The notes under the pieces: model-generated
What the model was told of the DNA's origin: nothing
Seen by the model: the letters and a program-made list of their open reading frames with translations, nothing else
The model's database searches: none
Position numbers and translations under genes: made by a program
NCBI GenBank assembly: GCA_963677925.2
Contig: CAXXYH010000004.1
Coordinates: 800,001-864,000, forward strand
DNA from: Spirochaetia bacterium
GTDB lineage: Bacteria > Spirochaetota > Spirochaetia > UBA9216
Direction of reading: 5' to 3'
Length of the DNA: 64,000 bases
Shown here: one piece after another, positions 1 to 64,000 of the stretch
How positions within the stretch are numbered: the stretch's first letter is position 1
How the letters are laid out: each line of letters starts with the position of its first letter

Positions 1-860
1 ATTTCAATATATACGGCAGCCAGCCCGATTATTACAAGAAGTGTTGTGAGGGCGCTTCCTGTAATGAGTGCTATCAGGCTGTCGGGTATGCTTGATTCAG
101 CTGTTTCCACACTGTCCGCCTCAATTCCTTCAAGTTTAAGCAGCTCTGTTCTGCTTTCAACTGTTCCCGAGCTGATCCGGTAAAAGGCCATTTCGTTGGC
201 GGTCAGAGTCAGCAGTTTTCCGGGTTTAGAAACGGTTTTGCCTGTCCTGAATGTTTTACCGTTTTTCTCTGCATCAGTTTGAATCTGAGGCAGTTCTTCT
301 GCGGATGCAAGTGAGGGGATATCATTTATAAAGTATTCTGAAAGCTCTGTGTCGGCATCTACCATTGCAAGTGCCGCAGCCTTCGGATATCCGTTCTTCT
401 CGGCAAGTGCGGCCATCTGCCCGCGGACGGCGCTTACGGTTTTCTCTTCGGCCGCCTTCATTCCTTCAGCACTCGAATAGACCGGCGCCGCTGCGCCAAT
501 GGATGTTCCGGGCGCCATATAAATTTCATTGCAGGCAAAGCTTATAAGAGCTCCGGCCGACCAGCTTACGCCGGTAGTTTCAGGGGCTGCCGGAATATAG
601 GCAATTGTATGCTGTTCTGCATTGCCGATCAGCGTTGCAATCTGAAGCGCCGATTCAACAAGGCCGCCGAAAGTGTCAATTTCAAATATTATTGTATCCG
701 CGCCGCTGTTATCGGCTTTCTCAATGCTGCGTCTTATAAATACAGTCAGTGAACGATCTATCTCTCCGTTAACCGGAATGACGGTAACGTCAGCTGCTTC
801 CGCGCAGACGGCGGAAAAAAGAACCAGAATCGGTATTAATTTGAACAATCTTTTTTTCAT
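1..860 (-). CDS. nfeD: NfeD family membrane-bound serine protease (ClpP class), runs off window start
   Basis: Manual translation from ATG 860: MKKRLFKLIPILVLFSAVCAEAADVTVIPVNGEIDRSLTVFIRRSIEKAD...IFEIDTFGGLVESALQI; signal peptide plus the DTxGG motif of NfeD; absent from ORF track because it is open-ended. Confidence 0.8.
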   Translation of the reverse strand, partial: MKKRLFKLIPILVLFSAVCAEAADVTVIPVNGEIDRSLTVFIRRSIEKADNSGADTIIFEIDTFGGLVESALQIATLIGNAEQHTIAYIPAAPETTGVSWSAGALISFACNEIYMAPGTSIGAAAPVYSSAEGMKAAEEKTVSAVRGQMAALAEKNGYPKAAALAMVDADTELSEYFINDIPSLASAEELPQIQTDAEKNGKTFRTGKTVSKPGKLLTLTANEMAFYRISSGTVESRTELLKLEGIEADSVETAESSIPDSLIALITGSALTTLLVIIGLAAVYIE

Positions 861-985
861 AGTTAACTAATTTAAATTTGACTCTGCAGAGCCCTGTTGT
901 CAAGTCTAAAAACAAAAAGCCGTCCGAAACAGGTTTTTTCCCATCCGAACGGCCTCTATTGGATTTCTTTACTGCGGTTCTTAAA

Positions 986-2281
986 TCAGCGAAGCATTTT
1001 TGCAAGCTCTGAAGCTATCTTCTTTCCAAGTTCCTTTGCTGCTTCGGTTGCCAGAGTCTGTACTGAGCGGATGTCGGTATCGTCTTTTGAGGCAAGATTC
1101 CGGTCGTTGTAGTCCAGCGCTCTCTCGTCGCCGCTCCATCTTGCCCATTCTGCTTCGTCCTCTTCACTCCAGCTGACCGTATTTCCCATCAGTATTTCAC
1201 CGGTTTCAACATCGATAGCTCTGAAGGTTACCGTGGCATTGAAAGTTATTGTTCTTTTGAAGTAGGTAATCTCAGCCTCTGCGACGTCGGGGGGCGGTGC
1301 TGTTGAACCTGATTTCCAGGAACCGGATGTTCCTGATGTGGATGATGTTGATGAGGATTCGGAATCTTCTTCATCAAAGGTTATTACCTTGTGTTCGGTT
1401 CTCCTTGAAGGCGGCGGATTGTCAATTGACGCTGCATCGATAGTTCCGGTTATGAAAATATTTGAATTGAGCAGGTTTCCTATCTCGACCCTGGACTGAT
1501 CGTCCATGAGTGCATTCATCGAGTTTATCTGCTCATTCAGAAGGCTTGACTGCATCTGTCTGTCGATAAACTTGGTAAACTTCATGACTTCGCGGTCTTT
1601 CATCAGTTCTGATATTGCGGTGGCCTGAACCAGATCGGAGAACTGGTTGATGGGGATGTCCCATGCGTTGTTTCTGAACTCGAAAAACGCTACAACCTGT
1701 GTACCTTCCTCAAGTGCTGCGGCCGCTCTGGTTTTTGCGTCCTTATAGCCGGGGACGAATCCAAGTGCCATTTCAAATTCTTTGGCCGCCTGTTTCGAAT
1801 CTTCCCTTGTCTTGAGTTTTGCGAGGCGCAGTCCTTCCTGGTAGTGGTCTTCAGCGGCCAGCTCGGAATATTCTCCGCGTTCAGCACTGTAGTCTGTATA
1901 GCTGAAACTAAGCTGCATCTTTGTTTTCGGGTGATAAAGCGGCGGCAGTGTTCTTGCTGCTTCATTTATTTCAACCAGATATCCGTAGTAGGTTGCGATT
2001 TTATCATTTTTGAATATTTCGCTGCTGGTCTTAGTCTGTTCGGCCTTCTGCTCATAGTAGCTGACAGCTTCGGGATATATTTCATCCAGAAAAAGCAGTG
2101 CCTTTTTATACTCGTTATCTATGCGCACAGATTCAATCGCATTGATTGCCGCATTGTAGTAGTCGCCGGATTTTCTTGCCCGTGTGGCATCAGTTAAAAG
2201 TCTTCCCTCACTTGAAAGAGATTTGCACCCGGTGAGAGAAATAATTATCAGGATTAAAACTAAAATACGATTTCTTTTCAT
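986..2281 (-). CDS. Lipoprotein with TPR-like N-terminal part and CsgG/HfaB-like C-terminal domain
   Basis: MKRNRILVLILIIISLTGC lipobox at ATG 2281 (GGAAGGA upstream); C-terminal FIDR...IGNLLNSNIFITGTI...FRAIDVETGEIL pattern. Confidence 0.65.
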   Translation of the reverse strand: MKRNRILVLILIIISLTGCKSLSSEGRLLTDATRARKSGDYYNAAINAIESVRIDNEYKKALLFLDEIYPEAVSYYEQKAEQTKTSSEIFKNDKIATYYGYLVEINEAARTLPPLYHPKTKMQLSFSYTDYSAERGEYSELAAEDHYQEGLRLAKLKTREDSKQAAKEFEMALGFVPGYKDAKTRAAAALEEGTQVVAFFEFRNNAWDIPINQFSDLVQATAISELMKDREVMKFTKFIDRQMQSSLLNEQINSMNALMDDQSRVEIGNLLNSNIFITGTIDAASIDNPPPSRRTEHKVITFDEEDSESSSTSSTSGTSGSWKSGSTAPPPDVAEAEITYFKRTITFNATVTFRAIDVETGEILMGNTVSWSEEDEAEWARWSGDERALDYNDRNLASKDDTDIRSVQTLATEAAKELGKKIASELAKMLR

Positions 2282-2337
2282 TTCAACAGTCCTTCCCATA
2301 ATCGTAGCATCGGCCTGTTTAATATTATATCTTCAGT

Positions 2338-2384
2338 AAAAAAAATAAAACTCCAATAATTTCATTTTGGAACTATTGGAGTTT
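2338..2384 (-). terminator. Intrinsic terminator after the Rrf2 operon
   Basis: AAACTCCAATA/TATTGGAGTTT inverted repeat followed by a U-tract on the minus strand. Confidence 0.6.
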
Positions 2385-2403
2385 ATAAAAGGCGTATGCT
2401 TTT

Positions 2404-2646
2404 CTAATATCCGGCTTCCGCAGCCATTACGTTGGCCGGGTCGAAGGCGTGACATGGGGTAACCGCATGTACCGAACCGCAGTCCGGGCATTTAAATTCG
2501 AAGGTTTCCATCTCGAATTCGCTTCCGCAGGATCCGCAGGTAATCTGCAGAGGCACCGGAAGGTACTGTTCCGAGAATCCCATCATCCTTACCTTGTCTA
2601 CAACTGCCTTTGCATTATCAAATGAACCTGAACAACCGTCATGCAT
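2404..2646 (-). CDS. Small Cys/His-rich zinc-ribbon protein (HypA-like)
   Basis: MHDGC N-terminus, CxxC-x12-CxxC, TPCH; overlaps the stop of the upstream ATPase gene. Confidence 0.7.
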   Translation of the reverse strand: MHDGCSGSFDNAKAVVDKVRMMGFSEQYLPVPLQITCGSCGSEFEMETFEFKCPDCGSVHAVTPCHAFDPANVMAAEAGY

Positions 2647-3682
2647 ATCTTTTCTCCTCTGAATCTTTGGTTTCTGTCAGTCTGTTTCCCTGTCTGAGTT
2701 TTGTTCTGTAAGACAGGAGGGTTCTGTCGAGCTCTTCAAGCTCGCCGAGGATTGTTTTCTCCTCTTCTGTTGTTTCAATAATTTTTGAGATTCCGCCGTT
2801 TTTAATTACAATCCGCCGGTCGGCCATCAGCGCAAGAATAGGGTCGTGTGTGGCCATCAGGACAATTTTTTCTTCGGATAAAAGCAGTTCGAGAGCCTTT
2901 TTACGGTCAATACCTGCGTTTTCGATCTCATCAATAAGGATTATAGGTGATTTGCTTAGGATTGCTGTGTCGGCAATCATAAGAGCCCGTGACTGTCCGC
3001 CGCTGAGGCTTGTGACCGGGGTTTCCGGTCCGAACTGTTCGCCTGCAAGCCTGTTTGCCTCGGCGATGATTTTTTCAGTTATTTCCTCCCTGTTTTCGGC
3101 CATGCGGCTTTCGGCATGCATGCTCACAAATTCGCGGACGCTTAAGTCCATTACGAAGTTCATATTCTGCGACAGCTGTGCCACAAGCTTCTTCGAGGTA
3201 GAAAAGCGCCAGCTTTTATCAGGAACTTCCCCGTTTATAAGAATACGCCTTGATGTCGGTGTATCGGCCTGTGCAACCCATTCAATATCGCCGAGCAGCC
3301 TGCTTTTTCCGGAACCGGTAGGGCCTACAATTGAGACAATTTCACTTGTCCTGATCACAAGCTCTTCAAATCCTTCGGAATTTCCCGATTTATCGGTTCC
3401 GGGAAGTATCGTTACCGACTGTACCTTTTCGTTTTCACCGAGGAATTCAAGCATCTGGTTTATAAAGTCTGCAAGGCCGGTCATAAGCCTTTCAGGGTCG
3501 ATCGCCCTGTCTTCGCGCTCGGTTTCATCAAAGCTGTTGAAAAGTTCTCCGATAGTCTGCTTTTTCCGGCCTGTCAGGCTTATGTTGTTGTCGGCGAAAT
3601 AAGTTTCGGCAAAGGGGTAGGCGTCAAGAACCCTTGCCGCCGTCAGTGTTTCGAGATCCTTTTTAAGCACCATGGCTGGCAT
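2639..3682 (-). CDS. ABC-family ATPase with N-terminal DUF1858-like extension
   Basis: Walker A GPTGSGKS, signature LSGGQ, Walker B ILIDE, H-loop ATHD. Confidence 0.85.
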   Translation of the reverse strand: MPAMVLKKDLETLTAARVLDAYPFAETYFADNNISLTGRKKQTIGELFNSFDETEREDRAIDPERLMTGLADFINQMLEFLGENEKVQSVTILPGTDKSGNSEGFEELVIRTSEIVSIVGPTGSGKSRLLGDIEWVAQADTPTSRRILINGEVPDKSWRFSTSKKLVAQLSQNMNFVMDLSVREFVSMHAESRMAENREEITEKIIAEANRLAGEQFGPETPVTSLSGGQSRALMIADTAILSKSPIILIDEIENAGIDRKKALELLLSEEKIVLMATHDPILALMADRRIVIKNGGISKIIETTEEEKTILGELEELDRTLLSYRTKLRQGNRLTETKDSEEKRYA

Positions 3683-4373
3683 CCTCCTGAAGGTTTATTT
3701 TGCGAACATTTCCCATCTGGTAGCTTTCGCCTATCCGGGTTTCACCCAGACAGTAGGAGCACATTGCAGACGGCATCGGAAAACGCAGCTCCTTTCCCTG
3801 AAGGCTTGTGAGGGCGGTTTTCGGGTCATACAGCAGGGTGCTCAATTCAAAGCTTCCCTGGCCTGTAAGCCCGTTGATGTGCATAATTACAGCCGAAGGG
3901 TTAACGGCGTTCACTCTGGATGCAAAGACTTCCCTTTCCGCCTGGGAAACAATGTCGCCCTTGGTGATGATCACAATGTCAGCCGACTTAAGCATTGGAC
4001 CGATTTTCTTGGGGGTGTTTATTCCGCTTAGATTGTCGATTACGCAGACGGCCTTCACTTCCTTCACGTATGGAGAACAGCGGTTGCAGAGACCTGCAGA
4101 TTCACTTATCAGTACATCAAAGCCCGACTCGACTCCCCACTGTGTTATTTCTTCTATATTGCTGACGAAATAGTGGTCAGGACAGAGTGAGCCTGAGAGG
4201 CCTTTTTTTACAGGGATGCCTGCCTTGCGGTAGAGTTCGTCATCATCTGTATAGAGGCAGTCGAACTTGGCTACTCCCACTTTAAGGCCTCTGCTTTTAA
4301 GTGATTCGATAGTTTTAAGTATCACCGAGGTCTTGCCCGATGAGGGCGGACCTGAAAATGTCACAAGGTTCAT
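3663..4373 (-). CDS. G3E-type GTPase (HypB/UreG/CobW family)
   Basis: GPPSSGKT, LCPDH, ESAGLCNRC, TKGD motifs; C-terminal CSYC. Confidence 0.85.
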   Translation of the reverse strand: MNLVTFSGPPSSGKTSVILKTIESLKSRGLKVGVAKFDCLYTDDDELYRKAGIPVKKGLSGSLCPDHYFVSNIEEITQWGVESGFDVLISESAGLCNRCSPYVKEVKAVCVIDNLSGINTPKKIGPMLKSADIVIITKGDIVSQAEREVFASRVNAVNPSAVIMHINGLTGQGSFELSTLLYDPKTALTSLQGKELRFPMPSAMCSYCLGETRIGESYQMGNVRKINLQEDASHGA

Positions 4374-5609
4374 TTATACTCCTGCTGCTGATTCGACAGC
4401 TGAATTGAATACTTCTTCGCAGTGACCGATCAGCTCTGCGATATCGTTTGAATATATATAGTCCCATCCCGGCCACATAAATGTGTTTGACAAATCTATC
4501 CGGTTATCAACATCCTCTCTTGTGCTGGGGAAAAGCCCGTTGTGGGCCAGGGTTTCACCGACTTCTTTTGATGCAAAGAAATCAACTACCGGCTGAATCT
4601 TTTCCGCAGAAGCAGCCTTAGTAAGCATGAAGATCGGACTTAAAATTGCCCCGTCCTCGGGCCATACCGCCTTCATCGGTCCGCCTTCTTTTACGGTCTT
4701 AGTGAAGAAAAACGGCATTATTGTTACCGCAGGCCTGTTTGCTTTTTTGGTACTGCTTTTGACCATCTGTGAGGGGTGCATTGATTCAAGCAGACTTTTT
4801 CCCAGTCTGAAGACGCCGTCGTCGCCGTAATTCCGGTGGATGTTTATCAGAATCGCATTGAAAAGATCGAAGTCTCCTATAGGGATTGATACCCTGTTTT
4901 CAAATTCGGGGCTGAGAATGTCTTTCCAGCTTTTCGGTGCCGGGGTATCTCCAAGTTCATTTGTGTTTACAAGAAATACTGCAGGTACGGCGCTGATTAT
5001 GGAATAGTGCCCGCGGGGGTCTTTCAGATCGATTCCGTCAAAAAGTTCGTTGTATTTTTCATATCCGCTTAAATCACTGAAAACTCCCTGCTCCTTGTAT
5101 CTGCCGATTTTTTTTCTGTCAAAGAAAAGATCGAATCCGGCTGAAATGAAAATGTCTGGAAGGTTCTCATGGCTGCTTAAACCGCTGATGTTTTTTTCAA
5201 CCCAGTCCAGTCCCATGGAAGCGGCTTTCAGTTCGTGGGCAATCTGCAGTCCGGAATCCTTTTCAAAGCCTTCGGCAAAGCGGCTGAACTGTTCCAGCAG
5301 CGGAATTCTTACCGGGCAGGGCAGGAGTCCTGTGAGGCTGATGTCGGGGTCCGAAACCTTTTCGGTATTTATTCCGTCAATTCCGCTTTCTGCTTTCCGT
5401 TTGATTGCCTCGTTGAGCAGTGCGGAGAAGGACTGCAGGTCTGTCTGCTTAAGCATCAGTGCGTGCTTGAGGGATATGGTCTTAGCGAATTTTTCCCTTT
5501 GAGCCTCGTCATCCATCTGTGGAAATCCGTTGTTTATAAAAACAGGAATAGTTTCCGGATACCTGTCTACTATGCTGTAAAGTTTGTCGTTTTCTTCAAA
5601 ATAGTTCAT
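4374..5609 (-). CDS. Solute-binding-fold protein with N-terminal DUF1858-like domain, no signal peptide
   Basis: N-terminal IVDRYPETIPVFINNGF; LLPCPVR; PKSWKDIL and VWPEDGA solute-binding-protein motifs. Confidence 0.75.
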   Translation of the reverse strand: MNYFEENDKLYSIVDRYPETIPVFINNGFPQMDDEAQREKFAKTISLKHALMLKQTDLQSFSALLNEAIKRKAESGIDGINTEKVSDPDISLTGLLPCPVRIPLLEQFSRFAEGFEKDSGLQIAHELKAASMGLDWVEKNISGLSSHENLPDIFISAGFDLFFDRKKIGRYKEQGVFSDLSGYEKYNELFDGIDLKDPRGHYSIISAVPAVFLVNTNELGDTPAPKSWKDILSPEFENRVSIPIGDFDLFNAILINIHRNYGDDGVFRLGKSLLESMHPSQMVKSSTKKANRPAVTIMPFFFTKTVKEGGPMKAVWPEDGAILSPIFMLTKAASAEKIQPVVDFFASKEVGETLAHNGLFPSTREDVDNRIDLSNTFMWPGWDYIYSNDIAELIGHCEEVFNSAVESAAGV

Positions 5610-6043
5610 TTGTTCTCCGTATCCCCGCTTATGCCTGTATGACTGCTGAATTCAGCCAGATTTATAGTTTCCAGTATATTGTAGATTTCCTGTGAGACTG
5701 AGCTCATCTTTGCCGTGAAGATACAGCTGCTGAATGAGCACTCCGATCTGCCCAGCGGACAGCCTTTATTATCTATTTTTGATTCCATGATCTCGTAGAT
5801 GTTTAGAAAACTGATTTCCCGGGGGTCTTTTGACAGTATGAATCCGCCGGAGGGGCCCCTTACCGAGGACACTATGCCGGCCTTGCTCAGCCTCTGAAAC
5901 ACCTTTGCCAGATGGGCTTCGGATGCACCCAGATTTTTTGCTATAAAGCCGGTATTCAGCCTTTGCGGGGCCTCTCTTGCTATGAGGGCAAGGCTGTGAA
6001 ATGCCAGTGATGCTCCCTCGGATATATTTATAAGCGGATTCAT
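5606..6043 (-). CDS. Rrf2 family transcriptional regulator with three Cys
   Basis: HLAKVFQRLSKAGIVSSVRGPSGGF winged HTH; CPLGRSECSFSSC. Confidence 0.9.
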   Translation of the reverse strand: MNPLINISEGASLAFHSLALIAREAPQRLNTGFIAKNLGASEAHLAKVFQRLSKAGIVSSVRGPSGGFILSKDPREISFLNIYEIMESKIDNKGCPLGRSECSFSSCIFTAKMSSVSQEIYNILETINLAEFSSHTGISGDTENK

Positions 6044-6061
6044 GGATTCTCCTGTAAACTG

Positions 6062-6089
6062 TTATTTAGGTATTACAATACCTAAATAA
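6062..6089. promoter_or_regulatory. Perfect 13-2-13 palindrome, candidate Rrf2 operator
   Basis: TTATTTAGGTATT-AC-AATACCTAAATAA, 18 bp upstream of the Rrf2 start codon. Confidence 0.7.
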
Positions 6090-6158
6090 ATAAATATGAT
6101 CAAGATGAAAAATGTTTTTTTAATTGAAAATTGCATCTGTGATTACCTAAAATAGTGT

Positions 6159-7280
6159 ATGGACCCAATAATGTATGATATCAGCAGAAGGCTCGGGCCG
6201 GATGAGCTGAAAAAACAAAGCAGAAATATCGGAAAGAATGAATTAATTCAGATTGTAGCTGAATATTCAGATCACTTTGTCGGCATCCTCAATGATGCAA
6301 GGCAGTTCGTATACATCAACGAGGCATATTTTAAAAATAATGCTCATCTTGCAGATCTGATCGGCTACAGACCCGGAGAGGTTTTTAAATGTATTCACTC
6401 AGAGGAACATTCAGCCGGCTGCGGCAATTCGGAAAGCTGCAGGTTCTGCTATGCCGGAAACACAATTCTGCAGACAATTTTTAAGGATGAGAAAGTAATA
6501 AATCAGGGAAGAATGCTGGTAACTCTCGATAACCGTATTTCCGCGGTTGATTTCGAGGTGAAAACAGTACCCTTCAGAATGGAAAATGAGAGGTTCATTC
6601 TGTTTTTCCTTACTGATACAAGCAGGATTAAGCAGAGCGAACTGATTGAAAGGGCCTTCTTTCATGATGTTTTAAACAGCTCGAATGTGCTTACAAGCCT
6701 GGTTTCGATCTCTAAAATATCATCAGAGTATATTGAAAATGCGGACAGAATAATCGAATCGAGTATTACTGATATTATTGAGCAGATATACTTCTTTAAA
6801 AAACTGAAAAACTCAGAGGCCGGTACATTTCATCCGGATTTTGAAGTAATTGACCTTTTAGAAGAGATTGAAGCTCTTGTAAATACTGTTAAAAATACAT
6901 CCTGGGTTGAGGGTATAGAACTCGAGCTGTCTACCGCCGGCCTGGGTGAAGAGCTTAAGACCGACAGAATAATATTCCGCAGGATAATACTCAACCTTCT
7001 GAAAAACGCTTTCGAAGCCAGCCGTCCCGGTGATGAAGTTAAGCTGGCGATCTATCTGCGTGATGATTATATTGAGATTCATGTTAACAATCCTGCTGTA
7101 ATGCCGGAGGAGGTCAGGATGCAGGTTTTTCAGAGATCGTTCAGTACGAAGGGGGAGGGCCGGGGCATAGGAACCTACAGTATTAAGCTGTTCACCGAGA
7201 ATTTTTTAAAGGGTAGGGTTGCCTTTACATCAGAGGAAGGCCGCGGCACCACCTTTGTGCTGACCCTTCCAAGGCAGTAG
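6159..7280 (+). CDS. Cytoplasmic sensor histidine kinase with Cys-rich PAS-like input
   Basis: H-box FFHDVLN, N-box NLLKNAFEA, FSTKGEGRGIGTY; C...GCGNSESCRFC; no transmembrane segment. Confidence 0.85.
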   Translation: MDPIMYDISRRLGPDELKKQSRNIGKNELIQIVAEYSDHFVGILNDARQFVYINEAYFKNNAHLADLIGYRPGEVFKCIHSEEHSAGCGNSESCRFCYAGNTILQTIFKDEKVINQGRMLVTLDNRISAVDFEVKTVPFRMENERFILFFLTDTSRIKQSELIERAFFHDVLNSSNVLTSLVSISKISSEYIENADRIIESSITDIIEQIYFFKKLKNSEAGTFHPDFEVIDLLEEIEALVNTVKNTSWVEGIELELSTAGLGEELKTDRIIFRRIILNLLKNAFEASRPGDEVKLAIYLRDDYIEIHVNNPAVMPEEVRMQVFQRSFSTKGEGRGIGTYSIKLFTENFLKGRVAFTSEEGRGTTFVLTLPRQ

Positions 7281-7312
7281 AATTCTTTATCACTGGAGGA
7301 TATACTCAAGCC

Positions 7313-8149
7313 GTGAATACCGGAACATGGAATAAACTTGAAATTGTTAAGATAAGCCCTAAAGCCTGCTTTCTTTCAGAAGGGAAGGGTAAGGATATTT
7401 ATCTTCCGCCTGATGAAGTCCCGCCGTCAGCGGTGAAAGGATCTTTTATTGATGTCTTTGTGTACAATTCTGCCAAAGATGAGCTTCGGGCAACAACAAA
7501 AAAGCCCTATGCTGTCCTTGGTGAATTTGCAGCACTGGAGGTGGTGGGTAAGACTGATTTCGGAGCCTTTCTTGACTGGGGAATCGGCAAGGACCTTTTT
7601 GTGCCGAGACGCAGCATGCGCAAGGACCTTGAGACCGGTGATATGGCCGTGGTCAGAATTGTTCACGATTTTGAGGGGACCGGAGTGATTGGGACCTGTC
7701 TTCTTGATGAGTATTTTGAAACAGATACTTCTTCGCTCAAGCCTAATCAGCAGGTAGAGATGATAGTTTTCGGTTTTTCAAAGCTCGGGGCAAGGGTCAT
7801 AATTGATAATAAATACTCCGGAGTTCTGTACCGGAATGAGATATTTGAAAAGCTTTACATTGGAGATGTCCGTACCGGTTTTATTAAAAAGATCCGTGAG
7901 GACGGACTTGTCGACGCTGCTCTGCAGCCGCAGGGCTTTAAGGCGGCAAGCGACGATGCCAGGACCATCATTCTTGAATCGCTTAAAACTGCCGGAGGTT
8001 TTCTTCCTCTGCACGATAAAAGCAGTGCTGATGAGATTACGCAGGCTCTTTGTATTAGCAAGAAAATCTTTAAAAAGACTATCGGCGGCCTGTACAAGGA
8101 GCGGCTGATAGAGATAAGCGATAAAGGAATAAAGCTTATTAAGCAATGA
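7313..8149 (+). CDS. cvfB: CvfB family S1-domain RNA-binding protein
   Basis: FGAFLDWGIGKDLFVP, LPLHDKSSADEI...SKKIFKKTIGGLYK; GGAGG RBS. Confidence 0.85.
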   Translation: MNTGTWNKLEIVKISPKACFLSEGKGKDIYLPPDEVPPSAVKGSFIDVFVYNSAKDELRATTKKPYAVLGEFAALEVVGKTDFGAFLDWGIGKDLFVPRRSMRKDLETGDMAVVRIVHDFEGTGVIGTCLLDEYFETDTSSLKPNQQVEMIVFGFSKLGARVIIDNKYSGVLYRNEIFEKLYIGDVRTGFIKKIREDGLVDAALQPQGFKAASDDARTIILESLKTAGGFLPLHDKSSADEITQALCISKKIFKKTIGGLYKERLIEISDKGIKLIKQ

Positions 8150-8191
8150 ATAGTCTTGCCTGATCGGCAGATTTAGAATACTTTTATTGCT

Positions 8192-8986
8192 ATGAATCAG
8201 GAACAGGTAAAAGAGATACTCCTTCAGCTTCGCGATGATATAGAAGAGTTTTCGCTGATATTTTCAGGAAAAAGCAGCAAGAAGGTTAACGGGCTTTATT
8301 ACCCCGACACCCGTGAAATAATTATTCACAATAAAAATCTGGAAAGCGATGTGCTTCTTCTGTATACGGCCATCCATGAGTTTGCCCACCATGTACATAT
8401 TACGGAATCTCCTGTCCCTGTAGGACCGAGAGCTCATACGGTAGAGTTTCGCAGAATCTTTCATGAGCTGCTGAACAAGGCTGAAGAGATGAGCCTTATC
8501 GGTAATGTGTTTGAGGCTGATCACGAGCTTGCGCTGCTTACCGAAACCATTAAGAAGAAGATGATAGGGCCTCAGGGCGATATTGCGAAACAGCTTGGCT
8601 CTGCCTTTGTACGAGCACAGGAAATATGCAGCACCAAGGGTTACCGTTTTGAAGATTATGTTGAGCGGGTGCTTCAGCTTGATACTACAACGGCAAGGAC
8701 TCTTATAAAAGCGAACAATTTTGAACTTCCGTCAGAGCTTGGTTATGAAAATATGATGCTGGTTGCTTCAGTGGCTGATGCCGAAACCCGTGAGAAGGTT
8801 CAGTCAAGCCTGATAGGAGGAAGCAGCCGTGATCTTGCAAGGGCTGCAAAGATGAAATCTGCAGCAGACGACCCTGTTGTTAGGCTTCAGAAGGAAAAAA
8901 AGCGGATCGAAAAAACCATCGACAGCCTCACAAAAAAGCTTGAGCAGGTTAATATGAACCTGTCCAGGTATGAAGAAGTCGAATAA
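8192..8986 (+). CDS. Hypothetical protein with HExxH (SprT-like) motif and C-terminal coiled coil
   Basis: AIHEFAHH...AHTVEF. Confidence 0.65.
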   Translation: MNQEQVKEILLQLRDDIEEFSLIFSGKSSKKVNGLYYPDTREIIIHNKNLESDVLLLYTAIHEFAHHVHITESPVPVGPRAHTVEFRRIFHELLNKAEEMSLIGNVFEADHELALLTETIKKKMIGPQGDIAKQLGSAFVRAQEICSTKGYRFEDYVERVLQLDTTTARTLIKANNFELPSELGYENMMLVASVADAETREKVQSSLIGGSSRDLARAAKMKSAADDPVVRLQKEKKRIEKTIDSLTKKLEQVNMNLSRYEEVE

Positions 8987-9030
8987 AAAAGGCACCGCTG
9001 AATATCTTATTCAAGGGTGCCCTGTTCTTT
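8985..9030. terminator. Bidirectional terminator
   Basis: GGCACC...TGAATA-TCT-TATTCA...GGTGCC flanked by A and T tracts between convergent genes. Confidence 0.65.
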
Positions 9031-9052
9031 ATTTCCGGTGCTGTGCCCGGAA

Positions 9053-9436
9053 TTAATCCTTGTCATGAAATCTTCGATCCCAGTCTGTTTCTTTATCTGA
9101 GGTTGCATCGTCTTCCATTTTGTTGACGCGCTGTTTCAGGTTGTCAAACTCGCTTTTAATATCTTCAAAACCGTAATGTCGTCTTCCGCCGCGATCCTTA
9201 TAGTCATCATCGCTTCGTCTGCCCGAACGGTAGCCCGGTTCCATGGGGAGTACCAGTCCCATTATCAGGTATATTATAAGACAGGGCACTACGGCGCTTG
9301 CTATTGCAATCAGTATGAAAAGGAGTCTTACCATATTTACAGGGAGATCTCTCCATTCAGCAATGCCCTTGCAGACTCCGAGGATTTCACCGTGTCTGGA
9401 TCTGTATAGTTTTCTTCCGGTATAGGTCATAGTCAA
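9053..9436 (-). CDS. pspC: Phage shock protein C
   Basis: KLYRSRHGEILGVCKGIAEW, one TM helix, C-terminal coiled coil; psp context. Confidence 0.85.
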   Translation of the reverse strand: MTMTYTGRKLYRSRHGEILGVCKGIAEWRDLPVNMVRLLFILIAIASAVVPCLIIYLIMGLVLPMEPGYRSGRRSDDDYKDRGGRRHYGFEDIKSEFDNLKQRVNKMEDDATSDKETDWDRRFHDKD

Positions 9437-9682
9437 TTACCGCTCCTTCCGTTTTTTATCGTTATACAGGGTTTCCAGGTTGTCGATTCTACGGTTTAAA
9501 TCCCGAAGACCCCTGTAAATTTCATCCATCATCTTCGCATCCTCGTCGCTCATTTTATCTCCGCGGCGGGATTTTTCCTTTCTGCCTGTTACTATCGCAA
9601 TCACCGCCAGCACGAATACAAAGGGTGCTGCGATAGCAAAAAGCGAAATTATCATTCCTGAACTAATTATTGGCCCCATCAT
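9437..9682 (-). CDS. pspB: Phage shock protein B-like protein
   Basis: N-terminal TM followed by LRDLNRRIDNLETL; lies between pspA and pspC. Confidence 0.7.
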   Translation of the reverse strand: MMGPIISSGMIISLFAIAAPFVFVLAVIAIVTGRKEKSRRGDKMSDEDAKMMDEIYRGLRDLNRRIDNLETLYNDKKRKER

Positions 9683-10343
9683 TCTTCTTTATACTCTTTT
9701 TAAGTTTTGAAAGCTCTTCTTCGATTTCGGTCTCATTTTCAAGTTTGTGAAACTCGTTTTCGTTGGTCCCGCTCTTTGAGCCGGTAAAAACCATATCTGC
9801 GTCAGCTTCCATTCTTTCAATCCGGCCTTCTAGTTCTTCGAAACGCATTGTTGCATCAACACCGGATGCGTTTCTTATAGTCTCTCTAGCCTTCTTTTTT
9901 TCGGTTGCATGAATGCTTCGCTGTATTAATATACGTCTTTTCTGTTTGACTGTCTCCAGTTTTTCTTCAAGCTGGGTAATGTTTCCCTTGCATTCATCAA
10001 TAATAGTATCAAACTGTTTAAGATCGTTTTCAAGCAGTTCAAGCTGGTTTGCGCAGGATTTTTTCTCAAGAAGAGCTTCACGGGCCAGATCGTCACGGCC
10101 TTTTTCTACTGCAAGTTTTGCCCTCGAACTCCAGCGGTCGCATTTTTCCTGGAAGTCATCTTTTTCCCGGGCCATTTTGGCCTTGTCTGCCATTGTTGCT
10201 GCGCATGATGATTTGAGTTCTACGAGTGTATCTTCCATCTCTCTAATCATCAGGTTGATCATTTTTTCAGGGTCTTCCGCCCTGTCAAGCATTGAATTGA
10301 TGTTTGAGTTAACTATGTCTTTGAATCTTGTAAAAACGCCCAT
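9663..10343 (-). CDS. pspA: Phage shock protein A
   Basis: MGVFTRFKDIVNSNINSMLDRAEDPEKMINLMIREMEDTL; GGAGG RBS before ATG 10343. Confidence 0.93.
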   Translation of the reverse strand: MGVFTRFKDIVNSNINSMLDRAEDPEKMINLMIREMEDTLVELKSSCAATMADKAKMAREKDDFQEKCDRWSSRAKLAVEKGRDDLAREALLEKKSCANQLELLENDLKQFDTIIDECKGNITQLEEKLETVKQKRRILIQRSIHATEKKKARETIRNASGVDATMRFEELEGRIERMEADADMVFTGSKSGTNENEFHKLENETEIEEELSKLKKSIKKNDGANN

Positions 10344-10375
10344 TTTATCCTCCATGGTTTGTTTGTACATATATA

Positions 10376-10391
10376 TGCAGATGCTGTGCCA
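10376..10391 (-). promoter_or_regulatory. Sigma54 (-24/-12) promoter of pspA
   Basis: Minus strand TGGCACAGCATCTGCA (GG-N10-GC), about 30 nt upstream of pspA. Confidence 0.85.
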
Positions 10392-10538
10392 GTTTTAGGA
10401 ATAACGCTGAAAAAATCAAAAAACTTCATAAAATCGGCTGTCTGACTGCACCTATGGGCTTATTCAGGCTCATTTTCAGTACATCGTTCCATAATTAAAC
10501 AGCTGTCGGGGAGGATTCTGTTACCATTTTGCTGGACC

Positions 10539-10626
10539 TGGCGAAAAAAACCAATAAAATGGTAAAAAATACCAAATAGCTAAAATAATACTGGTCAAAA
10601 TAACCATTACATGGTAAATTGTACCT
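10539..10626. promoter_or_regulatory. Four TGG-N9-CCA dyads, candidate PspF enhancer/autoregulatory sites
   Basis: TGGCGAAAAAAACCA 10539, TGGTAAAAAATACCA 10560, TGGTCAAAATAACCA 10592, TGGTAAATTGTACCT 10612. Confidence 0.65.
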
Positions 10627-10628
10627 AC

Positions 10629-11690
10629 ATGAAATTCTCAGATTTCGTTGAACGCGAAGCTCTGGGAGAATCTCCGGTATTTCTGGAATTTCAGGCAGAA
10701 CTCAGTCGGGCCGCCGGTATAAATCGATCGGTCATGATAATCGGCGAAAGGGGAACCGGAAAGGAATTAGCGGCCTCAAGGCTTCATTACCTTTCCGGAC
10801 GCTGGGAGGCTCCTTTCGTCACACTCAACTGTGCTGCTCTGCCGCCTACGCTTATTGAAACAGAACTTTTTGGACATGAAACAGGAGCGTACACCGGCGC
10901 AGGAAAAACCCGAAAAGGCCGCTTTGAAGAGGCCGACGGGGGGACCCTGTTTCTCGATGAGATAGGCCTGATCCCTCTTGAAGTACAGGAAAAGATACTC
11001 AGAGTAGTCGAATACGGCAGTTTTGAACGTGTCGGCAGTTCACGGACCATCGAAGTTGATGTCCGTATTGTTGCCGCCACCAATGAAGACATGCCGAATT
11101 TGTGCGAAGAGAACAAGTTTAAAAGGGACCTCCTGGACAGACTGTCTTTCGAGGTCCTTTTTCTTCCCCCTTTAAGAGAGCGCAGAGATGATATTATGCT
11201 TCTTGCCAGGCATTTTGCATCAAGAATGGCGTCGGAGCTGAGTCATGCCCGGATGCCCGAGTTCTCGGAAGAAGTAATTCAAAGAATGCATCAATATCCC
11301 TGGCCTGGAAACATCCGTGAGCTTAAAAACGTAGTTGAGCGCGCTGTCTACAAGTGTGAGTCGGGGCTTATTACAGATATAAATGTTGATCCTTTCAAAA
11401 ATCCCTATGAAAAGCCGGAGATTGAATACGGCGCGTCTGATGATAGAGGGGATTCAGGCTTTGAGGCTGAAAGCAGCGGGACTGCCCGCAGTCCCGGGAT
11501 TGTTGAAAAGACAGTTTCGGCTCTTCCCCCTCTTGCAGGATTTCGGGATAATATAAAAGAAATAGAAGTTGAGTACCTCCGGCGGGCCTTGTCGGAAGGA
11601 AAAAACAACCAGAAGAAAGCGGCTGATCTTCTGTCACTGTCCTATGATCAGTTCAGAGGTCTTTACCGCAAATACAGGGAGGAATTATGA
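10629..11690 (+). CDS. pspF: Sigma54-dependent activator PspF
   Basis: GERGTGKE, ELFGHETGAYTGA, LFLDEIG, WPGNIRELKN, C-terminal HTH; no sensor domain; divergent from pspA. Confidence 0.9.
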   Translation: MKFSDFVEREALGESPVFLEFQAELSRAAGINRSVMIIGERGTGKELAASRLHYLSGRWEAPFVTLNCAALPPTLIETELFGHETGAYTGAGKTRKGRFEEADGGTLFLDEIGLIPLEVQEKILRVVEYGSFERVGSSRTIEVDVRIVAATNEDMPNLCEENKFKRDLLDRLSFEVLFLPPLRERRDDIMLLARHFASRMASELSHARMPEFSEEVIQRMHQYPWPGNIRELKNVVERAVYKCESGLITDINVDPFKNPYEKPEIEYGASDDRGDSGFEAESSGTARSPGIVEKTVSALPPLAGFRDNIKEIEVEYLRRALSEGKNNQKKAADLLSLSYDQFRGLYRKYREEL

Positions 11691-12244
11691 GATTACTTGC
11701 AGAAGATACAGTTGGAGTAATAATTGATTTTCAGGACAGGCTTGTCCCACATATGCAGAAGAAGGAAGAGCTTATAAAAAATACTTCCACCCTCATTAAG
11801 GGGCTTCGTCATCTTGAGATTCCGCTGCTTGTTACCCAGCAGTACACCAGGGGCCTTGGACCAACAGTTCCCGAACTTGTTGAGGCGCTCGGCTGCAGTT
11901 CTGCCGAAGAGCTCCCGTATATTGAAAAAGGAACTTTCAGCTGTGCTGATGACCCTGCTTTTATGGAAAAATTGAAGGAAACAGGCAGGAAAAATGTACT
12001 CATCTGTGGAATCGAAGGTCATGTCTGTGTTCTTCAGACAATTACCGATCTCTGTGCAGAAGGTTATAACGTTAATGCTGTTGTTGACTGTATTTCCTCC
12101 AGAAAGGAACAGGATTATAAAACAGGAATAGAACGATACAAGTTTGAGGGCGCGATGGTTTCAGTATATGAGTCAGTACTTTTTGAACTAACCAGAACCT
12201 CAAAAAGCCCCTATTTCAAGGGGATATCCGCACTGGTAAAATAA
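11687..12244 (+). CDS. Isochorismatase family hydrolase
   Basis: IIDFQDRL, TQQYTRGLGPT, GIEGHVCVLQT. Confidence 0.88.
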   Translation: MRLLAEDTVGVIIDFQDRLVPHMQKKEELIKNTSTLIKGLRHLEIPLLVTQQYTRGLGPTVPELVEALGCSSAEELPYIEKGTFSCADDPAFMEKLKETGRKNVLICGIEGHVCVLQTITDLCAEGYNVNAVVDCISSRKEQDYKTGIERYKFEGAMVSVYESVLFELTRTSKSPYFKGISALVK

Positions 12245-12255
12245 AAGGAAGGCTT

Positions 12256-12861
12256 ATGTACAGAATCCTGTGCTACGGCGATTCAAATACCTGGGGAGTT
12301 AACCCTGTTTCCGGCCTCCGTTTTGCGTTCGGCGAGCGGTGGCCCGGTGTGATGGCAAATGAACTGGGGGCCGGCTTTGAGATAATCGAAGATGGTGTAA
12401 ACGGCAGAACCGTCACAGGGCAGGAGGAGTATTTCTCTGATGCCCTGGTTGATAATTTTCCGCTTGATGCGGTGATTATTTTTCTGGGGGTTAACGATCT
12501 CTGCCTGAACCCCGAATGCCCTGTGAATGATGTGGTCAGGGCTTCTTCGGCCTTTATCAGAACTCTGGAAAAAACCAGCGAAGACACCGGCTTTGTGAAA
12601 CCGGAAATGATTTTGATTTCGCCGGTGCCTCTTAATAATGATGAGGTGCCGGACGGGTATTATGAAACAGAAACCCGTAAAGTTCTGGAACTTGGTACAC
12701 AGCTTGGAACGCTTGCCTCCGCTATGAAATGCGGATTCATTAATTCAGGCGGAATAATTAAAAGCTCTCCGATTGACGGAATACATCTTGAGGCGGATGC
12801 CCACCGGAAACTGGGATCCGCTGCGGCTGAATACCTGAAGGCCTTTCTGAAAATCAGCTGA
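12256..12861 (+). CDS. SGNH/GDSL hydrolase
   Basis: CYGDSNTWG, GVNGRT, LGVND, DGIH. Confidence 0.88.
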   Translation: MYRILCYGDSNTWGVNPVSGLRFAFGERWPGVMANELGAGFEIIEDGVNGRTVTGQEEYFSDALVDNFPLDAVIIFLGVNDLCLNPECPVNDVVRASSAFIRTLEKTSEDTGFVKPEMILISPVPLNNDEVPDGYYETETRKVLELGTQLGTLASAMKCGFINSGGIIKSSPIDGIHLEADAHRKLGSAAAEYLKAFLKIS

Positions 12862-12886
12862 CTCCTGCCGGATCTTATCCAGTGTT

Positions 12887-13810
12887 TCAGTCGGCCTTTT
12901 TATCCTTATCTTCTTCTCTGCTGTCAGATTTTGAAAAATCCCTCATTGTGCTCCGAAGCTGGGTAAGAAGTTTGTAGCTTCTCTCATGTTCCTTTCCGGA
13001 AATCCTCCATGTTTTCATGTTGGAAAGCTGCCTGCGGTATTTTGTCTCCATACGGATGAGAGCTTTCTCTATTTTATCGAGAGCCTTTCCCCGGTTGTAG
13101 TCTCCGTCGTAGCCTCCGAAGTCGTATTCAAGAACGTCGTTTCCATAACGAATTTCACCCCGGAATGCACGGTAGACATTGAGTTTGATTCCCTTGGCCG
13201 CGTACTGAAGCCTGCCTTCCTTCTCGTAACGGCGGACACTGACCTTTACATGGGTTGAGTTCAGGTAGCGCAGGGGGCGGTGATCCGACGCGCGTTTTAC
13301 CAGATCGTTGTCTTCGGCAACCTTGATGGTTTCATCGAAACCTCCGATTCTGTCAAAAAGTCTTTTAGTAATAAATATGCAGAAACCGAATGCCATCGGA
13401 TTTATTCTGAGGTTTGCCATTACTGTAAGGTTGATAACATTATGGATCACCCGGTCAAGCTGAATGTCGGACATCGGTCTTATTGCACAGGTTGCGACAT
13501 CGATATATCTTTCCTGCATTTCGTTATACAGGTTTTTAAGAAAATGTTCGGGGATAACGACATCGGCATCAAGGAATACAAGGAATTCTCCTTTTGCAGC
13601 CCTTGCTCCTGCATTTCGTCCCGGCCCCGGCATTCCGCCGTCGACAACCCTGGCTCCGTAGCCGGCAGCGATTTCCCTGGTTCCGTCAGTGGAAAAGGCG
13701 TCAGCAACGATTACCTCATAATCATCAAAATCCTGATTCTTTATGCTTTCAAGAAGTACTGGAAGAAACTTTTCTTCATTCTTTGCGGGTATTATTACAC
13801 TGATTTTCAT
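12887..13810 (-). CDS. Glycosyltransferase family 2
   Basis: ISVIIPAKNEE, FLDAD, GGFDE...EDNDL. Confidence 0.88.
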   Translation of the reverse strand: MKISVIIPAKNEEKFLPVLLESIKNQDFDDYEVIVADAFSTDGTREIAAGYGARVVDGGMPGPGRNAGARAAKGEFLVFLDADVVIPEHFLKNLYNEMQERYIDVATCAIRPMSDIQLDRVIHNVINLTVMANLRINPMAFGFCIFITKRLFDRIGGFDETIKVAEDNDLVKRASDHRPLRYLNSTHVKVSVRRYEKEGRLQYAAKGIKLNVYRAFRGEIRYGNDVLEYDFGGYDGDYNRGKALDKIEKALIRMETKYRRQLSNMKTWRISGKEHERSYKLLTQLRSTMRDFSKSDSREEDKDKKAD

Positions 13811-13896
13811 AATTATAATTTAACTCATTTATATACTGCCGGCTACAGAATTTAAAAATGGAAGCCTTATTCTCTTTATGCTAAAATACCGGGCAT

Positions 13897-14562
13897 ATGG
13901 TAAATAATAAATATAAACAATTGATAGTCGATACCGGCATAGAAATGCTTGAGAAGGGTATAACAGTCGGCACCTGGGGAAATATCAGCTGCCGAGATCC
14001 GGAGACCGGGCTGATGTATATAAGCCCAAGCGGGGTGGATTATTCGGTGATTACCCCTGACCTGGTTGTTGTAATGGATACAGATCTTAATCTTGTTGAG
14101 GGGAAGGCGGAACCCTCTGTGGAGAAGCACATGCATGCGGCTGTTCTGAAGGCCAGACCTGATGTAAACGCTGTTATACATACACATCCGGTGTATTCCA
14201 GTGCGTTCGGTGCGGCAGAAAAGCCGCTGCCGGCGGTAAGCGAGGACTTTGTACAGATTGCAGGTGCAGAGATTCAGGTTGCGCTTCCGTATGAACTGCC
14301 GGGCACCGCTGAACTGGGTGATGCAGCGGTAAGGGCTCTGGGCCGGAACAATGCGGTACTGCTGCCCGGACATGGAGCCCTTGTGACGGGACGTGATATG
14401 AAAACGGCCCTCAAGGTCAGCCTGGTGCTTGAGAAAAACGCCCAGATCTATTTGTTTGCAAAACTGCTAGGCGGTGATGTACGGAAGTTCAGCAATGAAG
14501 AGATTGATATCATGCAGGATTTTGCCAAAAACAAATACGGAAAGAAAAACAGCAGCCTTTAA
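13897..14562 (+). CDS. Class II aldolase/adducin family protein (FucA-like)
   Basis: GTWGNIS, PSVEKHMH, HTH, LLPGHGAL. Confidence 0.88.
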   Translation: MVNNKYKQLIVDTGIEMLEKGITVGTWGNISCRDPETGLMYISPSGVDYSVITPDLVVVMDTDLNLVEGKAEPSVEKHMHAAVLKARPDVNAVIHTHPVYSSAFGAAEKPLPAVSEDFVQIAGAEIQVALPYELPGTAELGDAAVRALGRNNAVLLPGHGALVTGRDMKTALKVSLVLEKNAQIYLFAKLLGGDVRKFSNEEIDIMQDFAKNKYGKKNSSL

Positions 14563-14578
14563 ACCGGCTGGTTGTTGC

Positions 14579-16921
14579 TTAAAACAGGTCCAGCTGCTGT
14601 CCTTCGATGATTGAATCAAAGTCCCTGCCGGCTGCAAAGAGTACTCCGTCGGCAATGGGTCGGATTTGTTTTTCTATGTAATGGCTGTAGTCGGCTCCGC
14701 CGCTGTACATTTCCACCGGAGTCGGCCCCTCGGCTGTCATTATGTAGCTGACGTTTCTGAGATTTTTTGAACCGTCGGGATCCAGTTTAAGTGCGGCTTT
14801 AACGTGGGGCGGTGTTGATTTTACATATTCAGATGTTTTCCGGTTGAGCTGACGTTTGTAGATGAGCAGACCATCGAAGCTTCCGGTTTTCAGATCCTCC
14901 ACAAATCCCTTTATCCATCCGGCAAGTTCCATATCGTTAAAGAATCTGAAAAACAGATCCTGCTGAAACTTCTTGGCAAGGTCGGTCCAGTCGGAGCGGA
15001 CGGTTTCCAGTCCCTTGAAATCTATCGTTCCGTCTTCAAGCATTCCGGCATAGCGTTTGCGGGCCCCTTCGCTGGTATAACGCATCGGCGGCAGGAAAAA
15101 CTTGGTGTAGTGCTTTTCAAATTCAATTTCCAGCTTCGACTCAATTCCGAAATCACTTTTCATCAGATTGATAAAATGATTGTTCACCTGCTCTGCAAGC
15201 TCTGCTCCGGCTGCATCAACCCTGTTCTGCTCCTCCGGTTTCATGCAGACAAAAAGAGAGTCGGTATCGCCGTAGATTACCTCATATCCGAGGTCTGTGA
15301 GATATGCCCTGCAGGTCTTCAATATCCACTGTCCTGTTCCGGTTATTGCCGTAGGCAGGTAAGGGTGGTAGAAGCGGCAGCCGGTGGTTCCCATAACGCC
15401 GTAGAAGCTGTTCATCAGAATCTTGACTGCCTGGGACAGGTAGGGATCGTTGTTCTTTTTTGCTTCAGCCCGTTTATCCATCAATCCTTCAAGAAAATCG
15501 GGAAGCACGTTCTCGGTGGATGAAAAACGTATGCCTTCCGGTGTTGTGACCGGGCTGACATCGGCTCTGACCCTTGATACGGGATCGATGAAAAAGGTCC
15601 GGATGATAGTGGGGTACAGACTTTTGAAATCAAGAACGATCACATGTGGGTAGAGTCCCGGAGCTGAGGTGAAAACAAAGCCTCCGGCCGCATGCTGCCC
15701 GGCCATTACATCGGCTGTATCTATGGCGACCAGTCCCTTGCGGTGCACTAGCGGCAGCATAAAAAAGTCGAAGGATGCTACCGACATGTGAACCTTGTCG
15801 GCGGGGAGCCCTGTAATGAGACTTCTGGTTACAAGCTGATCGATGATTGCAGTCTTCTGAAATATCTCGGTTACAAGCACGCAGTCCTCAAGATTATAGC
15901 GGGCCAGGGCCGGCTTGTCCTCACGGAACCGCCGCTCTATTTCTGCAACCTTGTCCTCGTCGGGGGTGATGTCCTTACCGCGGCCCAGCAGTTCTCCGGC
16001 GACTGTTTCAAGCTTGTAGTTTTCAAATTTGTAGAATGCTGTCCGAAGGCTCTGCGGTCCGTCGATGATTATCCGCCCGTTTGCTTCGGCCGAATACATT
16101 CCGCTTCTTTTCTGGAATATCCGAAGCTCCCTGTGTCTGAATCCACGGCCGGCAGTGAAGGGCCTGCCGTAGAGCTCCGACCGCCTTTTGATAAAATCAA
16201 GGTCGAAGCCTATAACGTGCCAGCCGACGATTATGTCGGGATCACGTTCCTGAAGGTGTCTTTCAAAGCCGAGCAGGAGAGACTGCTCATCCGGCAGGTA
16301 TCTAAGCTCCTGGCTGCTTCCGTAATTATTACCGGAGTCTCTATTCGCTGCATTAACCGGATTTGCAGGTTCCCCGCGCATCAGCACTGTTTTAAACTCG
16401 CCGGAAGCATAGGTCGTATGCTCCGCGATTGAATAGATGCTGCCGTCGGTTCCTGTTTCGATATCAAGCGACATGACCCGCAGTTCCGGACGGTAGTCAG
16501 CCGGGCTCAGGGAAGGATTTATGAAAACGTTAATATTGTTCTGTTTTTGAACATTTCCCTCTATCTGAACACCGCATTTAATGTAGCGTTCCATTAAAAA
16601 ACGGTCTTCCGCCCTGATATCCGATTCGTATACCCGTATGTTACTGTCGCGCAGCCTTCTGCGGGTCTGAAAGTAACTGTCGAGGCTGCTGAAGTAAAGT
16701 CCGTCGACCCGGACTCCGTCGAAATCGCTTAAATCAAGTGTTTTTCTTTCAAGCCCAGCTGTTTCCTGATCGGGGCAGTCATGTCTTATAAAGAAAACCG
16801 GTTTATGCGGACTGATTGCTATTACAAAAGGGCCGGAATCTCCGGTTCCGTAGTAATGCAGCTCACATCTGCCGTTAATATCGAGGCTGTGCATTGTAAG
16901 CAGGTAGCCGGTTTCGGTCAT
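14579..16921 (-). CDS. polB: DNA polymerase II (family B)
   Basis: SLDIET exonuclease motif, LDFKSLYPTII, KILMNSFYG, YGDTDS. Confidence 0.93.
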   Translation of the reverse strand: MTETGYLLTMHSLDINGRCELHYYGTGDSGPFVIAISPHKPVFFIRHDCPDQETAGLERKTLDLSDFDGVRVDGLYFSSLDSYFQTRRRLRDSNIRVYESDIRAEDRFLMERYIKCGVQIEGNVQKQNNINVFINPSLSPADYRPELRVMSLDIETGTDGSIYSIAEHTTYASGEFKTVLMRGEPANPVNAANRDSGNNYGSSQELRYLPDEQSLLLGFERHLQERDPDIIVGWHVIGFDLDFIKRRSELYGRPFTAGRGFRHRELRIFQKRSGMYSAEANGRIIIDGPQSLRTAFYKFENYKLETVAGELLGRGKDITPDEDKVAEIERRFREDKPALARYNLEDCVLVTEIFQKTAIIDQLVTRSLITGLPADKVHMSVASFDFFMLPLVHRKGLVAIDTADVMAGQHAAGGFVFTSAPGLYPHVIVLDFKSLYPTIIRTFFIDPVSRVRADVSPVTTPEGIRFSSTENVLPDFLEGLMDKRAEAKKNNDPYLSQAVKILMNSFYGVMGTTGCRFYHPYLPTAITGTGQWILKTCRAYLTDLGYEVIYGDTDSLFVCMKPEEQNRVDAAGAELAEQVNNHFINLMKSDFGIESKLEIEFEKHYTKFFLPPMRYTSEGARKRYAGMLEDGTIDFKGLETVRSDWTDLAKKFQQDLFFRFFNDMELAGWIKGFVEDLKTGSFDGLLIYKRQLNRKTSEYVKSTPPHVKAALKLDPDGSKNLRNVSYIMTAEGPTPVEMYSGGADYSHYIEKQIRPIADGVLFAAGRDFDSIIEGQQLDLF

Positions 16922-16991
16922 GCTTCATTTTAACAGATAATTCATCTTTTTTCGTTGACCGCAGAGGCGGTAAAGCGATATTTTTAGATAC

Positions 16992-17867
16992 ATGACTGAA
17001 ATAATGAGGATTGAAAACCTCGTAAAGGATTACGGGAAAGTCAGGGCCGTTGACGGTATAAGCTTTTCCATTCCCGAAGGTGTCTGTTTCGGACTTCTCG
17101 GGCCGAACGGCGCAGGAAAAACTACTACCATCGAGATGATGGAGGGTATACTGAAGCCCACAGCCGGCAGGATACTTTTCCGTGACCGTGACATAGATTT
17201 CCACTTCAAGCAGAAGGTCGGTATTCAGTTTCAGAACACCGCCCTTCCGGAGTTTATCACTGTAAAAGAAACACTCGAACTTTTCCGGGCATTATACCCG
17301 CAGCCGCGTGAACTTGATGAAATCATCGATATCTGTTCCCTTTCAGAGTTTGTGAACAGGGACAACCGCAAGCTTTCCGGAGGCCAGCGCCAGCGCCTGC
17401 TTCTGGGGCTGGCAATAATCCCCCGGCCTGAGATTCTCTTTCTTGATGAACCGACCACCGGGCTAGATCCGCAGGCAAGAAGAAATTTCTGGGATCTGAT
17501 AGAGAGGATAAAGGCTGAAAACACTACTATCCTGCTTACAACCCACTACATGGATGAGGCCGAAATTCTCTGTGATCAGATCGGCATCATCGATCACGGT
17601 AAACTTCTTGAGATTGATACACCGCAGGCCCTGCTTAACAGGCATTTCAGCGGTGCAATTGTCAGGGTTCCGCTCAAGGATGAAGCCTGCTTTGAATTTG
17701 AAAACGGCGAGGTTAAAAACGGTATTCTGAAGATTGAAACCCCTGATCTCGATCACACGATGCGCCATCTGCTCAACTGCGACATCAACCTGGAAGGGCT
17801 GACAATTCAGAAGCCGAACCTTGAGGATCTTTTCCTGAAACTTACAGGAACTATGCTGAGGGCATGA
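16992..17867 (+). CDS. ABC-2 type exporter ATP-binding protein
   Basis: GPNGAGKTT, LSGGQRQ, LDEPTTGLDP. Confidence 0.9.
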   Translation: MTEIMRIENLVKDYGKVRAVDGISFSIPEGVCFGLLGPNGAGKTTTIEMMEGILKPTAGRILFRDRDIDFHFKQKVGIQFQNTALPEFITVKETLELFRALYPQPRELDEIIDICSLSEFVNRDNRKLSGGQRQRLLLGLAIIPRPEILFLDEPTTGLDPQARRNFWDLIERIKAENTTILLTTHYMDEAEILCDQIGIIDHGKLLEIDTPQALLNRHFSGAIVRVPLKDEACFEFENGEVKNGILKIETPDLDHTMRHLLNCDINLEGLTIQKPNLEDLFLKLTGTMLRA

Positions 17868-17883
17868 AGGCGGAGAAATTAGA

Positions 17884-18879
17884 ATGAAGAAATTTTATGC
17901 GATAGTACATGCCAGAACGATGGAGTTTGTGAGGGACAGGGGAACCCTTTTCTGGAACCTGCTTTTTCCTCTCCTTCTGATAGTCGGTTTTTCTTTTGCC
18001 TTCGGAGGCGAAGATGATGCCCTGTTCAAGGCGGCCGTTATCGGCGAGGTTCCGGAATCTGCTTCGGCGTTTTTTGAGCTCTCTTCGGTTGAGAAGATAA
18101 TATCCTCTGATACGCCTGAGGATGCAGTTTCAAAGGTACGGCAGCATCAGCTTGATATGCTTGTTAATTTTAATGAAGGTGTTTTCTACCTGAACCCGGA
18201 AGCCTCCTCCGCCGAGGTCTTGCGTTACTTCGCCGTTGATATGCTTCCCGGTCTTTCTGAACGTGAAGCTGCAGGGGAACCGGTCCGTTATATTGACTGG
18301 GCTGTTCCTGGCATCATCGGAATGAACATGCTTTTCAGCTGTATGTTCGGCGTCGGCTTCGTTATCGTCCGTTACCGGAAGAATGGTGTGCTTAAACGGA
18401 TGAAGGCCACGCCTATCACACCCTTTGTGTTTGTAACCGCCCAGATGGGCAGCCGCTTTGTTATTGCACTCGTATCATCTGTGGTTATCTTTACAGGTAC
18501 TAACCTCTTTCTGCATTTTACAATGAACGGCTCCTGGCTGCTTCTTCTGCTTATAACCGCCCTTGCGATTCTGTGCATGATATCCTTCGGGCTGATATTT
18601 GCGGCAAGGATAAAAAGCGAGGAACTGGCCAACGGCCTGATGAATATCTTCAGTTTTCCGATGATGGTATTCTCGGGTGTTTTCTTCTCGCTTGAGGGCT
18701 CACCGGAACTGCTTCAGAAGTTTTCAAAGATATTTCCGCTGACCCACTTTGTTGACGGGGCCAGGGAAATTATGATTGACGGCGCCGGAATCATAGATGT
18801 ACTGCCGCAGTTTGCCGTTTTAGGCGCAATGACGGCGGCTTTTCTTCTGGCCGCGTCGCTTCTTTTCAGGTGGGAATAA
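17884..18879 (+). CDS. ABC-2 type permease
   Basis: Multiple TM segments, YIDWAVPG, FPLTHFVDGAR. Confidence 0.88.
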   Translation: MKKFYAIVHARTMEFVRDRGTLFWNLLFPLLLIVGFSFAFGGEDDALFKAAVIGEVPESASAFFELSSVEKIISSDTPEDAVSKVRQHQLDMLVNFNEGVFYLNPEASSAEVLRYFAVDMLPGLSEREAAGEPVRYIDWAVPGIIGMNMLFSCMFGVGFVIVRYRKNGVLKRMKATPITPFVFVTAQMGSRFVIALVSSVVIFTGTNLFLHFTMNGSWLLLLLITALAILCMISFGLIFAARIKSEELANGLMNIFSFPMMVFSGVFFSLEGSPELLQKFSKIFPLTHFVDGAREIMIDGAGIIDVLPQFAVLGAMTAAFLLAASLLFRWE

Positions 18880-20533
18880 TCTCAGCATAGCGGCGGTCTG
18901 CTGTGCCAAGCAGTCTTTTCAGCAGCAGTATAGCTGCGGCTGCGGCTGCCAGGGTAATTATCAGCCCGATTAAGACTACCGGAAGCCCCGCTAAATACAG
19001 GCCTGAGCCTACAGCTGCTCCTGCAATTGCCGGGAGCAGGCTCATCCCCATTCCGGCAAGTACATTCATATTCTGCTTCATTGCCTGCTGGGGATTGTCC
19101 CAGTTGAGTACCGGCCGTGAGAGATCTATTCCCAGACCAAGGGCAAATCCAATCATGATGAAGGCGGGGCCGCCGGGGAGCAGGTAAAGCAGGTGTGCGG
19201 CTGGAAACCTGAAAATTGCAAACATGATAATGATATTCAGAAGCCAGCTTCCGCAGAACAGGGCCAGCTGAAAGTACAGCTTTGCCAGCACCTGCTCTCT
19301 GCCGCTGACCGGAATGCTCTTGCTTAGATTAATGCTCCTTCCTTCACGGGAGATGCTTGTTGATGCGATGCTGTTTATTGTGCTGAAGAGTACCAGCGCT
19401 GCAAAAACCAGCAGAGGGGCGGCCGGGAAGCCGTTGAAAAACGGCATTATCTGGCTCATGTACTCATCGGGCATTGAAAAGCTGAAGACTATAAGGATGA
19501 TCGGCAGCACAAGCAGTTCTCCGGCCGCTTCAAAGAGAAATGTCGAGTTTGAACTGAGTATCCTCCACTCGCGCAGCATTAAGGCCGCCCCGGGGGTAGA
19601 ATGCTTCAGAAACTGAAGATGGTGCTTTTGTGTCGAACGGCTGTCTGCACGCCGCTTTTTCCGTACTGACGCGGTCTGTCCCGCACTTCGGAGTGCATTA
19701 AGAATCAGCCTGCTCATCAGAAGAAATACACCGCAGAATACAGCAGCTGAGGTTGCCGCATAGAGCAGTGCATAGAGAATGCTGCCCTTACCGATTGAAA
19801 CTGCTGCGAACCTTGAAATGAAGAAAGTCTTTTCAAGCATCCCGATATATCTGTTAAGAAGTGCTGCTATTGCCGCTGTGTCGCCTTCCATCAGCTGGCG
19901 GCTCCATAGCGTCTGTATGGCCACGATAAGGATAACCCCTGTCAGCATCCCCGCAATTTCCAGCAGGCTCTTGTGTTTACCTCTTCCGGACAGCTTCGAA
20001 AGGAGGGCTGCTGCCGCTGCTGCGATGCATATTGGAATAAGAGGCTGAAAGATTACAGTGAACAGTGCTGCCAGAATCGGCATAACGCCCGGGCCTGCCC
20101 ACTGCAGATATACAACTACTGCCGGTATGAAGAAAAATAGATTTATCGGCTGGGTAAAGATGTAGATGTAGGCCGACTTGGATATGATGATGTCGTATAC
20201 TGAAACCGGCAGGCTTAAAAGCAGACGGTTTTCCTTCGACTGAAAAAAGACAGACAGAGCTATTGGTACCGATACGAAGAAGAGCATGAATGAAGCTGCT
20301 GCAGATGCTACAAGCAGTACAGTTTCTGGCTTGCCTGCAATAACTCCTGCGGTCAGCATTGCCTGGTAGTTGCTTATCAGCATGAACATGAAAGTTCCCA
20401 GTCCGGAAAGCATACCAAGTCCTGCTATCGGTATCAGCCAGAGCCTGTCTTTCTCTTTCATCTGACGGAAGTATGCTTTTGAAAACATCCCCGATGAGAG
20501 GATGTTGGCTTTAATCAGTGCTGCTGTTTTCAT
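18866..20533 (-). CDS. Putative ABC transporter permease (many TM)
   Basis: Highly hydrophobic; LLSLPVS, SISREG, PVLNWDNP; follows an ATPase gene. Confidence 0.8.
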   Translation of the reverse strand: MKTAALIKANILSSGMFSKAYFRQMKEKDRLWLIPIAGLGMLSGLGTFMFMLISNYQAMLTAGVIAGKPETVLLVASAAASFMLFFVSVPIALSVFFQSKENRLLLSLPVSVYDIIISKSAYIYIFTQPINLFFFIPAVVVYLQWAGPGVMPILAALFTVIFQPLIPICIAAAAAALLSKLSGRGKHKSLLEIAGMLTGVILIVAIQTLWSRQLMEGDTAAIAALLNRYIGMLEKTFFISRFAAVSIGKGSILYALLYAATSAAVFCGVFLLMSRLILNALRSAGQTASVRKKRRADSRSTQKHHLQFLKHSTPGAALMLREWRILSSNSTFLFEAAGELLVLPIILIVFSFSMPDEYMSQIMPFFNGFPAAPLLVFAALVLFSTINSIASTSISREGRSINLSKSIPVSGREQVLAKLYFQLALFCGSWLLNIIIMFAIFRFPAAHLLYLLPGGPAFIMIGFALGLGIDLSRPVLNWDNPQQAMKQNMNVLAGMGMSLLPAIAGAAVGSGLYLAGLPVVLIGLIITLAAAAAAILLLKRLLGTADRRYAEIIPT

Positions 20534-21248
20534 TTGTAAGCTCCAGGAATATTTTTTCCAGAGTATCGCCGGGCTGCGCTCCGGCCTTTATTTCATCCAT
20601 GCGTCCAAGCGCCCGGATCTTTCCGTGGCTTATTATTCCTACCCGGTCGCAGATTCTTTCGGCTACTTCCATTACATGGGTTGAGAAGAATACCGTTTTG
20701 TCCAGATCGCAGAGTTCCCTCATTTTTGTTTTTAAAACGAAGGCCGACTGGGGATCGAGTCCTGAAATAGGCTCATCGAGTATAAACACTTCAGGTTCAT
20801 GCATGAGGGCTGCGGTTATTGAAAGTTTCTGCTTCATCCCGTGAGAGTATGATGAGATTAGCTCGGAAAGCTTGTCTTCAAGACCGAACTCAGCCGCTGT
20901 TCCGAGGGCTGCTTCTCTCTGTTTTTCATTGCAGTCATAAATATCAGCAATGAACTTGAGAAAGGTCAGGCCGCTCATTTTGTCATAGAATACCGGTTCA
21001 TCCGGTACGTATCCGATAAGCTTCTTTGCCTCAATGGGTTTTTGCACGATATCGATCCCGCAGAGTTTAAGGTTTCCGCTGTCAGGGTTCAGGAGGCCTG
21101 TAAGCATTTTAATTGTTGTTGATTTTCCTGCTCCGTTGGGGCCGAGAAAACCGAAAATCTGGCCCGGTTCAACTGTGAGATTCAGGCCGTCGACCGCTTT
21201 TACCGTGCCCTTTGAATAGCTTTTACTGATTTCATTGATTTCTATCAT
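20511..21248 (-). CDS. ABC transporter ATP-binding protein
   Basis: GPNGAGKST, YSHGMKQK, LDEPISGLDP. Confidence 0.9.
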   Translation of the reverse strand: MIEINEISKSYSKGTVKAVDGLNLTVEPGQIFGFLGPNGAGKSTTIKMLTGLLNPDSGNLKLCGIDIVQKPIEAKKLIGYVPDEPVFYDKMSGLTFLKFIADIYDCNEKQREAALGTAAEFGLEDKLSELISSYSHGMKQKLSITAALMHEPEVFILDEPISGLDPQSAFVLKTKMRELCDLDKTVFFSTHVMEVAERICDRVGIISHGKIRALGRMDEIKAGAQPGDTLEKIFLELTNENSSTD

Positions 21249-21301
21249 CTGATTACCTCGATTTTTGTGACATCCATAAATACATCTTTATTAATCATTT
21301 A

Positions 21302-21331
21302 TTCACAGAAAAGAAAAAATAAAGGTATAAT
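21302..21331 (+). promoter_or_regulatory. Sigma70-type promoter in front of the three-hairpin element and sbcDC
   Basis: TTCACA-N18-TATAAT; predicted start site about 21337. Confidence 0.55.
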
Positions 21332-21336
21332 AATGG

Positions 21337-21485
21337 AACGTCCCGTAAAACCCGGTTGGTTTTACTGGACGTTTTGAAGTAAAATTTTACATAAATATTT
21401 AAATTCCTGATTTATTTCAGCTTGTAAAATTTTCTTCATTTACATTAAGGTTGGAAAATCAAAAATTCCCGATTTTTGATTTTCC
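21337..21485 (+). repeat. Three-hairpin structured element, copy A
   Basis: 16-bp stem (15/16 paired) with loop CGGTT; T; TGAAG...CTTCA hairpin; linker TTTACATTAAGGT; perfect 14-bp stem with 5-nt loop. Confidence 0.8.
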
Positions 21486-21512
21486 CTAATTGAAAAAAAT
21501 CCGGAGCACCTA

Positions 21513-22772
21513 TTGAAGATTTTACATACGTCGGACTGGCATCTCGGTGCCAGGCTTGGAGATTACAGCAGGATAGATGAACAGAAAGAGGTCCTCGAAG
21601 AAATAAGGCATATTGCTGAACAGAATGATGTATCGCTGGTTATTGTTGCCGGTGATCTTTTTGATACCTTTAACCCCCCGGTTGAAGCTGCCGAACTGCT
21701 TTACCGGGAGCTGAAAAAGCTTTCCGATGACGGCAGACGGCCGGTAATTGCTATTGCGGGCAACCATGATTCACCAGACCGTATCGAGGCTCCGGACCCG
21801 CTTGCAGCCGAATGCGGTATATTCTTTGTCGGCTACCCCGAGATGCAGAAAAAAGAGACAGTACTCGAATGCGGTACGCGTATCAGCTTTCCCGATCGCG
21901 GAATCCTTGAAGTGGAAACTGCCGGCGGTGAAAAGGCACGGATCATTACTACAGCCTATGCGAATGAAAACAGGCTTCGAAGATATCTCGGTGCTGAAGA
22001 CCGTGAACAGAAAATTTCAGAGGTTCTCGGACAGCTCTGGAAGGAGCTTGCTGATAAGTACTGTGATGATAAGGCTGTAAATATTCTTGCAGCACATCTG
22101 TTTATGAGTGCAGTCTCGGAGATCGGACCGCTTTTCAGTGAAGAACTGCCGGAGAATCCCGAACCTGAGGGAGAGCGTTCAATCCTTCATCCCGGCGGGC
22201 TTGAAATGATTGACGCCGCTCTGGTGCCTCCGCAGATTCAGTACACAGCTCTCGGGCATCTTCACCGTTTCTCTGAGATTAATACGCCGTCCGGAGCACC
22301 GGCAGTGTATTCAGGCAGTCCGCTTGCTTTCGGACTCAGCGAGGAAAACCAGCAGAAGTATGCTGTCCTTGTAGATGTTATACCCGGTGCAAAGGCCGCA
22401 GTTGAAAAAATCCCTTTGAAATCGGGAAAGCGGATTCTCAGAAAGCGCTTCGCCGGAATAAGCGAGGCCGAGGAGTGGCTGAAGGAAAATCAGGACTGCT
22501 ATGTAGAGCTTATAGTACGCTGCGGTTCATGGATAAGCGCCGATGAGCGGAAGATGCTTTACGGACTGCACCCGGGAATTACTGCCTTGATTCCTGAACT
22601 TGAGAATGATGAAGACGGCGACACTCAGTATTCGGAAAGCCTTCCGGATCTTGGGAAATCTGTACCGGAACTTTTTGCTTCCTACTTTGAAGCGGTGAAG
22701 GGGAGTCCTCCCGACACTGCGCTGATGGCGCTTTTCGGTGAGCTTTCTTCTCTCGGGGAGGATGAGGAATGA
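21513..22772 (+). CDS. sbcD: Nuclease SbcCD subunit D
   Basis: HTSDWHLG, AGDLFD, AGNHDS, ALGHLH, YSGSP. Confidence 0.93.
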   Translation: MKILHTSDWHLGARLGDYSRIDEQKEVLEEIRHIAEQNDVSLVIVAGDLFDTFNPPVEAAELLYRELKKLSDDGRRPVIAIAGNHDSPDRIEAPDPLAAECGIFFVGYPEMQKKETVLECGTRISFPDRGILEVETAGGEKARIITTAYANENRLRRYLGAEDREQKISEVLGQLWKELADKYCDDKAVNILAAHLFMSAVSEIGPLFSEELPENPEPEGERSILHPGGLEMIDAALVPPQIQYTALGHLHRFSEINTPSGAPAVYSGSPLAFGLSEENQQKYAVLVDVIPGAKAAVEKIPLKSGKRILRKRFAGISEAEEWLKENQDCYVELIVRCGSWISADERKMLYGLHPGITALIPELENDEDGDTQYSESLPDLGKSVPELFASYFEAVKGSPPDTALMALFGELSSLGEDEE

Positions 22773-25700
22773 GACCTGAAAAACTTGTCCTTGAGGGTGT
22801 TTACTCCTACCGCAGCCGGACTGAAATCGATTTTACAAGCCTTACCGAGGCTGATCTGTTTGGTATATTCGGAAGTGTCGGCAGCGGAAAGTCGGCTATC
22901 CTTGAGGCGATAACCTTCGTCCTTTATGGAGAGATCTCTCGACTCGACAAGAAAAACCGTTACTACAATATGATGAACCTGCGGGCTGCTGTAATGGTTA
23001 TCGATTTTATTTTCTGTCATGAAGGCCGCCGTTACCGGTTTACATTCAATACTAAAAGGAACAAAAAAGATTTTGAAAAGATAGAAACCCCTGAGCGGGC
23101 GGGTTATAAGGATGACACCGGCGAATGGATTCCGCTTTTTGACAAGGATAATGAGGTTACAGCCGAAGGTATTCTCGGGATGAACTATGACAGCTTCCGA
23201 CGGGCGGTGATTGTTCCGCAGGGGCAGTTTCAGGAGTTCCTTCATCTGGGAAAAAATGAGCGGACCGGTATGCTTAAGGACCTTTTCAGCCTCGGCCGCT
23301 TCGACCTTTTCAGCAGGGCTTCAATACTTGCTTCCCGAACCAGCAAGGAAGCTGCTGGAATTGACGGTGCCCTCAGCGGCCTTGAAGGTGTATCCGAAGA
23401 GGAGCTGGAAAAACAGAAGGAAGAAGCTGCGGAAAACAGCAGAATGCTGGAAAAGGCACAGGTTGACTTTAAAAAAAGCAGTGATGCCTTTGAACGGATG
23501 AAGGGCCTTGCCGAGCGCTTCGCAGAGCTTTCGGGGTACGAGGCACAGAAGAAGGAGCTCGACTCCCGGGCGGCTGATATCGGTGAAGAGAAAAAGCTTG
23601 TTTCGGACTATCAGATCTATGTTGAATACTTTAAATCTGATCTTGAGCGTCTTGCATCTCTTGAAAAGGAGGAGGCTCAATCGGCTGAGCGGCTTTCGGA
23701 AACTGAGAAAGAACTGCAGAAAATATCAGCAGAAAAGCTGGAAGTAGATACAGCCTATGAAAAAGCAAGGGCGCAGTATGAGCAGCTTGATGACAATAAA
23801 AAGAAATCAGAGTGGTTTGTGGGGCTTCTTGAGCTTCAGCGCTTCAATGATGAGCTTGAAAAGCTTGATTCCGGTATATCGGAGGCTGAGAAATTTCCGG
23901 CGGAATCAGCTGCAAAACTGGCTGCTTTTAAGTCTGAACTTGATAATTTAAATCTTGAACTTGAAGATCTTCAGCAGTCCGGTACGGCCGAGCAGATGAG
24001 AGGCCTTGCTGAGTGGTATTCAAAAATGGATGCACTTAAAAGTACTGAAAGGGCTGTGCTTGAAAGACTTTCTGCGGTTGAAAAACGGCTGAAACTGGCG
24101 GAAGCTGAGTTATCCCGGATTCTGTCAGGGGAAGATGCAGTAAACTCAGGCTTTGATTTTTCAGAAGCTTCTTCATCTGATGAGGCGCTGTCTGCTGTCT
24201 CTGATGCAGAGGAGGTTCTATCCAGAGAGGACTTTGAACTGAGAGACAAACAAAAGGATGAGGCGGTCCGGAATGAGATGGCAAGACTCAGTTCATCACT
24301 TCATGATGGTAAACCCTGTCCTCTCTGCGGTTCAACTGAACATCCGGCTCCGGCTGGATTCTCCGAAGATGGCGGGGATAGCCTGACCTGGGCTTCAGAG
24401 GCTCTGAGCCGGCGAAGAGCCGCCCTTGAAAGGCTTAAAACTGAGTTGACCGCCCTGTATGCCACCCTCCGTGCAGCAGCGGCTTCTGCCGCCGAATGCC
24501 GCGGTGAAGCCGCTGCTGCATCGGCAGCTGTTCTTGATTTTAAGGCATCATTCAGTTCCGATAAATTCAGTGCTGCTGATCCTGATGATTTCCGTCAGGA
24601 GTACCGCAGGTTTCTCGATAATCAAAAACGGACCGAAGATATCAGACGTGCACAGTCCGGGATTAATGCTGAGATGGAGAAGCTTCGTTCCGAGGCTGAG
24701 GCCGCCGCCGGAAAACTTGCTGAGCTCAGGAATCGCCGGTCGGCAATGACAGCCCGAATTGAAAGTATTGAAGAAAGAATCGATTCCGATTTCATAGAAC
24801 AGTATTCCGCTTCGGGCCCGGAAGTGCTTCAGAAGCTGCAGAGAGCAAATGATGATAGCATTAAAAATATTTCGGATAATTACAGGCGGCTTTCTGAAAA
24901 ACGTGATTCCATGACTGCCATTGCAGCCGGACTTGAATCTAAAAAGAGAGAGCTGTCGGCCAGACTTGCTGAAACAGAGGCTGCAATATCGGAACTCAGG
25001 AAGAAAATAAATGAAATGCTTGAAGAGAAAAAGGCTGATTCAATTGATGATGTTTCTGCAACTCTCAGTCGAGCTTCTGAGATAGATGCAATAAGAAGCC
25101 GGGTTCGGGACTTTGAACAGGCTCTGCAGGAAGTTTCTGCAAGGATAGAACATCTGAAAGAAATCACAGAGGGCGCAAAATTTGATGAAGATGCTTTTCA
25201 GGCGGAGGGCAGGCGGAATGATGTTCTTAAGCAGGAGGTTCAGAGACTGTCGGGTGAAGCCGGGCGCTATGAGTCCGAGCTTAAAAGAGCCGCTGCCGAC
25301 CTTGAGAAAAAGAATGAGCTTATGAAGCAGAAAAAAGAGCTTGATACACGGACTGAAAATCTGAAATTACTGAAGTTTATGCTTCAGGGAAATAAATTTG
25401 TCGATTTTGTTGCGACGGTCTACCTCAAGGAACTCTGCAATTCTGCAAACAGCCGCTTTCGCATTCTGACCCGAGAATCGCTTCGGATTGAGCTTGATGA
25501 ATCAAATAACTTTATCATACGCGATTATCTTAATGATGGAAAAACAAGATCTGTAAAAACCCTTTCCGGCGGTCAGACTTTTCAGGCGGCTTTTTCTCTT
25601 GCACTCGCTCTTGCCGACAACATGGAGAAGGGTAAGGCTGAGTTCTTCTTTCTTGATGAGGGCTTCGGATCTCTGGACAGGGAGTCACTTGAACTTGTTT

Positions 25701-25849
25701 TTGACAGCCTTAAATCGCTTAAGCATGAAAACAGGACTGTAGGTGTGATTTCACACGTACAGGAGCTTAAGCAGGAAATAGATACATTCATTACAGTAAC
25801 AAAAAACGGAGAAGAAGGCAGTTTCATTGAAAACAGCTGGGATCTCTGA
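22769..25849 (+). CDS. sbcC: Nuclease SbcCD subunit C (SMC-like ATPase)
   Basis: GSVGSGKS, long coiled coils, zinc hook CPLCG, LSGGQ, FLDEGFGSLD. Confidence 0.93.
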   Translation: MRPEKLVLEGVYSYRSRTEIDFTSLTEADLFGIFGSVGSGKSAILEAITFVLYGEISRLDKKNRYYNMMNLRAAVMVIDFIFCHEGRRYRFTFNTKRNKKDFEKIETPERAGYKDDTGEWIPLFDKDNEVTAEGILGMNYDSFRRAVIVPQGQFQEFLHLGKNERTGMLKDLFSLGRFDLFSRASILASRTSKEAAGIDGALSGLEGVSEEELEKQKEEAAENSRMLEKAQVDFKKSSDAFERMKGLAERFAELSGYEAQKKELDSRAADIGEEKKLVSDYQIYVEYFKSDLERLASLEKEEAQSAERLSETEKELQKISAEKLEVDTAYEKARAQYEQLDDNKKKSEWFVGLLELQRFNDELEKLDSGISEAEKFPAESAAKLAAFKSELDNLNLELEDLQQSGTAEQMRGLAEWYSKMDALKSTERAVLERLSAVEKRLKLAEAELSRILSGEDAVNSGFDFSEASSSDEALSAVSDAEEVLSREDFELRDKQKDEAVRNEMARLSSSLHDGKPCPLCGSTEHPAPAGFSEDGGDSLTWASEALSRRRAALERLKTELTALYATLRAAAASAAECRGEAAAASAAVLDFKASFSSDKFSAADPDDFRQEYRRFLDNQKRTEDIRRAQSGINAEMEKLRSEAEAAAGKLAELRNRRSAMTARIESIEERIDSDFIEQYSASGPEVLQKLQRANDDSIKNISDNYRRLSEKRDSMTAIAAGLESKKRELSARLAETEAAISELRKKINEMLEEKKADSIDDVSATLSRASEIDAIRSRVRDFEQALQEVSARIEHLKEITEGAKFDEDAFQAEGRRNDVLKQEVQRLSGEAGRYESELKRAAADLEKKNELMKQKKELDTRTENLKLLKFMLQGNKFVDFVATVYLKELCNSANSRFRILTRESLRIELDESNNFIIRDYLNDGKTRSVKTLSGGQTFQAAFSLALALADNMEKGKAEFFFLDEGFGSLDRESLELVFDSLKSLKHENRTVGVISHVQELKQEIDTFITVTKNGEEGSFIENSWDL

Positions 25850-25862
25850 CATGGAGGATGAA

Positions 25863-26297
25863 ATGCATCAGGACGAAGGACATTACGCCGGAAAACATCC
25901 GGACAAATCAGCCTTGAATGAGCGGATTGCTGAAGTGCTGAAGGCAGAAGCCGAAAATGGACGGTTAAGCTGTACTGCAGCCCACCGGATTGCGTCGGAA
26001 CTGGGTGTGAGCCCTGCTGAAACCGGCAGGAACATGGATCTTCTCGAGATCAGAATTACTGGCTGTCAGCTTGGACTGTTCGGCAAAGATAAGGATGAGG
26101 TTGATAAAACCCTGCCTTCTGAGGATGATGTGGATGTACTCAAAGAAATAATTGAGGAGGACTCACGCAACGGAGGAATAAGCTGCCGTACTCTCTGGAC
26201 GGCTGCCGAAAAAGCCGGTTCTACCAAGGCTCAGGCTGCGGCTGTCTGTGATTTGATGTCTATTAAGATACACAGCTGCCAGCTGGGCGCATTTTAG
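25863..26297 (+). CDS. Hypothetical protein with two tandem C...CQLG-x-F repeats
   Basis: NGRLSC...GCQLGLF and NGGISC...SCQLGAF; GGAGG before ATG 25863. Confidence 0.7.
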   Translation: MHQDEGHYAGKHPDKSALNERIAEVLKAEAENGRLSCTAAHRIASELGVSPAETGRNMDLLEIRITGCQLGLFGKDKDEVDKTLPSEDDVDVLKEIIEEDSRNGGISCRTLWTAAEKAGSTKAQAAAVCDLMSIKIHSCQLGAF

Positions 26298-26304
26298 AAT
26301 ATCA

Positions 26305-26345
26305 GGGGGCAGCTTTTTTGCGGCTGCCTCCCTCCCTATCTTTTT
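26305..26345. terminator. Terminator between convergent genes
   Basis: GGGGGCAGC/GCTGCCTCC stem. Confidence 0.5.
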
Positions 26346-27279
26346 AAGCCTTATTTTTAAAGTTCGTAAGGCTGTAGGCAAAATCCTTGAATATAGCCCT
26401 GTCAAGTTTTCCCTGATCAACATCCTTCTTTATCAGCTCAAGCGCGTTAAGCGGGCTAAGCGCTGTCCTGTAAGGCCTGTCGTCATTGGTAATAGCTTCA
26501 TAACAATCGATAATAGCCAGAACCCTTCCCATATATGAGATGTCAGTTTTCCCTTCAGGATATCCGGAGCCGTCCAGCTTTTCATGGTGCTCCTTGCTGG
26601 CAAGTGCAATCTCGGAGAAATCCTCATCGGAATAAAGCTGAAGGATCTCAAAGCCGAGGGTCGTATGGGATTTGATCTTGTCAAATTCTTCATCAGTGAG
26701 TCTTCGGCTGGCCTTGAGGATGTAATTCGGAACCTCAGTCTTTCCAACATCATGAAGCAGGGCTGCCAGGCCGAGTTTTTTGGTTTCCTCTTCTGTAAGC
26801 GAAATGTAGTAACAGTATCCCACTGTCAGCGCCATAACATTGACTGAATGCAGAGCGGTTGTGTAGTCGTTGAAGGACATTCTTGCGAAATTCTTGAGGA
26901 CATTGGGCTGTAATGAAAAACCATCGATAAGATGGTTAACCGTATTCGGAGCCCGTTTAAGACCTCCGGCCCTTGGGGCTGCCAGTGTTTCCTCTACAAG
27001 ATCAACAAGGGAATCCTTTACTGTTGTGATGTCTTTGGTTGTTTCAAGTTTCTTTTGAAATCCGCGCTGAGCTGCTTCAATACTTTCCAGTCTGTTGTCG
27101 GGGTGTATGAAGAACTCGTCGATTGCGTATTTTCTTTCCAGGCTTTCGTGGGTAAACGACATTCCTGCCGGCTTGTACAATGTTATGTTTCCGCTTGGTG
27201 TTCGGTAATACAGCGGAATATCATCATAGTAGAGCAGATGACTTTTGCGGGCCGGTATCCATTTTTTTGGTGCAGACAT
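26344..27279 (-). CDS. HD-GYP domain phosphodiesterase
   Basis: HSVNV, LLHDVGK, HHEKLDGSGYP, DRPYR. Confidence 0.9.
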   Translation of the reverse strand: MSAPKKWIPARKSHLLYYDDIPLYYRTPSGNITLYKPAGMSFTHESLERKYAIDEFFIHPDNRLESIEAAQRGFQKKLETTKDITTVKDSLVDLVEETLAAPRAGGLKRAPNTVNHLIDGFSLQPNVLKNFARMSFNDYTTALHSVNVMALTVGYCYYISLTEEETKKLGLAALLHDVGKTEVPNYILKASRRLTDEEFDKIKSHTTLGFEILQLYSDEDFSEIALASKEHHEKLDGSGYPEGKTDISYMGRVLAIIDCYEAITNDDRPYRTALSPLNALELIKKDVDQGKLDRAIFKDFAYSLTNFKNKA

Positions 27280-27375
27280 GATCAGCTATCTCCAGATTGA
27301 CAGATTAGGTCGTAATTATATTCCTGATAATTTCGAAATTCAATCTTTTTACTTTTTTTTAACACTATTGTGGTA

Positions 27376-28614
27376 TCAGTATACCGGAAACAAATTGAAG
27401 AAACCATCCCCTATGCTGCCCGGGATCAGATTGGATAGATGGCCGCTTGTCCTTCCGCATTTGCTGTACAGCAGGGCGGACATGTTTTCGGTTGAATTGA
27501 TAAAAGAATCAGGATAGTTCCTTTCAAAAGTTTCGACAAAACCGGCTTCATAGGGTCTGGCTGATGTCATTCGTACATAGAGAAAGGTTTTAAAATAGTC
27601 GTTGATATCCTCAAAGGGCTGCTGCAGTATGTAAGCCATAAACTCGTTTACCAGCAGGTAGTCATTGCTCACGTCGTATCCCCGGTAATCGAGAAGCTTT
27701 TTCCAGAAGGTGATTTCATCCGGATGCATGCTGAAGAAAATCCTCTCTGACTGTGCTCTGAAATCAGGATCGGAAAAGAAGATTCCGTGCAGACATTCAT
27801 GGGTTAAAAAGCGGTAGCGCCAGTCCGGGAGTGATTCTCTTGAAACAGACAGCACAGCACCCTTTCCTCCGCTGTATTTTTCATTCTGCACGTTCAGTAT
27901 GCCTTCTGAGACAAGCAGGTCGCGGAGGTATATCTCTTCGCTGTTAAGTACTTCCGGTGTTTCCATAGCCATGTTGAAAAAATCAGCCAGATCCTCGGGG
28001 CGGTAATCATGTGCATTCCAGCCGTGACGGCCTTCGAGCCCCTCGTTTGAGACAATGGTTCCAACGAAACCCGGCTTTTCCACGAAGAAGGCCAGACGCT
28101 TAAAGAGCCTTGCCTGTGCTTCATAGTTCCAGGTATCAAAAATCAGTATGTCAGGGTAAAGGTTCCAGCGGTACACCTCCCAGTCATGTCCGCCGCGCGG
28201 AGCAAAATCCGAGAAAATTATATGTCCTATATCGGCATCCAGCGGTGTTTCACTGTCAATATCGAATACCTCTGATGAGATTAGATCAAACTCTGATTCT
28301 GTACTCTGTATCTCAACTCTATCAGGGAAAAACCCTAGCAGAGAAGGGTATAGAGAAATTTTTACCGGCCTGCTGCCTGAGGAAAAAGATGCGGTATATG
28401 ACTGAGTCTCCGAGAATGCTTTCAGCTCCCCTGTACCGTTTAATAAAAGATTCAGCCCCTTATTATTATCGTCGCCGGTAGAGACTATTACCCGGGTAAG
28501 ATCCCTGTTTTTGATTATTAGGGTTCCGGAATTACCGGCTGCGGATACTGAAGCAGAGCAAGTAAGCAGTAAGACTAAACTGAAAAAAAATGCAGACAAT
28601 CTCGGCGCATTCAT
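27376..28614 (-). CDS. Secreted hypothetical protein with HExxH motif
   Basis: Signal peptide; FLTHECLHG and downstream NEFMAY. Confidence 0.65.
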   Translation of the reverse strand: MNAPRLSAFFFSLVLLLTCSASVSAAGNSGTLIIKNRDLTRVIVSTGDDNNKGLNLLLNGTGELKAFSETQSYTASFSSGSRPVKISLYPSLLGFFPDRVEIQSTESEFDLISSEVFDIDSETPLDADIGHIIFSDFAPRGGHDWEVYRWNLYPDILIFDTWNYEAQARLFKRLAFFVEKPGFVGTIVSNEGLEGRHGWNAHDYRPEDLADFFNMAMETPEVLNSEEIYLRDLLVSEGILNVQNEKYSGGKGAVLSVSRESLPDWRYRFLTHECLHGIFFSDPDFRAQSERIFFSMHPDEITFWKKLLDYRGYDVSNDYLLVNEFMAYILQQPFEDINDYFKTFLYVRMTSARPYEAGFVETFERNYPDSFINSTENMSALLYSKCGRTSGHLSNLIPGSIGDGFFNLFPVY

Positions 28615-28684
28615 ATAATCTGTATATTATCATTTATTGCGATCAGATAACAGTGTATATATACTTTAAACGGAGGGTTTAAAA

Positions 28685-29041
28685 ATGGATATCAAAATGA
28701 AGAAATATCTCGATATACTCAAAATCGAGCTGGAAGATCTGATATATGACATCGAATTCAATGAAGAAAATATGAAACGCCGGTTTGATGAACACGAAAT
28801 AACCGAATATGTTTTTCTTGAGAATACCAGCCTTCTGAAAAGGGAAGTTCTCGGAATTGAGAATGTTACTAAAGCTGTGGAAAAAGCCAAGGCTGAAAGT
28901 GAAAATGTTTCAGAGCTCAGGGCATACATCGAGAACTACTTTATTAATGAAATGAAAGCTGCCGGACTCCCCGGTGCTGTCAGACTTCTTGTCGAGCGCA
29001 AGCTTGAAAAGATTGCGACCTATATGGAGCTTGAAGACTGA
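28685..29041 (+). CDS. Hypothetical protein
   Basis: 118-aa ORF with GGAGG RBS, directly upstream of cysQ. Confidence 0.7.
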   Translation: MDIKMKKYLDILKIELEDLIYDIEFNEENMKRRFDEHEITEYVFLENTSLLKREVLGIENVTKAVEKAKAESENVSELRAYIENYFINEMKAAGLPGAVRLLVERKLEKIATYMELED

Positions 29042-29054
29042 TATTTCTTAATTC

Positions 29055-29858
29055 ATGGAAGAATTAAACATTATTTTCGACAGTCTTGTTTCAATTTGCG
29101 CTCATGCAGGTGAACTTATTCTTGATGTTTACAGCAGAGAATTCCCTGTTGAGATGAAAGAGGATAATTCACCGCTTACCCAGGCCGACCGTGCTTCTCA
29201 TGAATACATCTGCAGCAAACTTGAAACGATAAAAGTGGACGGCAGAATTATCCCGCTCATTTCCGAAGAGGGCGAGATTGCCCCCCATGAGAAGAGGCGC
29301 AATTGGGATTATTACTGGCTGATAGACCCGCTGGACGGTACAAAAGAATTTGTAAAAAAGAACGGTGAGTTTACAGTCAATATAGCCCTGATGAAGAACA
29401 GCCGGCCTTATGCCGGAATAGTCTATGTTCCGGTTACCGGAGCTGTTTATTACGGCTCTGAACCGACCGGCAGTTTCCGGGCTGCGGTTAAAGACGGAAA
29501 ATCAGTGAATGCGATCCAGCTGCCGGATGAATCAATTAACCGGCGTGATGATGTTCTTGTCGCAGCAGGCAGCCGTTCCCACCGCAGTGAAGATTTTGAT
29601 AAGTTTGTCAATGAGTGGGCATCTGATAAGGGCTATAGTTCGGTTGAAGTCATTACCGCCGGAAGCAGTCTCAAGTTCTGCATGATCGCAGAAGGCGCCG
29701 CCGATATCTATCCGCGCTTCAGCCCGACTATGGAGTGGGATACAGCCGCCGCTCATGCTGTGGTAGAAGGTGCCGGACGCAGCTGTACCAGCCTTGACGG
29801 AAGCGAATTTCCTTATAACAAGCAGTCTCTTAAAAACGGCGGCTTTCTGGTGTTCTGA
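29055..29858 (+). CDS. cysQ: 3'(2'),5'-bisphosphate nucleotidase
   Basis: SPLTQAD, ISEE, WLIDPLDGTKEF, GSSLKFC, MEWDTAAAHA. Confidence 0.93.
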   Translation: MEELNIIFDSLVSICAHAGELILDVYSREFPVEMKEDNSPLTQADRASHEYICSKLETIKVDGRIIPLISEEGEIAPHEKRRNWDYYWLIDPLDGTKEFVKKNGEFTVNIALMKNSRPYAGIVYVPVTGAVYYGSEPTGSFRAAVKDGKSVNAIQLPDESINRRDDVLVAAGSRSHRSEDFDKFVNEWASDKGYSSVEVITAGSSLKFCMIAEGAADIYPRFSPTMEWDTAAAHAVVEGAGRSCTSLDGSEFPYNKQSLKNGGFLVF

Positions 29859-29871
29859 GCCGCCGCTTAGT

Positions 29872-31641
29872 CTACAGGCAGATGGTAAACGTTGATCCCT
29901 TTCCCGGAGTGCTCTCAACCGAGATGCTTCCGTTGTGGCTCAGGGCAATATGCTTGACTATCGACAGCCCCAGGCCTGTACCGCCTGATTCCCTGCTGCG
30001 CGCCTTGTCTACGCGGTAGAATCTTTCAAAAATACGATCCTGATCCTCCTGCGATATTCCGCAGCCCTGGTCCTTTACGCTGATGCAGGTTCTGCCCTCA
30101 TCGTTCTGTTTTACTGAAACCTTTATTTCAGTATCAGCCCCGCTGTATTTGATTCCGTTGTCTATCAGATTTATTACAGCCTGTTCGGCAAGCAGGGGGT
30201 GAACCTTCAGGATGATATCCTCGGGGCAGTTCATTTTAAGTTTTATGTTTTTATCTTCCGCCCTGGGTTCGCAGCTTGTTACAGCGCTTGTGAGCAGGTC
30301 TATCGCCGGAATCTCTTCAAACAGCGGAGCATTTCCGTCGTTCTTTTCTATTCCTGAAAGCAGAAGCAGATCGTCGATAATAGCCTCGATTCTGGAAGAG
30401 TGCTTCTCCATGATTCCAAGGAACTTGATTGTATTGTTTTCGCCTTCCTCCGGGGACATGCTGTCCAGCAGGGTTTCAATATATCCCTTAATCATAGTGA
30501 CCGGTGTTTTCAGTTCATGTGATACATTGGCTACAAAATCTTTGCGCATCTGTTCCAGCTGCTTCATTCGGGTTATGTCGTGCATTACAAGCAGAAGGGC
30601 GCTTACCTCCCCCTCGGCATCCTTAACCACGGTACCGTGAATTTCAAGGTGGGCGGGGCGGGGAAGATCCAGGGTAATAATTTCAGTCTTCGATGTCCCT
30701 GCCTCAACCATGCTCTGTGCAAAATTGTTCAGCTCCGAGTTTCTGAAAAGTTCAAGGATGCTCCTTCCCCTGTCGTCCTCTTCGTTGAAATGAAACAGTG
30801 TTTCCGCGGCCGAATTGATCCGCAGTATGTGCAGCCGTCTGTCGGTGAAGAGAACCGGCTCGGTCATGTTGTTCAGAATGAGCTGAAGCTCGTTTTTCTG
30901 TGTTTCAACCTTGTTTATACGATCCTGCAGCTGCATCCCCATTGAGTTTATGTCGTCCGAGAGTTCGGAAATTTCCTGAGGGCGCTCAATGAAAAGCTTT
31001 TTGGAAAAATCTCCGGCCGCATACATTGCCGCAGTCTGCTTGAGTTCGTTAATTATCCGGCTTACCCAGCCGGCAAGGATGTAGCTTAGCACCCCGACTG
31101 CAATAAAAAGAACGATGCTCAGTATTACTACACTCCGGTTTATGAGTGATAATCTTGAATCGATATCTTCAAGTGAACGTGCAAGCCTTATTGCGCCGTT
31201 GGTCGAATCACTGAATTGTATGGGGACGGCCGAATACATCATCTCAAAAGACATGGTCGCGCTGTTGCGGGTTGATGAGCCGTAGTTTCCGGAGAGGGCG
31301 GCAGAGACCTCCGGCCGGTCTGCGTGGTTGTTCATGCTGTCAGGGTCGTTCTGGGAATCCGCCAGCACGAGTCCGTTTTCGTTTATGATGGTAACCCTCA
31401 TGTCGGTTTCATTGGATGCCGTGTAAGCAAATTTTTCGATTCCCGCTATGTCGGTTGATGCAAGTCCTGCAGGAAAAACATTTTTAAGAAGTATACAGCT
31501 TTCCTTCAGGTATTCCTCGGTTTCACTGTAGTAGAAGGTTTTAAAGTTATAGGTGTTAAAGACGGCAATAGGTACTATAGCGATGAGCATCATCAGCATC
31601 AGTACAAGAAAGCTCTGCCGGAAAAGTGGGCGCTTTTTCAT
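29872..31641 (-). CDS. phoR: Phosphate regulon sensor kinase
   Basis: TM-periplasmic-TM-HAMP-PAS architecture, FVANVSHELKTP, FYRVDKARSRESGGTGLGL; pst context. Confidence 0.88.
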   Translation of the reverse strand: MKKRPLFRQSFLVLMLMMLIAIVPIAVFNTYNFKTFYYSETEEYLKESCILLKNVFPAGLASTDIAGIEKFAYTASNETDMRVTIINENGLVLADSQNDPDSMNNHADRPEVSAALSGNYGSSTRNSATMSFEMMYSAVPIQFSDSTNGAIRLARSLEDIDSRLSLINRSVVILSIVLFIAVGVLSYILAGWVSRIINELKQTAAMYAAGDFSKKLFIERPQEISELSDDINSMGMQLQDRINKVETQKNELQLILNNMTEPVLFTDRRLHILRINSAAETLFHFNEEDDRGRSILELFRNSELNNFAQSMVEAGTSKTEIITLDLPRPAHLEIHGTVVKDAEGEVSALLLVMHDITRMKQLEQMRKDFVANVSHELKTPVTMIKGYIETLLDSMSPEEGENNTIKFLGIMEKHSSRIEAIIDDLLLLSGIEKNDGNAPLFEEIPAIDLLTSAVTSCEPRAEDKNIKLKMNCPEDIILKVHPLLAEQAVINLIDNGIKYSGADTEIKVSVKQNDEGRTCISVKDQGCGISQEDQDRIFERFYRVDKARSRESGGTGLGLSIVKHIALSHNGSISVESTPGKGSTFTICL

Positions 31642-31667
31642 TCGTTTCCTTTTTGTAAGAAAAATTT

Positions 31668-31812
31668 AGAATAATAAAAGTTAGCGACTTTTATTATTCT
31701 TACCTTGGATGTAAATGAAGATTTTTCACAAGTTCACTCAAGCATTTATATATACTGAACACCGAAAATCTTCAAAGCCAAATTTAAAACCAACTGCGTT
31801 TTAAATTTGGAT
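31668..31812 (-). repeat. Three-hairpin structured element, copy B (between phoB and phoR)
   Basis: Minus strand: 16-bp stem (14/16 paired) with loop CAGTT; T; TGAAG...CTTCA (59 nt); linker TTTACATCCAAGGT; perfect 14-bp stem with 5-nt loop. Confidence 0.8.
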
Positions 31813-32501
31813 CAGTCACTTTTTAGACGGTACCCGACTCCGCGTACGGTTTCAATATATCTGCCCTGAGATCCGAGCTTTTTCCTGATACCAAGTATCT
31901 GTACATCCACTGAACGTTCGGTAACAGGGTAGTTCTGTCCGCGTACTGCATCGATTATCTGGTTCCTTGAAAATACCCATCCCGGATTGGATGCGAGGTG
32001 ACTGAGGATTGCAAACTCTGTTGCCGAAAGATTCACATCTTCTTCGCTGCTGAGTACTTCGTGCTTTTTTATGTCGATCTGTATTTCATGAACGCGAATC
32101 AGCTGGTTTCCGTCATCTTCCCCGTCGGTGTTCCGCCGGAGCACTGTTCTTATGCGGGCAAGAAGCACCCGCGGGCTGAATGGTTTTGTTATGTAGTCGT
32201 CAGCCCCAAGTTCTAGGCCGGATATGATATCCGAATCCTCAGATTTTGCAGTCAGCATGATAACGGGAATATCAGAAGTTGTCTCATCGCGTTTGAGTTT
32301 TTTGCAGATTTCAAGACCGTCCACGTCAGGCAGCATTATATCAAGCAGTACGAGATCGGGCGCATGCTTTCTTGCATTCTCAAGCCCTTCGATTCCGGTT
32401 GCTGCTTTAAGAATTTTATAACCTTCATTTTCAAGGTTGAAGGCTATCAGCTCTCTAATGTCCTGTTCATCTTCGACTACAAGTATTTTTTCACCGGGCA
32501 T
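31812..32501 (-). CDS. phoB: Phosphate regulon response regulator (OmpR family)
   Basis: Receiver LLDIMLP, GADDYITKPFS, winged helix IETVRGVGY. Confidence 0.88.
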   Translation of the reverse strand: MPGEKILVVEDEQDIRELIAFNLENEGYKILKAATGIEGLENARKHAPDLVLLDIMLPDVDGLEICKKLKRDETTSDIPVIMLTAKSEDSDIISGLELGADDYITKPFSPRVLLARIRTVLRRNTDGEDDGNQLIRVHEIQIDIKKHEVLSSEEDVNLSATEFAILSHLASNPGWVFSRNQIIDAVRGQNYPVTERSVDVQILGIRKKLGSQGRYIETVRGVGYRLKSD

Positions 32502-32513
32502 TTCAACCTCCTG

Positions 32514-33173
32514 CTATAATTCCACATGCTGGCCGGTTTTTGTATAAACCACCCATTCGCAGATATTGGTAACATGATCACCAAGCCGTTCAAGGAATCT
32601 GGCCAGGAAGATGAGGTTTGTGGCCTGTTCAATGTTGGCTTCATCTTCTTTATTCATATATTTAAGCATCTTTTTCAGAAGCTTCTTGTGGTTTTTATCA
32701 AGGGCATCATCCCGTGCTGCAACATCTCTTGCAAGCTCCTCATCCATATTTACAAAGGCGGTAAGCGCATCCCTGAGCATTCCGCGTGCAGTTTCTCCTG
32801 CCTCGGGAATCTGCTGGATGGGGGCAATATAGTCTTCTTTTGAGAGCCGCTTTGCGCCCTTTGCTATATGAACTGCATAGTCGCCTGCCCGTTCAAGATC
32901 GGTAATTATTTTTATGGCGCCGGTGAGATGTCTCAGGTCGGTTGCTACTGGCTGTTCGGTTGCAAGTATTATTGACACCCTGTCGAAGAGGGCTGTTTCC
33001 ATGATGTTGATTTTATCGTCTTCGTTTATCACCTGTTCGGCCAGGGCTTCATCCTGGTTTTTCAGAGCCTCTATAGATTTCTTCAATGCTTCTTCAACAT
33101 ATGTACCCATCAGAAGAATCTGATCGTTTAGGTTTGTCATTTCATTTGAAAAATGTAATCTCGGTTTACTCAT
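32514..33173 (-). CDS. phoU: Phosphate signalling protein PhoU
   Basis: QPVATDLR, DLERAGDY, LERLGDHVTNICE. Confidence 0.93.
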   Translation of the reverse strand: MSKPRLHFSNEMTNLNDQILLMGTYVEEALKKSIEALKNQDEALAEQVINEDDKINIMETALFDRVSIILATEQPVATDLRHLTGAIKIITDLERAGDYAVHIAKGAKRLSKEDYIAPIQQIPEAGETARGMLRDALTAFVNMDEELARDVAARDDALDKNHKKLLKKMLKYMNKEDEANIEQATNLIFLARFLERLGDHVTNICEWVVYTKTGQHVEL

Positions 33174-33188
33174 TTTTTACTCCGGATA

Positions 33189-33959
33189 TCAGCCGAATCG
33201 GCCTGATATATAGTCTTCTGTTTTTTTGCTTTCAGGATTGAAGAAGATTCGCTCTGTCGGTCCCATTTCTTCAAGGTATCCATGCAGGAAGAATGCTGTG
33301 TAGTCTGAAATTCTTCCCGCCTGCTGCATGTTGTGAGTGACTATAACGATGGTATAGTCCTGCTTGAGTTCATCTACAAGGTCTTCAATTCTCGATGTTG
33401 ATATCGGATCGAGTGCACTTGTAGGCTCATCCATCAGAATAACATCAGGTTCAACAGCAAGAACCCTTGCTATACAGAGCCTCTGCTGCTGGCCGCCGGA
33501 AAGTCCAAGTGCCGGCTTGTTCAGCCTGTCTTTAACCTCATCCCATATTGCAGCCTGTGTAAGGCTTTTCTCAACTATTTCATCAAGAACCTTGCGGTTT
33601 TTTATTCCGTGAATCCTGGGCCCGTAGGCTATGTTGTCAAATATCGACATCGCAAAGGGGTTGGGGCTCTGAAACACCATTCCAATCTTCTTTCTAAGCT
33701 GAATTATATCATACTTTCCATAGATATCTTCGCCGTCATAAAGAATAGTGCCGTCAACCTTTGACCCGACAACAAGGTCGTTCATCCTGTTCAAGGTTTT
33801 TAAAAAGGTTGACTTTCCGCATCCCGAAGGGCCTATCAGGGCCGTCACCTTATTCTGCTCTATCTCCATTGAAATGCCGTGCAGCGCCTTGAAGTCTCCG
33901 TAAAAGAAGTCGAGGTCCATAACGGACAGTTTATTATTATCAGTCATTGTGTTCTCCAT
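33189..33959 (-). CDS. pstB: Phosphate ABC transporter ATPase
   Basis: [41 protein letters not shown]. Confidence 0.95.
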
Positions 33960-33962
33960 AAA

Positions 33963-35612
33963 TCAGTATTTCCTTCTGACAAGTCTCGTAGAAAGAACGT
34001 TAACAATAAGAATTATCACTATAAGTATTGTGGCTGTTGCGAATGCCCGGTCAAAGGAAATACCTTCCTTAACTAGCTGGTATAAGTGGGTCGAGAGGAC
34101 ACGTGCTGATGTTGAAAGGTTCTCGGCCCTCCGGTAGTCAAAGCCCATTGTGAAAAGCAGCGCCGCTGTCTCTCCGACCGCACGTCCTATTGCAAGGATT
34201 ACGCCGGTGAGTATGCCGGGAGCTGCCGCGGGTATTACAACCTTGTATATTGTCTGCCACTTGCCGGCACCAAGCGCAAGGCTTCCGGCCCTGAACGACT
34301 GCGGAACACCCTTTATTGCCTCTTCCGCTGTTCTGATGATTGTCGGCAGAATCATAAGAGTCAGAGTCAGCGTTCCTGAAAGCAGCCCTATTCCCAAGTG
34401 CATGTATCCTACAAAGACTATGAAGCCGAAAAGACCGAAGATAATTGACGGAATACCTGCCAGAGTCTCTGTTCCGAGTCTCAGTATTTTTATCAGTATT
34501 CCCTGCTTTGCATACTCGGTAAGGTAAACCGCTGCTCCTATGCCTATCGGCGTTGAGAAAAGAACTGTAAGGAGAACCATGTAAATTGTGTTAACTACAA
34601 TCGAGGAAATACCGCCGACACGGCCTGCTCTCTTGGGTTCTTCAAAGAGAAACCACCACTGCAGGTTCATACCGGTTTTCCGGTACTGGTAATTCAGAAT
34701 ATCCAGTTTGAGCTCATCCGCTGTTTCGGTGAAAACCAGTCCGACTGCACCGCTTGTGCTGTTGAGTTTTTCAATATAGTCGGCATCCGAAGTGCTTTTT
34801 ACTGCATTTGCAGGAAGTGACTCCGCCGTAAGGCCTGTAAGCCTTAGATATTCATCGTATTCCTTACTGCCGGCCGGAGGGATTATTGGTGTCACCGCCA
34901 GGTCTATGCCGCCTGCGTCCTGCCAGTTTGTGATCTTGCCGCTGAAAAGAGCCTTGAGTCCGTCTTCATCGGTGAACCTTATCTTTATATTATTCTGAAT
35001 CTCAAGGACCGAGCTGTTAACAGCAATTGAGAAGGGAATAACCGGAAGGATTCTCACATCAGATAAATCCGCTTTATCGGCTTCGTCCGCGGAAATTATT
35101 CCAAATCCTCCCCGCTGGGATGCTACTGCACTGATTATGTCGGAAGCTGATCGCATGAAGGTCGCATTTTTTCCGGTTTTGCCTTCAGCACCATCAGGAA
35201 TATAGGGAAAAACATCAAGGTCCTGTTCATTTATATTTCCCCAGTTTGACGGCTTTCCGCCGATAAGTCCGCTTAAATCAGAGAAGCTTATCTCTTTTAT
35301 CCTGACATCCCTGTTGACTATTACAACCGAATCGCCTTCAAGCCAGGGGAGTGGTGTTTCTGTTGTCTTGATATATACATGGTCCTGTTCGAGGATGTTG
35401 TCTGAACGGAACCCGCGGTAGAGAATGAAACCGAGAATATAGACCAGTATTCCGAAGGTTGCTATTGCGGCTGCCCAGAGAAGTCCTGTTGCCAGGTTGT
35501 TCATTCGGTTGGTTTTTATATAGTTAGTTTCCGCCTTCTTTTTCTCGCGTTTCAGAAGATCGTTTAAGACATTTCCGGAATCTACCGGTTCCGCCTGAAA
35601 AGTTACATTCAT
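33963..35612 (-). CDS. pstA: Phosphate ABC permease PstA with large periplasmic PstS-like insertion
   Basis: C-terminal LAGIPSIIFGLFG, GRAVGETAAL; insert contains FSGKITNWQDAGG. Confidence 0.88.
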   Translation of the reverse strand: MNVTFQAEPVDSGNVLNDLLKREKKKAETNYIKTNRMNNLATGLLWAAAIATFGILVYILGFILYRGFRSDNILEQDHVYIKTTETPLPWLEGDSVVIVNRDVRIKEISFSDLSGLIGGKPSNWGNINEQDLDVFPYIPDGAEGKTGKNATFMRSASDIISAVASQRGGFGIISADEADKADLSDVRILPVIPFSIAVNSSVLEIQNNIKIRFTDEDGLKALFSGKITNWQDAGGIDLAVTPIIPPAGSKEYDEYLRLTGLTAESLPANAVKSTSDADYIEKLNSTSGAVGLVFTETADELKLDILNYQYRKTGMNLQWWFLFEEPKRAGRVGGISSIVVNTIYMVLLTVLFSTPIGIGAAVYLTEYAKQGILIKILRLGTETLAGIPSIIFGLFGFIVFVGYMHLGIGLLSGTLTLTLMILPTIIRTAEEAIKGVPQSFRAGSLALGAGKWQTIYKVVIPAAAPGILTGVILAIGRAVGETAALLFTMGFDYRRAENLSTSARVLSTHLYQLVKEGISFDRAFATATILIVIILIVNVLSTRLVRRKY

Positions 35613-36523
35613 TATACAGCCTCCGCCTTGCCCTTCAGGAGGTTGACCAGAAGGTTCAGTATCAGGATGAAGAGGAAAAGTACGATACTCGTTGTGAAAA
35701 GTGCGGTCATATGATCTCCGGATGCGTATCCCATGTCGGTTACAATGTTCATTGTGAGTGTTCGAACCTTTGACAGCGGTCCCTGAGGCATAATCGGAGC
35801 GTTACCTGCTACCATCAGAACCGCCATTGTCTCTCCAAGAGCACGTCCCATACCCAGTACAATACCGGCAATTATTCCTGATTTAGCGGCTGGAATCTGG
35901 ACTCTCAGAATAGTCTGCCATCTCGTTCCTCCCAGAGCCAGTGAACCTTCCTTGATGTTCCGGGGCAGGGAAGTTATCGAAACCTCGGTGATGTTGATGA
36001 TTGTGGGAAGCACCATGATTGCAAGGATGATGGATCCCGAAAGCATGCTGTAGCCGGTACCCCCGAAGGTTTCACGTATAAACTTTGAAATCACTATAAC
36101 GCCGAAAAATCCATAGATAACCGACGGTATGCCTGCCAGCAGCTGAACAACGCTTCTCATGAAGTCTGCTACCCTTGTGCCTGCAATCTCGGCCATAAAT
36201 ACGGCAGTAAGTATCCCGATAGGCACTGCCAGAACCAGTGAACCCAGGGTTACGTATATCGATCCGACAATAAAAGGAAGTATTCCGTACGAAGGATTTG
36301 TATCGTTCGAAGGCGACCAGTCGGTTCCGAGCAGAAACTCAAAGACGCCGACAGACTTGAACAGCGGAAGACCTCTCTGAAAGATGAAAAACGATATGAA
36401 CAATACGCTTACAACCGAAACAAGCGCACATACAAGAAGAATCATCTCAACACTTCTTTCCTGTGCGGCTCTGCGGCTGATATCTTTAAGCATCTTTCTC
36501 TGGTTATCAGAGTTTTGTTTCAA
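35612..36523 (-). CDS. pstC: Phosphate ABC permease PstC
   Basis: LAGIPSVIYGFFG, GRALGETMAVLMVAGN; TTG start with AGGAG RBS. Confidence 0.92.
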   Translation of the reverse strand: MKQNSDNQRKMLKDISRRAAQERSVEMILLVCALVSVVSVLFISFFIFQRGLPLFKSVGVFEFLLGTDWSPSNDTNPSYGILPFIVGSIYVTLGSLVLAVPIGILTAVFMAEIAGTRVADFMRSVVQLLAGIPSVIYGFFGVIVISKFIRETFGGTGYSMLSGSIILAIMVLPTIINITEVSITSLPRNIKEGSLALGGTRWQTILRVQIPAAKSGIIAGIVLGMGRALGETMAVLMVAGNAPIMPQGPLSKVRTLTMNIVTDMGYASGDHMTALFTTSIVLFLFILILNLLVNLLKGKAEAV

Positions 36524-36577
36524 AATATATCTCCTAATTGTTTGCAGGTATAAACTATTAGCAGAGCGTTCTTGAAT

Positions 36578-36604
36578 TGTTAGAAGTTTGTTAGGATTGT
36601 GTTA
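36578..36604 (-). promoter_or_regulatory. Pho box: three direct repeats at 11-bp period
   Basis: Minus strand TAACA-caatcc-TAACA-aacttc-TAACA upstream of pstC. Confidence 0.75.
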
Positions 36605-36744
36605 AAAAGCAAAGCTCGGTTAGCTTTGCTTTTTAACTTGAAGTATTTTTTGTTAAATCAGACAGATGAAGTGAGATAAAACCATAAAAATACTTCATAT
36701 AAATCTACGGTGTAAAAACAAAAGGCTGAAGCTTTTGTTTTAAG
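36601..36744 (+). repeat. Three-hairpin structured element, copy C
   Basis: Perfect 16-bp stem with loop CGGTT; T; TGAAG...CTTCA (59 nt); linker TATAAATCTACGGT; imperfect 14-5-14 hairpin. Confidence 0.78.
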
Positions 36745-36783
36745 TTCGTTGGCATTTTGTGACATACGAAAACATATTAACTC

Positions 36784-36812
36784 TTGACGTTAATAATGTT
36801 AGGCGTTATTAT
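36784..36812 (+). promoter_or_regulatory. higBA promoter with overlapping inverted repeat (candidate HigA operator)
   Basis: TTGACG-N17-TATTAT; TAATAATG-ttagg-CGTTATTA dyad spans the spacer and -10. Confidence 0.7.
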
Positions 36813-36819
36813 TCTATTA

Positions 36820-37101
36820 GTGATTGAATCATTTAAAAACAAAGAAACCAGAAAAATCTGGGAAGAAATTTACTCAAAACGATTTCCTAAAGATATTCAG
36901 AGAATAGGTTTGAGAAAGCTTATCATGATTCATCGAGCGAAAGATGTAATTGATTTAAGAGTTCCTCCGGGAAATCATTTAGAACAATTAACTGGAAATA
37001 GGAAGGGCCAATATAGCATAAGAATAAATAATCAATGGAGAATATGCTTTCATTGGAGTAGCGGTTCTGCAAGTGATGTAGAAATAACAGATTATCATTA
37101 G
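36820..37101 (+). CDS. higB: HigB (RelE/ParE superfamily) toxin
   Basis: MIESFKNKETRKIW...DLRVPPGNHLEQLTGNRKGQYSIRINNQWRICF...DYH; GTG start. Confidence 0.92.
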   Translation: MIESFKNKETRKIWEEIYSKRFPKDIQRIGLRKLIMIHRAKDVIDLRVPPGNHLEQLTGNRKGQYSIRINNQWRICFHWSSGSASDVEITDYH

Positions 37102-37102
37102 T

Positions 37103-37408
37103 ATGGGTGAAGATATGGAAAGAATACCTGCAATAACGCCTGGAGAGATTTTATTAGAAGAATTTCTCATTCCCTTGAATATTTCAGCTTATCGATTGGC
37201 TAAAGACACCAATGTACCAGCCACAAGGGTTTCCCAGATAATAAAGGGAAATAGAAAGATAACAGCAGATACAGCTTTGAGATTTTCGAAATATTTTGGA
37301 AATTCTGCAGATTTTTGGTTAGGGATTCAAGATGAATATGATTTAAGAAAAGAAAGAGAAAAAATCGCTTACGAATTAGAAAGAATACCTCAAATAAAAG
37401 CCTCTTAG
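37103..37408 (+). CDS. higA: HigA antitoxin (HTH)
   Basis: PGEILLEEFL...ITADTALRFSKYFGNSADFWLGIQ. Confidence 0.92.
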   Translation: MGEDMERIPAITPGEILLEEFLIPLNISAYRLAKDTNVPATRVSQIIKGNRKITADTALRFSKYFGNSADFWLGIQDEYDLRKEREKIAYELERIPQIKAS

Positions 37409-37476
37409 TTATCCTTTAATTGTCACAGGCATCAGTAAATTGTCAGGGATTCGTTAAGGAATCAGCTGTTTTCCCT

Positions 37477-37505
37477 TTGACACAGAGGCCCGCGAACTGG
37501 ATAAT
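37477..37505 (+). promoter_or_regulatory. pyrG promoter (apparently leaderless)
   Basis: TTGACA-N17-GATAAT, then 8 nt to ATG 37514, no SD. Confidence 0.65.
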
Positions 37506-37513
37506 ATATCTAC

Positions 37514-39124
37514 ATGAAGAAGTATGTTTTTGTAACGGGCGGAGTCTGTTCCAGCCTGGGAAAAGGGGTCGCTGCGGCCTCTATCGGGACCCTTTTGGAA
37601 TGTCATGGACTGAGGGTCTGCATGGTCAAGATTGATCCATATCTGAATGTTGATGCCGGAACTATGAGCCCCTTCCAGCATGGAGAAGTTTACGTAACAG
37701 ATGACGGGGCTGAAACCGATCTGGACCTTGGAAACTATTTCCGGTTCACATCATCACCGGTCACAAAGAATCAGACAATAACCACCGGCCAGATTTATCA
37801 GGAAGTTATAAGAAAGGAACGTGAGGGACGCTACCTGGGACGTACTGTTCAGGTTATTCCCCATATAACTGACGAGATCAAACGCAGGATTTCTCTTGCG
37901 GGTAACGACAATGACTCTGAAGTTACAATAGTCGAAGTAGGAGGAACCGTCGGCGATATCGAATCGGTTCCCTATCTGGAAGCTGCAAGGCAGTTCAGTT
38001 CCGATGTCGGACGCGAGAATGTAGTTTTTGTACACCTCACACTCGTACCGATGGTAGCAGGCGAGGAATTCAAGACCAAGCCTACCCAGCATTCGGCCAA
38101 GGAACTGCGTGAGATAGGTATTCAGCCTGATGTTCTCCTCTGCCGTTCAACAAAGCCTCTTGATGACGAAATGAAGCGTAAAATTTCGCTTTTCACCAAT
38201 GTTGACAAGGACTGTGTAATCTCTGCATATGATGTAGACGGAACCATTTATGAAATTCCTCTTGTTTATGCCAATCAGGGATTCGATCGCATAGTTCTCA
38301 AAAGACTCGGTCTGGAATATGTTGAGCCGGATAAGTCAAAGTGGGAGAATGTCTCTGAAGTTTACAATAATCCGGCAGATACTATCAAAATTGGTATGGT
38401 CGGGAAGTATGTTGAACTCAACGATGCCTATAAGTCGATCAATGAAGCACTCTGTCACGGCGGAATAGCCAATGGAGTGAAGGTTGAAATTGTAAGGGTT
38501 GATTCCGAAAATCTTGAAAAAGATACTAAACAGCTCAAGCAGCTTGATAATCTCGACGGAATTCTCATTCCCGGCGGCTTCGGAAAGCGCGGTATTGAGG
38601 GGATGATTCTTGCGGCCAACTATGCAAGAACCAAAAATATTCCGATTCTCGGCATCTGTCTTGGAATGCAGATAATGGTAATCGAGTACGCCCGCTTTGT
38701 AGCCGGTCTTGCCGATGCAAACAGTACCGAGTTCCAGCCTGAATGCGAGGCTCCGGTAATCAGCCTGCTTGAAGAGCAGCTTGATGTAAAGGATTACGGC
38801 GGGACAATGCGTCTGGGCCGAAGCGAATCGCATCTGAAGGACGGAAGTCTTATCCGCGAATGCTACGGTACTCCGCTTATTCATGAGCGCCATCGCCACC
38901 GCTACGAGGTTTCGGTCAAATATCGTGAAATCCTTGAAGAGTCAGGCCTGATCATCGGCGGAACAACTCCCGGCAACCAGCTTGTAGAAGCTGTGCAGTG
39001 GCCCAACCACTGCTGGAGCACCGGTGTACAGTTCCACCCTGAGTTCACCTCAAAGCCCACAGACCCGCATCCGCTTTTCGCCGGATTTATCAAGGGCGCA
39101 ATGGAAAAAAAGAGCAGCAAATAG
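37514..39124 (+). CDS. pyrG: CTP synthase
   Basis: KYVFVTGGVCSSLGKG, DPYLNVDAGTMSP, GICLGMQ, QFHPEF. Confidence 0.97.
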   Translation: MKKYVFVTGGVCSSLGKGVAAASIGTLLECHGLRVCMVKIDPYLNVDAGTMSPFQHGEVYVTDDGAETDLDLGNYFRFTSSPVTKNQTITTGQIYQEVIRKEREGRYLGRTVQVIPHITDEIKRRISLAGNDNDSEVTIVEVGGTVGDIESVPYLEAARQFSSDVGRENVVFVHLTLVPMVAGEEFKTKPTQHSAKELREIGIQPDVLLCRSTKPLDDEMKRKISLFTNVDKDCVISAYDVDGTIYEIPLVYANQGFDRIVLKRLGLEYVEPDKSKWENVSEVYNNPADTIKIGMVGKYVELNDAYKSINEALCHGGIANGVKVEIVRVDSENLEKDTKQLKQLDNLDGILIPGGFGKRGIEGMILAANYARTKNIPILGICLGMQIMVIEYARFVAGLADANSTEFQPECEAPVISLLEEQLDVKDYGGTMRLGRSESHLKDGSLIRECYGTPLIHERHRHRYEVSVKYREILEESGLIIGGTTPGNQLVEAVQWPNHCWSTGVQFHPEFTSKPTDPHPLFAGFIKGAMEKKSSK

Positions 39125-39149
39125 TTTTGCGTTTAAGTTGATAATTCAG

Positions 39150-39178
39150 AACCCGGGCAGTAGTCCGGGTTTTTATTT
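39150..39178 (+). terminator. pyrG terminator
   Basis: AACCCGGGC-AGTA-GTCCGGGTT followed by T-tract. Confidence 0.8.
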
Positions 39179-39185
39179 GATAAAA

Positions 39186-39304
39186 AGAGTTGCTGAACTT
39201 CTTGCATTATACGAGAATCGTGAAGATCTTAAACAGGCTCTTGAGTATGCCGCAGCCAGTCTTGAAGATAAGATAATTGATTTAAAAACTGCATGAAATT
39301 TTAA
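39186..39304 (+). pseudogene. Remnant of a DUF433 antitoxin / PIN-toxin pair
   Basis: RVAELLALYENREDLKQALEYAAASLEDKIIDLKTA* overlapped (ATGA) by MKF*; no N-terminus. Confidence 0.55.
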
Positions 39305-39312
39305 TGTGATAT

Positions 39313-41190
39313 TTACCATTCATCATCTTTAGTCGACTCACGCAGGGTCTCAATTCCTGCATTAATAATATCTTTGTCATTTTCTGATTTCCCCATCTGG
39401 CGCAGCTGGGTGTGGTAGAGTCCTGCATAGTAGCCATTTTGCCTGATCAGCTCATCATGACTGCCTGTTTCGATAACCCGTCCGTCACGCATTACGTAGA
39501 TTCTGTCCGCCTGCCTTACAGATGCTATCTTGTGGCTGATCATGATTAGACACCGTCCTTCAGCAAGTCCGGGGAGGCTGTCGATAAACTCTGTCTCGGC
39601 TATCGGATCGAGGTTGGCCGTAGGTTCATCGAGGATGACGATGGGTGCTTCGCGAAAAAGTGCTCGGGCCAGGGCAAGTTTCTTCCACTGGCCGCCGCTC
39701 AGCTGGCTGCCGTCCTCTATGTAGCGTCCGAGCATTGTGTCGTATCCCTGCGGCAGGCTCTCAAGTGTTTTATCAATTCCTGCCTTCCGGGCTGCTTCAG
39801 CAATGTTCTCCGTATTCTTATCTTTTGTTATATCACCAAGCCAGATATTCTCTGCGGCGGAGTAGTGATAGTCGGTAAAATCCTGCTGCAGGACGGCCAT
39901 ATATGAACGTATTGAATCCTCATTCAGGGTACGCATATCCGTACCGTTTAACATTACTATTCCTTCAGAGGGATCATAGAACCTTGAAAGCAGTTTGGTG
40001 AGCGTCGATTTTCCGGCACCGTTGTCGCCGACAATCGCGATAAACTCCTGCGATCCGGCTTCTATGTTAATATTCTGCAGCACCTTTCTGTCGATTCCAG
40101 GGTAGGAGAAGCTGACATTTTTTATAATTATGCCGCTTCTGTTGCCTCCCTGGCTGCTTGTTTCCGCGGAGACTTCGCTTTCATTCTTTTTGATTGCTGG
40201 TTCAAGGTCCATAAAGTCGTAGACATTCTGGAGATAGAGGGTCGATTCATACAATACCGCTCCGCCCTGAAGCAGATCGCCTAAAACCTGCTGTCCCTTC
40301 TGTATAGCCTGAAAAAACAGGACCAGATCTCCAAGCGACCCGTCTGAATAGATGCTGTTGTACGCGAAATACCCGATAAGCCCTGCAGTTACCGCAGCCT
40401 GAATTCCTGTTGTAATAAACTCACCTCTTGTCCGTTTTGCAGAAAGCTCCAGCCTGCCGCTTCGCAGGTCATCCCTGCCTTTTTGAGATCGTTCTTTCAG
40501 CAGCTTTCCGAGTCCTAACAGGCGTAATTCTCGGGCATGGCCCTGTCCTGTAAGCAGCCAGTTGAGGTAATCGACGCGTCTTGCCGCTGTAGTGTTCTTC
40601 ATATACCAGGCGTAGGAGCGCTTTGAATTGACGATCCTGACGGCAACCATGGGAAGGGCTGTTATAACGAGAATGATTACGATATACCATGGCAGTGTGA
40701 CTATCAGCAGTCCGGCTATTCCGGCGGTAGAAATTCCTGAACGGATTATACCCATCAGGTTATTTATAATCTGGGCCGGCAGGGTAGGCGCTTCCTGCTG
40801 GGCACGGTGCATTTTATCAAAAAAATCGGGATTATCATAAAATGACAGATCCAGTTCAAGTGACTTATCCTGAATCAGTTCCTGCATGTAGTCGACCAGT
40901 ATAAGAGACTGCTTGTTGCTGATGTAGCCGCCCACAGATTTTAAAAGGGCATTCAGGATTATAGCTCCGCCGATTGCGATAACATAAGGCAGGATCCGAC
41001 CAAAAGGCTGCTGCGTTGCAACTGCGTCGACTATCAGTTTTATAATGTACACAGGAACAATGGGCAGGGCGCCCTGAAGAAACATAATCAGAAAAGATGC
41101 CGCAGTCAGGCTCCTGCAGCAGTTCCATACAAGCTTTACCGTGCGTGTGATAAGACGAAGATCGCTGATTCGCTTTTTCAGAATTCCCAA
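39313..41190 (-). CDS. ABC exporter (fused TMD-NBD), peptide/RiPP-export-like
   Basis: Six TM segments, then GDNGAGKST, LSGGQWKKLALAR, LDEPTANLD. Confidence 0.88.
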   Translation of the reverse strand: MGILKKRISDLRLITRTVKLVWNCCRSLTAASFLIMFLQGALPIVPVYIIKLIVDAVATQQPFGRILPYVIAIGGAIILNALLKSVGGYISNKQSLILVDYMQELIQDKSLELDLSFYDNPDFFDKMHRAQQEAPTLPAQIINNLMGIIRSGISTAGIAGLLIVTLPWYIVIILVITALPMVAVRIVNSKRSYAWYMKNTTAARRVDYLNWLLTGQGHARELRLLGLGKLLKERSQKGRDDLRSGRLELSAKRTRGEFITTGIQAAVTAGLIGYFAYNSIYSDGSLGDLVLFFQAIQKGQQVLGDLLQGGAVLYESTLYLQNVYDFMDLEPAIKKNESEVSAETSSQGGNRSGIIIKNVSFSYPGIDRKVLQNINIEAGSQEFIAIVGDNGAGKSTLTKLLSRFYDPSEGIVMLNGTDMRTLNEDSIRSYMAVLQQDFTDYHYSAAENIWLGDITKDKNTENIAEAARKAGIDKTLESLPQGYDTMLGRYIEDGSQLSGGQWKKLALARALFREAPIVILDEPTANLDPIAETEFIDSLPGLAEGRCLIMISHKIASVRQADRIYVMRDGRVIETGSHDELIRQNGYYAGLYHTQLRQMGKSENDKDIINAGIETLRESTKDDEW

Positions 41191-41259
41191 TTTCTAATCC
41201 TTGTTCCAGATAAAATAAAGTATTGCATTAAAAGAGTGAAAAAAGAAGGGCCTGAAAAT

Positions 41260-41290
41260 AAAAAAAAGGAAGCCGTCTGTACCGGCTTCC
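41260..41290 (-). terminator. Terminator after the small peptide gene
   Basis: GGAAGCCG/CGGCTTCC stem plus U8 on the minus strand. Confidence 0.8.
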
Positions 41291-41313
41291 CTGAATATGC
41301 ATACTAAAATGAT

Positions 41314-41523
41314 TTATGGATTCTTGTGCCTGCCGAAAGGCCAGTGAAAATCATGGTCCTTTCCGTTGTTGCCGAATTTATAGGGATTATTACCCTTGAA
41401 GCCAAAGGCATTTCCAATACCATTGTTGCCCGGATTTCCGTTTGATACAACGTGATAGCGTCCGAAAACACCGAACTCCAGTTTTTCACTATGAACAACC
41501 GGTTTTGTATATGTTTTTTTCAT
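41314..41523 (-). CDS. 69-aa RiPP-precursor-like peptide
   Basis: GGAGG RBS, leader MKKTYTKPVV (YxxP), Gly/Asn/aromatic-rich C-terminal part, own terminator. Confidence 0.7.
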   Translation of the reverse strand: MKKTYTKPVVHSEKLEFGVFGRYHVVSNGNPGNNGIGNAFGFKGNNPYKFGNNGKDHDFHWPFGRHKNP

Positions 41524-41743
41524 AAAATTCCTCCAAAAGATATAAAAAGCCAAAATATTTTTATATCAATACTGTTTAATTATACCACTGATTCATATAT
41601 AAACAAGATTTCCGGCAGGCTGAAAAGTATGATTTTAACATAATGATTTATTACTAGTAGTTTAACGCAAAGTATAAAAATGATACCGCTATGTTTTATA
41701 CAGTGCGTTGTTTATATAATTTCCGGCCTGTATAATTGCTTAC

Positions 41744-42934
41744 ATGAATATGACTAACCACCCGTCCGAAAAGCTGTGGACGCGCCAATACAACCTGATA
41801 ATGCTGCTTAACCTCTCATCCTTTATTGTGCATTTTATCCTTCTGGTAGCCATGCCGCTTTACATAAAATCCATCGGCGGCAATAATACAGCTGCCGGGC
41901 TTGCAACGGGTATTTACTCCTTCTCTGCGATGTTAATGCGCCCGGTAATCGGCTATTTTCTTGATAACCACGGCAGAAAGATGATAACTCTACTTGGATT
42001 TATTCCGATGATAGCCGGTGTTATCATGCTCAATTTCACAGATTCGGTTACTCTTAACCTTGTAATAAGATTGATACAGGGTATCGGTTTTTCAATAATC
42101 TCAACCGCTTTTGCTACAATTGTTACCGACCTTGTTCCCAAGTCAAGAATGTCTGAGGGGATCGGCTACTATGCAGTTGTTGTAACTGTATGCAATGCAG
42201 TCGGCCCGCTGATCGGTCTGACAATTCTCGGCGCCTTCGGCTACGACTTTCTTTTTATGATAATTGTACCGTTGAGTTTTGTTTCAGTGATTCTCGCCTT
42301 TTTTCTGAGTAAGGATAAAAGAGAGCTTCATCACGATGATACACCGGTAAAGGGGCTTGCACTTCTTAAAAAAGTATACTCAATCGAACCCAAGGCAATT
42401 CCGGCGTCAATCATGATGGTTCTGGCATCACTTTCCTATGGCGCTCTGATAACCTTTGTTGCCTCTTACGGTTATTCCCTTGGAATTGAAAACATGCAGT
42501 TCTTTTTTGTCATATATCCTGTCATGGTAATTCTATCAAGGCTCTTTGCCGGTAAGGCCGGAGACCGATTTGGTTATCAGGTGGTAATTATTCCGGGGAT
42601 GGTTCTTGCCGTAATTGCCCTGCTGATGATTGCAGGGGCGAAATCAATGTTGGCTTTTTCAATAGCAGCCGCCTTATACGGTGTAGGCTACGGAACTCTT
42701 CAGCCGACGTTCAATGCAATAGCGGTAAAGGATGTTGATCAGAAAAGAAGGGGCGCGGCTAATGCCACCTTCTACATTGCCCTTGATCTGGGAATTGGCG
42801 GAGGTTCGATACTGCTTGGATACATATCAAACTACCTTGGATATTCGGCAATTTATATCATATCCGCAGTATCAGTAGCGCTCAGCCTTGTGATATACCT
42901 GTTCAGCAGATATTTGCGTAATTCTCAAAGTTAA
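41744..42934 (+). CDS. MFS transporter
   Basis: About 12 TM segments, GYFLDNHGRK and GKAGDRFG motifs; TTGTTT-N17-TATAAT promoter 7 nt before ATG. Confidence 0.9.
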   Translation: MNMTNHPSEKLWTRQYNLIMLLNLSSFIVHFILLVAMPLYIKSIGGNNTAAGLATGIYSFSAMLMRPVIGYFLDNHGRKMITLLGFIPMIAGVIMLNFTDSVTLNLVIRLIQGIGFSIISTAFATIVTDLVPKSRMSEGIGYYAVVVTVCNAVGPLIGLTILGAFGYDFLFMIIVPLSFVSVILAFFLSKDKRELHHDDTPVKGLALLKKVYSIEPKAIPASIMMVLASLSYGALITFVASYGYSLGIENMQFFFVIYPVMVILSRLFAGKAGDRFGYQVVIIPGMVLAVIALLMIAGAKSMLAFSIAAALYGVGYGTLQPTFNAIAVKDVDQKRRGAANATFYIALDLGIGGGSILLGYISNYLGYSAIYIISAVSVALSLVIYLFSRYLRNSQS

Positions 42935-44261
42935 TCCAGATGTCTCCGAATATTGACTCGGGGACTTCGCCCTTCCTGTAGAACATCAGTTTTCCCTTGT
43001 CCAGTGCCTCCGCTATTTTCTGCCACGCCATTTCAGTCTCGCGTGAACTTACAAATATTGTATGATCGCCGCGCAGTGCGTCCATCAGCAGTTTCTGATA
43101 GGCCTCAGGGATGTCCTCGTCAAAGCTGTCATTGTAGCAGAAAGCCATGTCGGTACGGCTTAACTGGAGTTCCATTCCCGGGTTTTTTCCTGTAAGCTGG
43201 AGGATGATGCCCTCTGAGGGCTGAACCTTGAAGATGATCTCGTTGGCTTCGGTTCCCTCGGGAGGGTTGTAGAGTGCGTGGGGCCGCTTTCTGAACCTCA
43301 GTCCGATTTCAGTCCCCTTTCTGTCCAGGGCCTTGCCTGTCCTGATGTAAACAGGGGTTCCCGCCCAGCGGTGATTGTTTATCTTGAGCTTCATTTCTGC
43401 CCAGGTTTCAGTATTTGACTCCGGATCTACATCCTTCTCTTCAGTGTAGCCGATATACTGGCCCCGTTTGAACTCTTCAATCTCAAGGGATTTAAGGATG
43501 CTGAACTTCTGAATACGGATATCCTCCGGATCGAGGCTGACCGGCGGATCCATGGTGATTAGGCATAACATCTGCAGCAGATGATTCTGAATCATGTCGC
43601 GGATTGAGCCTGATGTATCAAAATACTGACCGCGCTCTTCAACTCCGATCGACTCAAATGCGCTTATCTGGATTGATTCGATGTAATTGCTGTTCCACGA
43701 TGCTTCAAATATTGAGTTTGCAAAACGGAAAATCAGAATGTTCTGGACTGCTTCTTTTGCAAGGTAGTGATCACTACGGAATATCTGGTCTTCAGGATAG
43801 TAGCGGTGAATAGCCTCGTTGAGGGCTCTGGCACTGTCGTAATCGCGTCCGAAGGGTTTTTCTATAACTATACTCACTTCGTCCCGGAAGCCCTCGTTAT
43901 AGAGCTCCTCGATGGTCCCTGCATAACTTTCGGGGGGAAGCGACAGGAATATGATGATGCGTTTAAACTCGCCCTTTGCAAGGGTGTATTCGCGGAGCCC
44001 TTTCAGTCCCTGGTAGTAGAACATCTGTGCTGCAAATTCGTCTGTAACTTCGAAGCGATTGCGAAAGCTTTCATCGGTAAACGCGCTTCTTCCTTCTCCT
44101 ATGATTATCGAATCGCCGCTTATCATGTTCTGTTCACGCAGTGTGGAAAGTGCGGGTATCAGCTTGCGCTTTGCAAGGTCTCCGGATGCCCCGAGGATTA
44201 TTATGGCTGATTTTTCAGCCGGGTTTACTGTTTTTTTTGTGCCTACTTTAGGAAACTTCAT
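42903..44261 (-). CDS. zwf: Glucose-6-phosphate 1-dehydrogenase
   Basis: GASGDLAKRKLIPAL, IEKPFG, RSDHYLAKE, RDMIQNHLLQ. Confidence 0.93.
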   Translation of the reverse strand: MKFPKVGTKKTVNPAEKSAIIILGASGDLAKRKLIPALSTLREQNMISGDSIIIGEGRSAFTDESFRNRFEVTDEFAAQMFYYQGLKGLREYTLAKGEFKRIIIFLSLPPESYAGTIEELYNEGFRDEVSIVIEKPFGRDYDSARALNEAIHRYYPEDQIFRSDHYLAKEAVQNILIFRFANSIFEASWNSNYIESIQISAFESIGVEERGQYFDTSGSIRDMIQNHLLQMLCLITMDPPVSLDPEDIRIQKFSILKSLEIEEFKRGQYIGYTEEKDVDPESNTETWAEMKLKINNHRWAGTPVYIRTGKALDRKGTEIGLRFRKRPHALYNPPEGTEANEIIFKVQPSEGIILQLTGKNPGMELQLSRTDMAFCYNDSFDEDIPEAYQKLLMDALRGDHTIFVSSRETEMAWQKIAEALDKGKLMFYRKGEVPESIFGDIWINFENYANIC

Positions 44262-44989
44262 TTCAGGTAATTCTCCATAAGCTGGTGGTTTATCTTTGAA
44301 GCACAGGCTTCATCTATCAGAAAGCTTGTTTTCATGCCAAGCTCTCCCCGTCTTTTTATTATTCGCACCGGCGGCAGCATGTGATCGAGGTTAAGGATAT
44401 CAGATGCGACTCCCGATTTCTTGTCTCCGGTTATGATGATGACAAGGTCTCCGGCTGATGCTATAACTTCAGGTCCCAATGTAAGCCTTTCAGGCGGATT
44501 GAAGGGAGCCGTTGTCTCGAGAACGAGGGCTTTCCATTCCGGATCCTCGGATTCCGGACATGAGCCGGGGAAGAGGCTTGCCGTATGACCGTCGGGTCCG
44601 ATTCCAAGGAATACGAGGTCAAACATCGGCTTATTCTTCTTAAACCAGTTTGAGACTGTCTTTTCATATTTGACCTTGTCCGATGCAAAGCGTTTCAGAT
44701 CCGCTTCGGTGCCGAACTCCGACATGAAGATCTTCCAGATGGTTCCCCAGTTGCTTGCCGCGTTGTCAAAATCAACAAGTCTTTCATCTGCTGCAAAAAA
44801 GGAGGGCAGATCAAGCTGTTCACCCGCGGCAGCTTTCTGTCTGAAAATTTCTTCCCAGAAAGCGTAGATCTCAGTGTATGTAGAACCGCATGAGAGCGCT
44901 GCTGATTTATCCTGTCCTTTTCCGATAAGCATTCCTGCGGTCTGCTCCGCAATTGAATGCGGATTGTCAAAAACTTTTAATTCTATCAT
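44258..44989 (-). CDS. pgl: 6-phosphogluconolactonase
   Basis: ADERLV, DLVFLGIGPDGHTASLFP, RLTL. Confidence 0.88.
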   Translation of the reverse strand: MIELKVFDNPHSIAEQTAGMLIGKGQDKSAALSCGSTYTEIYAFWEEIFRQKAAAGEQLDLPSFFAADERLVDFDNAASNWGTIWKIFMSEFGTEADLKRFASDKVKYEKTVSNWFKKNKPMFDLVFLGIGPDGHTASLFPGSCPESEDPEWKALVLETTAPFNPPERLTLGPEVIASAGDLVIIITGDKKSGVASDILNLDHMLPPVRIIKRRGELGMKTSFLIDEACASKINHQLMENYLK

Positions 44990-45006
44990 TGCAGAATCCT
45001 CCGGAA

Positions 45007-46506
45007 TTAAACGTTGTACGCGGTTGATGAAGCGGTTCCGCCGTGACCGGTCCAGTCTGTATGAAAGAACTCGCCCCTCGGTTTGTCGGTTCTCTCGTAC
45101 ATGTGTCCGCCGAAGTAGTCCCGCTGTGCCTGAATCAGGTTGGCAGGCATCTTTTCGGTCCTGAATCCGTCAAAGTAGGCAAGGGCTGATGAAATTCCGG
45201 GTACCGGGATGCCCCATAAAGCTGCACGGGCTATGGTTCGCCTCCATCCGGGAAGGATTTCCTTCATGGTTTTTACAAACCAGTCATCGAAAAGCAGATG
45301 CTTAAGATTAGTATCCTTTTCAAAGGCTTTCTTGATAGGATTAAGCAGATAGCTTCGGATGATGCATCCTCCCTGCCATATTTCGGCAATTCCTGCCATA
45401 TCGAGTTTCCAGTCATATTCAGCTGATGCTGCCCTGAGCATCGCAAAACCCTGGGCATAAGAGATAATCCGTGAAGCGAGCATCGCATCCTTTATGTCGT
45501 CAAGCATCTGCTGCTGAGTATCACCGCCGGGAACCAACGCTCCTGCGTCAAGCGGGGCTCCCTCGATAATTTTGGAGGCTTCAACACGTGTATCCTTCAC
45601 AGAGGATAGCGCTCTGGCAAAGACTGCCTCGCTTATAACGGTGACAGGCTGACCAAGGTTGAAGCTTTCCTCAACTGTCCATTTGCCCGTACCCTTCTGG
45701 CCGGCTGCGTCGACTATCTTGTCAACAAGCGGTTTGCCGTCTGTGTCTTTGTATGTAAGGATCTTGGCAGTTATTTCATTAAGGAAGCCTGAGAGTTCAG
45801 TATTATTCCATCCCTTAAATACTTCGGCAGCTTCATCTCGGCTTAAGCCGACATCTTCTGCAGGGCACATCAGGTGGAAGGCTTCGGAGATGATCTGCAT
45901 ATCGCCGTATTCAATTCCGTTGTGGACCATCTTTACAAAATGTCCGGATCCGCCGCCGCCTGTCCATCGGCAGCATCTGAAATCCTTTCCGCTGGCATCA
46001 GATGCTTCGGCGCTGATTGAAACAAGAACCTTCTCAAGCAGTTCTTTTGCCTCGGTTCCTCCGCCGGGCATAATGGATGGTCCTCGTCTTGCGCCTTCCT
46101 CTCCGCCTGAAACGCCAACACCGGCATACAGAATGCCCTTTTCGGCCATTTCTGTGATACGGCGTTCGCTGTCTTTGAAGTAGGAATTACCTAGATCTGC
46201 AATAAGATCGCCTTTCTCAAGGTAGGGAAGTATTGATTTAATAACAGCATCGACACTTGCCCCGGCTTTTACCATCAGAAGTATTCGTCTAGGACGGCTG
46301 ATTGATGCGACAAAATCCTTAAGCTCATGAAAGGGAATAATCTTATCAGGTGATTTGCTTGTTTCAAGCCCGTTTTTGACAAAATCATCAGTCTTTTCTA
46401 ATGAGCGGTTGTAAACAGCAACACTGTAGCCATGGTCAGCAAGGTTAAGAACAAGGTTCTGGCCCATTACAGCAAGGCCTATTAATCCGATATCTGCATT
46501 TTTCAT
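45007..46506 (-). CDS. gnd: 6-phosphogluconate dehydrogenase (NADP, decarboxylating)
   Basis: GLAVMGQNL, GHFVKMVHNGIEYGDMQ, ANLIQAQRDYFG. Confidence 0.96.
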   Translation of the reverse strand: MKNADIGLIGLAVMGQNLVLNLADHGYSVAVYNRSLEKTDDFVKNGLETSKSPDKIIPFHELKDFVASISRPRRILLMVKAGASVDAVIKSILPYLEKGDLIADLGNSYFKDSERRITEMAEKGILYAGVGVSGGEEGARRGPSIMPGGGTEAKELLEKVLVSISAEASDASGKDFRCCRWTGGGGSGHFVKMVHNGIEYGDMQIISEAFHLMCPAEDVGLSRDEAAEVFKGWNNTELSGFLNEITAKILTYKDTDGKPLVDKIVDAAGQKGTGKWTVEESFNLGQPVTVISEAVFARALSSVKDTRVEASKIIEGAPLDAGALVPGGDTQQQMLDDIKDAMLASRIISYAQGFAMLRAASAEYDWKLDMAGIAEIWQGGCIIRSYLLNPIKKAFEKDTNLKHLLFDDWFVKTMKEILPGWRRTIARAALWGIPVPGISSALAYFDGFRTEKMPANLIQAQRDYFGGHMYERTDKPRGEFFHTDWTGHGGTASSTAYNV

Positions 46507-46617
46507 GATTTAATTATAGTAAAAATAACCTGAAGAGGAAATCTTTATTTTTACCTCCGTTTTATATGCGCCGCTCATCACATAAATGTATAATTGTTGC
46601 GCCAATAAGTTTATTAA

Positions 46618-46646
46618 AATATATGGAGGTTTTTAGGGTTTGTCAA
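46618..46646 (-). promoter_or_regulatory. Sigma70 promoter upstream of gnd-pgl-zwf
   Basis: Minus strand TTGACA-N17-TATATT. Confidence 0.6.
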
Positions 46647-46747
46647 TATTAGTTGAAATTTAGTATTGGGGACAATCCGGGAAGAAGGTCTCCGGGTTGG
46701 CCGTGTAAGCGGGAAACTGAATAAAAAACTAAAAATTTATACCAAAG

Positions 46748-47068
46748 CTAATCAAGCTTTTGTATGGATATTTCGACATTTGCCGGGAGTGCCAGTGCGC
46801 ATGCAGCTTCAGCTGCTTTAAGAACGGCCGTAGGTACCGGGCAAACAGGATGTGAAAGGGTAGTTTCTGCGGCTTTGAATACGTTTGAGGTTCCGAATGG
46901 GGAAAAGACTTCTTTCATCGCATCAACGGTTTTCACCTGCTCAGCGTATTTTAGCACAGCGGGGCAATCTGATTGTATTGTTACGGTTGCAGTCATCATA
47001 TCTGGTGATTCGGCTCTGATAACTGATTTCAGTCCGCATGCACCTGGGTTTACTTTGGCTTCTATCAT
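46748..47068 (-). CDS. Small conserved Cys-containing protein (DUF6951-like)
   Basis: MIEAKVNPGACG...SDCP...HPVCPVPTAVLKAAE; AAGGAG RBS. Confidence 0.7.
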   Translation of the reverse strand: MIEAKVNPGACGLKSVIRAESPDMMTATVTIQSDCPAVLKYAEQVKTVDAMKEVFSPFGTSNVFKAAETTLSHPVCPVPTAVLKAAEAACALALPANVEISIQKLD

Positions 47069-47203
47069 AGTTAGTTGTCTCCTTTTATCCTTTCCTGATG
47101 AGCGGCAGAGCAATAAAATTACATAGATCTGATTTTAATATTTCTACTGTATATGGAAACGGCTATGTAGGATATTTTATCAGGATAGAGGAAATAGGGC
47201 AAT

Positions 47204-47228
47204 AAAAAACGCCTGAAAAATCAGGCGT
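47204..47228 (-). terminator. Terminator after the polysaccharide export genes
   Basis: ACGCCTGA/TCAGGCGT stem plus U-tract. Confidence 0.75.
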
Positions 47229-47262
47229 CTGAAAAATCGCTTTAAAAATATTTTAAGTTAAA

Positions 47263-48810
47263 TTATTGTGATGTGTCATAAGTCTGGTTTAGGTACTGTG
47301 ATAATGTAATTATCGTAATAATGAAGCTCAAACCGGTGGTAATCGCTGGGAAATACTGATTAAAGTTATAAAGAAAATCATTTGAAAGAACATTAACTGT
47401 GTCGCCAGGAAGAATTGGATCGTTAATGTCTTTTCGGTTTCCATTTTTATCCATAAGTACAGCTATTCTATTTTTATTTCGAAGCGAGTCGAATCCTCCT
47501 GCAAGATTTACATAATAGGTATAGTCTTCCTCCGGGTTGTATGGGTAGACCCCGGGTATATTTGCCGCTCCTGTTACATATACTTCCGGTCTGTTTACCG
47601 GGATAATTATTCTGTCAAATGGTTTTAATGTAAGATCTCTTGCCATATTGAAATCGTAAATCAAATCCTGCATATCTACGCCGATTATTTCATCACCACG
47701 AATCACAAAGCCATGCTGAAGATCAGCAAATGGAAGAAGCCGATCTTTTATGCTATTTAAAATGTCATAAAGAGTTTCGCCTGATTTTAAAGGTGAAATA
47801 ACCCTATTATAGCCCTGCGTAGCAGTATTTAAATCCTGAATTGTATTCTGCTGCTCGATAATGGTCTGTTCACCGCTTATTCCCCCGTCAATATAAACAA
47901 CCGGCTGCCTGTCTATAACCGTAGGAACAGTAATTATATCTCCATTTTCAAAATTAAAATCTTCTGGCAGGCTACTGAAATTCAGCGTGAATGATTCAGG
48001 TCTTCCTGAGGTGTATCTGTCTATCTTTATTCTGGTTATATCTGCACGCGGTGTAAACCCTCCGGTGTAGTATGTGACTTGCTCTACGTCGTCGGTATCA
48101 AGCAACTGGTAGTTTCCCGGACGATATACTTCACCTGAGATGACTATTTCTCTATGAAGTCTTGATATAATTATCCTGTCACTTGGTTTTACATTAGGGT
48201 TTTCATCAAGTTCTCCATGGTTAAGAGCCTTAAGTATATCAAAAGTCTCAGCTGTTCCATCTCCATGGACTATTTTTATATCTCTGGTTGATGAATAGTC
48301 TGTTAAATTTCCATCAATAACTTCACTTAACCGTGAAAGGCCCCATGCTGTTACAAACCTTGATTCAGGTACTTCACCAAGAACCGGTACCTGAAAAACG
48401 CCTACTGAGGTTATTGTTACTGATGGCAGACTTCGCGGATATGCATCAGCGATTTTTTGCTCGATGATTGGTTTAAGTTGTGGAAAAGTCATTCCTTCTG
48501 CATTGATTTTTCCGAAGATCGTCATGTTAATTGTGTAATCGCTTTCAACTAATAGTGTGTTAGATACGGTATCTCCTGCAAGCAGAAATGTTAGAGTGTA
48601 CACGTCTCCGGGAGTAGCCGGATAACTCCTACTGGAAATAGCAATTTGAAGGTTACTTGCTTCCTCTGTAACAGCCTGTAAGGGAATTACTGCCTGCGGA
48701 AGGTATTGAACATTTGTATTATTTAGTTGATTTTGTCCTGATAGTCCAAAATCCTGAGCAAATGCTGAAAATCCAATTAAAATAAATAATACAAATAAAA
48801 TTTTTTTCAT
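47263..48810 (-). CDS. Polysaccharide export protein (Wza-like, SLBB repeats)
   Basis: Signal peptide, YPATPGD, GEVYRPGNY, VYVTGAANIPGVY, AGGF. Confidence 0.8.
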   Translation of the reverse strand: MKKILFVLFILIGFSAFAQDFGLSGQNQLNNTNVQYLPQAVIPLQAVTEEASNLQIAISSRSYPATPGDVYTLTFLLAGDTVSNTLLVESDYTINMTIFGKINAEGMTFPQLKPIIEQKIADAYPRSLPSVTITSVGVFQVPVLGEVPESRFVTAWGLSRLSEVIDGNLTDYSSTRDIKIVHGDGTAETFDILKALNHGELDENPNVKPSDRIIISRLHREIVISGEVYRPGNYQLLDTDDVEQVTYYTGGFTPRADITRIKIDRYTSGRPESFTLNFSSLPEDFNFENGDIITVPTVIDRQPVVYIDGGISGEQTIIEQQNTIQDLNTATQGYNRVISPLKSGETLYDILNSIKDRLLPFADLQHGFVIRGDEIIGVDMQDLIYDFNMARDLTLKPFDRIIIPVNRPEVYVTGAANIPGVYPYNPEEDYTYYVNLAGGFDSLRNKNRIAVLMDKNGNRKDINDPILPGDTVNVLSNDFLYNFNQYFPAITTGLSFIITIITLSQYLNQTYDTSQ

Positions 48811-50024
48811 TAAAAGTTAACCTTGTTCATTCGTTTCATCTTATCCGGGTCTTTAATAACACTTAAAAGCATATTTATCAGTAGCGCAAGAACTATACTT
48901 CCGAAAAAAGCACCGGCAGTAACCATCATGCAAAGCCTTCCCCTGGAGGGCCCTACTTTTTCAGTTGGAACTTCAGCAGGTTCAAGAATACTGAAAACCC
49001 CTTCTTCTGCGGCAGCTAGTTTTGTAACCTCATATCGTTCAGATAGCGTCTTATAAAGCTGCATCTGAAGTTCAAGATCTGTTGTCATGTGCGCAAATTG
49101 AAGTGATAGCTGTGGTAACTCTTCGGTTGAAGGCATTTTTCTTCCATCGCTGCTTATATAACCTCTTTCTATTCTTCTGATCTGATTGATAATATTGGAT
49201 TTCTGAGCATTTAACCTCACTAAAGCTGGATCTTCAATCGTTGAATATTCAGAATATTCACCTATTTCCAGCTCGATCTGGTTAAGTCTGGTTCTTAAAT
49301 CAAGTAAAAGTGCTGCCTGAGTTTGTGCTAACTGCTCTATGTCTAGAACGCCATGTTCAATTTGGAATGTTTCTATTTCACTCTCTATTTTTGATATTTC
49401 AATTGATAGTTCACTAAGTTTATCTTCCAGCATCTGGAGTTGGCTTGAACGCATTGAAATCCCTTCTTTCTGAAACCATTCACCCAGCAATTCGACTTCT
49501 GCAGTGACTACCTCTGTTGCAAATTCGGGATCTGTGCTGGTGAATGATATTGAAAAAGTTCCGGTGCTTTGATCATATATATATCTTGAGCCAGAGTATA
49601 TAATACTTCTAAGTAAAGATTTGTTGTTTTTCTCGATTCCAAATCTATTTGGCAGATTAAGGTGTTCTGATACACTGTCTAAAAACGGTCGGCTTTGAAG
49701 CACCTGAAGAGCCATTTGTGAAGGATCTTTAATACTGCCAGCCATAGATGCGTCTACTCCGAACATTGAGAGCATTGAAGACATTCCACCTGCATCGTTA
49801 TTGGATTGAAAAATCAATTTTGCATCAGATCTGTAAGTGTTCGGTAGGGGGCTTCGTTCTGGAGGTAATTTTATAGAAATGATTGAAAAAGTAACTACTG
49901 ATATAGCTGCAACTGTTGTGATTACCATTATAAAGATTTTATACCTTAAAATAATGGATAAATAATGCAGAAATAATTCAACTGCACCTCTTTCTTCAGT
50001 TAATGTACTTTGATTTTTTTCCAT
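48810..50024 (-). CDS. Polysaccharide chain-length determinant (Wzz/GumC-like)
   Basis: N- and C-terminal TM segments, coiled coil, ILEPAEVPTEKVGPSR. Confidence 0.85.
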   Translation of the reverse strand: MEKNQSTLTEERGAVELFLHYLSIILRYKIFIMVITTVAAISVVTFSIISIKLPPERSPLPNTYRSDAKLIFQSNNDAGGMSSMLSMFGVDASMAGSIKDPSQMALQVLQSRPFLDSVSEHLNLPNRFGIEKNNKSLLRSIIYSGSRYIYDQSTGTFSISFTSTDPEFATEVVTAEVELLGEWFQKEGISMRSSQLQMLEDKLSELSIEISKIESEIETFQIEHGVLDIEQLAQTQAALLLDLRTRLNQIELEIGEYSEYSTIEDPALVRLNAQKSNIINQIRRIERGYISSDGRKMPSTEELPQLSLQFAHMTTDLELQMQLYKTLSERYEVTKLAAAEEGVFSILEPAEVPTEKVGPSRGRLCMMVTAGAFFGSIVLALLINMLLSVIKDPDKMKRMNKVNF

Positions 50025-50075
50025 AGGATGATAATATAGTTTATATTTTTTATTGTAAAGACTTATGCATTCAGT

Positions 50076-50747
50076 ATGGAAGAACAGATAACGGATTACA
50101 GCAAAGTAAATATTTTTATTATCAGCTCGCTTACTCTCCAGAGTGAATTCTTTTTATATGTTATTCAGAAAGAAATAGGTGCCAAGTGTACTATATATGA
50201 CAGAGATTTAAACGCTTTTTCTGAAAGTATAAAAAAGGAAGAGATAGATCAAAGCTCGAAGACTTTGATTCTTATTGATAGTGAAGAACAGAGTTTTGAG
50301 GAAATTTTAAAAAATATTGCAACTAACAATAATCTTTCTAAATCTTTAATTGCTCTTTTTAATCTCCATGAAAATGCAAAGGTTGAGAAAAAGGCATTGT
50401 CCAGGCAGATTCGAGGTTTCTTCTATAAGGACGATCAGTTTGAGATCTTTCTGAAAGGGATTAAAGCGATAATTGATGGTGAAATCTGGATATCAAGAAA
50501 AATTCTTCTTGAATATGTCTTTGAGAGTTTTGATGAAAAGAAAGCAATTATTGAGGAAAAGACTTCTTTAACCCCAAGAGAGATTGAGATTTTATCTTTG
50601 ATTAGCATGGGGTCTACAAATGATGAAATTGCAGAAAAGATGTTTATAAGTCCGAATACAGTTAAAACTCATCTTTATAATATATTTAAAAAAATTAATG
50701 TACCGAACAGACTGCAGGCAGCACTCTGGGCTGCCCAAAATTTATAA
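50076..50747 (+). CDS. LuxR-family regulator, CsgD/VpsT-like
   Basis: Atypical receiver, GEIWISRK, LTPREIEIL...VKTHLYNIFKKINVPNRLQAALWA. Confidence 0.88.
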   Translation: MEEQITDYSKVNIFIISSLTLQSEFFLYVIQKEIGAKCTIYDRDLNAFSESIKKEEIDQSSKTLILIDSEEQSFEEILKNIATNNNLSKSLIALFNLHENAKVEKKALSRQIRGFFYKDDQFEIFLKGIKAIIDGEIWISRKILLEYVFESFDEKKAIIEEKTSLTPREIEILSLISMGSTNDEIAEKMFISPNTVKTHLYNIFKKINVPNRLQAALWAAQNL

Positions 50748-50879
50748 TTCATAAGATAGTATTAGAATAGTACTAGATAATCATTAGATTTTATGGATAT
50801 CTGAAAAATTACGTCTTCAAATATCATACTCTCAGCGTATTTTGTAAAAATCATATTGGGATATAATGACACTTGCGGT

Positions 50880-51218
50880 ATGAATAATAGAGAGAACAGA
50901 AGGGTAGAGCGATATTTATTGCGAGTCCCGGTAAAAATAACTTCAGAAGAATCAGGCTCAAGTATGGATGTTGCTCAAACAAGAGATTTGTCTTCCGGTG
51001 GGGTCTTTATTGAAACCTCTGAACAGATGATATCTCCCGGCAGTAAGGTAAATGTGGAGCTTATTCTTACTGTTGATAAATTAAAAGAGCTTTTTGAGGT
51101 GTCAAATAAAGTGAAGCTTGTAGTTGATGGAATGGTGACAAGAGCTACGGAGCATGGCATGGCAGTAAAATTCTCCAGTAATTATAAAATTAGCCCTATT
51201 GAATTGCTGAATGATTAA
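50880..51218 (+). CDS. Stand-alone PilZ domain protein
   Basis: RRVER (RxxxR) and DLSSGG (DxSxxG). Confidence 0.85.
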   Translation: MNNRENRRVERYLLRVPVKITSEESGSSMDVAQTRDLSSGGVFIETSEQMISPGSKVNVELILTVDKLKELFEVSNKVKLVVDGMVTRATEHGMAVKFSSNYKISPIELLND

Positions 51219-51244
51219 GTGCCCATGTAAATAAAGGTGGAAAA

Positions 51245-51880
51245 ATGCATACTCTAAAAAAGAGGCCAAGATGGAGCACATTTCAGTCGTTTTCTGAAGA
51301 AACCTGGAAAAGCAGTGATATTTATTCTTCGGTTGAATTTCGTGAGCTTATTAACTATGAAAGGATAAGGGCTGATCGAAACGGATCCGTTTTTTCAATT
51401 CTACTGTTTACATCTGATCTATTTTATTCAAGCAGAAAAAACGTTACTTCTTTTATCAAAGAAGTAAAGACCCTTGTCAGGGTAATTGATCACATAGGCT
51501 GGTATGATAAAAAGCATGTGGCCATTCTTCTGCCTGATACAGCTGAAGCAGGGGCTGTAATACTTGGACATAAAATTCTTAGCCAACTCCCTTTTATTAG
51601 AGTGGAATCGGGATGTTTTGATATCTATACCTACCCTGATAAATGGTTGAAAAGCAATGATATCAATGAAAAAGCAGAAAGTGATAGTATTTTAAATAAG
51701 CGAATTGATGTGAGTGCATGTACAGAAGATATGTTTAATATGAAGATTCCGGTTTGGAAAAAAATCCTCGATTTAAGTTTAACATCAATAATGCTTAGAT
51801 TTTTAGAGTCTTTTAAATCTAAAACTGAAAGAAATGCAGGATTTGTTGGATTTAATTTACAGCAACGAAAGATTCAGTAG
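51245..51880 (+). pseudogene. Probably truncated priming sugar transferase (GGDEF-like N-domain, catalytic domain missing)
   Basis: FRELINYERIRADR...LVRVIDHIGWY...ILLPDT, then PVWKKILDL (start of a WcaJ-type transferase region) and an early stop. Confidence 0.55.
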
Positions 51881-52149
51881 TAGAAATCGATTTTAGTTAG
51901 ATTGATAAAGTAAAATTGTATATTAAATATAGTTTATCAGTTTGTTTCGGCAACGGTATTCTAATAATTTTGTGATAGTAAATATATAATTCTAAAGACT
52001 CTCGCAAATATAAGTATTGAAAATTGAGAATTTTGATGAATTCTGCCACAGGGAATTGGTTAAAGCTGAGAAGATATTGTAGTATAGTATGAAAATGATC
52101 TGAACGAAATATTTTATAATTAGATATAGATTTTTTATGGAGATTTGTA

Positions 52150-53493
52150 TTGCCTGCATTAGCTCCCGTTGTATTGATATCATGGATATTTGTTACAATT
52201 ATATTATTTTTAAAATATTCTCCCCAAAAAGCCATTGTTATAAGTGTGTTTGGTGGAATGTTATTTCTTCCAGTTTATGATATTGAATTGTTCAGTTTTT
52301 TAACTCTAAATAAATCATCAGTTATCGCTTTAGGGATAATACTAGGAGAACTTCTCTCAGGCAGTAGGAGGGAATTTTTACCAAGATATAGTATTTATGA
52401 TATACCGATCCTATTGTGGTGTTTCTTAAGTCCTGAATTGTCATCAATATCTAATGGTTATGGGGTAACAGGTGGAATATCTCCAATAATATCAAACTAT
52501 CTATCCTGGGGTGTTTTTTATTGGACGGGGAAAAGATATTTTATAAATAATGAGCATATACAAACTATTATAAAAGCCTTTATTTTTGGTGGTTTGGCTT
52601 ATCTTCCTCTTATTTTATATGAAGAGAGGTTCAGTCCAAGACTGAATATTAATATATATGGATATTTTGCCCATGTATGGAGACAGCATAAAAGATACGG
52701 AGGCTGGAGACCTATTGTTTTCATGGAACATGGAATAATGGTTGCCTTGTTTATGGTTTGTGTTTCTCTGGTGTTTTTCTGGCTCTGGAGAAGCGGTAAA
52801 ATATCAAAAATAAAAAATATTAGTATATCGTTTATTACTATAATTTTAATTATTGCAACGGTTTTATGCAGAGTTGCCGCAGGTTGGGCATATTTGCTTT
52901 TTGGTGTTTTATTATTTTCTGTGTACAAAAAGAAAAACTCTGTTTTCTTGCTTAAAACAATTCTTTTATTGATACCTGTTTATATGGCATTGCGAATAAA
53001 TCAGTTTATTTCATCCGAATCTATTGGTAATATTGCTGCTTCTATTTTTGATGATGAAAGAGCAGGCTCTTTAGGGCTTAGGTTGCTTCAGGAAGATTTA
53101 TTTACTGTAAAAGCAATGCAGCGGCCATTTTTGGGTTGGTTCGGGCTGTCCCGAGCCTGGCCTGTGAATATAGAAACTGGCAGAGTCTTGGTTAAAATGA
53201 TAGATTCATTTTGGATGATTATTTTCACAAGATATGGCCTCTTAGCTTTATTCTCGGTATATATAGGGATTGGGATCGGGCCGTTTTTGATTTTATTATC
53301 ACTTGAAAAACGAACCAATCATATATCTATTGAACTTGTATTATTGTGTTTGATTGTAATTCTGTTTATGGTTGATACGCTCCTAAATGGAATGATTAAC
53401 CAGATGTATATAATGGTTTCGGGTTCATTATTAGGGTATTATCTTGCGAATAAACAAAAATATGATTTTCAGGATAACCAGATAATTTTGTAA
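52150..53493 (+). CDS. Wzy polymerase / O-antigen ligase-like membrane protein
   Basis: About 12 TM segments, RYGGWRPIVFMEHG, RPFLGW; EPS context. Confidence 0.75.
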   Translation: MPALAPVVLISWIFVTIILFLKYSPQKAIVISVFGGMLFLPVYDIELFSFLTLNKSSVIALGIILGELLSGSRREFLPRYSIYDIPILLWCFLSPELSSISNGYGVTGGISPIISNYLSWGVFYWTGKRYFINNEHIQTIIKAFIFGGLAYLPLILYEERFSPRLNINIYGYFAHVWRQHKRYGGWRPIVFMEHGIMVALFMVCVSLVFFWLWRSGKISKIKNISISFITIILIIATVLCRVAAGWAYLLFGVLLFSVYKKKNSVFLLKTILLLIPVYMALRINQFISSESIGNIAASIFDDERAGSLGLRLLQEDLFTVKAMQRPFLGWFGLSRAWPVNIETGRVLVKMIDSFWMIIFTRYGLLALFSVYIGIGIGPFLILLSLEKRTNHISIELVLLCLIVILFMVDTLLNGMINQMYIMVSGSLLGYYLANKQKYDFQDNQIIL

Positions 53494-53508
53494 ATAAATG
53501 GAGTTTTC

Positions 53509-54285
53509 ATGCAGAGGCTTGTTTTTGGTAATATTCATGCAGATTATATTGGATTCGACGAGGCAATCCGTGTTATCACTGATAAAGCGTTAAAGCGAAG
53601 CGGCGGTTATATTGTAACTCCAAATGTAGATCATGTCGTTGTCGCAGAGAATGACAAACGATTAACCGATGCATATAGAAATGCCGCGTTGTCTTTATGT
53701 GATGGTAAGCCTTTACTTTGGATAAGTCATATGATAAGATTGCCGCTTCCTGAAAAAATATCTGGATCTGATCTCGTTAAACCACTATTATACAGTTCGG
53801 CAACAAAAGGTTTAAAAGTTTATCTACTAGGAGCAGCCCCCGGTGTTGGTGAGGCGGCTGCAGAGAATCTGAAGAGAGAAATACCAAATTTGATAATTTG
53901 TGGGACCGATTCTCCCCCGATTGGTTTTGATAAGGATTATGTGGCTGAACAACTCGTTTTAGATAAAATGCTTGCAGCAGACCCTGATATTGTTCTGGTT
54001 GCATTAGGAGCACCAAAACAGGAAATATTAATGCATAGATGGTATAATGAAGGTGTTGAGCAGGTAATGCTTGGTATTGGAGCTAGTCTAGATTTTATTG
54101 CTGGCAGAGTACCCCGGGCTCCGAAGTGGGTTTCGGAAATCGGCTTTGAATGGATCTTCAGGATGTGTCAGGACCCCAAACGTTTAATTAAGCGTTATCT
54201 AGTAAGAGATCTAAGGATAATAAAGATTTTTATTGCTATGTTGTTAACACCAAAAGAGAAACTTGTTGTTTCAACCAGGGATTAA
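53509..54285 (+). CDS. WecB/TagA/CpsF family glycosyltransferase
   Basis: VTPNVDH, GSDL, ALGAPKQE, RAPKW...GFEWIFR. Confidence 0.92.
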   Translation: MQRLVFGNIHADYIGFDEAIRVITDKALKRSGGYIVTPNVDHVVVAENDKRLTDAYRNAALSLCDGKPLLWISHMIRLPLPEKISGSDLVKPLLYSSATKGLKVYLLGAAPGVGEAAAENLKREIPNLIICGTDSPPIGFDKDYVAEQLVLDKMLAADPDIVLVALGAPKQEILMHRWYNEGVEQVMLGIGASLDFIAGRVPRAPKWVSEIGFEWIFRMCQDPKRLIKRYLVRDLRIIKIFIAMLLTPKEKLVVSTRD

Positions 54286-54332
54286 TTTTTATAATGGTTT
54301 TCAACATTCAAACTATACTATAAGGCAGGAGC

Positions 54333-55118
54333 ATGATCTCTATTCTCGATGAACTTGGACCACAGATAAAAACAATAGTTAATGGATATAATATTAGTAA
54401 ACATGTATTACATGTAAGAGGTGATGATAGGGGCGGGTTGTATAGATTTAAATTGAAATCGTCTAAGAGTGTTGTTGCCAAGTTATGGAAATTAAGAGAT
54501 GTAAAAGAAGACTTAAAATCTTTTCTGCATCTTAGTAACGGTTGGCGGGAATGGAAGGCCCATTCTTATCTTTATAGAAAAGGGTTAAAAGTTCCTGAGC
54601 CATTAGAGTTTTTTATAATCAAATCGGATTCTGGTGAAAAATGGGAATGCTTAATAGTAGAAGACCTCGGAAATACCCAAAAGAGTTTAGTTTATTTAAA
54701 AGACTTGGTTGAAAAGAAGGCAGAAATAGAAATTGAGAAATTTGAAAATGAATTGATTAAGTCAACTAAAAGGATCCTTGATCTTGGTCTTATAGACATT
54801 GATCATCAATTTAATAATTTTGTAGTAGATGAAGATGGGAATATTATAAGAATTGATTTTGAATGTGTTAGAAGATATCTCTTCTATTATAAAAAAGCTG
54901 AACGTGACTATACTCAAATGCTTGCTCGCTTTGTTATTGGACATATCTATGCTGTTCAGCCTGAGATTTTCAGGACTGAAGAGTTTGTTAAAAAACTTTA
55001 TAAAAAAGTGAAGTTGAATACGAAACAAAAAGAGATAATACAGCGTAAGGTTAATTTTATGTTGGAACAGCAATATAAAAGCTCTGGAATTAGATCCGAT
55101 ATTTTATTACCAGACTGA
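54333..55118 (+). CDS. Kdo/WaaP-like sugar kinase
   Basis: VVAKLW, REW, GLKVPEPL, IDHQFNNF, IDFE. Confidence 0.65.
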   Translation: MISILDELGPQIKTIVNGYNISKHVLHVRGDDRGGLYRFKLKSSKSVVAKLWKLRDVKEDLKSFLHLSNGWREWKAHSYLYRKGLKVPEPLEFFIIKSDSGEKWECLIVEDLGNTQKSLVYLKDLVEKKAEIEIEKFENELIKSTKRILDLGLIDIDHQFNNFVVDEDGNIIRIDFECVRRYLFYYKKAERDYTQMLARFVIGHIYAVQPEIFRTEEFVKKLYKKVKLNTKQKEIIQRKVNFMLEQQYKSSGIRSDILLPD

Positions 55119-55157
55119 TTTTGTTTTTGATTCATATTTTAAAATATAGGAAAATTC

Positions 55158-56219
55158 ATGTTTAAAACTGTATTGATTGGCAGCGGGAAAATATCTGAAC
55201 AGCATTTAAAAGCGTTGAAAGGGATAAATCAAGTCGAAGTTGAAGGAATATGTGATCTTTCGCCTTCGTTGTCAAAATTTACATCGGAACGTTTTGGAAT
55301 AAGTAATTGGTATACAGATTATAATAAAATGTTGTCTGAACTGAGACCTGATTTTGTTCATGTTCTTACCCCCCCTGTGACCCATAATAAAATAGTTAGA
55401 GATTCTGTCGATTCGGGTGCTAATGTAATAGTAGAAAAACCAATTGCATTATCAAATAATGAATTTAGAGAATTATTTCAATATGCTTCATCAAAAGGTG
55501 TGACGATTGTAGAAAATCATAATTATCGGTTTAATTCACCGATTTTAAAAATGACAGAAGCTTTAAAATCAGGCAAGATTGGGAACGTTACAGAAGTTGA
55601 TGTGAGAATGGTTTTAAACATTAAGGGGGGTGGGCGATATTCTGATCCGAATTTACCTCATCCGAGCCATAAACTTCCAGCAGGTGTTCTTCATGAGTAT
55701 ATAACCCATCTTGTTTATCTGATGTTGGAATTTATGCCTGATGGAACCGTAGATAAATTGGATATGGTCAAGGCTGCCTGGAGAAATCATGGAGGCGGAG
55801 ATTTTTTTAAATATGATAATCTTGATGCATTGATAATATCAAATGGTATACATGGACGAATAAGATTTTCCTGTAATCAGTGGCCTGATTGTTTTAGTGT
55901 AGATGTTCGGGGTACGGAAGGGGCTCTTTCGGCAGAACTTTATAACCCTGTTTTTCTTGAAACAATTATGCGGGCTGGCGGTAAACATTTGACACCATTG
56001 ATAAACGCTGTTAAATCCGGACGTGTACTATGTAAATCAGGATACAGCGGTCTTTGGAATAAAATTAAGGATATTAGCGCCTATGACGGATTGTACCGTC
56101 ATCTGGAATTAATATATGAATCATTCTTAAATAAGAGTGATATGCCGGTTGGATATAAGCAGATGGATGACACAAGCAGAATTATTGATGAACTCCTTCG
56201 AGAGGAGAATCAAATATGA
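55158..56219 (+). CDS. Gfo/Idh/MocA oxidoreductase
   Basis: IGSGKIS, TPPVTH, VEKPIA. Confidence 0.88.
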   Translation: MFKTVLIGSGKISEQHLKALKGINQVEVEGICDLSPSLSKFTSERFGISNWYTDYNKMLSELRPDFVHVLTPPVTHNKIVRDSVDSGANVIVEKPIALSNNEFRELFQYASSKGVTIVENHNYRFNSPILKMTEALKSGKIGNVTEVDVRMVLNIKGGGRYSDPNLPHPSHKLPAGVLHEYITHLVYLMLEFMPDGTVDKLDMVKAAWRNHGGGDFFKYDNLDALIISNGIHGRIRFSCNQWPDCFSVDVRGTEGALSAELYNPVFLETIMRAGGKHLTPLINAVKSGRVLCKSGYSGLWNKIKDISAYDGLYRHLELIYESFLNKSDMPVGYKQMDDTSRIIDELLREENQI

Positions 56220-57253
56220 AATTGTTAATTACTGGAGCAAATGGTTTTTTAGGCAGATATGTAGTAGCAGAAGCGGTAAAACAGGGAATTAATGTTCGGG
56301 CGCTTTTAAGACCTGCTTCAAAGAACATTCCTGAAAGCTGGAAAAATCACTGTTTAATTGAGATTGTCTATGGAGACCTTCGCAAAAAAGATAAAATTAC
56401 TGAATTATTTTCAGATTGTGATGTAGTTGTACATCTGGCGGCTACAAAAACGGGTGATATATACGAACAATTATCCGGAACAGTAATCGCTACTGAAAAT
56501 TTATTAAATGCAATGAAAGAAGCAAATCTTTCAAAAATTGTATTAATAAGCAGTTTTGCTGTATATGAATATAAAAAGCGTTTAAGTTTCAGCGTTCTTG
56601 ATGAAAGCTCTCCGCTTGCTGTTGATACGTTTAAACGAGATCAGTATTGTCAAACCAAAACATTACAGGAAAAACTTGTTTTACAAATTGCTAAAGAAAA
56701 TAGCTGGCAGTGTGTAGTGTTGAGACCGGGAGTCATTTTTGGACGGGATAATCTTTGGACAGCTAGACTCGGTATGCAATTGAACCCAAAAAAATGGTTA
56801 ACAATTGGGAATCTTGCAGCTCTCCCTTTAACTTATGTTGAAAATTGTGCATCAGCTATAGTGCTTGCATCAGAATTTAAAGGAGCTGATAAAACTAAAA
56901 TTTTAAATATAGTAGATGGAAAACCTCCATCACAGGCTAAATATATAAGATTTCTTAAAAAACACACGCCCGGAAAAGTCAAAATTGTTTTTATTCCCTG
57001 GCTCATTATGAGGTTTATAGCATTCTGTGCTTCGAGCTTCAATCGTCTTTTTCTGCATGGAAACGGGAAAATCCCTGGGTTGTTTGTTCCTGAAAGTCAA
57101 CATGCAAGATTTAAACCGTTGAAATATTCGAATAAACTGATTATTGACTCCCTTGATTGGTATCCACGTTTTACATGGAAAGAGGGTATAGAGCGTTCTT
57201 TAAGCGTTATGGATTTAACCTCGGTTAGTCCAATAGAAGTGGAGACCGTATAG
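56216..57253 (+). CDS. NAD-dependent epimerase/dehydratase
   Basis: TGANGFLG, HLAA, SS, YCQTK, LRPG. Confidence 0.88.
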   Translation: MKLLITGANGFLGRYVVAEAVKQGINVRALLRPASKNIPESWKNHCLIEIVYGDLRKKDKITELFSDCDVVVHLAATKTGDIYEQLSGTVIATENLLNAMKEANLSKIVLISSFAVYEYKKRLSFSVLDESSPLAVDTFKRDQYCQTKTLQEKLVLQIAKENSWQCVVLRPGVIFGRDNLWTARLGMQLNPKKWLTIGNLAALPLTYVENCASAIVLASEFKGADKTKILNIVDGKPPSQAKYIRFLKKHTPGKVKIVFIPWLIMRFIAFCASSFNRLFLHGNGKIPGLFVPESQHARFKPLKYSNKLIIDSLDWYPRFTWKEGIERSLSVMDLTSVSPIEVETV

Positions 57254-58461
57254 TGAAAAAAGTTGCATATCTGTGCGGGGAATATCCCAGAGCAACAGAT
57301 ACATTCATAAGACGTGAGGTTTTTGCTTTACGCAATAAGGGGTTTGACGTTTCAACTATCTCTATACGACGACCGTCGGTCAGAGAGCAGGGAACGCATG
57401 AGCTGGAATCAGAAAGGCGAACTACACATTACCTGCTGCCTTGTAAACCTGTTACATTGGTAATCATTCATTTTGCTTTGTTATTTAAACTGCCGTCAAG
57501 ATATTTTAAAGCTTTAAAATTGGCATTAACTGTAAGATCGCCGGGCTTAAGGGCATTTTTATACCAGTTGTTCTATTTTGCTGAAGCGGGTCTTTTAGTG
57601 CAGCATTTAAAGAAAAACGGTGTTTCACATATTCATAATCATGCTCCTGATGCCTGCGGATATGTTGCTATGATAGCTTCAGAACTTGGAGGATTTACCT
57701 ATAGTATGACATTGCATGGCTTCGGAATTTTTTCTGAACCGCAGAAGTGGAGATTGCGTGAAAAGATTGAACGCGCATTGTTTGTTATCTGTATTAGTAA
57801 GCATGGTGTTAGCCAGGCAATGTTATGGTCGGAGCGTAAAAACTGGTCCAAGATTCATGTTGTTCATTGCGGGGTTGAAAATAAAGCTGAATTATTGATG
57901 CCAAACTCTAATGGACAGGGTGTGAATGTTCTCTTTGTCGGTAGATTAGATCATGTAAAAGGTCTTCCTAATTTAATAGAAGCGATAGAAATTTTATCTT
58001 TATCAGGTCAGGAGATACATCTTCATATAGCTGGAGATGGTCCTGAAAAGAACGATCTTGAGATTTTAATCAGTGAGAAAGGGCTTGAGGATCAAGTTAC
58101 TATGCATGGTTATAAAGCGCAGTCAGAGTTGAAATCTTTATATTCAGAAGCAGATATTTTTGTAATTACTAGCTTTTACGAAGGTATACCTGTCGTTCTT
58201 ATGGAGGCTATGTCTTATGGTGTGCCTGTAATAGCCCCCAGAATTACCGGAATACCTGAGTTGGTGCAGGATGGGGTGAGTGGGATGCTTACTACTCCTG
58301 GAGATGCTTTAGAACTTGCTGAATCTATTAGAATATTGCTTAAAGATCCAAAATACCGTGAAAATTTAGCCGTAGAAGGAATAAAGAAGGTTCAAAAAGA
58401 TTTCGATCTGAATACTGAAACAGAACGGCTGATGGGCATTATGCAAAGATATCTTGGATGA
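57253..58461 (+). CDS. Glycosyltransferase family 4 (WcaL-like)
   Basis: TDTFIRREV, VGRLDHVKG, EGIPVVLMEAM. Confidence 0.9.
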   Translation: MKKVAYLCGEYPRATDTFIRREVFALRNKGFDVSTISIRRPSVREQGTHELESERRTTHYLLPCKPVTLVIIHFALLFKLPSRYFKALKLALTVRSPGLRAFLYQLFYFAEAGLLVQHLKKNGVSHIHNHAPDACGYVAMIASELGGFTYSMTLHGFGIFSEPQKWRLREKIERALFVICISKHGVSQAMLWSERKNWSKIHVVHCGVENKAELLMPNSNGQGVNVLFVGRLDHVKGLPNLIEAIEILSLSGQEIHLHIAGDGPEKNDLEILISEKGLEDQVTMHGYKAQSELKSLYSEADIFVITSFYEGIPVVLMEAMSYGVPVIAPRITGIPELVQDGVSGMLTTPGDALELAESIRILLKDPKYRENLAVEGIKKVQKDFDLNTETERLMGIMQRYLG

Positions 58462-58483
58462 TATATAAGGAATAAAATCATAT

Positions 58484-59518
58484 ATGTCTATCAAGAGTAT
58501 AATAAGAAAAAAGGTAGGTCCTCTTCTACAAAAGGCTGGGTATAGAACCGGGCTCATGTGGCTTTTGTCTAAAATTTATAAAAAAGAGGGTGCTATTATT
58601 TTAATGTATCACAGTGTTGCTGATAATAGCTTTTCTGAGTGGATAGACCCTGCTAACCATGTACCTGCAGATGTTTTTAAACAGCAGATGGAATTTCTGT
58701 CAAAGTATCGTAATGTTATATCATTATCAGAATTGGTTTTGTTGCTACAGGAGGGGAAGAATCCGCCTGCTAATACTGTTGTAATTACTTTTGATGATGG
58801 ATATCTTGACAATCTCACTATAGCAGCGCCAGTACTTGACCAATTTAAGTTAACGGCTACTCTTTTTCTGCCGACCGGTTATATTGAACGGGGAGAAACC
58901 CAATGGGTTGATCAGGTTTATTCTATATTTAAATATCGTTCAGTTAATAAAATATTATGGGGTATAAAGACTCCGGAATTATTTAATCTGAATGAGCCCG
59001 AACAGTTAAAAAAGCTATACAGAAGTGTTTGTAGTGAATTGATAACTTCAGATGTTGTTAATCGTAAAGATTTTTTACAAAAACTGTCAGAAGTACTGAT
59101 GCCTATTTCAGCTCCGCCTCGTCTTACAATGAACTGGGATGAGGTTAATCATCTGATTTCAGATTATAATTGTTTTGAGATAGGCGCGCACACTCGTGAA
59201 CATACTGATTTAACAAGTATTCCGATTCAGGAAGCTGAAGTGGAGCTGTCAGAATGCAGAAACATTATAAAAAATAAAATTAATTGCGAACCGTATCTTT
59301 TCTCATTCTGCTATGGTCGAACATCTGAAGAATTAAGGAAAGTTGCAAGGCTGGAAGGCTTTTATGCGGCTTGTGGCGGTGAAGGTTTGGATCCTGTTAT
59401 TCAAATGGGTGCAGATCTTTTTCGTCTACCGCGGATTGCAGGTCCTTCAAGAATGGAATATTTTGATATGAAGATTAATTATCAAAATACCGGGGTATGG
59501 AGAAAACTGGAGAGGTAA
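58484..59518 (+). CDS. Polysaccharide deacetylase
   Basis: ILMYHSV, ITFDDGYLDN, IGAHTREH. Confidence 0.88.
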   Translation: MSIKSIIRKKVGPLLQKAGYRTGLMWLLSKIYKKEGAIILMYHSVADNSFSEWIDPANHVPADVFKQQMEFLSKYRNVISLSELVLLLQEGKNPPANTVVITFDDGYLDNLTIAAPVLDQFKLTATLFLPTGYIERGETQWVDQVYSIFKYRSVNKILWGIKTPELFNLNEPEQLKKLYRSVCSELITSDVVNRKDFLQKLSEVLMPISAPPRLTMNWDEVNHLISDYNCFEIGAHTREHTDLTSIPIQEAEVELSECRNIIKNKINCEPYLFSFCYGRTSEELRKVARLEGFYAACGGEGLDPVIQMGADLFRLPRIAGPSRMEYFDMKINYQNTGVWRKLER

Positions 59519-59525
59519 ATGTTAT

Positions 59526-60104
59526 ATGTTTAGAAAAGCTATTTTAGTCTTGAAAAGAATATATAAAAGGTTTCGAGATGCTTATAGGAAAAGGTTTAGA
59601 CAGCAGAATTTTATTTTTCAACATAAGGGCCCTTTTTCTTCTGAAAGAAGAACTGATTGCGTAATAAAAAGTTTCCGCTCAAAAGCAGATGTTCCTGAAT
59701 CAGTTAAGGCGGATCTTCTTCGTAATGGAGGTAAAAAGACGTGGGAAATAAATGAAATGGAAATTGATGAAAATGCTGTTTTCTGGGTAGCTTTTAAAGA
59801 TAAGCATGTTGTCTCTACAGTTTTTACACGAAGAGGAATGTGCTATAAAAATTGGTTTTTACCATTAAACCCGGAAGATGTTGTTGTTTTCAGATTAGGT
59901 ACTTTCCCTGAATTTAGGGGAAGGGGGTTTGCTCCATCTTTAATCAGGCAAGCGATTTATGAAACATTAAAAGATTCTTCTGGTCATGCATATATCGATT
60001 GTCGAACATATAATAAATCATCAATAAATTGTATAAAGAAAGTAGGGTTTAATTGTATTGCCAAAATGAAGACTATTAGTCGTGACTGGGCATTATATGG
60101 TTGA
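59526..60104 (+). CDS. GNAT N-acetyltransferase
   Basis: TFPEFRGRGFA, NKSS...KVGF. Confidence 0.8.
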   Translation: MFRKAILVLKRIYKRFRDAYRKRFRQQNFIFQHKGPFSSERRTDCVIKSFRSKADVPESVKADLLRNGGKKTWEINEMEIDENAVFWVAFKDKHVVSTVFTRRGMCYKNWFLPLNPEDVVVFRLGTFPEFRGRGFAPSLIRQAIYETLKDSSGHAYIDCRTYNKSSINCIKKVGFNCIAKMKTISRDWALYG

Positions 60105-61053
60105 TATGTATAAAGGTGACCATGCAGTTTCTGCAAAAATTACTATTATTATAGTATCTTTTCAATCTGTTGATTTCATTGGTGATAATTTAGCAAAGCT
60201 TGAAAAACCAATATTAGAAAAATTAGTTAAAGTAATTGTCGTTGATAATAGTAGCACAGATGGTACCGCAGACTTTGTGGAAAAAAGATATCCCCATGTG
60301 AAATTGATACGAAATCAGATTAATATTGGTTTTGGACGAGGGTGCAATTGTGGTTTTTCTTATGCCGATACACCTTATGTTTTATTGATAAATCCTGATG
60401 CCGTTATAGATGAGGTTTCGTTAAAGAAGTTACTTTCTTTTATGGACTCCAAGCCTGAGACGGGAATATGCGGACCTGCAGTCATAGATGAATCCGGTGC
60501 TATTCAGCCTTCAGGTGCATCAGCAAAACCATGGAAAGTAATATTAAAACCCCTTTTCCCGGGATTGGCTGTAAAGGGCATGCGTAATATAATGCCGGGA
60601 GAACCACCGCGGCAAACAGACTGGATTTGTGGTTCAATTATGATGTTGAGAAGCAGAATGATCGAAGAGATTGGTGGTTTTGATCCGAGGTTCTTTTTGT
60701 ATTTTGAAGAAACCGATTTGCATCTGAGAGCAAAGAAGGCTGGATGGCAGATATGGACTGTTGGTGAAGCTGTGGGTGGTCATATTAATGCCGCATCGGC
60801 AAAAGCTACATCTGAAGACATGATTTGGGGTACTATATCTGAACATTATTTTAAAAGTCGATTTTACTTTTTCAGGAAACATTATGGTCTGATTCCAGCT
60901 GTTTTAGCCGATGTCGGTGAATTATTTGCTATGTTTATACGTTATCTTTTATCTACTGTCAGAGGAAAAAAATATAAAATTATTAGACAAAGATTACGAT
61001 CCCCTATCATGAAATCTCCGGATATTCCTGAGTCAAATAATGGGGGCTGTTAA
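60082..61053 (+). CDS. Glycosyltransferase family 2 (rhamnosyltransferase-like)
   Basis: VVDNSSTDG, NIGFGRGCN, LINPD, FFLYFEETD; true start probably 60097 or 60106. Confidence 0.88.
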   Translation: MTGHYMVDMYKGDHAVSAKITIIIVSFQSVDFIGDNLAKLEKPILEKLVKVIVVDNSSTDGTADFVEKRYPHVKLIRNQINIGFGRGCNCGFSYADTPYVLLINPDAVIDEVSLKKLLSFMDSKPETGICGPAVIDESGAIQPSGASAKPWKVILKPLFPGLAVKGMRNIMPGEPPRQTDWICGSIMMLRSRMIEEIGGFDPRFFLYFEETDLHLRAKKAGWQIWTVGEAVGGHINAASAKATSEDMIWGTISEHYFKSRFYFFRKHYGLIPAVLADVGELFAMFIRYLLSTVRGKKYKIIRQRLRSPIMKSPDIPESNNGGC

Positions 61054-62170
61054 TTTGGCTGAAAAAAATAAAGTCATTGGATACGGTGCTGAATTATTTA
61101 TGCGGCGCTCTGAGGATTTGATTGAATTTAAATCTGATAGAAAGCTGCCCGATAATTCTTTGCCCCCCTATAAATTTGCATATTCAAGAACCGCATTGAA
61201 ATTTGGATTAATAGCAGCTGGTGTCGTTTATGGTGATAGTATCCTGGTTCCCGGCTTTATCTGTGAATCTGCATTAGAGCCCTTCGAGGAACTAAATATT
61301 AAACCTATATTTTATCCGGTTAATGAAAAGCTTGAACCGGTTTGGTCAAAACTTAAAGGGTTATTAAGAAGTAATACAAAAGCTTTTATGATTGTTCACT
61401 ATTTTGGACAACCACAGAGCCTCGATGATTGTTTAACTTTCTGTGAAGAAAATTCTGTTTTGCTAATAGAAGATAATGCACATGGATACGGCAGTATGAT
61501 TCATGGAAAGCTACTCGGAACCTTTGGGGCTATAGGATTCTGTTCCCCTAGAAAAAGTTTTCCGATAAAAAATGGTGCTTATTTATATTTATCCGATAAT
61601 CTTAAGATTAATCCGGAGTTGTTAACACTTATGCCCGGACGTGAAATCTCAAAAAAGGATGTTTTAAAAAAATTACCTGTATTAAAAACGATATTAAAAC
61701 ATAGAGTCAATATTAGAAAATATATGAATCGTAAGAATTCTTCTACGTCATACGGCTCTCAGGAATTATTCAGAGATGCTCCCATAAATAATAATTATGG
61801 AATGGATTATAGTTATGACATTTTAATTCAACACCAGGATCTGGAATTGATAAAACATCAACGTCGTTCTATTTATAACTTGTGGTTAAATTGGGCTGTT
61901 AATGCAGGGCTACAACCAGTATTCCATGAATTAAATGAAGGTGCTGTACCTCTGGTCTTTCCTGCATTCACTGAATCAGCAGCTGAAAGTATCAAATGGT
62001 TTGAGCGTGGTCATCGTATGGGGGTGGATATACATTCCTGGCCGACGTTACCAATCGAAATTGTAGAGAAAAACGGAGAGGAAATGCGTCTTTGGGAGCG
62101 TTTGCTCTGTTTTCCGATTCATCAGAATATGAATCCTGATTCTTTAAAAAAACGAATTCATTTACTATAG
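61040..62170 (+). CDS. DegT/DnrJ/EryC1-like PLP-dependent protein
   Basis: VHYFG, IEDNAH, SPRKSF, LCFPIHQ. Confidence 0.78.
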   Translation: MGAVNLAEKNKVIGYGAELFMRRSEDLIEFKSDRKLPDNSLPPYKFAYSRTALKFGLIAAGVVYGDSILVPGFICESALEPFEELNIKPIFYPVNEKLEPVWSKLKGLLRSNTKAFMIVHYFGQPQSLDDCLTFCEENSVLLIEDNAHGYGSMIHGKLLGTFGAIGFCSPRKSFPIKNGAYLYLSDNLKINPELLTLMPGREISKKDVLKKLPVLKTILKHRVNIRKYMNRKNSSTSYGSQELFRDAPINNNYGMDYSYDILIQHQDLELIKHQRRSIYNLWLNWAVNAGLQPVFHELNEGAVPLVFPAFTESAAESIKWFERGHRMGVDIHSWPTLPIEIVEKNGEEMRLWERLLCFPIHQNMNPDSLKKRIHLL

Positions 62171-62177
62171 GAAAAGA

Positions 62178-63251
62178 ATGAAGTATTATGTGATTAAAGC
62201 TGATAATATGACTTCCGAACATTACAAACAGTGGTTGCTGATTCAGGAAAAATATGAGTATCTGGCCAACCCCTATTTTCATCCGGAGTTTACACGTGCT
62301 GTAGCACATGTTAGAACTGACGTGTATGTTGGAATAATTGAAGATAATGGAGTAATAGTTGGTTTTTTTCCTTTTCATAGAAGCCGTAGTGGAAGAGCAA
62401 GACCTCTTGGACTTGCATTATCGGATTATCATGGGGTTGTTGCTCCGCCAGATTTAAAATTTTCTGTTGCTGATTTAATGTCAAGCTGTAAGCTTACTAG
62501 ATGGGATTTCGACCATCTTATATCGGCACAAGAACCCTTTTTAGATTATCATGAAGAATTATTTAATTCTCCGATAATTCAGGTTTCCGAAGGATTTGAA
62601 AGTTTTAAAGCTCAGCTGAACGCCTCCGGAAGAAAACAGCTTAAGGAAGCTGAGAGAAAGAATCAAAAGCTTGAAGAAGAAATCGGTCCCGTAAGATTTA
62701 CAAAACACTCTTCAGAAAAAGCAATATTAAATACTCTCATGCAATGGAAATCTGAGCAATGTCAAAGAACAGGGACTGTTGATTATTTTTCTATTGAATG
62801 GTGTGTAAGGCTGATTGAATATCTACATTCTAATAGAAGTGATAATTTCGGAGGAATGTTATCTTGCCTGTATGCAGGAAAAACCCTAGCAGCCGTACAT
62901 TTTTCACTGTACTCAAGTTCTGTTTGGCATTCCTGGTTTCCTTCATATAATCATGAATTAGAATCATATTCTCCGGGGTCCATTCTATTATATAAAATGA
63001 TTGAAGAAGCTGCTAAGAATAGGGTTCAATATATCGATCTGGGAAAAGGAATGTCTTTATATAAAAAAAGAGTAATGACAGGAAGTATTTCTATAGCAGA
63101 TGGCTGTGTCATTATGCCTTCGTTTAGTAACAAATTGGCAGGAATTAAGAATTCTATTGAATTCTGGGCAAAAGGATCTTTATTTAAACCGGTTCTTAGA
63201 ATCCCCGGTAAAATCATTAAAAATATTGAAAGAGAAAAAAGATACAAATGA
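62178..63251 (+). CDS. GNAT (CelD/BcsL-like) acetyltransferase
   Basis: NPYFHPEF, SDYHG, YSPGSILL, IDLGKG...YKK. Confidence 0.82.
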   Translation: MKYYVIKADNMTSEHYKQWLLIQEKYEYLANPYFHPEFTRAVAHVRTDVYVGIIEDNGVIVGFFPFHRSRSGRARPLGLALSDYHGVVAPPDLKFSVADLMSSCKLTRWDFDHLISAQEPFLDYHEELFNSPIIQVSEGFESFKAQLNASGRKQLKEAERKNQKLEEEIGPVRFTKHSSEKAILNTLMQWKSEQCQRTGTVDYFSIEWCVRLIEYLHSNRSDNFGGMLSCLYAGKTLAAVHFSLYSSSVWHSWFPSYNHELESYSPGSILLYKMIEEAAKNRVQYIDLGKGMSLYKKRVMTGSISIADGCVIMPSFSNKLAGIKNSIEFWAKGSLFKPVLRIPGKIIKNIEREKRYK

Positions 63252-64000
63252 TAAAAATAAAAATAAGATCTATTTTTGATAATTTCGCCAGATTCTCTGG
63301 CTTGCTTCAATGTTATGAGAAAAGAATGAAAGGTCGGTTAACTATTTTAATGTATCATAGAGTTCTTCCAGGTGAATTATGCAAAAACTACCCTCTGCAA
63401 TCACTTGTTATTCCCTCAGAAGTCTTTAATGCTCAAATGGAATATTTAGCTGAGAATTATACTGTTTTGCCAATCAGCGAGGCATTGATGCTCTTAAATA
63501 ATAAAGAGTCGACGAAAAAGCCGATTGTATCAGTAACTTTTGACGACGGATATGAAGATAATTATACAATTGCAGCACCTATTCTTGAAAAAATCGGAGT
63601 TAAAGGCACATTTTTTATAACAAGCGGATTTGTCATTGAGCGTTCTCCTCAATGGTTTGACAGAGCAGCATTACTTAATCTGGTTAGGAATGATTCCGTA
63701 GATATATCAGTATGGATGGAGAATTTAAAAAGAATGCCTTCGAGACAACGAATGGATTTCATTGAGAAATTAGAAAATTCTCTAAGTTATTCTTTGGATT
63801 ATTCTAATTTCTTGCCGATGACAAAGAAGCAGATAAAGGAGCTGGATGACCGGGGGCATGAGATTGCTTCGCATACTGTATCACATCAGATAGTTACTCA
63901 ATTGGATAATGAAACGTTAGTAAGAGAATTGGATGACTCTGCTGCTGCAATACAGTCATGGATTGGTCATGAGATCACTGGGTTTTGTTATCCTAATGGA
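63248..64000 (+). CDS. Polysaccharide deacetylase, runs off window end
   Basis: Manual translation MIKIKIRS...ILMYHRV...VTFDDGYEDN...HEIASHT...FCYPNG. Confidence 0.85.
   Translation, partial: MIKIKIRSIFDNFARFSGLLQCYEKRMKGRLTILMYHRVLPGELCKNYPLQSLVIPSEVFNAQMEYLAENYTVLPISEALMLLNNKESTKKPIVSVTFDDGYEDNYTIAAPILEKIGVKGTFFITSGFVIERSPQWFDRAALLNLVRNDSVDISVWMENLKRMPSRQRMDFIEKLENSLSYSLDYSNFLPMTKKQIKELDDRGHEIASHTVSHQIVTQLDNETLVRELDDSAAAIQSWIGHEITGFCYPNG

Follow-up and report, generated by a model that had tools for sequence, protein, structure and literature searches.

The three-hairpin element present in three copies in the window, the whole 64,000-nt stretch of Spirochaetia DNA analyzed here, is best explained as a non-autonomous DNA transposon (MITE) of ∼153 bp that was spread in trans by a DDE transposase, the product of an insertion sequence with the same ends, a reading to which we assign a probability of roughly 0.87. 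The analysis demonstrated directly that the copies form a family, that they have end repeats, target duplications, and empty sites, and that an insertion sequence with identical ends exists; we infer that the partner transposase mobilized the MITE, how the composite two-unit architecture arose, and that modules are exchanged. In the proposed mechanism, the same-ended insertion sequence would supply the enzyme, the MITE would transpose by cut-or-copy-and-paste, and each insertion would duplicate 4 bp of AT-rich target. The outer hairpins would each consist of the terminal repeat, a 5-nt loop, and the repeat's own inverted copy, equivalent to a 39-bp mini-transposon made of ends only, and two such 39-bp units would flank a conserved 75-nt core formed by hairpin 2 and the linker. 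Following loss of the transposase from the source genome (G000), the orphaned copies would decay by substitution and internal deletion. Stems would pair and yet differ between copies because the two arms of a stem derive from opposite ends, left and right, of a single transposon variant. The need for one transposase to recognize both ends would keep the arms matching, and whole hairpins also seem to be swapped among copies.

Covariance-model matches located the three window copies where a sequence-only reading of this DNA had placed them, at 21337–21487 (+), 31666–31812 (−), and 36601–36746 (+), all in intergenic gaps. Copy 1 matches the model with 153.9 bits, the full element extending one base further on each side. 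Its fold and the consensus define hairpin 1 at 21337–21373, comprising the outer transposon end, a CGGTT loop, and the inverted copy of the end; the central hairpin 2 at 21375–21438 (TGAAG...CTTCA, 64 nt); an unpaired linker with a TTTACAT...AAGGT motif at 21439–21452; and hairpin 3 at 21453–21485, in which the inverted copy and loop precede the outer right end. Copy 2 (115.5 bits) lies in the gap between minus-strand ORFs of 229 and 589 amino acids, earlier labeled phoB and phoR, with hairpin 1 at 31812–31776, hairpin 2 at 31774–31716, the linker at 31715–31701, and hairpin 3 at 31700–31668. Copy 3 (117.9 bits; hairpin 1, 36601–36637; hairpin 2, 36639–36697; linker, 36698–36714; hairpin 3, 36715–36741) is situated between divergent genes, directly upstream of a HigB-like toxin/HTH antitoxin pair; a second hairpin unit sought downstream of that pair was not found. 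Single-strand folding recovered the geometry that had been described for all three copies: hairpin 1 with a 5-nt C(G/A)GTT loop, a single T, hairpin 2 (64, 59, and 59 nt), an unpaired linker of 14–17 nt, and hairpin 3. The folds have z scores of −9.5, −7.3, and −7.6 for copies 1–3, and none of 200 shuffles folds equally well. The conservation of hairpin 2 and the linker is a feature that the MITE model leaves without explanation.

The prediction that many more copies would exist genome-wide was correct. A covariance model built from six copies, with full-length copies counted at E<1e-7, identified 13 in the 5.04-Mb genome. The strict motif TGAAG-N45-62-CTTCAT[AT]TA[AC]AT occurs there exactly six times, each time within an element. 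Model matches were present in nine of ten sister genomes of the same Spirochaetia family, at up to 41 per genome, but among 50 genomes representing other families of the class only 4 had any. Element copies measure 126–176 nt and are dispersed singly in the source genome, not in cassette arrays; solo hairpin units are dispersed as well. The stems had been characterized as unrelated but pairing; the pairing holds, whereas a clear consensus across 82 distinct copies, with a nearly invariant AAAAC/GTTTT upper stem, shows that they are related. For the unusual stems of the window copies, the sole donor-like match elsewhere in the genome is partial (C4:1082394-1082421).

The termini have the properties of transposon ends. 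The outer ends, 5'-GAG...CTC-3', lie inside terminal inverted repeats of ∼16 nt with the motif GAGSNNNTTKCAAAAS, and the consensus ends, taken with the flanking G/C and with the right end reverse-complemented, agree at 14 of 17 positions. In the source genome, GAGSNNNTTKCAAAAS is found 13 times in forward and 13 times in reverse orientation, compared with 0 and 1 for the motif read backwards. When element bounds were set to the model match plus one base on each side (n = 82 distinct copies), a perfect 4-bp target-site duplication was seen in 34 copies and one with a single mismatch in 15 more; the remaining 33 have no recognizable duplication. With permuted flanks, perfect duplications averaged 1.3 and never exceeded 8 in 2000 trials, and other combinations of offset and length gave 0–5 of 82, except when the terminal C was counted in as part of a 5-bp duplication (17). 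The duplicated bases are AT-rich and do not show YTAR, the target of classical IS5. Both the copies without a duplication and the lack of this target count against the MITE reading.

Comparison with a sister species (G001) provided five clean empty sites, at which two insertions of the source genome are missing in the sister and three the other way round. At all five, the two flanks are directly joined and have the duplicated bases in common; a sixth case (L126) is imprecise. The elements are small and non-coding, carry terminal inverted repeats, have a target duplication of fixed length and precise empty sites, and share their ends and duplication length with an autonomous element, all of which are features of a MITE; mobilization in trans by that element's transposase would be a further one. 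The pair of MITE and insertion sequence can be used to mark genome changes that occurred recently between sister species.

The candidate autonomous element is an insertion sequence of 1.2–1.58 kb that occurs in other Spirochaetia genomes and encodes a protein of 390–400 amino acids with DUF772 and DDE_Tnp_1 domains (PF05598, 33.9 bits; PF01609, 56.1 bits). All eight copies of this insertion sequence that were examined (from G023, G209, G213, G177, G161, and G141) have the exact 16-mer end motif at one end or at both. Among the seven copies for which both junctions were read, three have perfect 4-bp duplications and two match at three of four positions. Similarity to the MITE is confined to the ends, with exact matches of 14–17 nt. 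An association with the enzyme of a mobile element had been suggested and does exist, but the enzyme is a DDE transposase, encoded by the same-ended insertion sequence, and not one of the HUH/Y1 type.

The distribution of this partner counts in part against the preferred reading. No transposase of the DUF772 plus DDE_Tnp_1 partner kind was found in the source genome or in the copy-rich G008, while the sister species retains a pseudogenized homolog beside one end repeat and G006 a fragment only. Conversely, no three-hairpin MITE was found in the five genomes tested that bear the insertion sequence. An intact partner and a MITE were seen together only in G023, which has a single insertion sequence and a single, weak MITE match. 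The source genome contains no multi-copy insertion sequence: ORFs scanned in repeats of at least 500 bp, other than the C3/C4 repeat in L173, were all paralogous metabolic genes, and three repeat copies of ∼6 kb are presumably rRNA operons, judging from their size and number.

Several other transposases were considered as the partner and rejected. The DDE_Tnp_1 insertion sequences found in G001 (IS5 family, NF033581) and in G007 do not share the ends of the MITE, and their relatives on metagenome contigs likewise differ in the end motif. The ends of rve-type transposase loci in five genomes do not match either. PF13586 gave no match in five genomes, and PF13359 matched only the IS5 copies of G001.

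By its protein sequence, the partner transposase is related to the IS5/IS1182 group as an unassigned branch and is not assignable to a named family. It shares with that group the DUF772 and DDE_Tnp_1 domains, GAG-type ends, and 4-bp duplications, the latter two being typical of the IS5 subgroup. IS1182 and IS5 are also its best NCBIfam matches; however, it scores far below every curated cut-off (IS1182, 91.9 versus 270 bits; IS5_4, 81.8 versus 140 bits), which counts against the preferred reading, and the ends of 14–17 nt are all that the MITE has in common with it.

The family resembles bacterial MITEs such as the Correia elements of Neisseria, RUP and BOX of pneumococci, and ERIC in being small, non-coding, and intergenic, with terminal inverted repeats, short duplications, tens of copies, insertion polymorphism, and a transposase acting in trans. 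Correia and IS630-type MITEs duplicate TA, in contrast to the 4 bp observed here, and the present family stands apart in that both of its ends form complete, perfect hairpins, so that it looks like two ends-only mini-transposons arranged around a conserved hairpin core. The genomes of Spirochaetes (Leptospira, Sediminispirochaeta, and Treponema) are rich in MITEs, with an average of 145.4 per genome in the census of PMC11602168. The present pair of MITE and insertion sequence in free-living Spirochaetia appears to be previously undescribed.

One of the two earlier proposals was a structured RNA family. Such a family could consist of cis-regulatory leaders or of small RNAs, with the three hairpins under selection for RNA folding. 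The covariation behind this idea is real: stems are paired in 93.9% of cases, double changes occur at 44 of 46 pairs, and none of 500 shuffles reaches the signal. Together with the very stable predicted folds, this would favor an RNA. Under the MITE reading, covariation would arise because each hairpin is a left-end/right-end transposon pair that must fit the same protein. Wobble pairs, which selection on an RNA would be expected to enrich, are not in excess, as stem mismatches comprise 68 G:T/T:G and 70 A:C/C:A among 3673 stem cells. The window copies do share the direction of their downstream genes, as had been noted, which would fit an RNA. Family-wide, however, orientation proved random, and the agreement in the window is attributable to chance. 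Gene context was scored, with crude ORF-based gene calls, for the 57 copies that had 900 bp or more of flank: 16 lie between divergent genes, 14 between convergent genes, 11 in tandem and co-oriented, and 14 in tandem and opposed, with 2 undetermined; the downstream gene is co-oriented in 27 of the 55 classifiable copies. The equal numbers of G:T and A:C mismatches and the random gene orientation thus give no sign of an RNA.

Signals for transcription were similarly inconsistent. Copy 1 begins ∼6 nt past a promoter-like TTCACA-18-TATAAT, and forward promoter-like sites are present in 38 of 82 copies, as compared with 27.8 for shuffled sequences and 18 when the reverse strand was scanned, a weak excess that could be taken in favor of an RNA. 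Promoter and terminator scans of the three window copies revealed no shared promoter and no terminator-like site. The view that the element belongs to no known family was upheld as far as Rfam is concerned: the whole window has no match at the gathering score, and a search with three additional copies (L001–L003) at E values up to 10 returned only chance-level matches. Target duplications and empty sites, moreover, indicate spread by insertion. A structured RNA is accordingly a highly improbable explanation. More generally, convincing covariation can stem from the symmetry of transposon ends instead of an RNA or DNA shape code, which calls for caution in structured-RNA screens of AT-rich genomes.

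The other proposal was a single-stranded DNA element recognized by shape, namely a REP/BIME served by a RAYT or HUH Y1 enzyme, an IS200/IS605-derived palindrome, or an attC-like site. Variable stems combined with conserved loop and foot motifs, and the dispersal of solo hairpin units, are what such an element might display, and REP/BIME sequences are likewise short intergenic palindromic units that occur solo or joined by linkers into composite mosaics, as described in PMC3733652. Nevertheless, the GTAG/CGTC tag of REP sequences is absent, the foot here being GAG/CTC. The source genome yielded no match to the Y1 transposase family PF01797, for which control genomes were positive, and only a sub-threshold match to TnpB (PF07282), with none above the family cut-off. 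The element also departs from IS200/IS605-derived palindromes, whose TnpA and TnpB were not found in this genome, in having end repeats and target duplications; systems of this kind do not make 4-bp duplications.

Replication-strand bias is lacking as well: although the contig plus strand carries 11 of the 13 copies in the source genome, 7 copies run in the direction of the leading strand and 6 against it. In attC sites of integrons, structure is more conserved than sequence, and their size is similar to that of the present element; an attC site, however, is one long imperfect hairpin with extrahelical bases, whereas three separate perfect hairpins are found here, scattered singly and not in cassette arrays, and bounded by 4-bp duplications. 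Finally, identical ends are carried by a DDE insertion sequence. A shape-recognized single-stranded site is hardly credible in view of these data.

All three window copies are old. Copy 1 has an ortholog at the same place in the sister genome (L054), with flanking 4-mers AATG/ATTG that match at three of four positions; copy 2 corresponds to L077:5470-5617; and copy 3 corresponds to the strongly diverged L077:556-684, with flanking 4-mers ATTG/GTTG, again matching at three of four. Including four others, seven copies are at orthologous sites in the two genomes with their hairpins still paired. Between copy 2 and its ortholog, hairpins 1 and 3 differ by a single loop base and the linker not at all, while drift is seen inside hairpin 2.

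These observations raise the possibility that the elements are MITEs by origin whose survivors were co-opted by the host as DNA or RNA modules, such as bidirectional attenuators, mRNA stabilizers, or promoter donors. Host takeover would account for perfect hairpins in old orphan copies, for the pairing retained in the seven orthologous pairs, for the conserved hairpins 1 and 3 and linker of copy 2 next to a drifting hairpin 2 interior, and for the slight excess of forward promoter-like sites. It is nonetheless unlikely, given that the copies have no preferred gene orientation, that internal deletion has occurred in place (L128 relative to its site in the source genome), and that chimeric solo units exist. 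The best matches of separate modules are also discordant between copies, which favors copy-to-copy exchange over selection and suggests, without proving it, that whole hairpins have been exchanged. An inserted palindrome may alter expression at its intergenic site, as upstream of sbcD, within the pho operon, or beside higBA.

A related idea, which we regard as rather improbable, is that the two 39-bp units are exchangeable modules swapped by gene conversion or unit-level transposition, with some copies perhaps adopted by the host as regulatory or structural DNA. If this were true, hairpin swapping would keep perfect DNA palindromes alive long after loss of the transposase. Counting against the preferred reading, hairpin 1 diverges faster than its flanks in orthologous copies, a pattern that simple neutral decay of a dead transposon would not predict.

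The three copies of the element that a sequence-only reading had placed in the window (model matches at 21337-21487 (+), 31666-31812 (-) and 36601-36746 (+)) lie exactly where that reading put them, and its layout of three hairpins was reproduced when each copy was folded as a single strand (z = -9.5, -7.3 and -7.6 against 200 dinucleotide shuffles, none of which folded equally well). A strict motif derived from the same description (TGAAG, 45-62 nt, CTTCAT[AT]TA[AC]AT) has six matches in the 5.04-Mb genome of the window (G000), all of them in elements of identical architecture. A covariance model trained on these six copies recovered 13 full-length copies in that genome at E<1e-7, in addition to weaker partial matches, bearing out the expectation of many more copies genome-wide. 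Titles of records matching a pattern scan put the relatives in Spirochaetia. The covariance model matched 9 of 10 other genomes from the same taxonomic family, with 41 matches in G008, 35 in G006 and 18 in the congener G001; among genomes in other families of the class, only 4 of 50 had a match. The element thus belongs to a real family that has multiple copies and a confined taxonomic range. The window has no Rfam match at the gathering score, and the surroundings of three further copies gave none at E up to 10. A longer variant, of 164-166 nt, has an additional 14-nt segment in the hairpin 3 loop region (L007:1501-1665, that is G000:C3:1513045; L071, L085, L088, L067, L140, L143, L145, L149 and L150 in G008; L116 in G007). 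The segment folds as a small added hairpin in the G008 copies and could represent either a nested insertion or the mark of a subfamily.

The element is a mobile insertion. Comparison of orthologous loci between G000 and G001, a check that the sequence-only reading had proposed, yielded five clean insertion differences: G001 lacks two copies present in G000 (C4:2228067 and C4:1331158), and G000 lacks three present in G001 (L033, L046 and L097). At all five empty sites the two flanks are directly joined, and both sides of the filled site have a few bases in common. Flanks were read for 82 distinct copies out of seven genomes, with the boundary set at the covariance-model match plus one base per side. 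The 5' boundary base is G in 65 copies and the 3' boundary base is C in 53, and the element therefore ends 5'-GAG...CTC-3'. A perfect 4-bp direct repeat surrounds 34 of the 82 copies and a one-mismatch repeat 15 more, compared to a mean of 1.3 and a maximum of 8 perfect matches when right flanks were permuted among elements (2000 trials). Alternative repeat lengths or offsets gave 0-5 of 82, except when the terminal C was counted into a 5-bp repeat (17 of 82). No fixed sequence is seen in the duplicated 4-mers, which are rich in A and T. In G000 the end motif, GAGSNNNTTKCAAAAS, is present 13 times per strand, compared to 0 and 1 for a control pattern. Where L128 (G001:C1:164031) has a full element, the orthologous G000 locus (C4:159780-159870) has been cut down, by an internal deletion in place, to hairpin 1, the beginning of hairpin 2 and the final arm of hairpin 3.

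Neither a Y1 transposase, nor TnpB above the cut-off, nor DDE_Tnp_1 was found in G000, and a scan of repeats of >=500 bp and >=85% identity, with the L173 repeat left out, revealed no multi-copy insertion sequence and nothing transposable. The whole genome looks nearly insertion-sequence-free; its sole rve-type match is a sub-threshold 138-aa frame at C4:871143-871412, ~7 kb past the window end. DDE_Tnp_1 insertion sequences of G001 and G007 were rejected as partners, having other ends. The IS5-family insertion sequence of G001 (L102:1014-2222 and L105, G001:C1; NF033581, 278.8 bits) has ends of the ...CCTCTAAAAAC type, unlike those of the MITE. Read by eye, these ends match, at 14 of 16 positions, those of the single MITE-like copy of the distant G043 (L040), which has TATA on both flanks.

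A partner was found by an end-motif scan of loci holding other DDE_Tnp_1 matches. A ~1.45-kb element in G023 carries an exact end motif on one side and a single-mismatch version on the opposite side, and encodes a 390-aa protein with DUF772 and DDE_Tnp_1, for which the nearest models are IS1182 and IS5, at scores far below their cut-offs. Across 301 genomes of the class, G000 included, the protein is present in 21 at E<=1e-20, and the complete genome G209 has six intact copies of the transposase. All eight insertion-sequence copies scanned (G023, three in G209, G213, G177, G161 and G141) have the motif at one or both ends. Among the seven with both junctions read, three show perfect 4-bp duplications (GCTA, AACA and TAGA), two match at three of four positions and two do not match. 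IS5 subgroups make 4-bp duplications and have GA/GAG ends and a YTAR target. The only sequence common to the MITE and the insertion sequence is the 14-17-nt ends, and the three-hairpin MITE is absent from all five insertion-sequence-bearing genomes examined; the proposed link to this transposase draws on the identity of the ends and of the duplication length rather than on co-occurrence. A search of G000 found no homolog, G006 has a fragment, and G001 has a pseudogenised homolog beside a single end repeat. We read the element as an orphan MITE whose mobilising insertion sequence would have decayed in this lineage. This MITE ends in hairpins and has an unusual composite build, and its cognate insertion-sequence family has been identified.

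The sequence-only reading had stressed that the stems differ in sequence yet keep pairing. The observation holds. In 83 aligned copies (82 distinct), in an alignment fitted to the model and thus favouring structure, standard pairs fill 93.9% of stem cells, compared to 69.4% in shuffles, and both-side changes are seen in 44 of 46 stem pairs. The covariation score is 0.562, compared to 0.146 in shuffles (none of 500 reach it) and 0.07-0.14 in slid controls. The mismatches, however, carry no RNA signature (68 G:T/T:G, 70 A:C/C:A), and transposon end symmetry explains the pairing. In hairpin 1 a 5-nt loop joins the left end repeat to an inverted copy of itself, and hairpin 3 is the mirror arrangement at the right end; the stems pair because each outer hairpin combines an end repeat with its own inverted copy. 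Each outer hairpin thus pairs a left end with a right end, which is the smallest form that a transposon made of its ends alone can take. Three features support this anatomy: solo hairpin-1 units occur, one of which (C4:1613072) has ATAT on both flanks as read by eye; at least seven chimeric solos in G000 join the left arm of hairpin 1 through a loop to hairpin 3's right arm, the remnant expected if an internal deletion had occurred between the two hairpin tops; and a T follows hairpin 1's inner tip in 64 of the 82 copies and a C in 16, so that the inner copies mostly lack the outer end's terminal base. Both ends of one transposon variant must fit one transposase, and variants therefore diverge in sequence while their ends remain complementary. 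Insertion-sequence copies likewise show variant yet matched ends.

These properties bear on the two interpretations offered earlier, of which "uncharacterised dispersed family" survives and all other parts do not. A structured RNA finds no support in an Rfam match, an RNA-type mismatch bias or a gene-orientation preference: by crude calls (longest open frame of >=100 codons within 450 bp, copies with enough flank only), 16 of 57 copies lie between divergent genes and 14 between convergent ones, 11 are in tandem contexts and co-oriented, 14 in tandem contexts and opposed, and 2 undetermined. A shape-recognised single-stranded DNA element finds neither a Y1 transposase nor a strand preference, as seven copies are co-oriented with the leading strand inferred from GC skew and six opposed. 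The cumulative GC skew of G000 switches near 380 kb of contig C4, probably the replication origin, and contig C3 is of negative skew along its whole length; C3 and most of C4 look like the two replichores. No promoter-like or terminator-like site common to the three window copies was found. Family-wide, 38 of 82 copies have promoter-like sites on the forward strand and 18 on the reverse (27.8 in shuffles), which is no more than a weak lead. At 21302-21331, ending 6 nt upstream of copy 1, lies a strong sigma-70-like site (TTCACA, 18 nt, TATAAT; 11 of 12 positions); were it used, the entire copy would be 5' leader of the downstream 419-aa ORF, previously called sbcD.

The element agrees with MITEs on every criterion that could be checked, and differs on theirs from REP/RAYT, IS200/IS605-derived elements, attC and structured RNA families. 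One census describes Spirochaetes genomes as MITE-rich (PMC11602168). No description of the family was found among listed titles or in the parts consulted of PMC11602168 and PMC3733652.

Seven copies, the three of the window and four others, occupy orthologous sites in G001, with flank identity of ~87-97%. In the six pairs scorable on alignment, 196 of 276 stem pairs are unchanged and 14 have gaps; of those changed on both sides, 32 keep Watson-Crick pairing and 5 lose it, and of those changed on one side, 24 break and 5 remain paired. Double changes account for 23 of the 96 pairs in hairpin 1 alone. Such change is faster and more coordinated than independent substitutions would allow. In the G001 ortholog of copy 1, hairpins 2 and 3 are 0.94 and 0.97 identical to the G000 ortholog, which is neither of the two best matches listed for hairpin 1 (0.89 and 0.81); the 0.89 match is another G001 copy, L097. 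The sequences are short. The comparison points to whole-hairpin replacement, which gene conversion between copies, or turnover of the 39-bp unit, would yield. Module exchange is thus a possible behaviour of the MITE. Hairpin 2 and the linker motif are conserved across the family.

Toxin-antitoxin pairs, identified by Pfam matches, lie near several units. Two inverted solo hairpin units with a spacing of 878 bp enclose a HicA/HicB pair (L114:807-1683, G008:C261), two partial elements 1.8 kb apart enclose a HigB_toxin/HTH pair (L115:862-2656, G006:C17), and a HigB-like/HTH pair (window 36784-37408) begins 38 bp past copy 3. These arrangements may be miniature composite transposons carrying cassettes, or coincidence.
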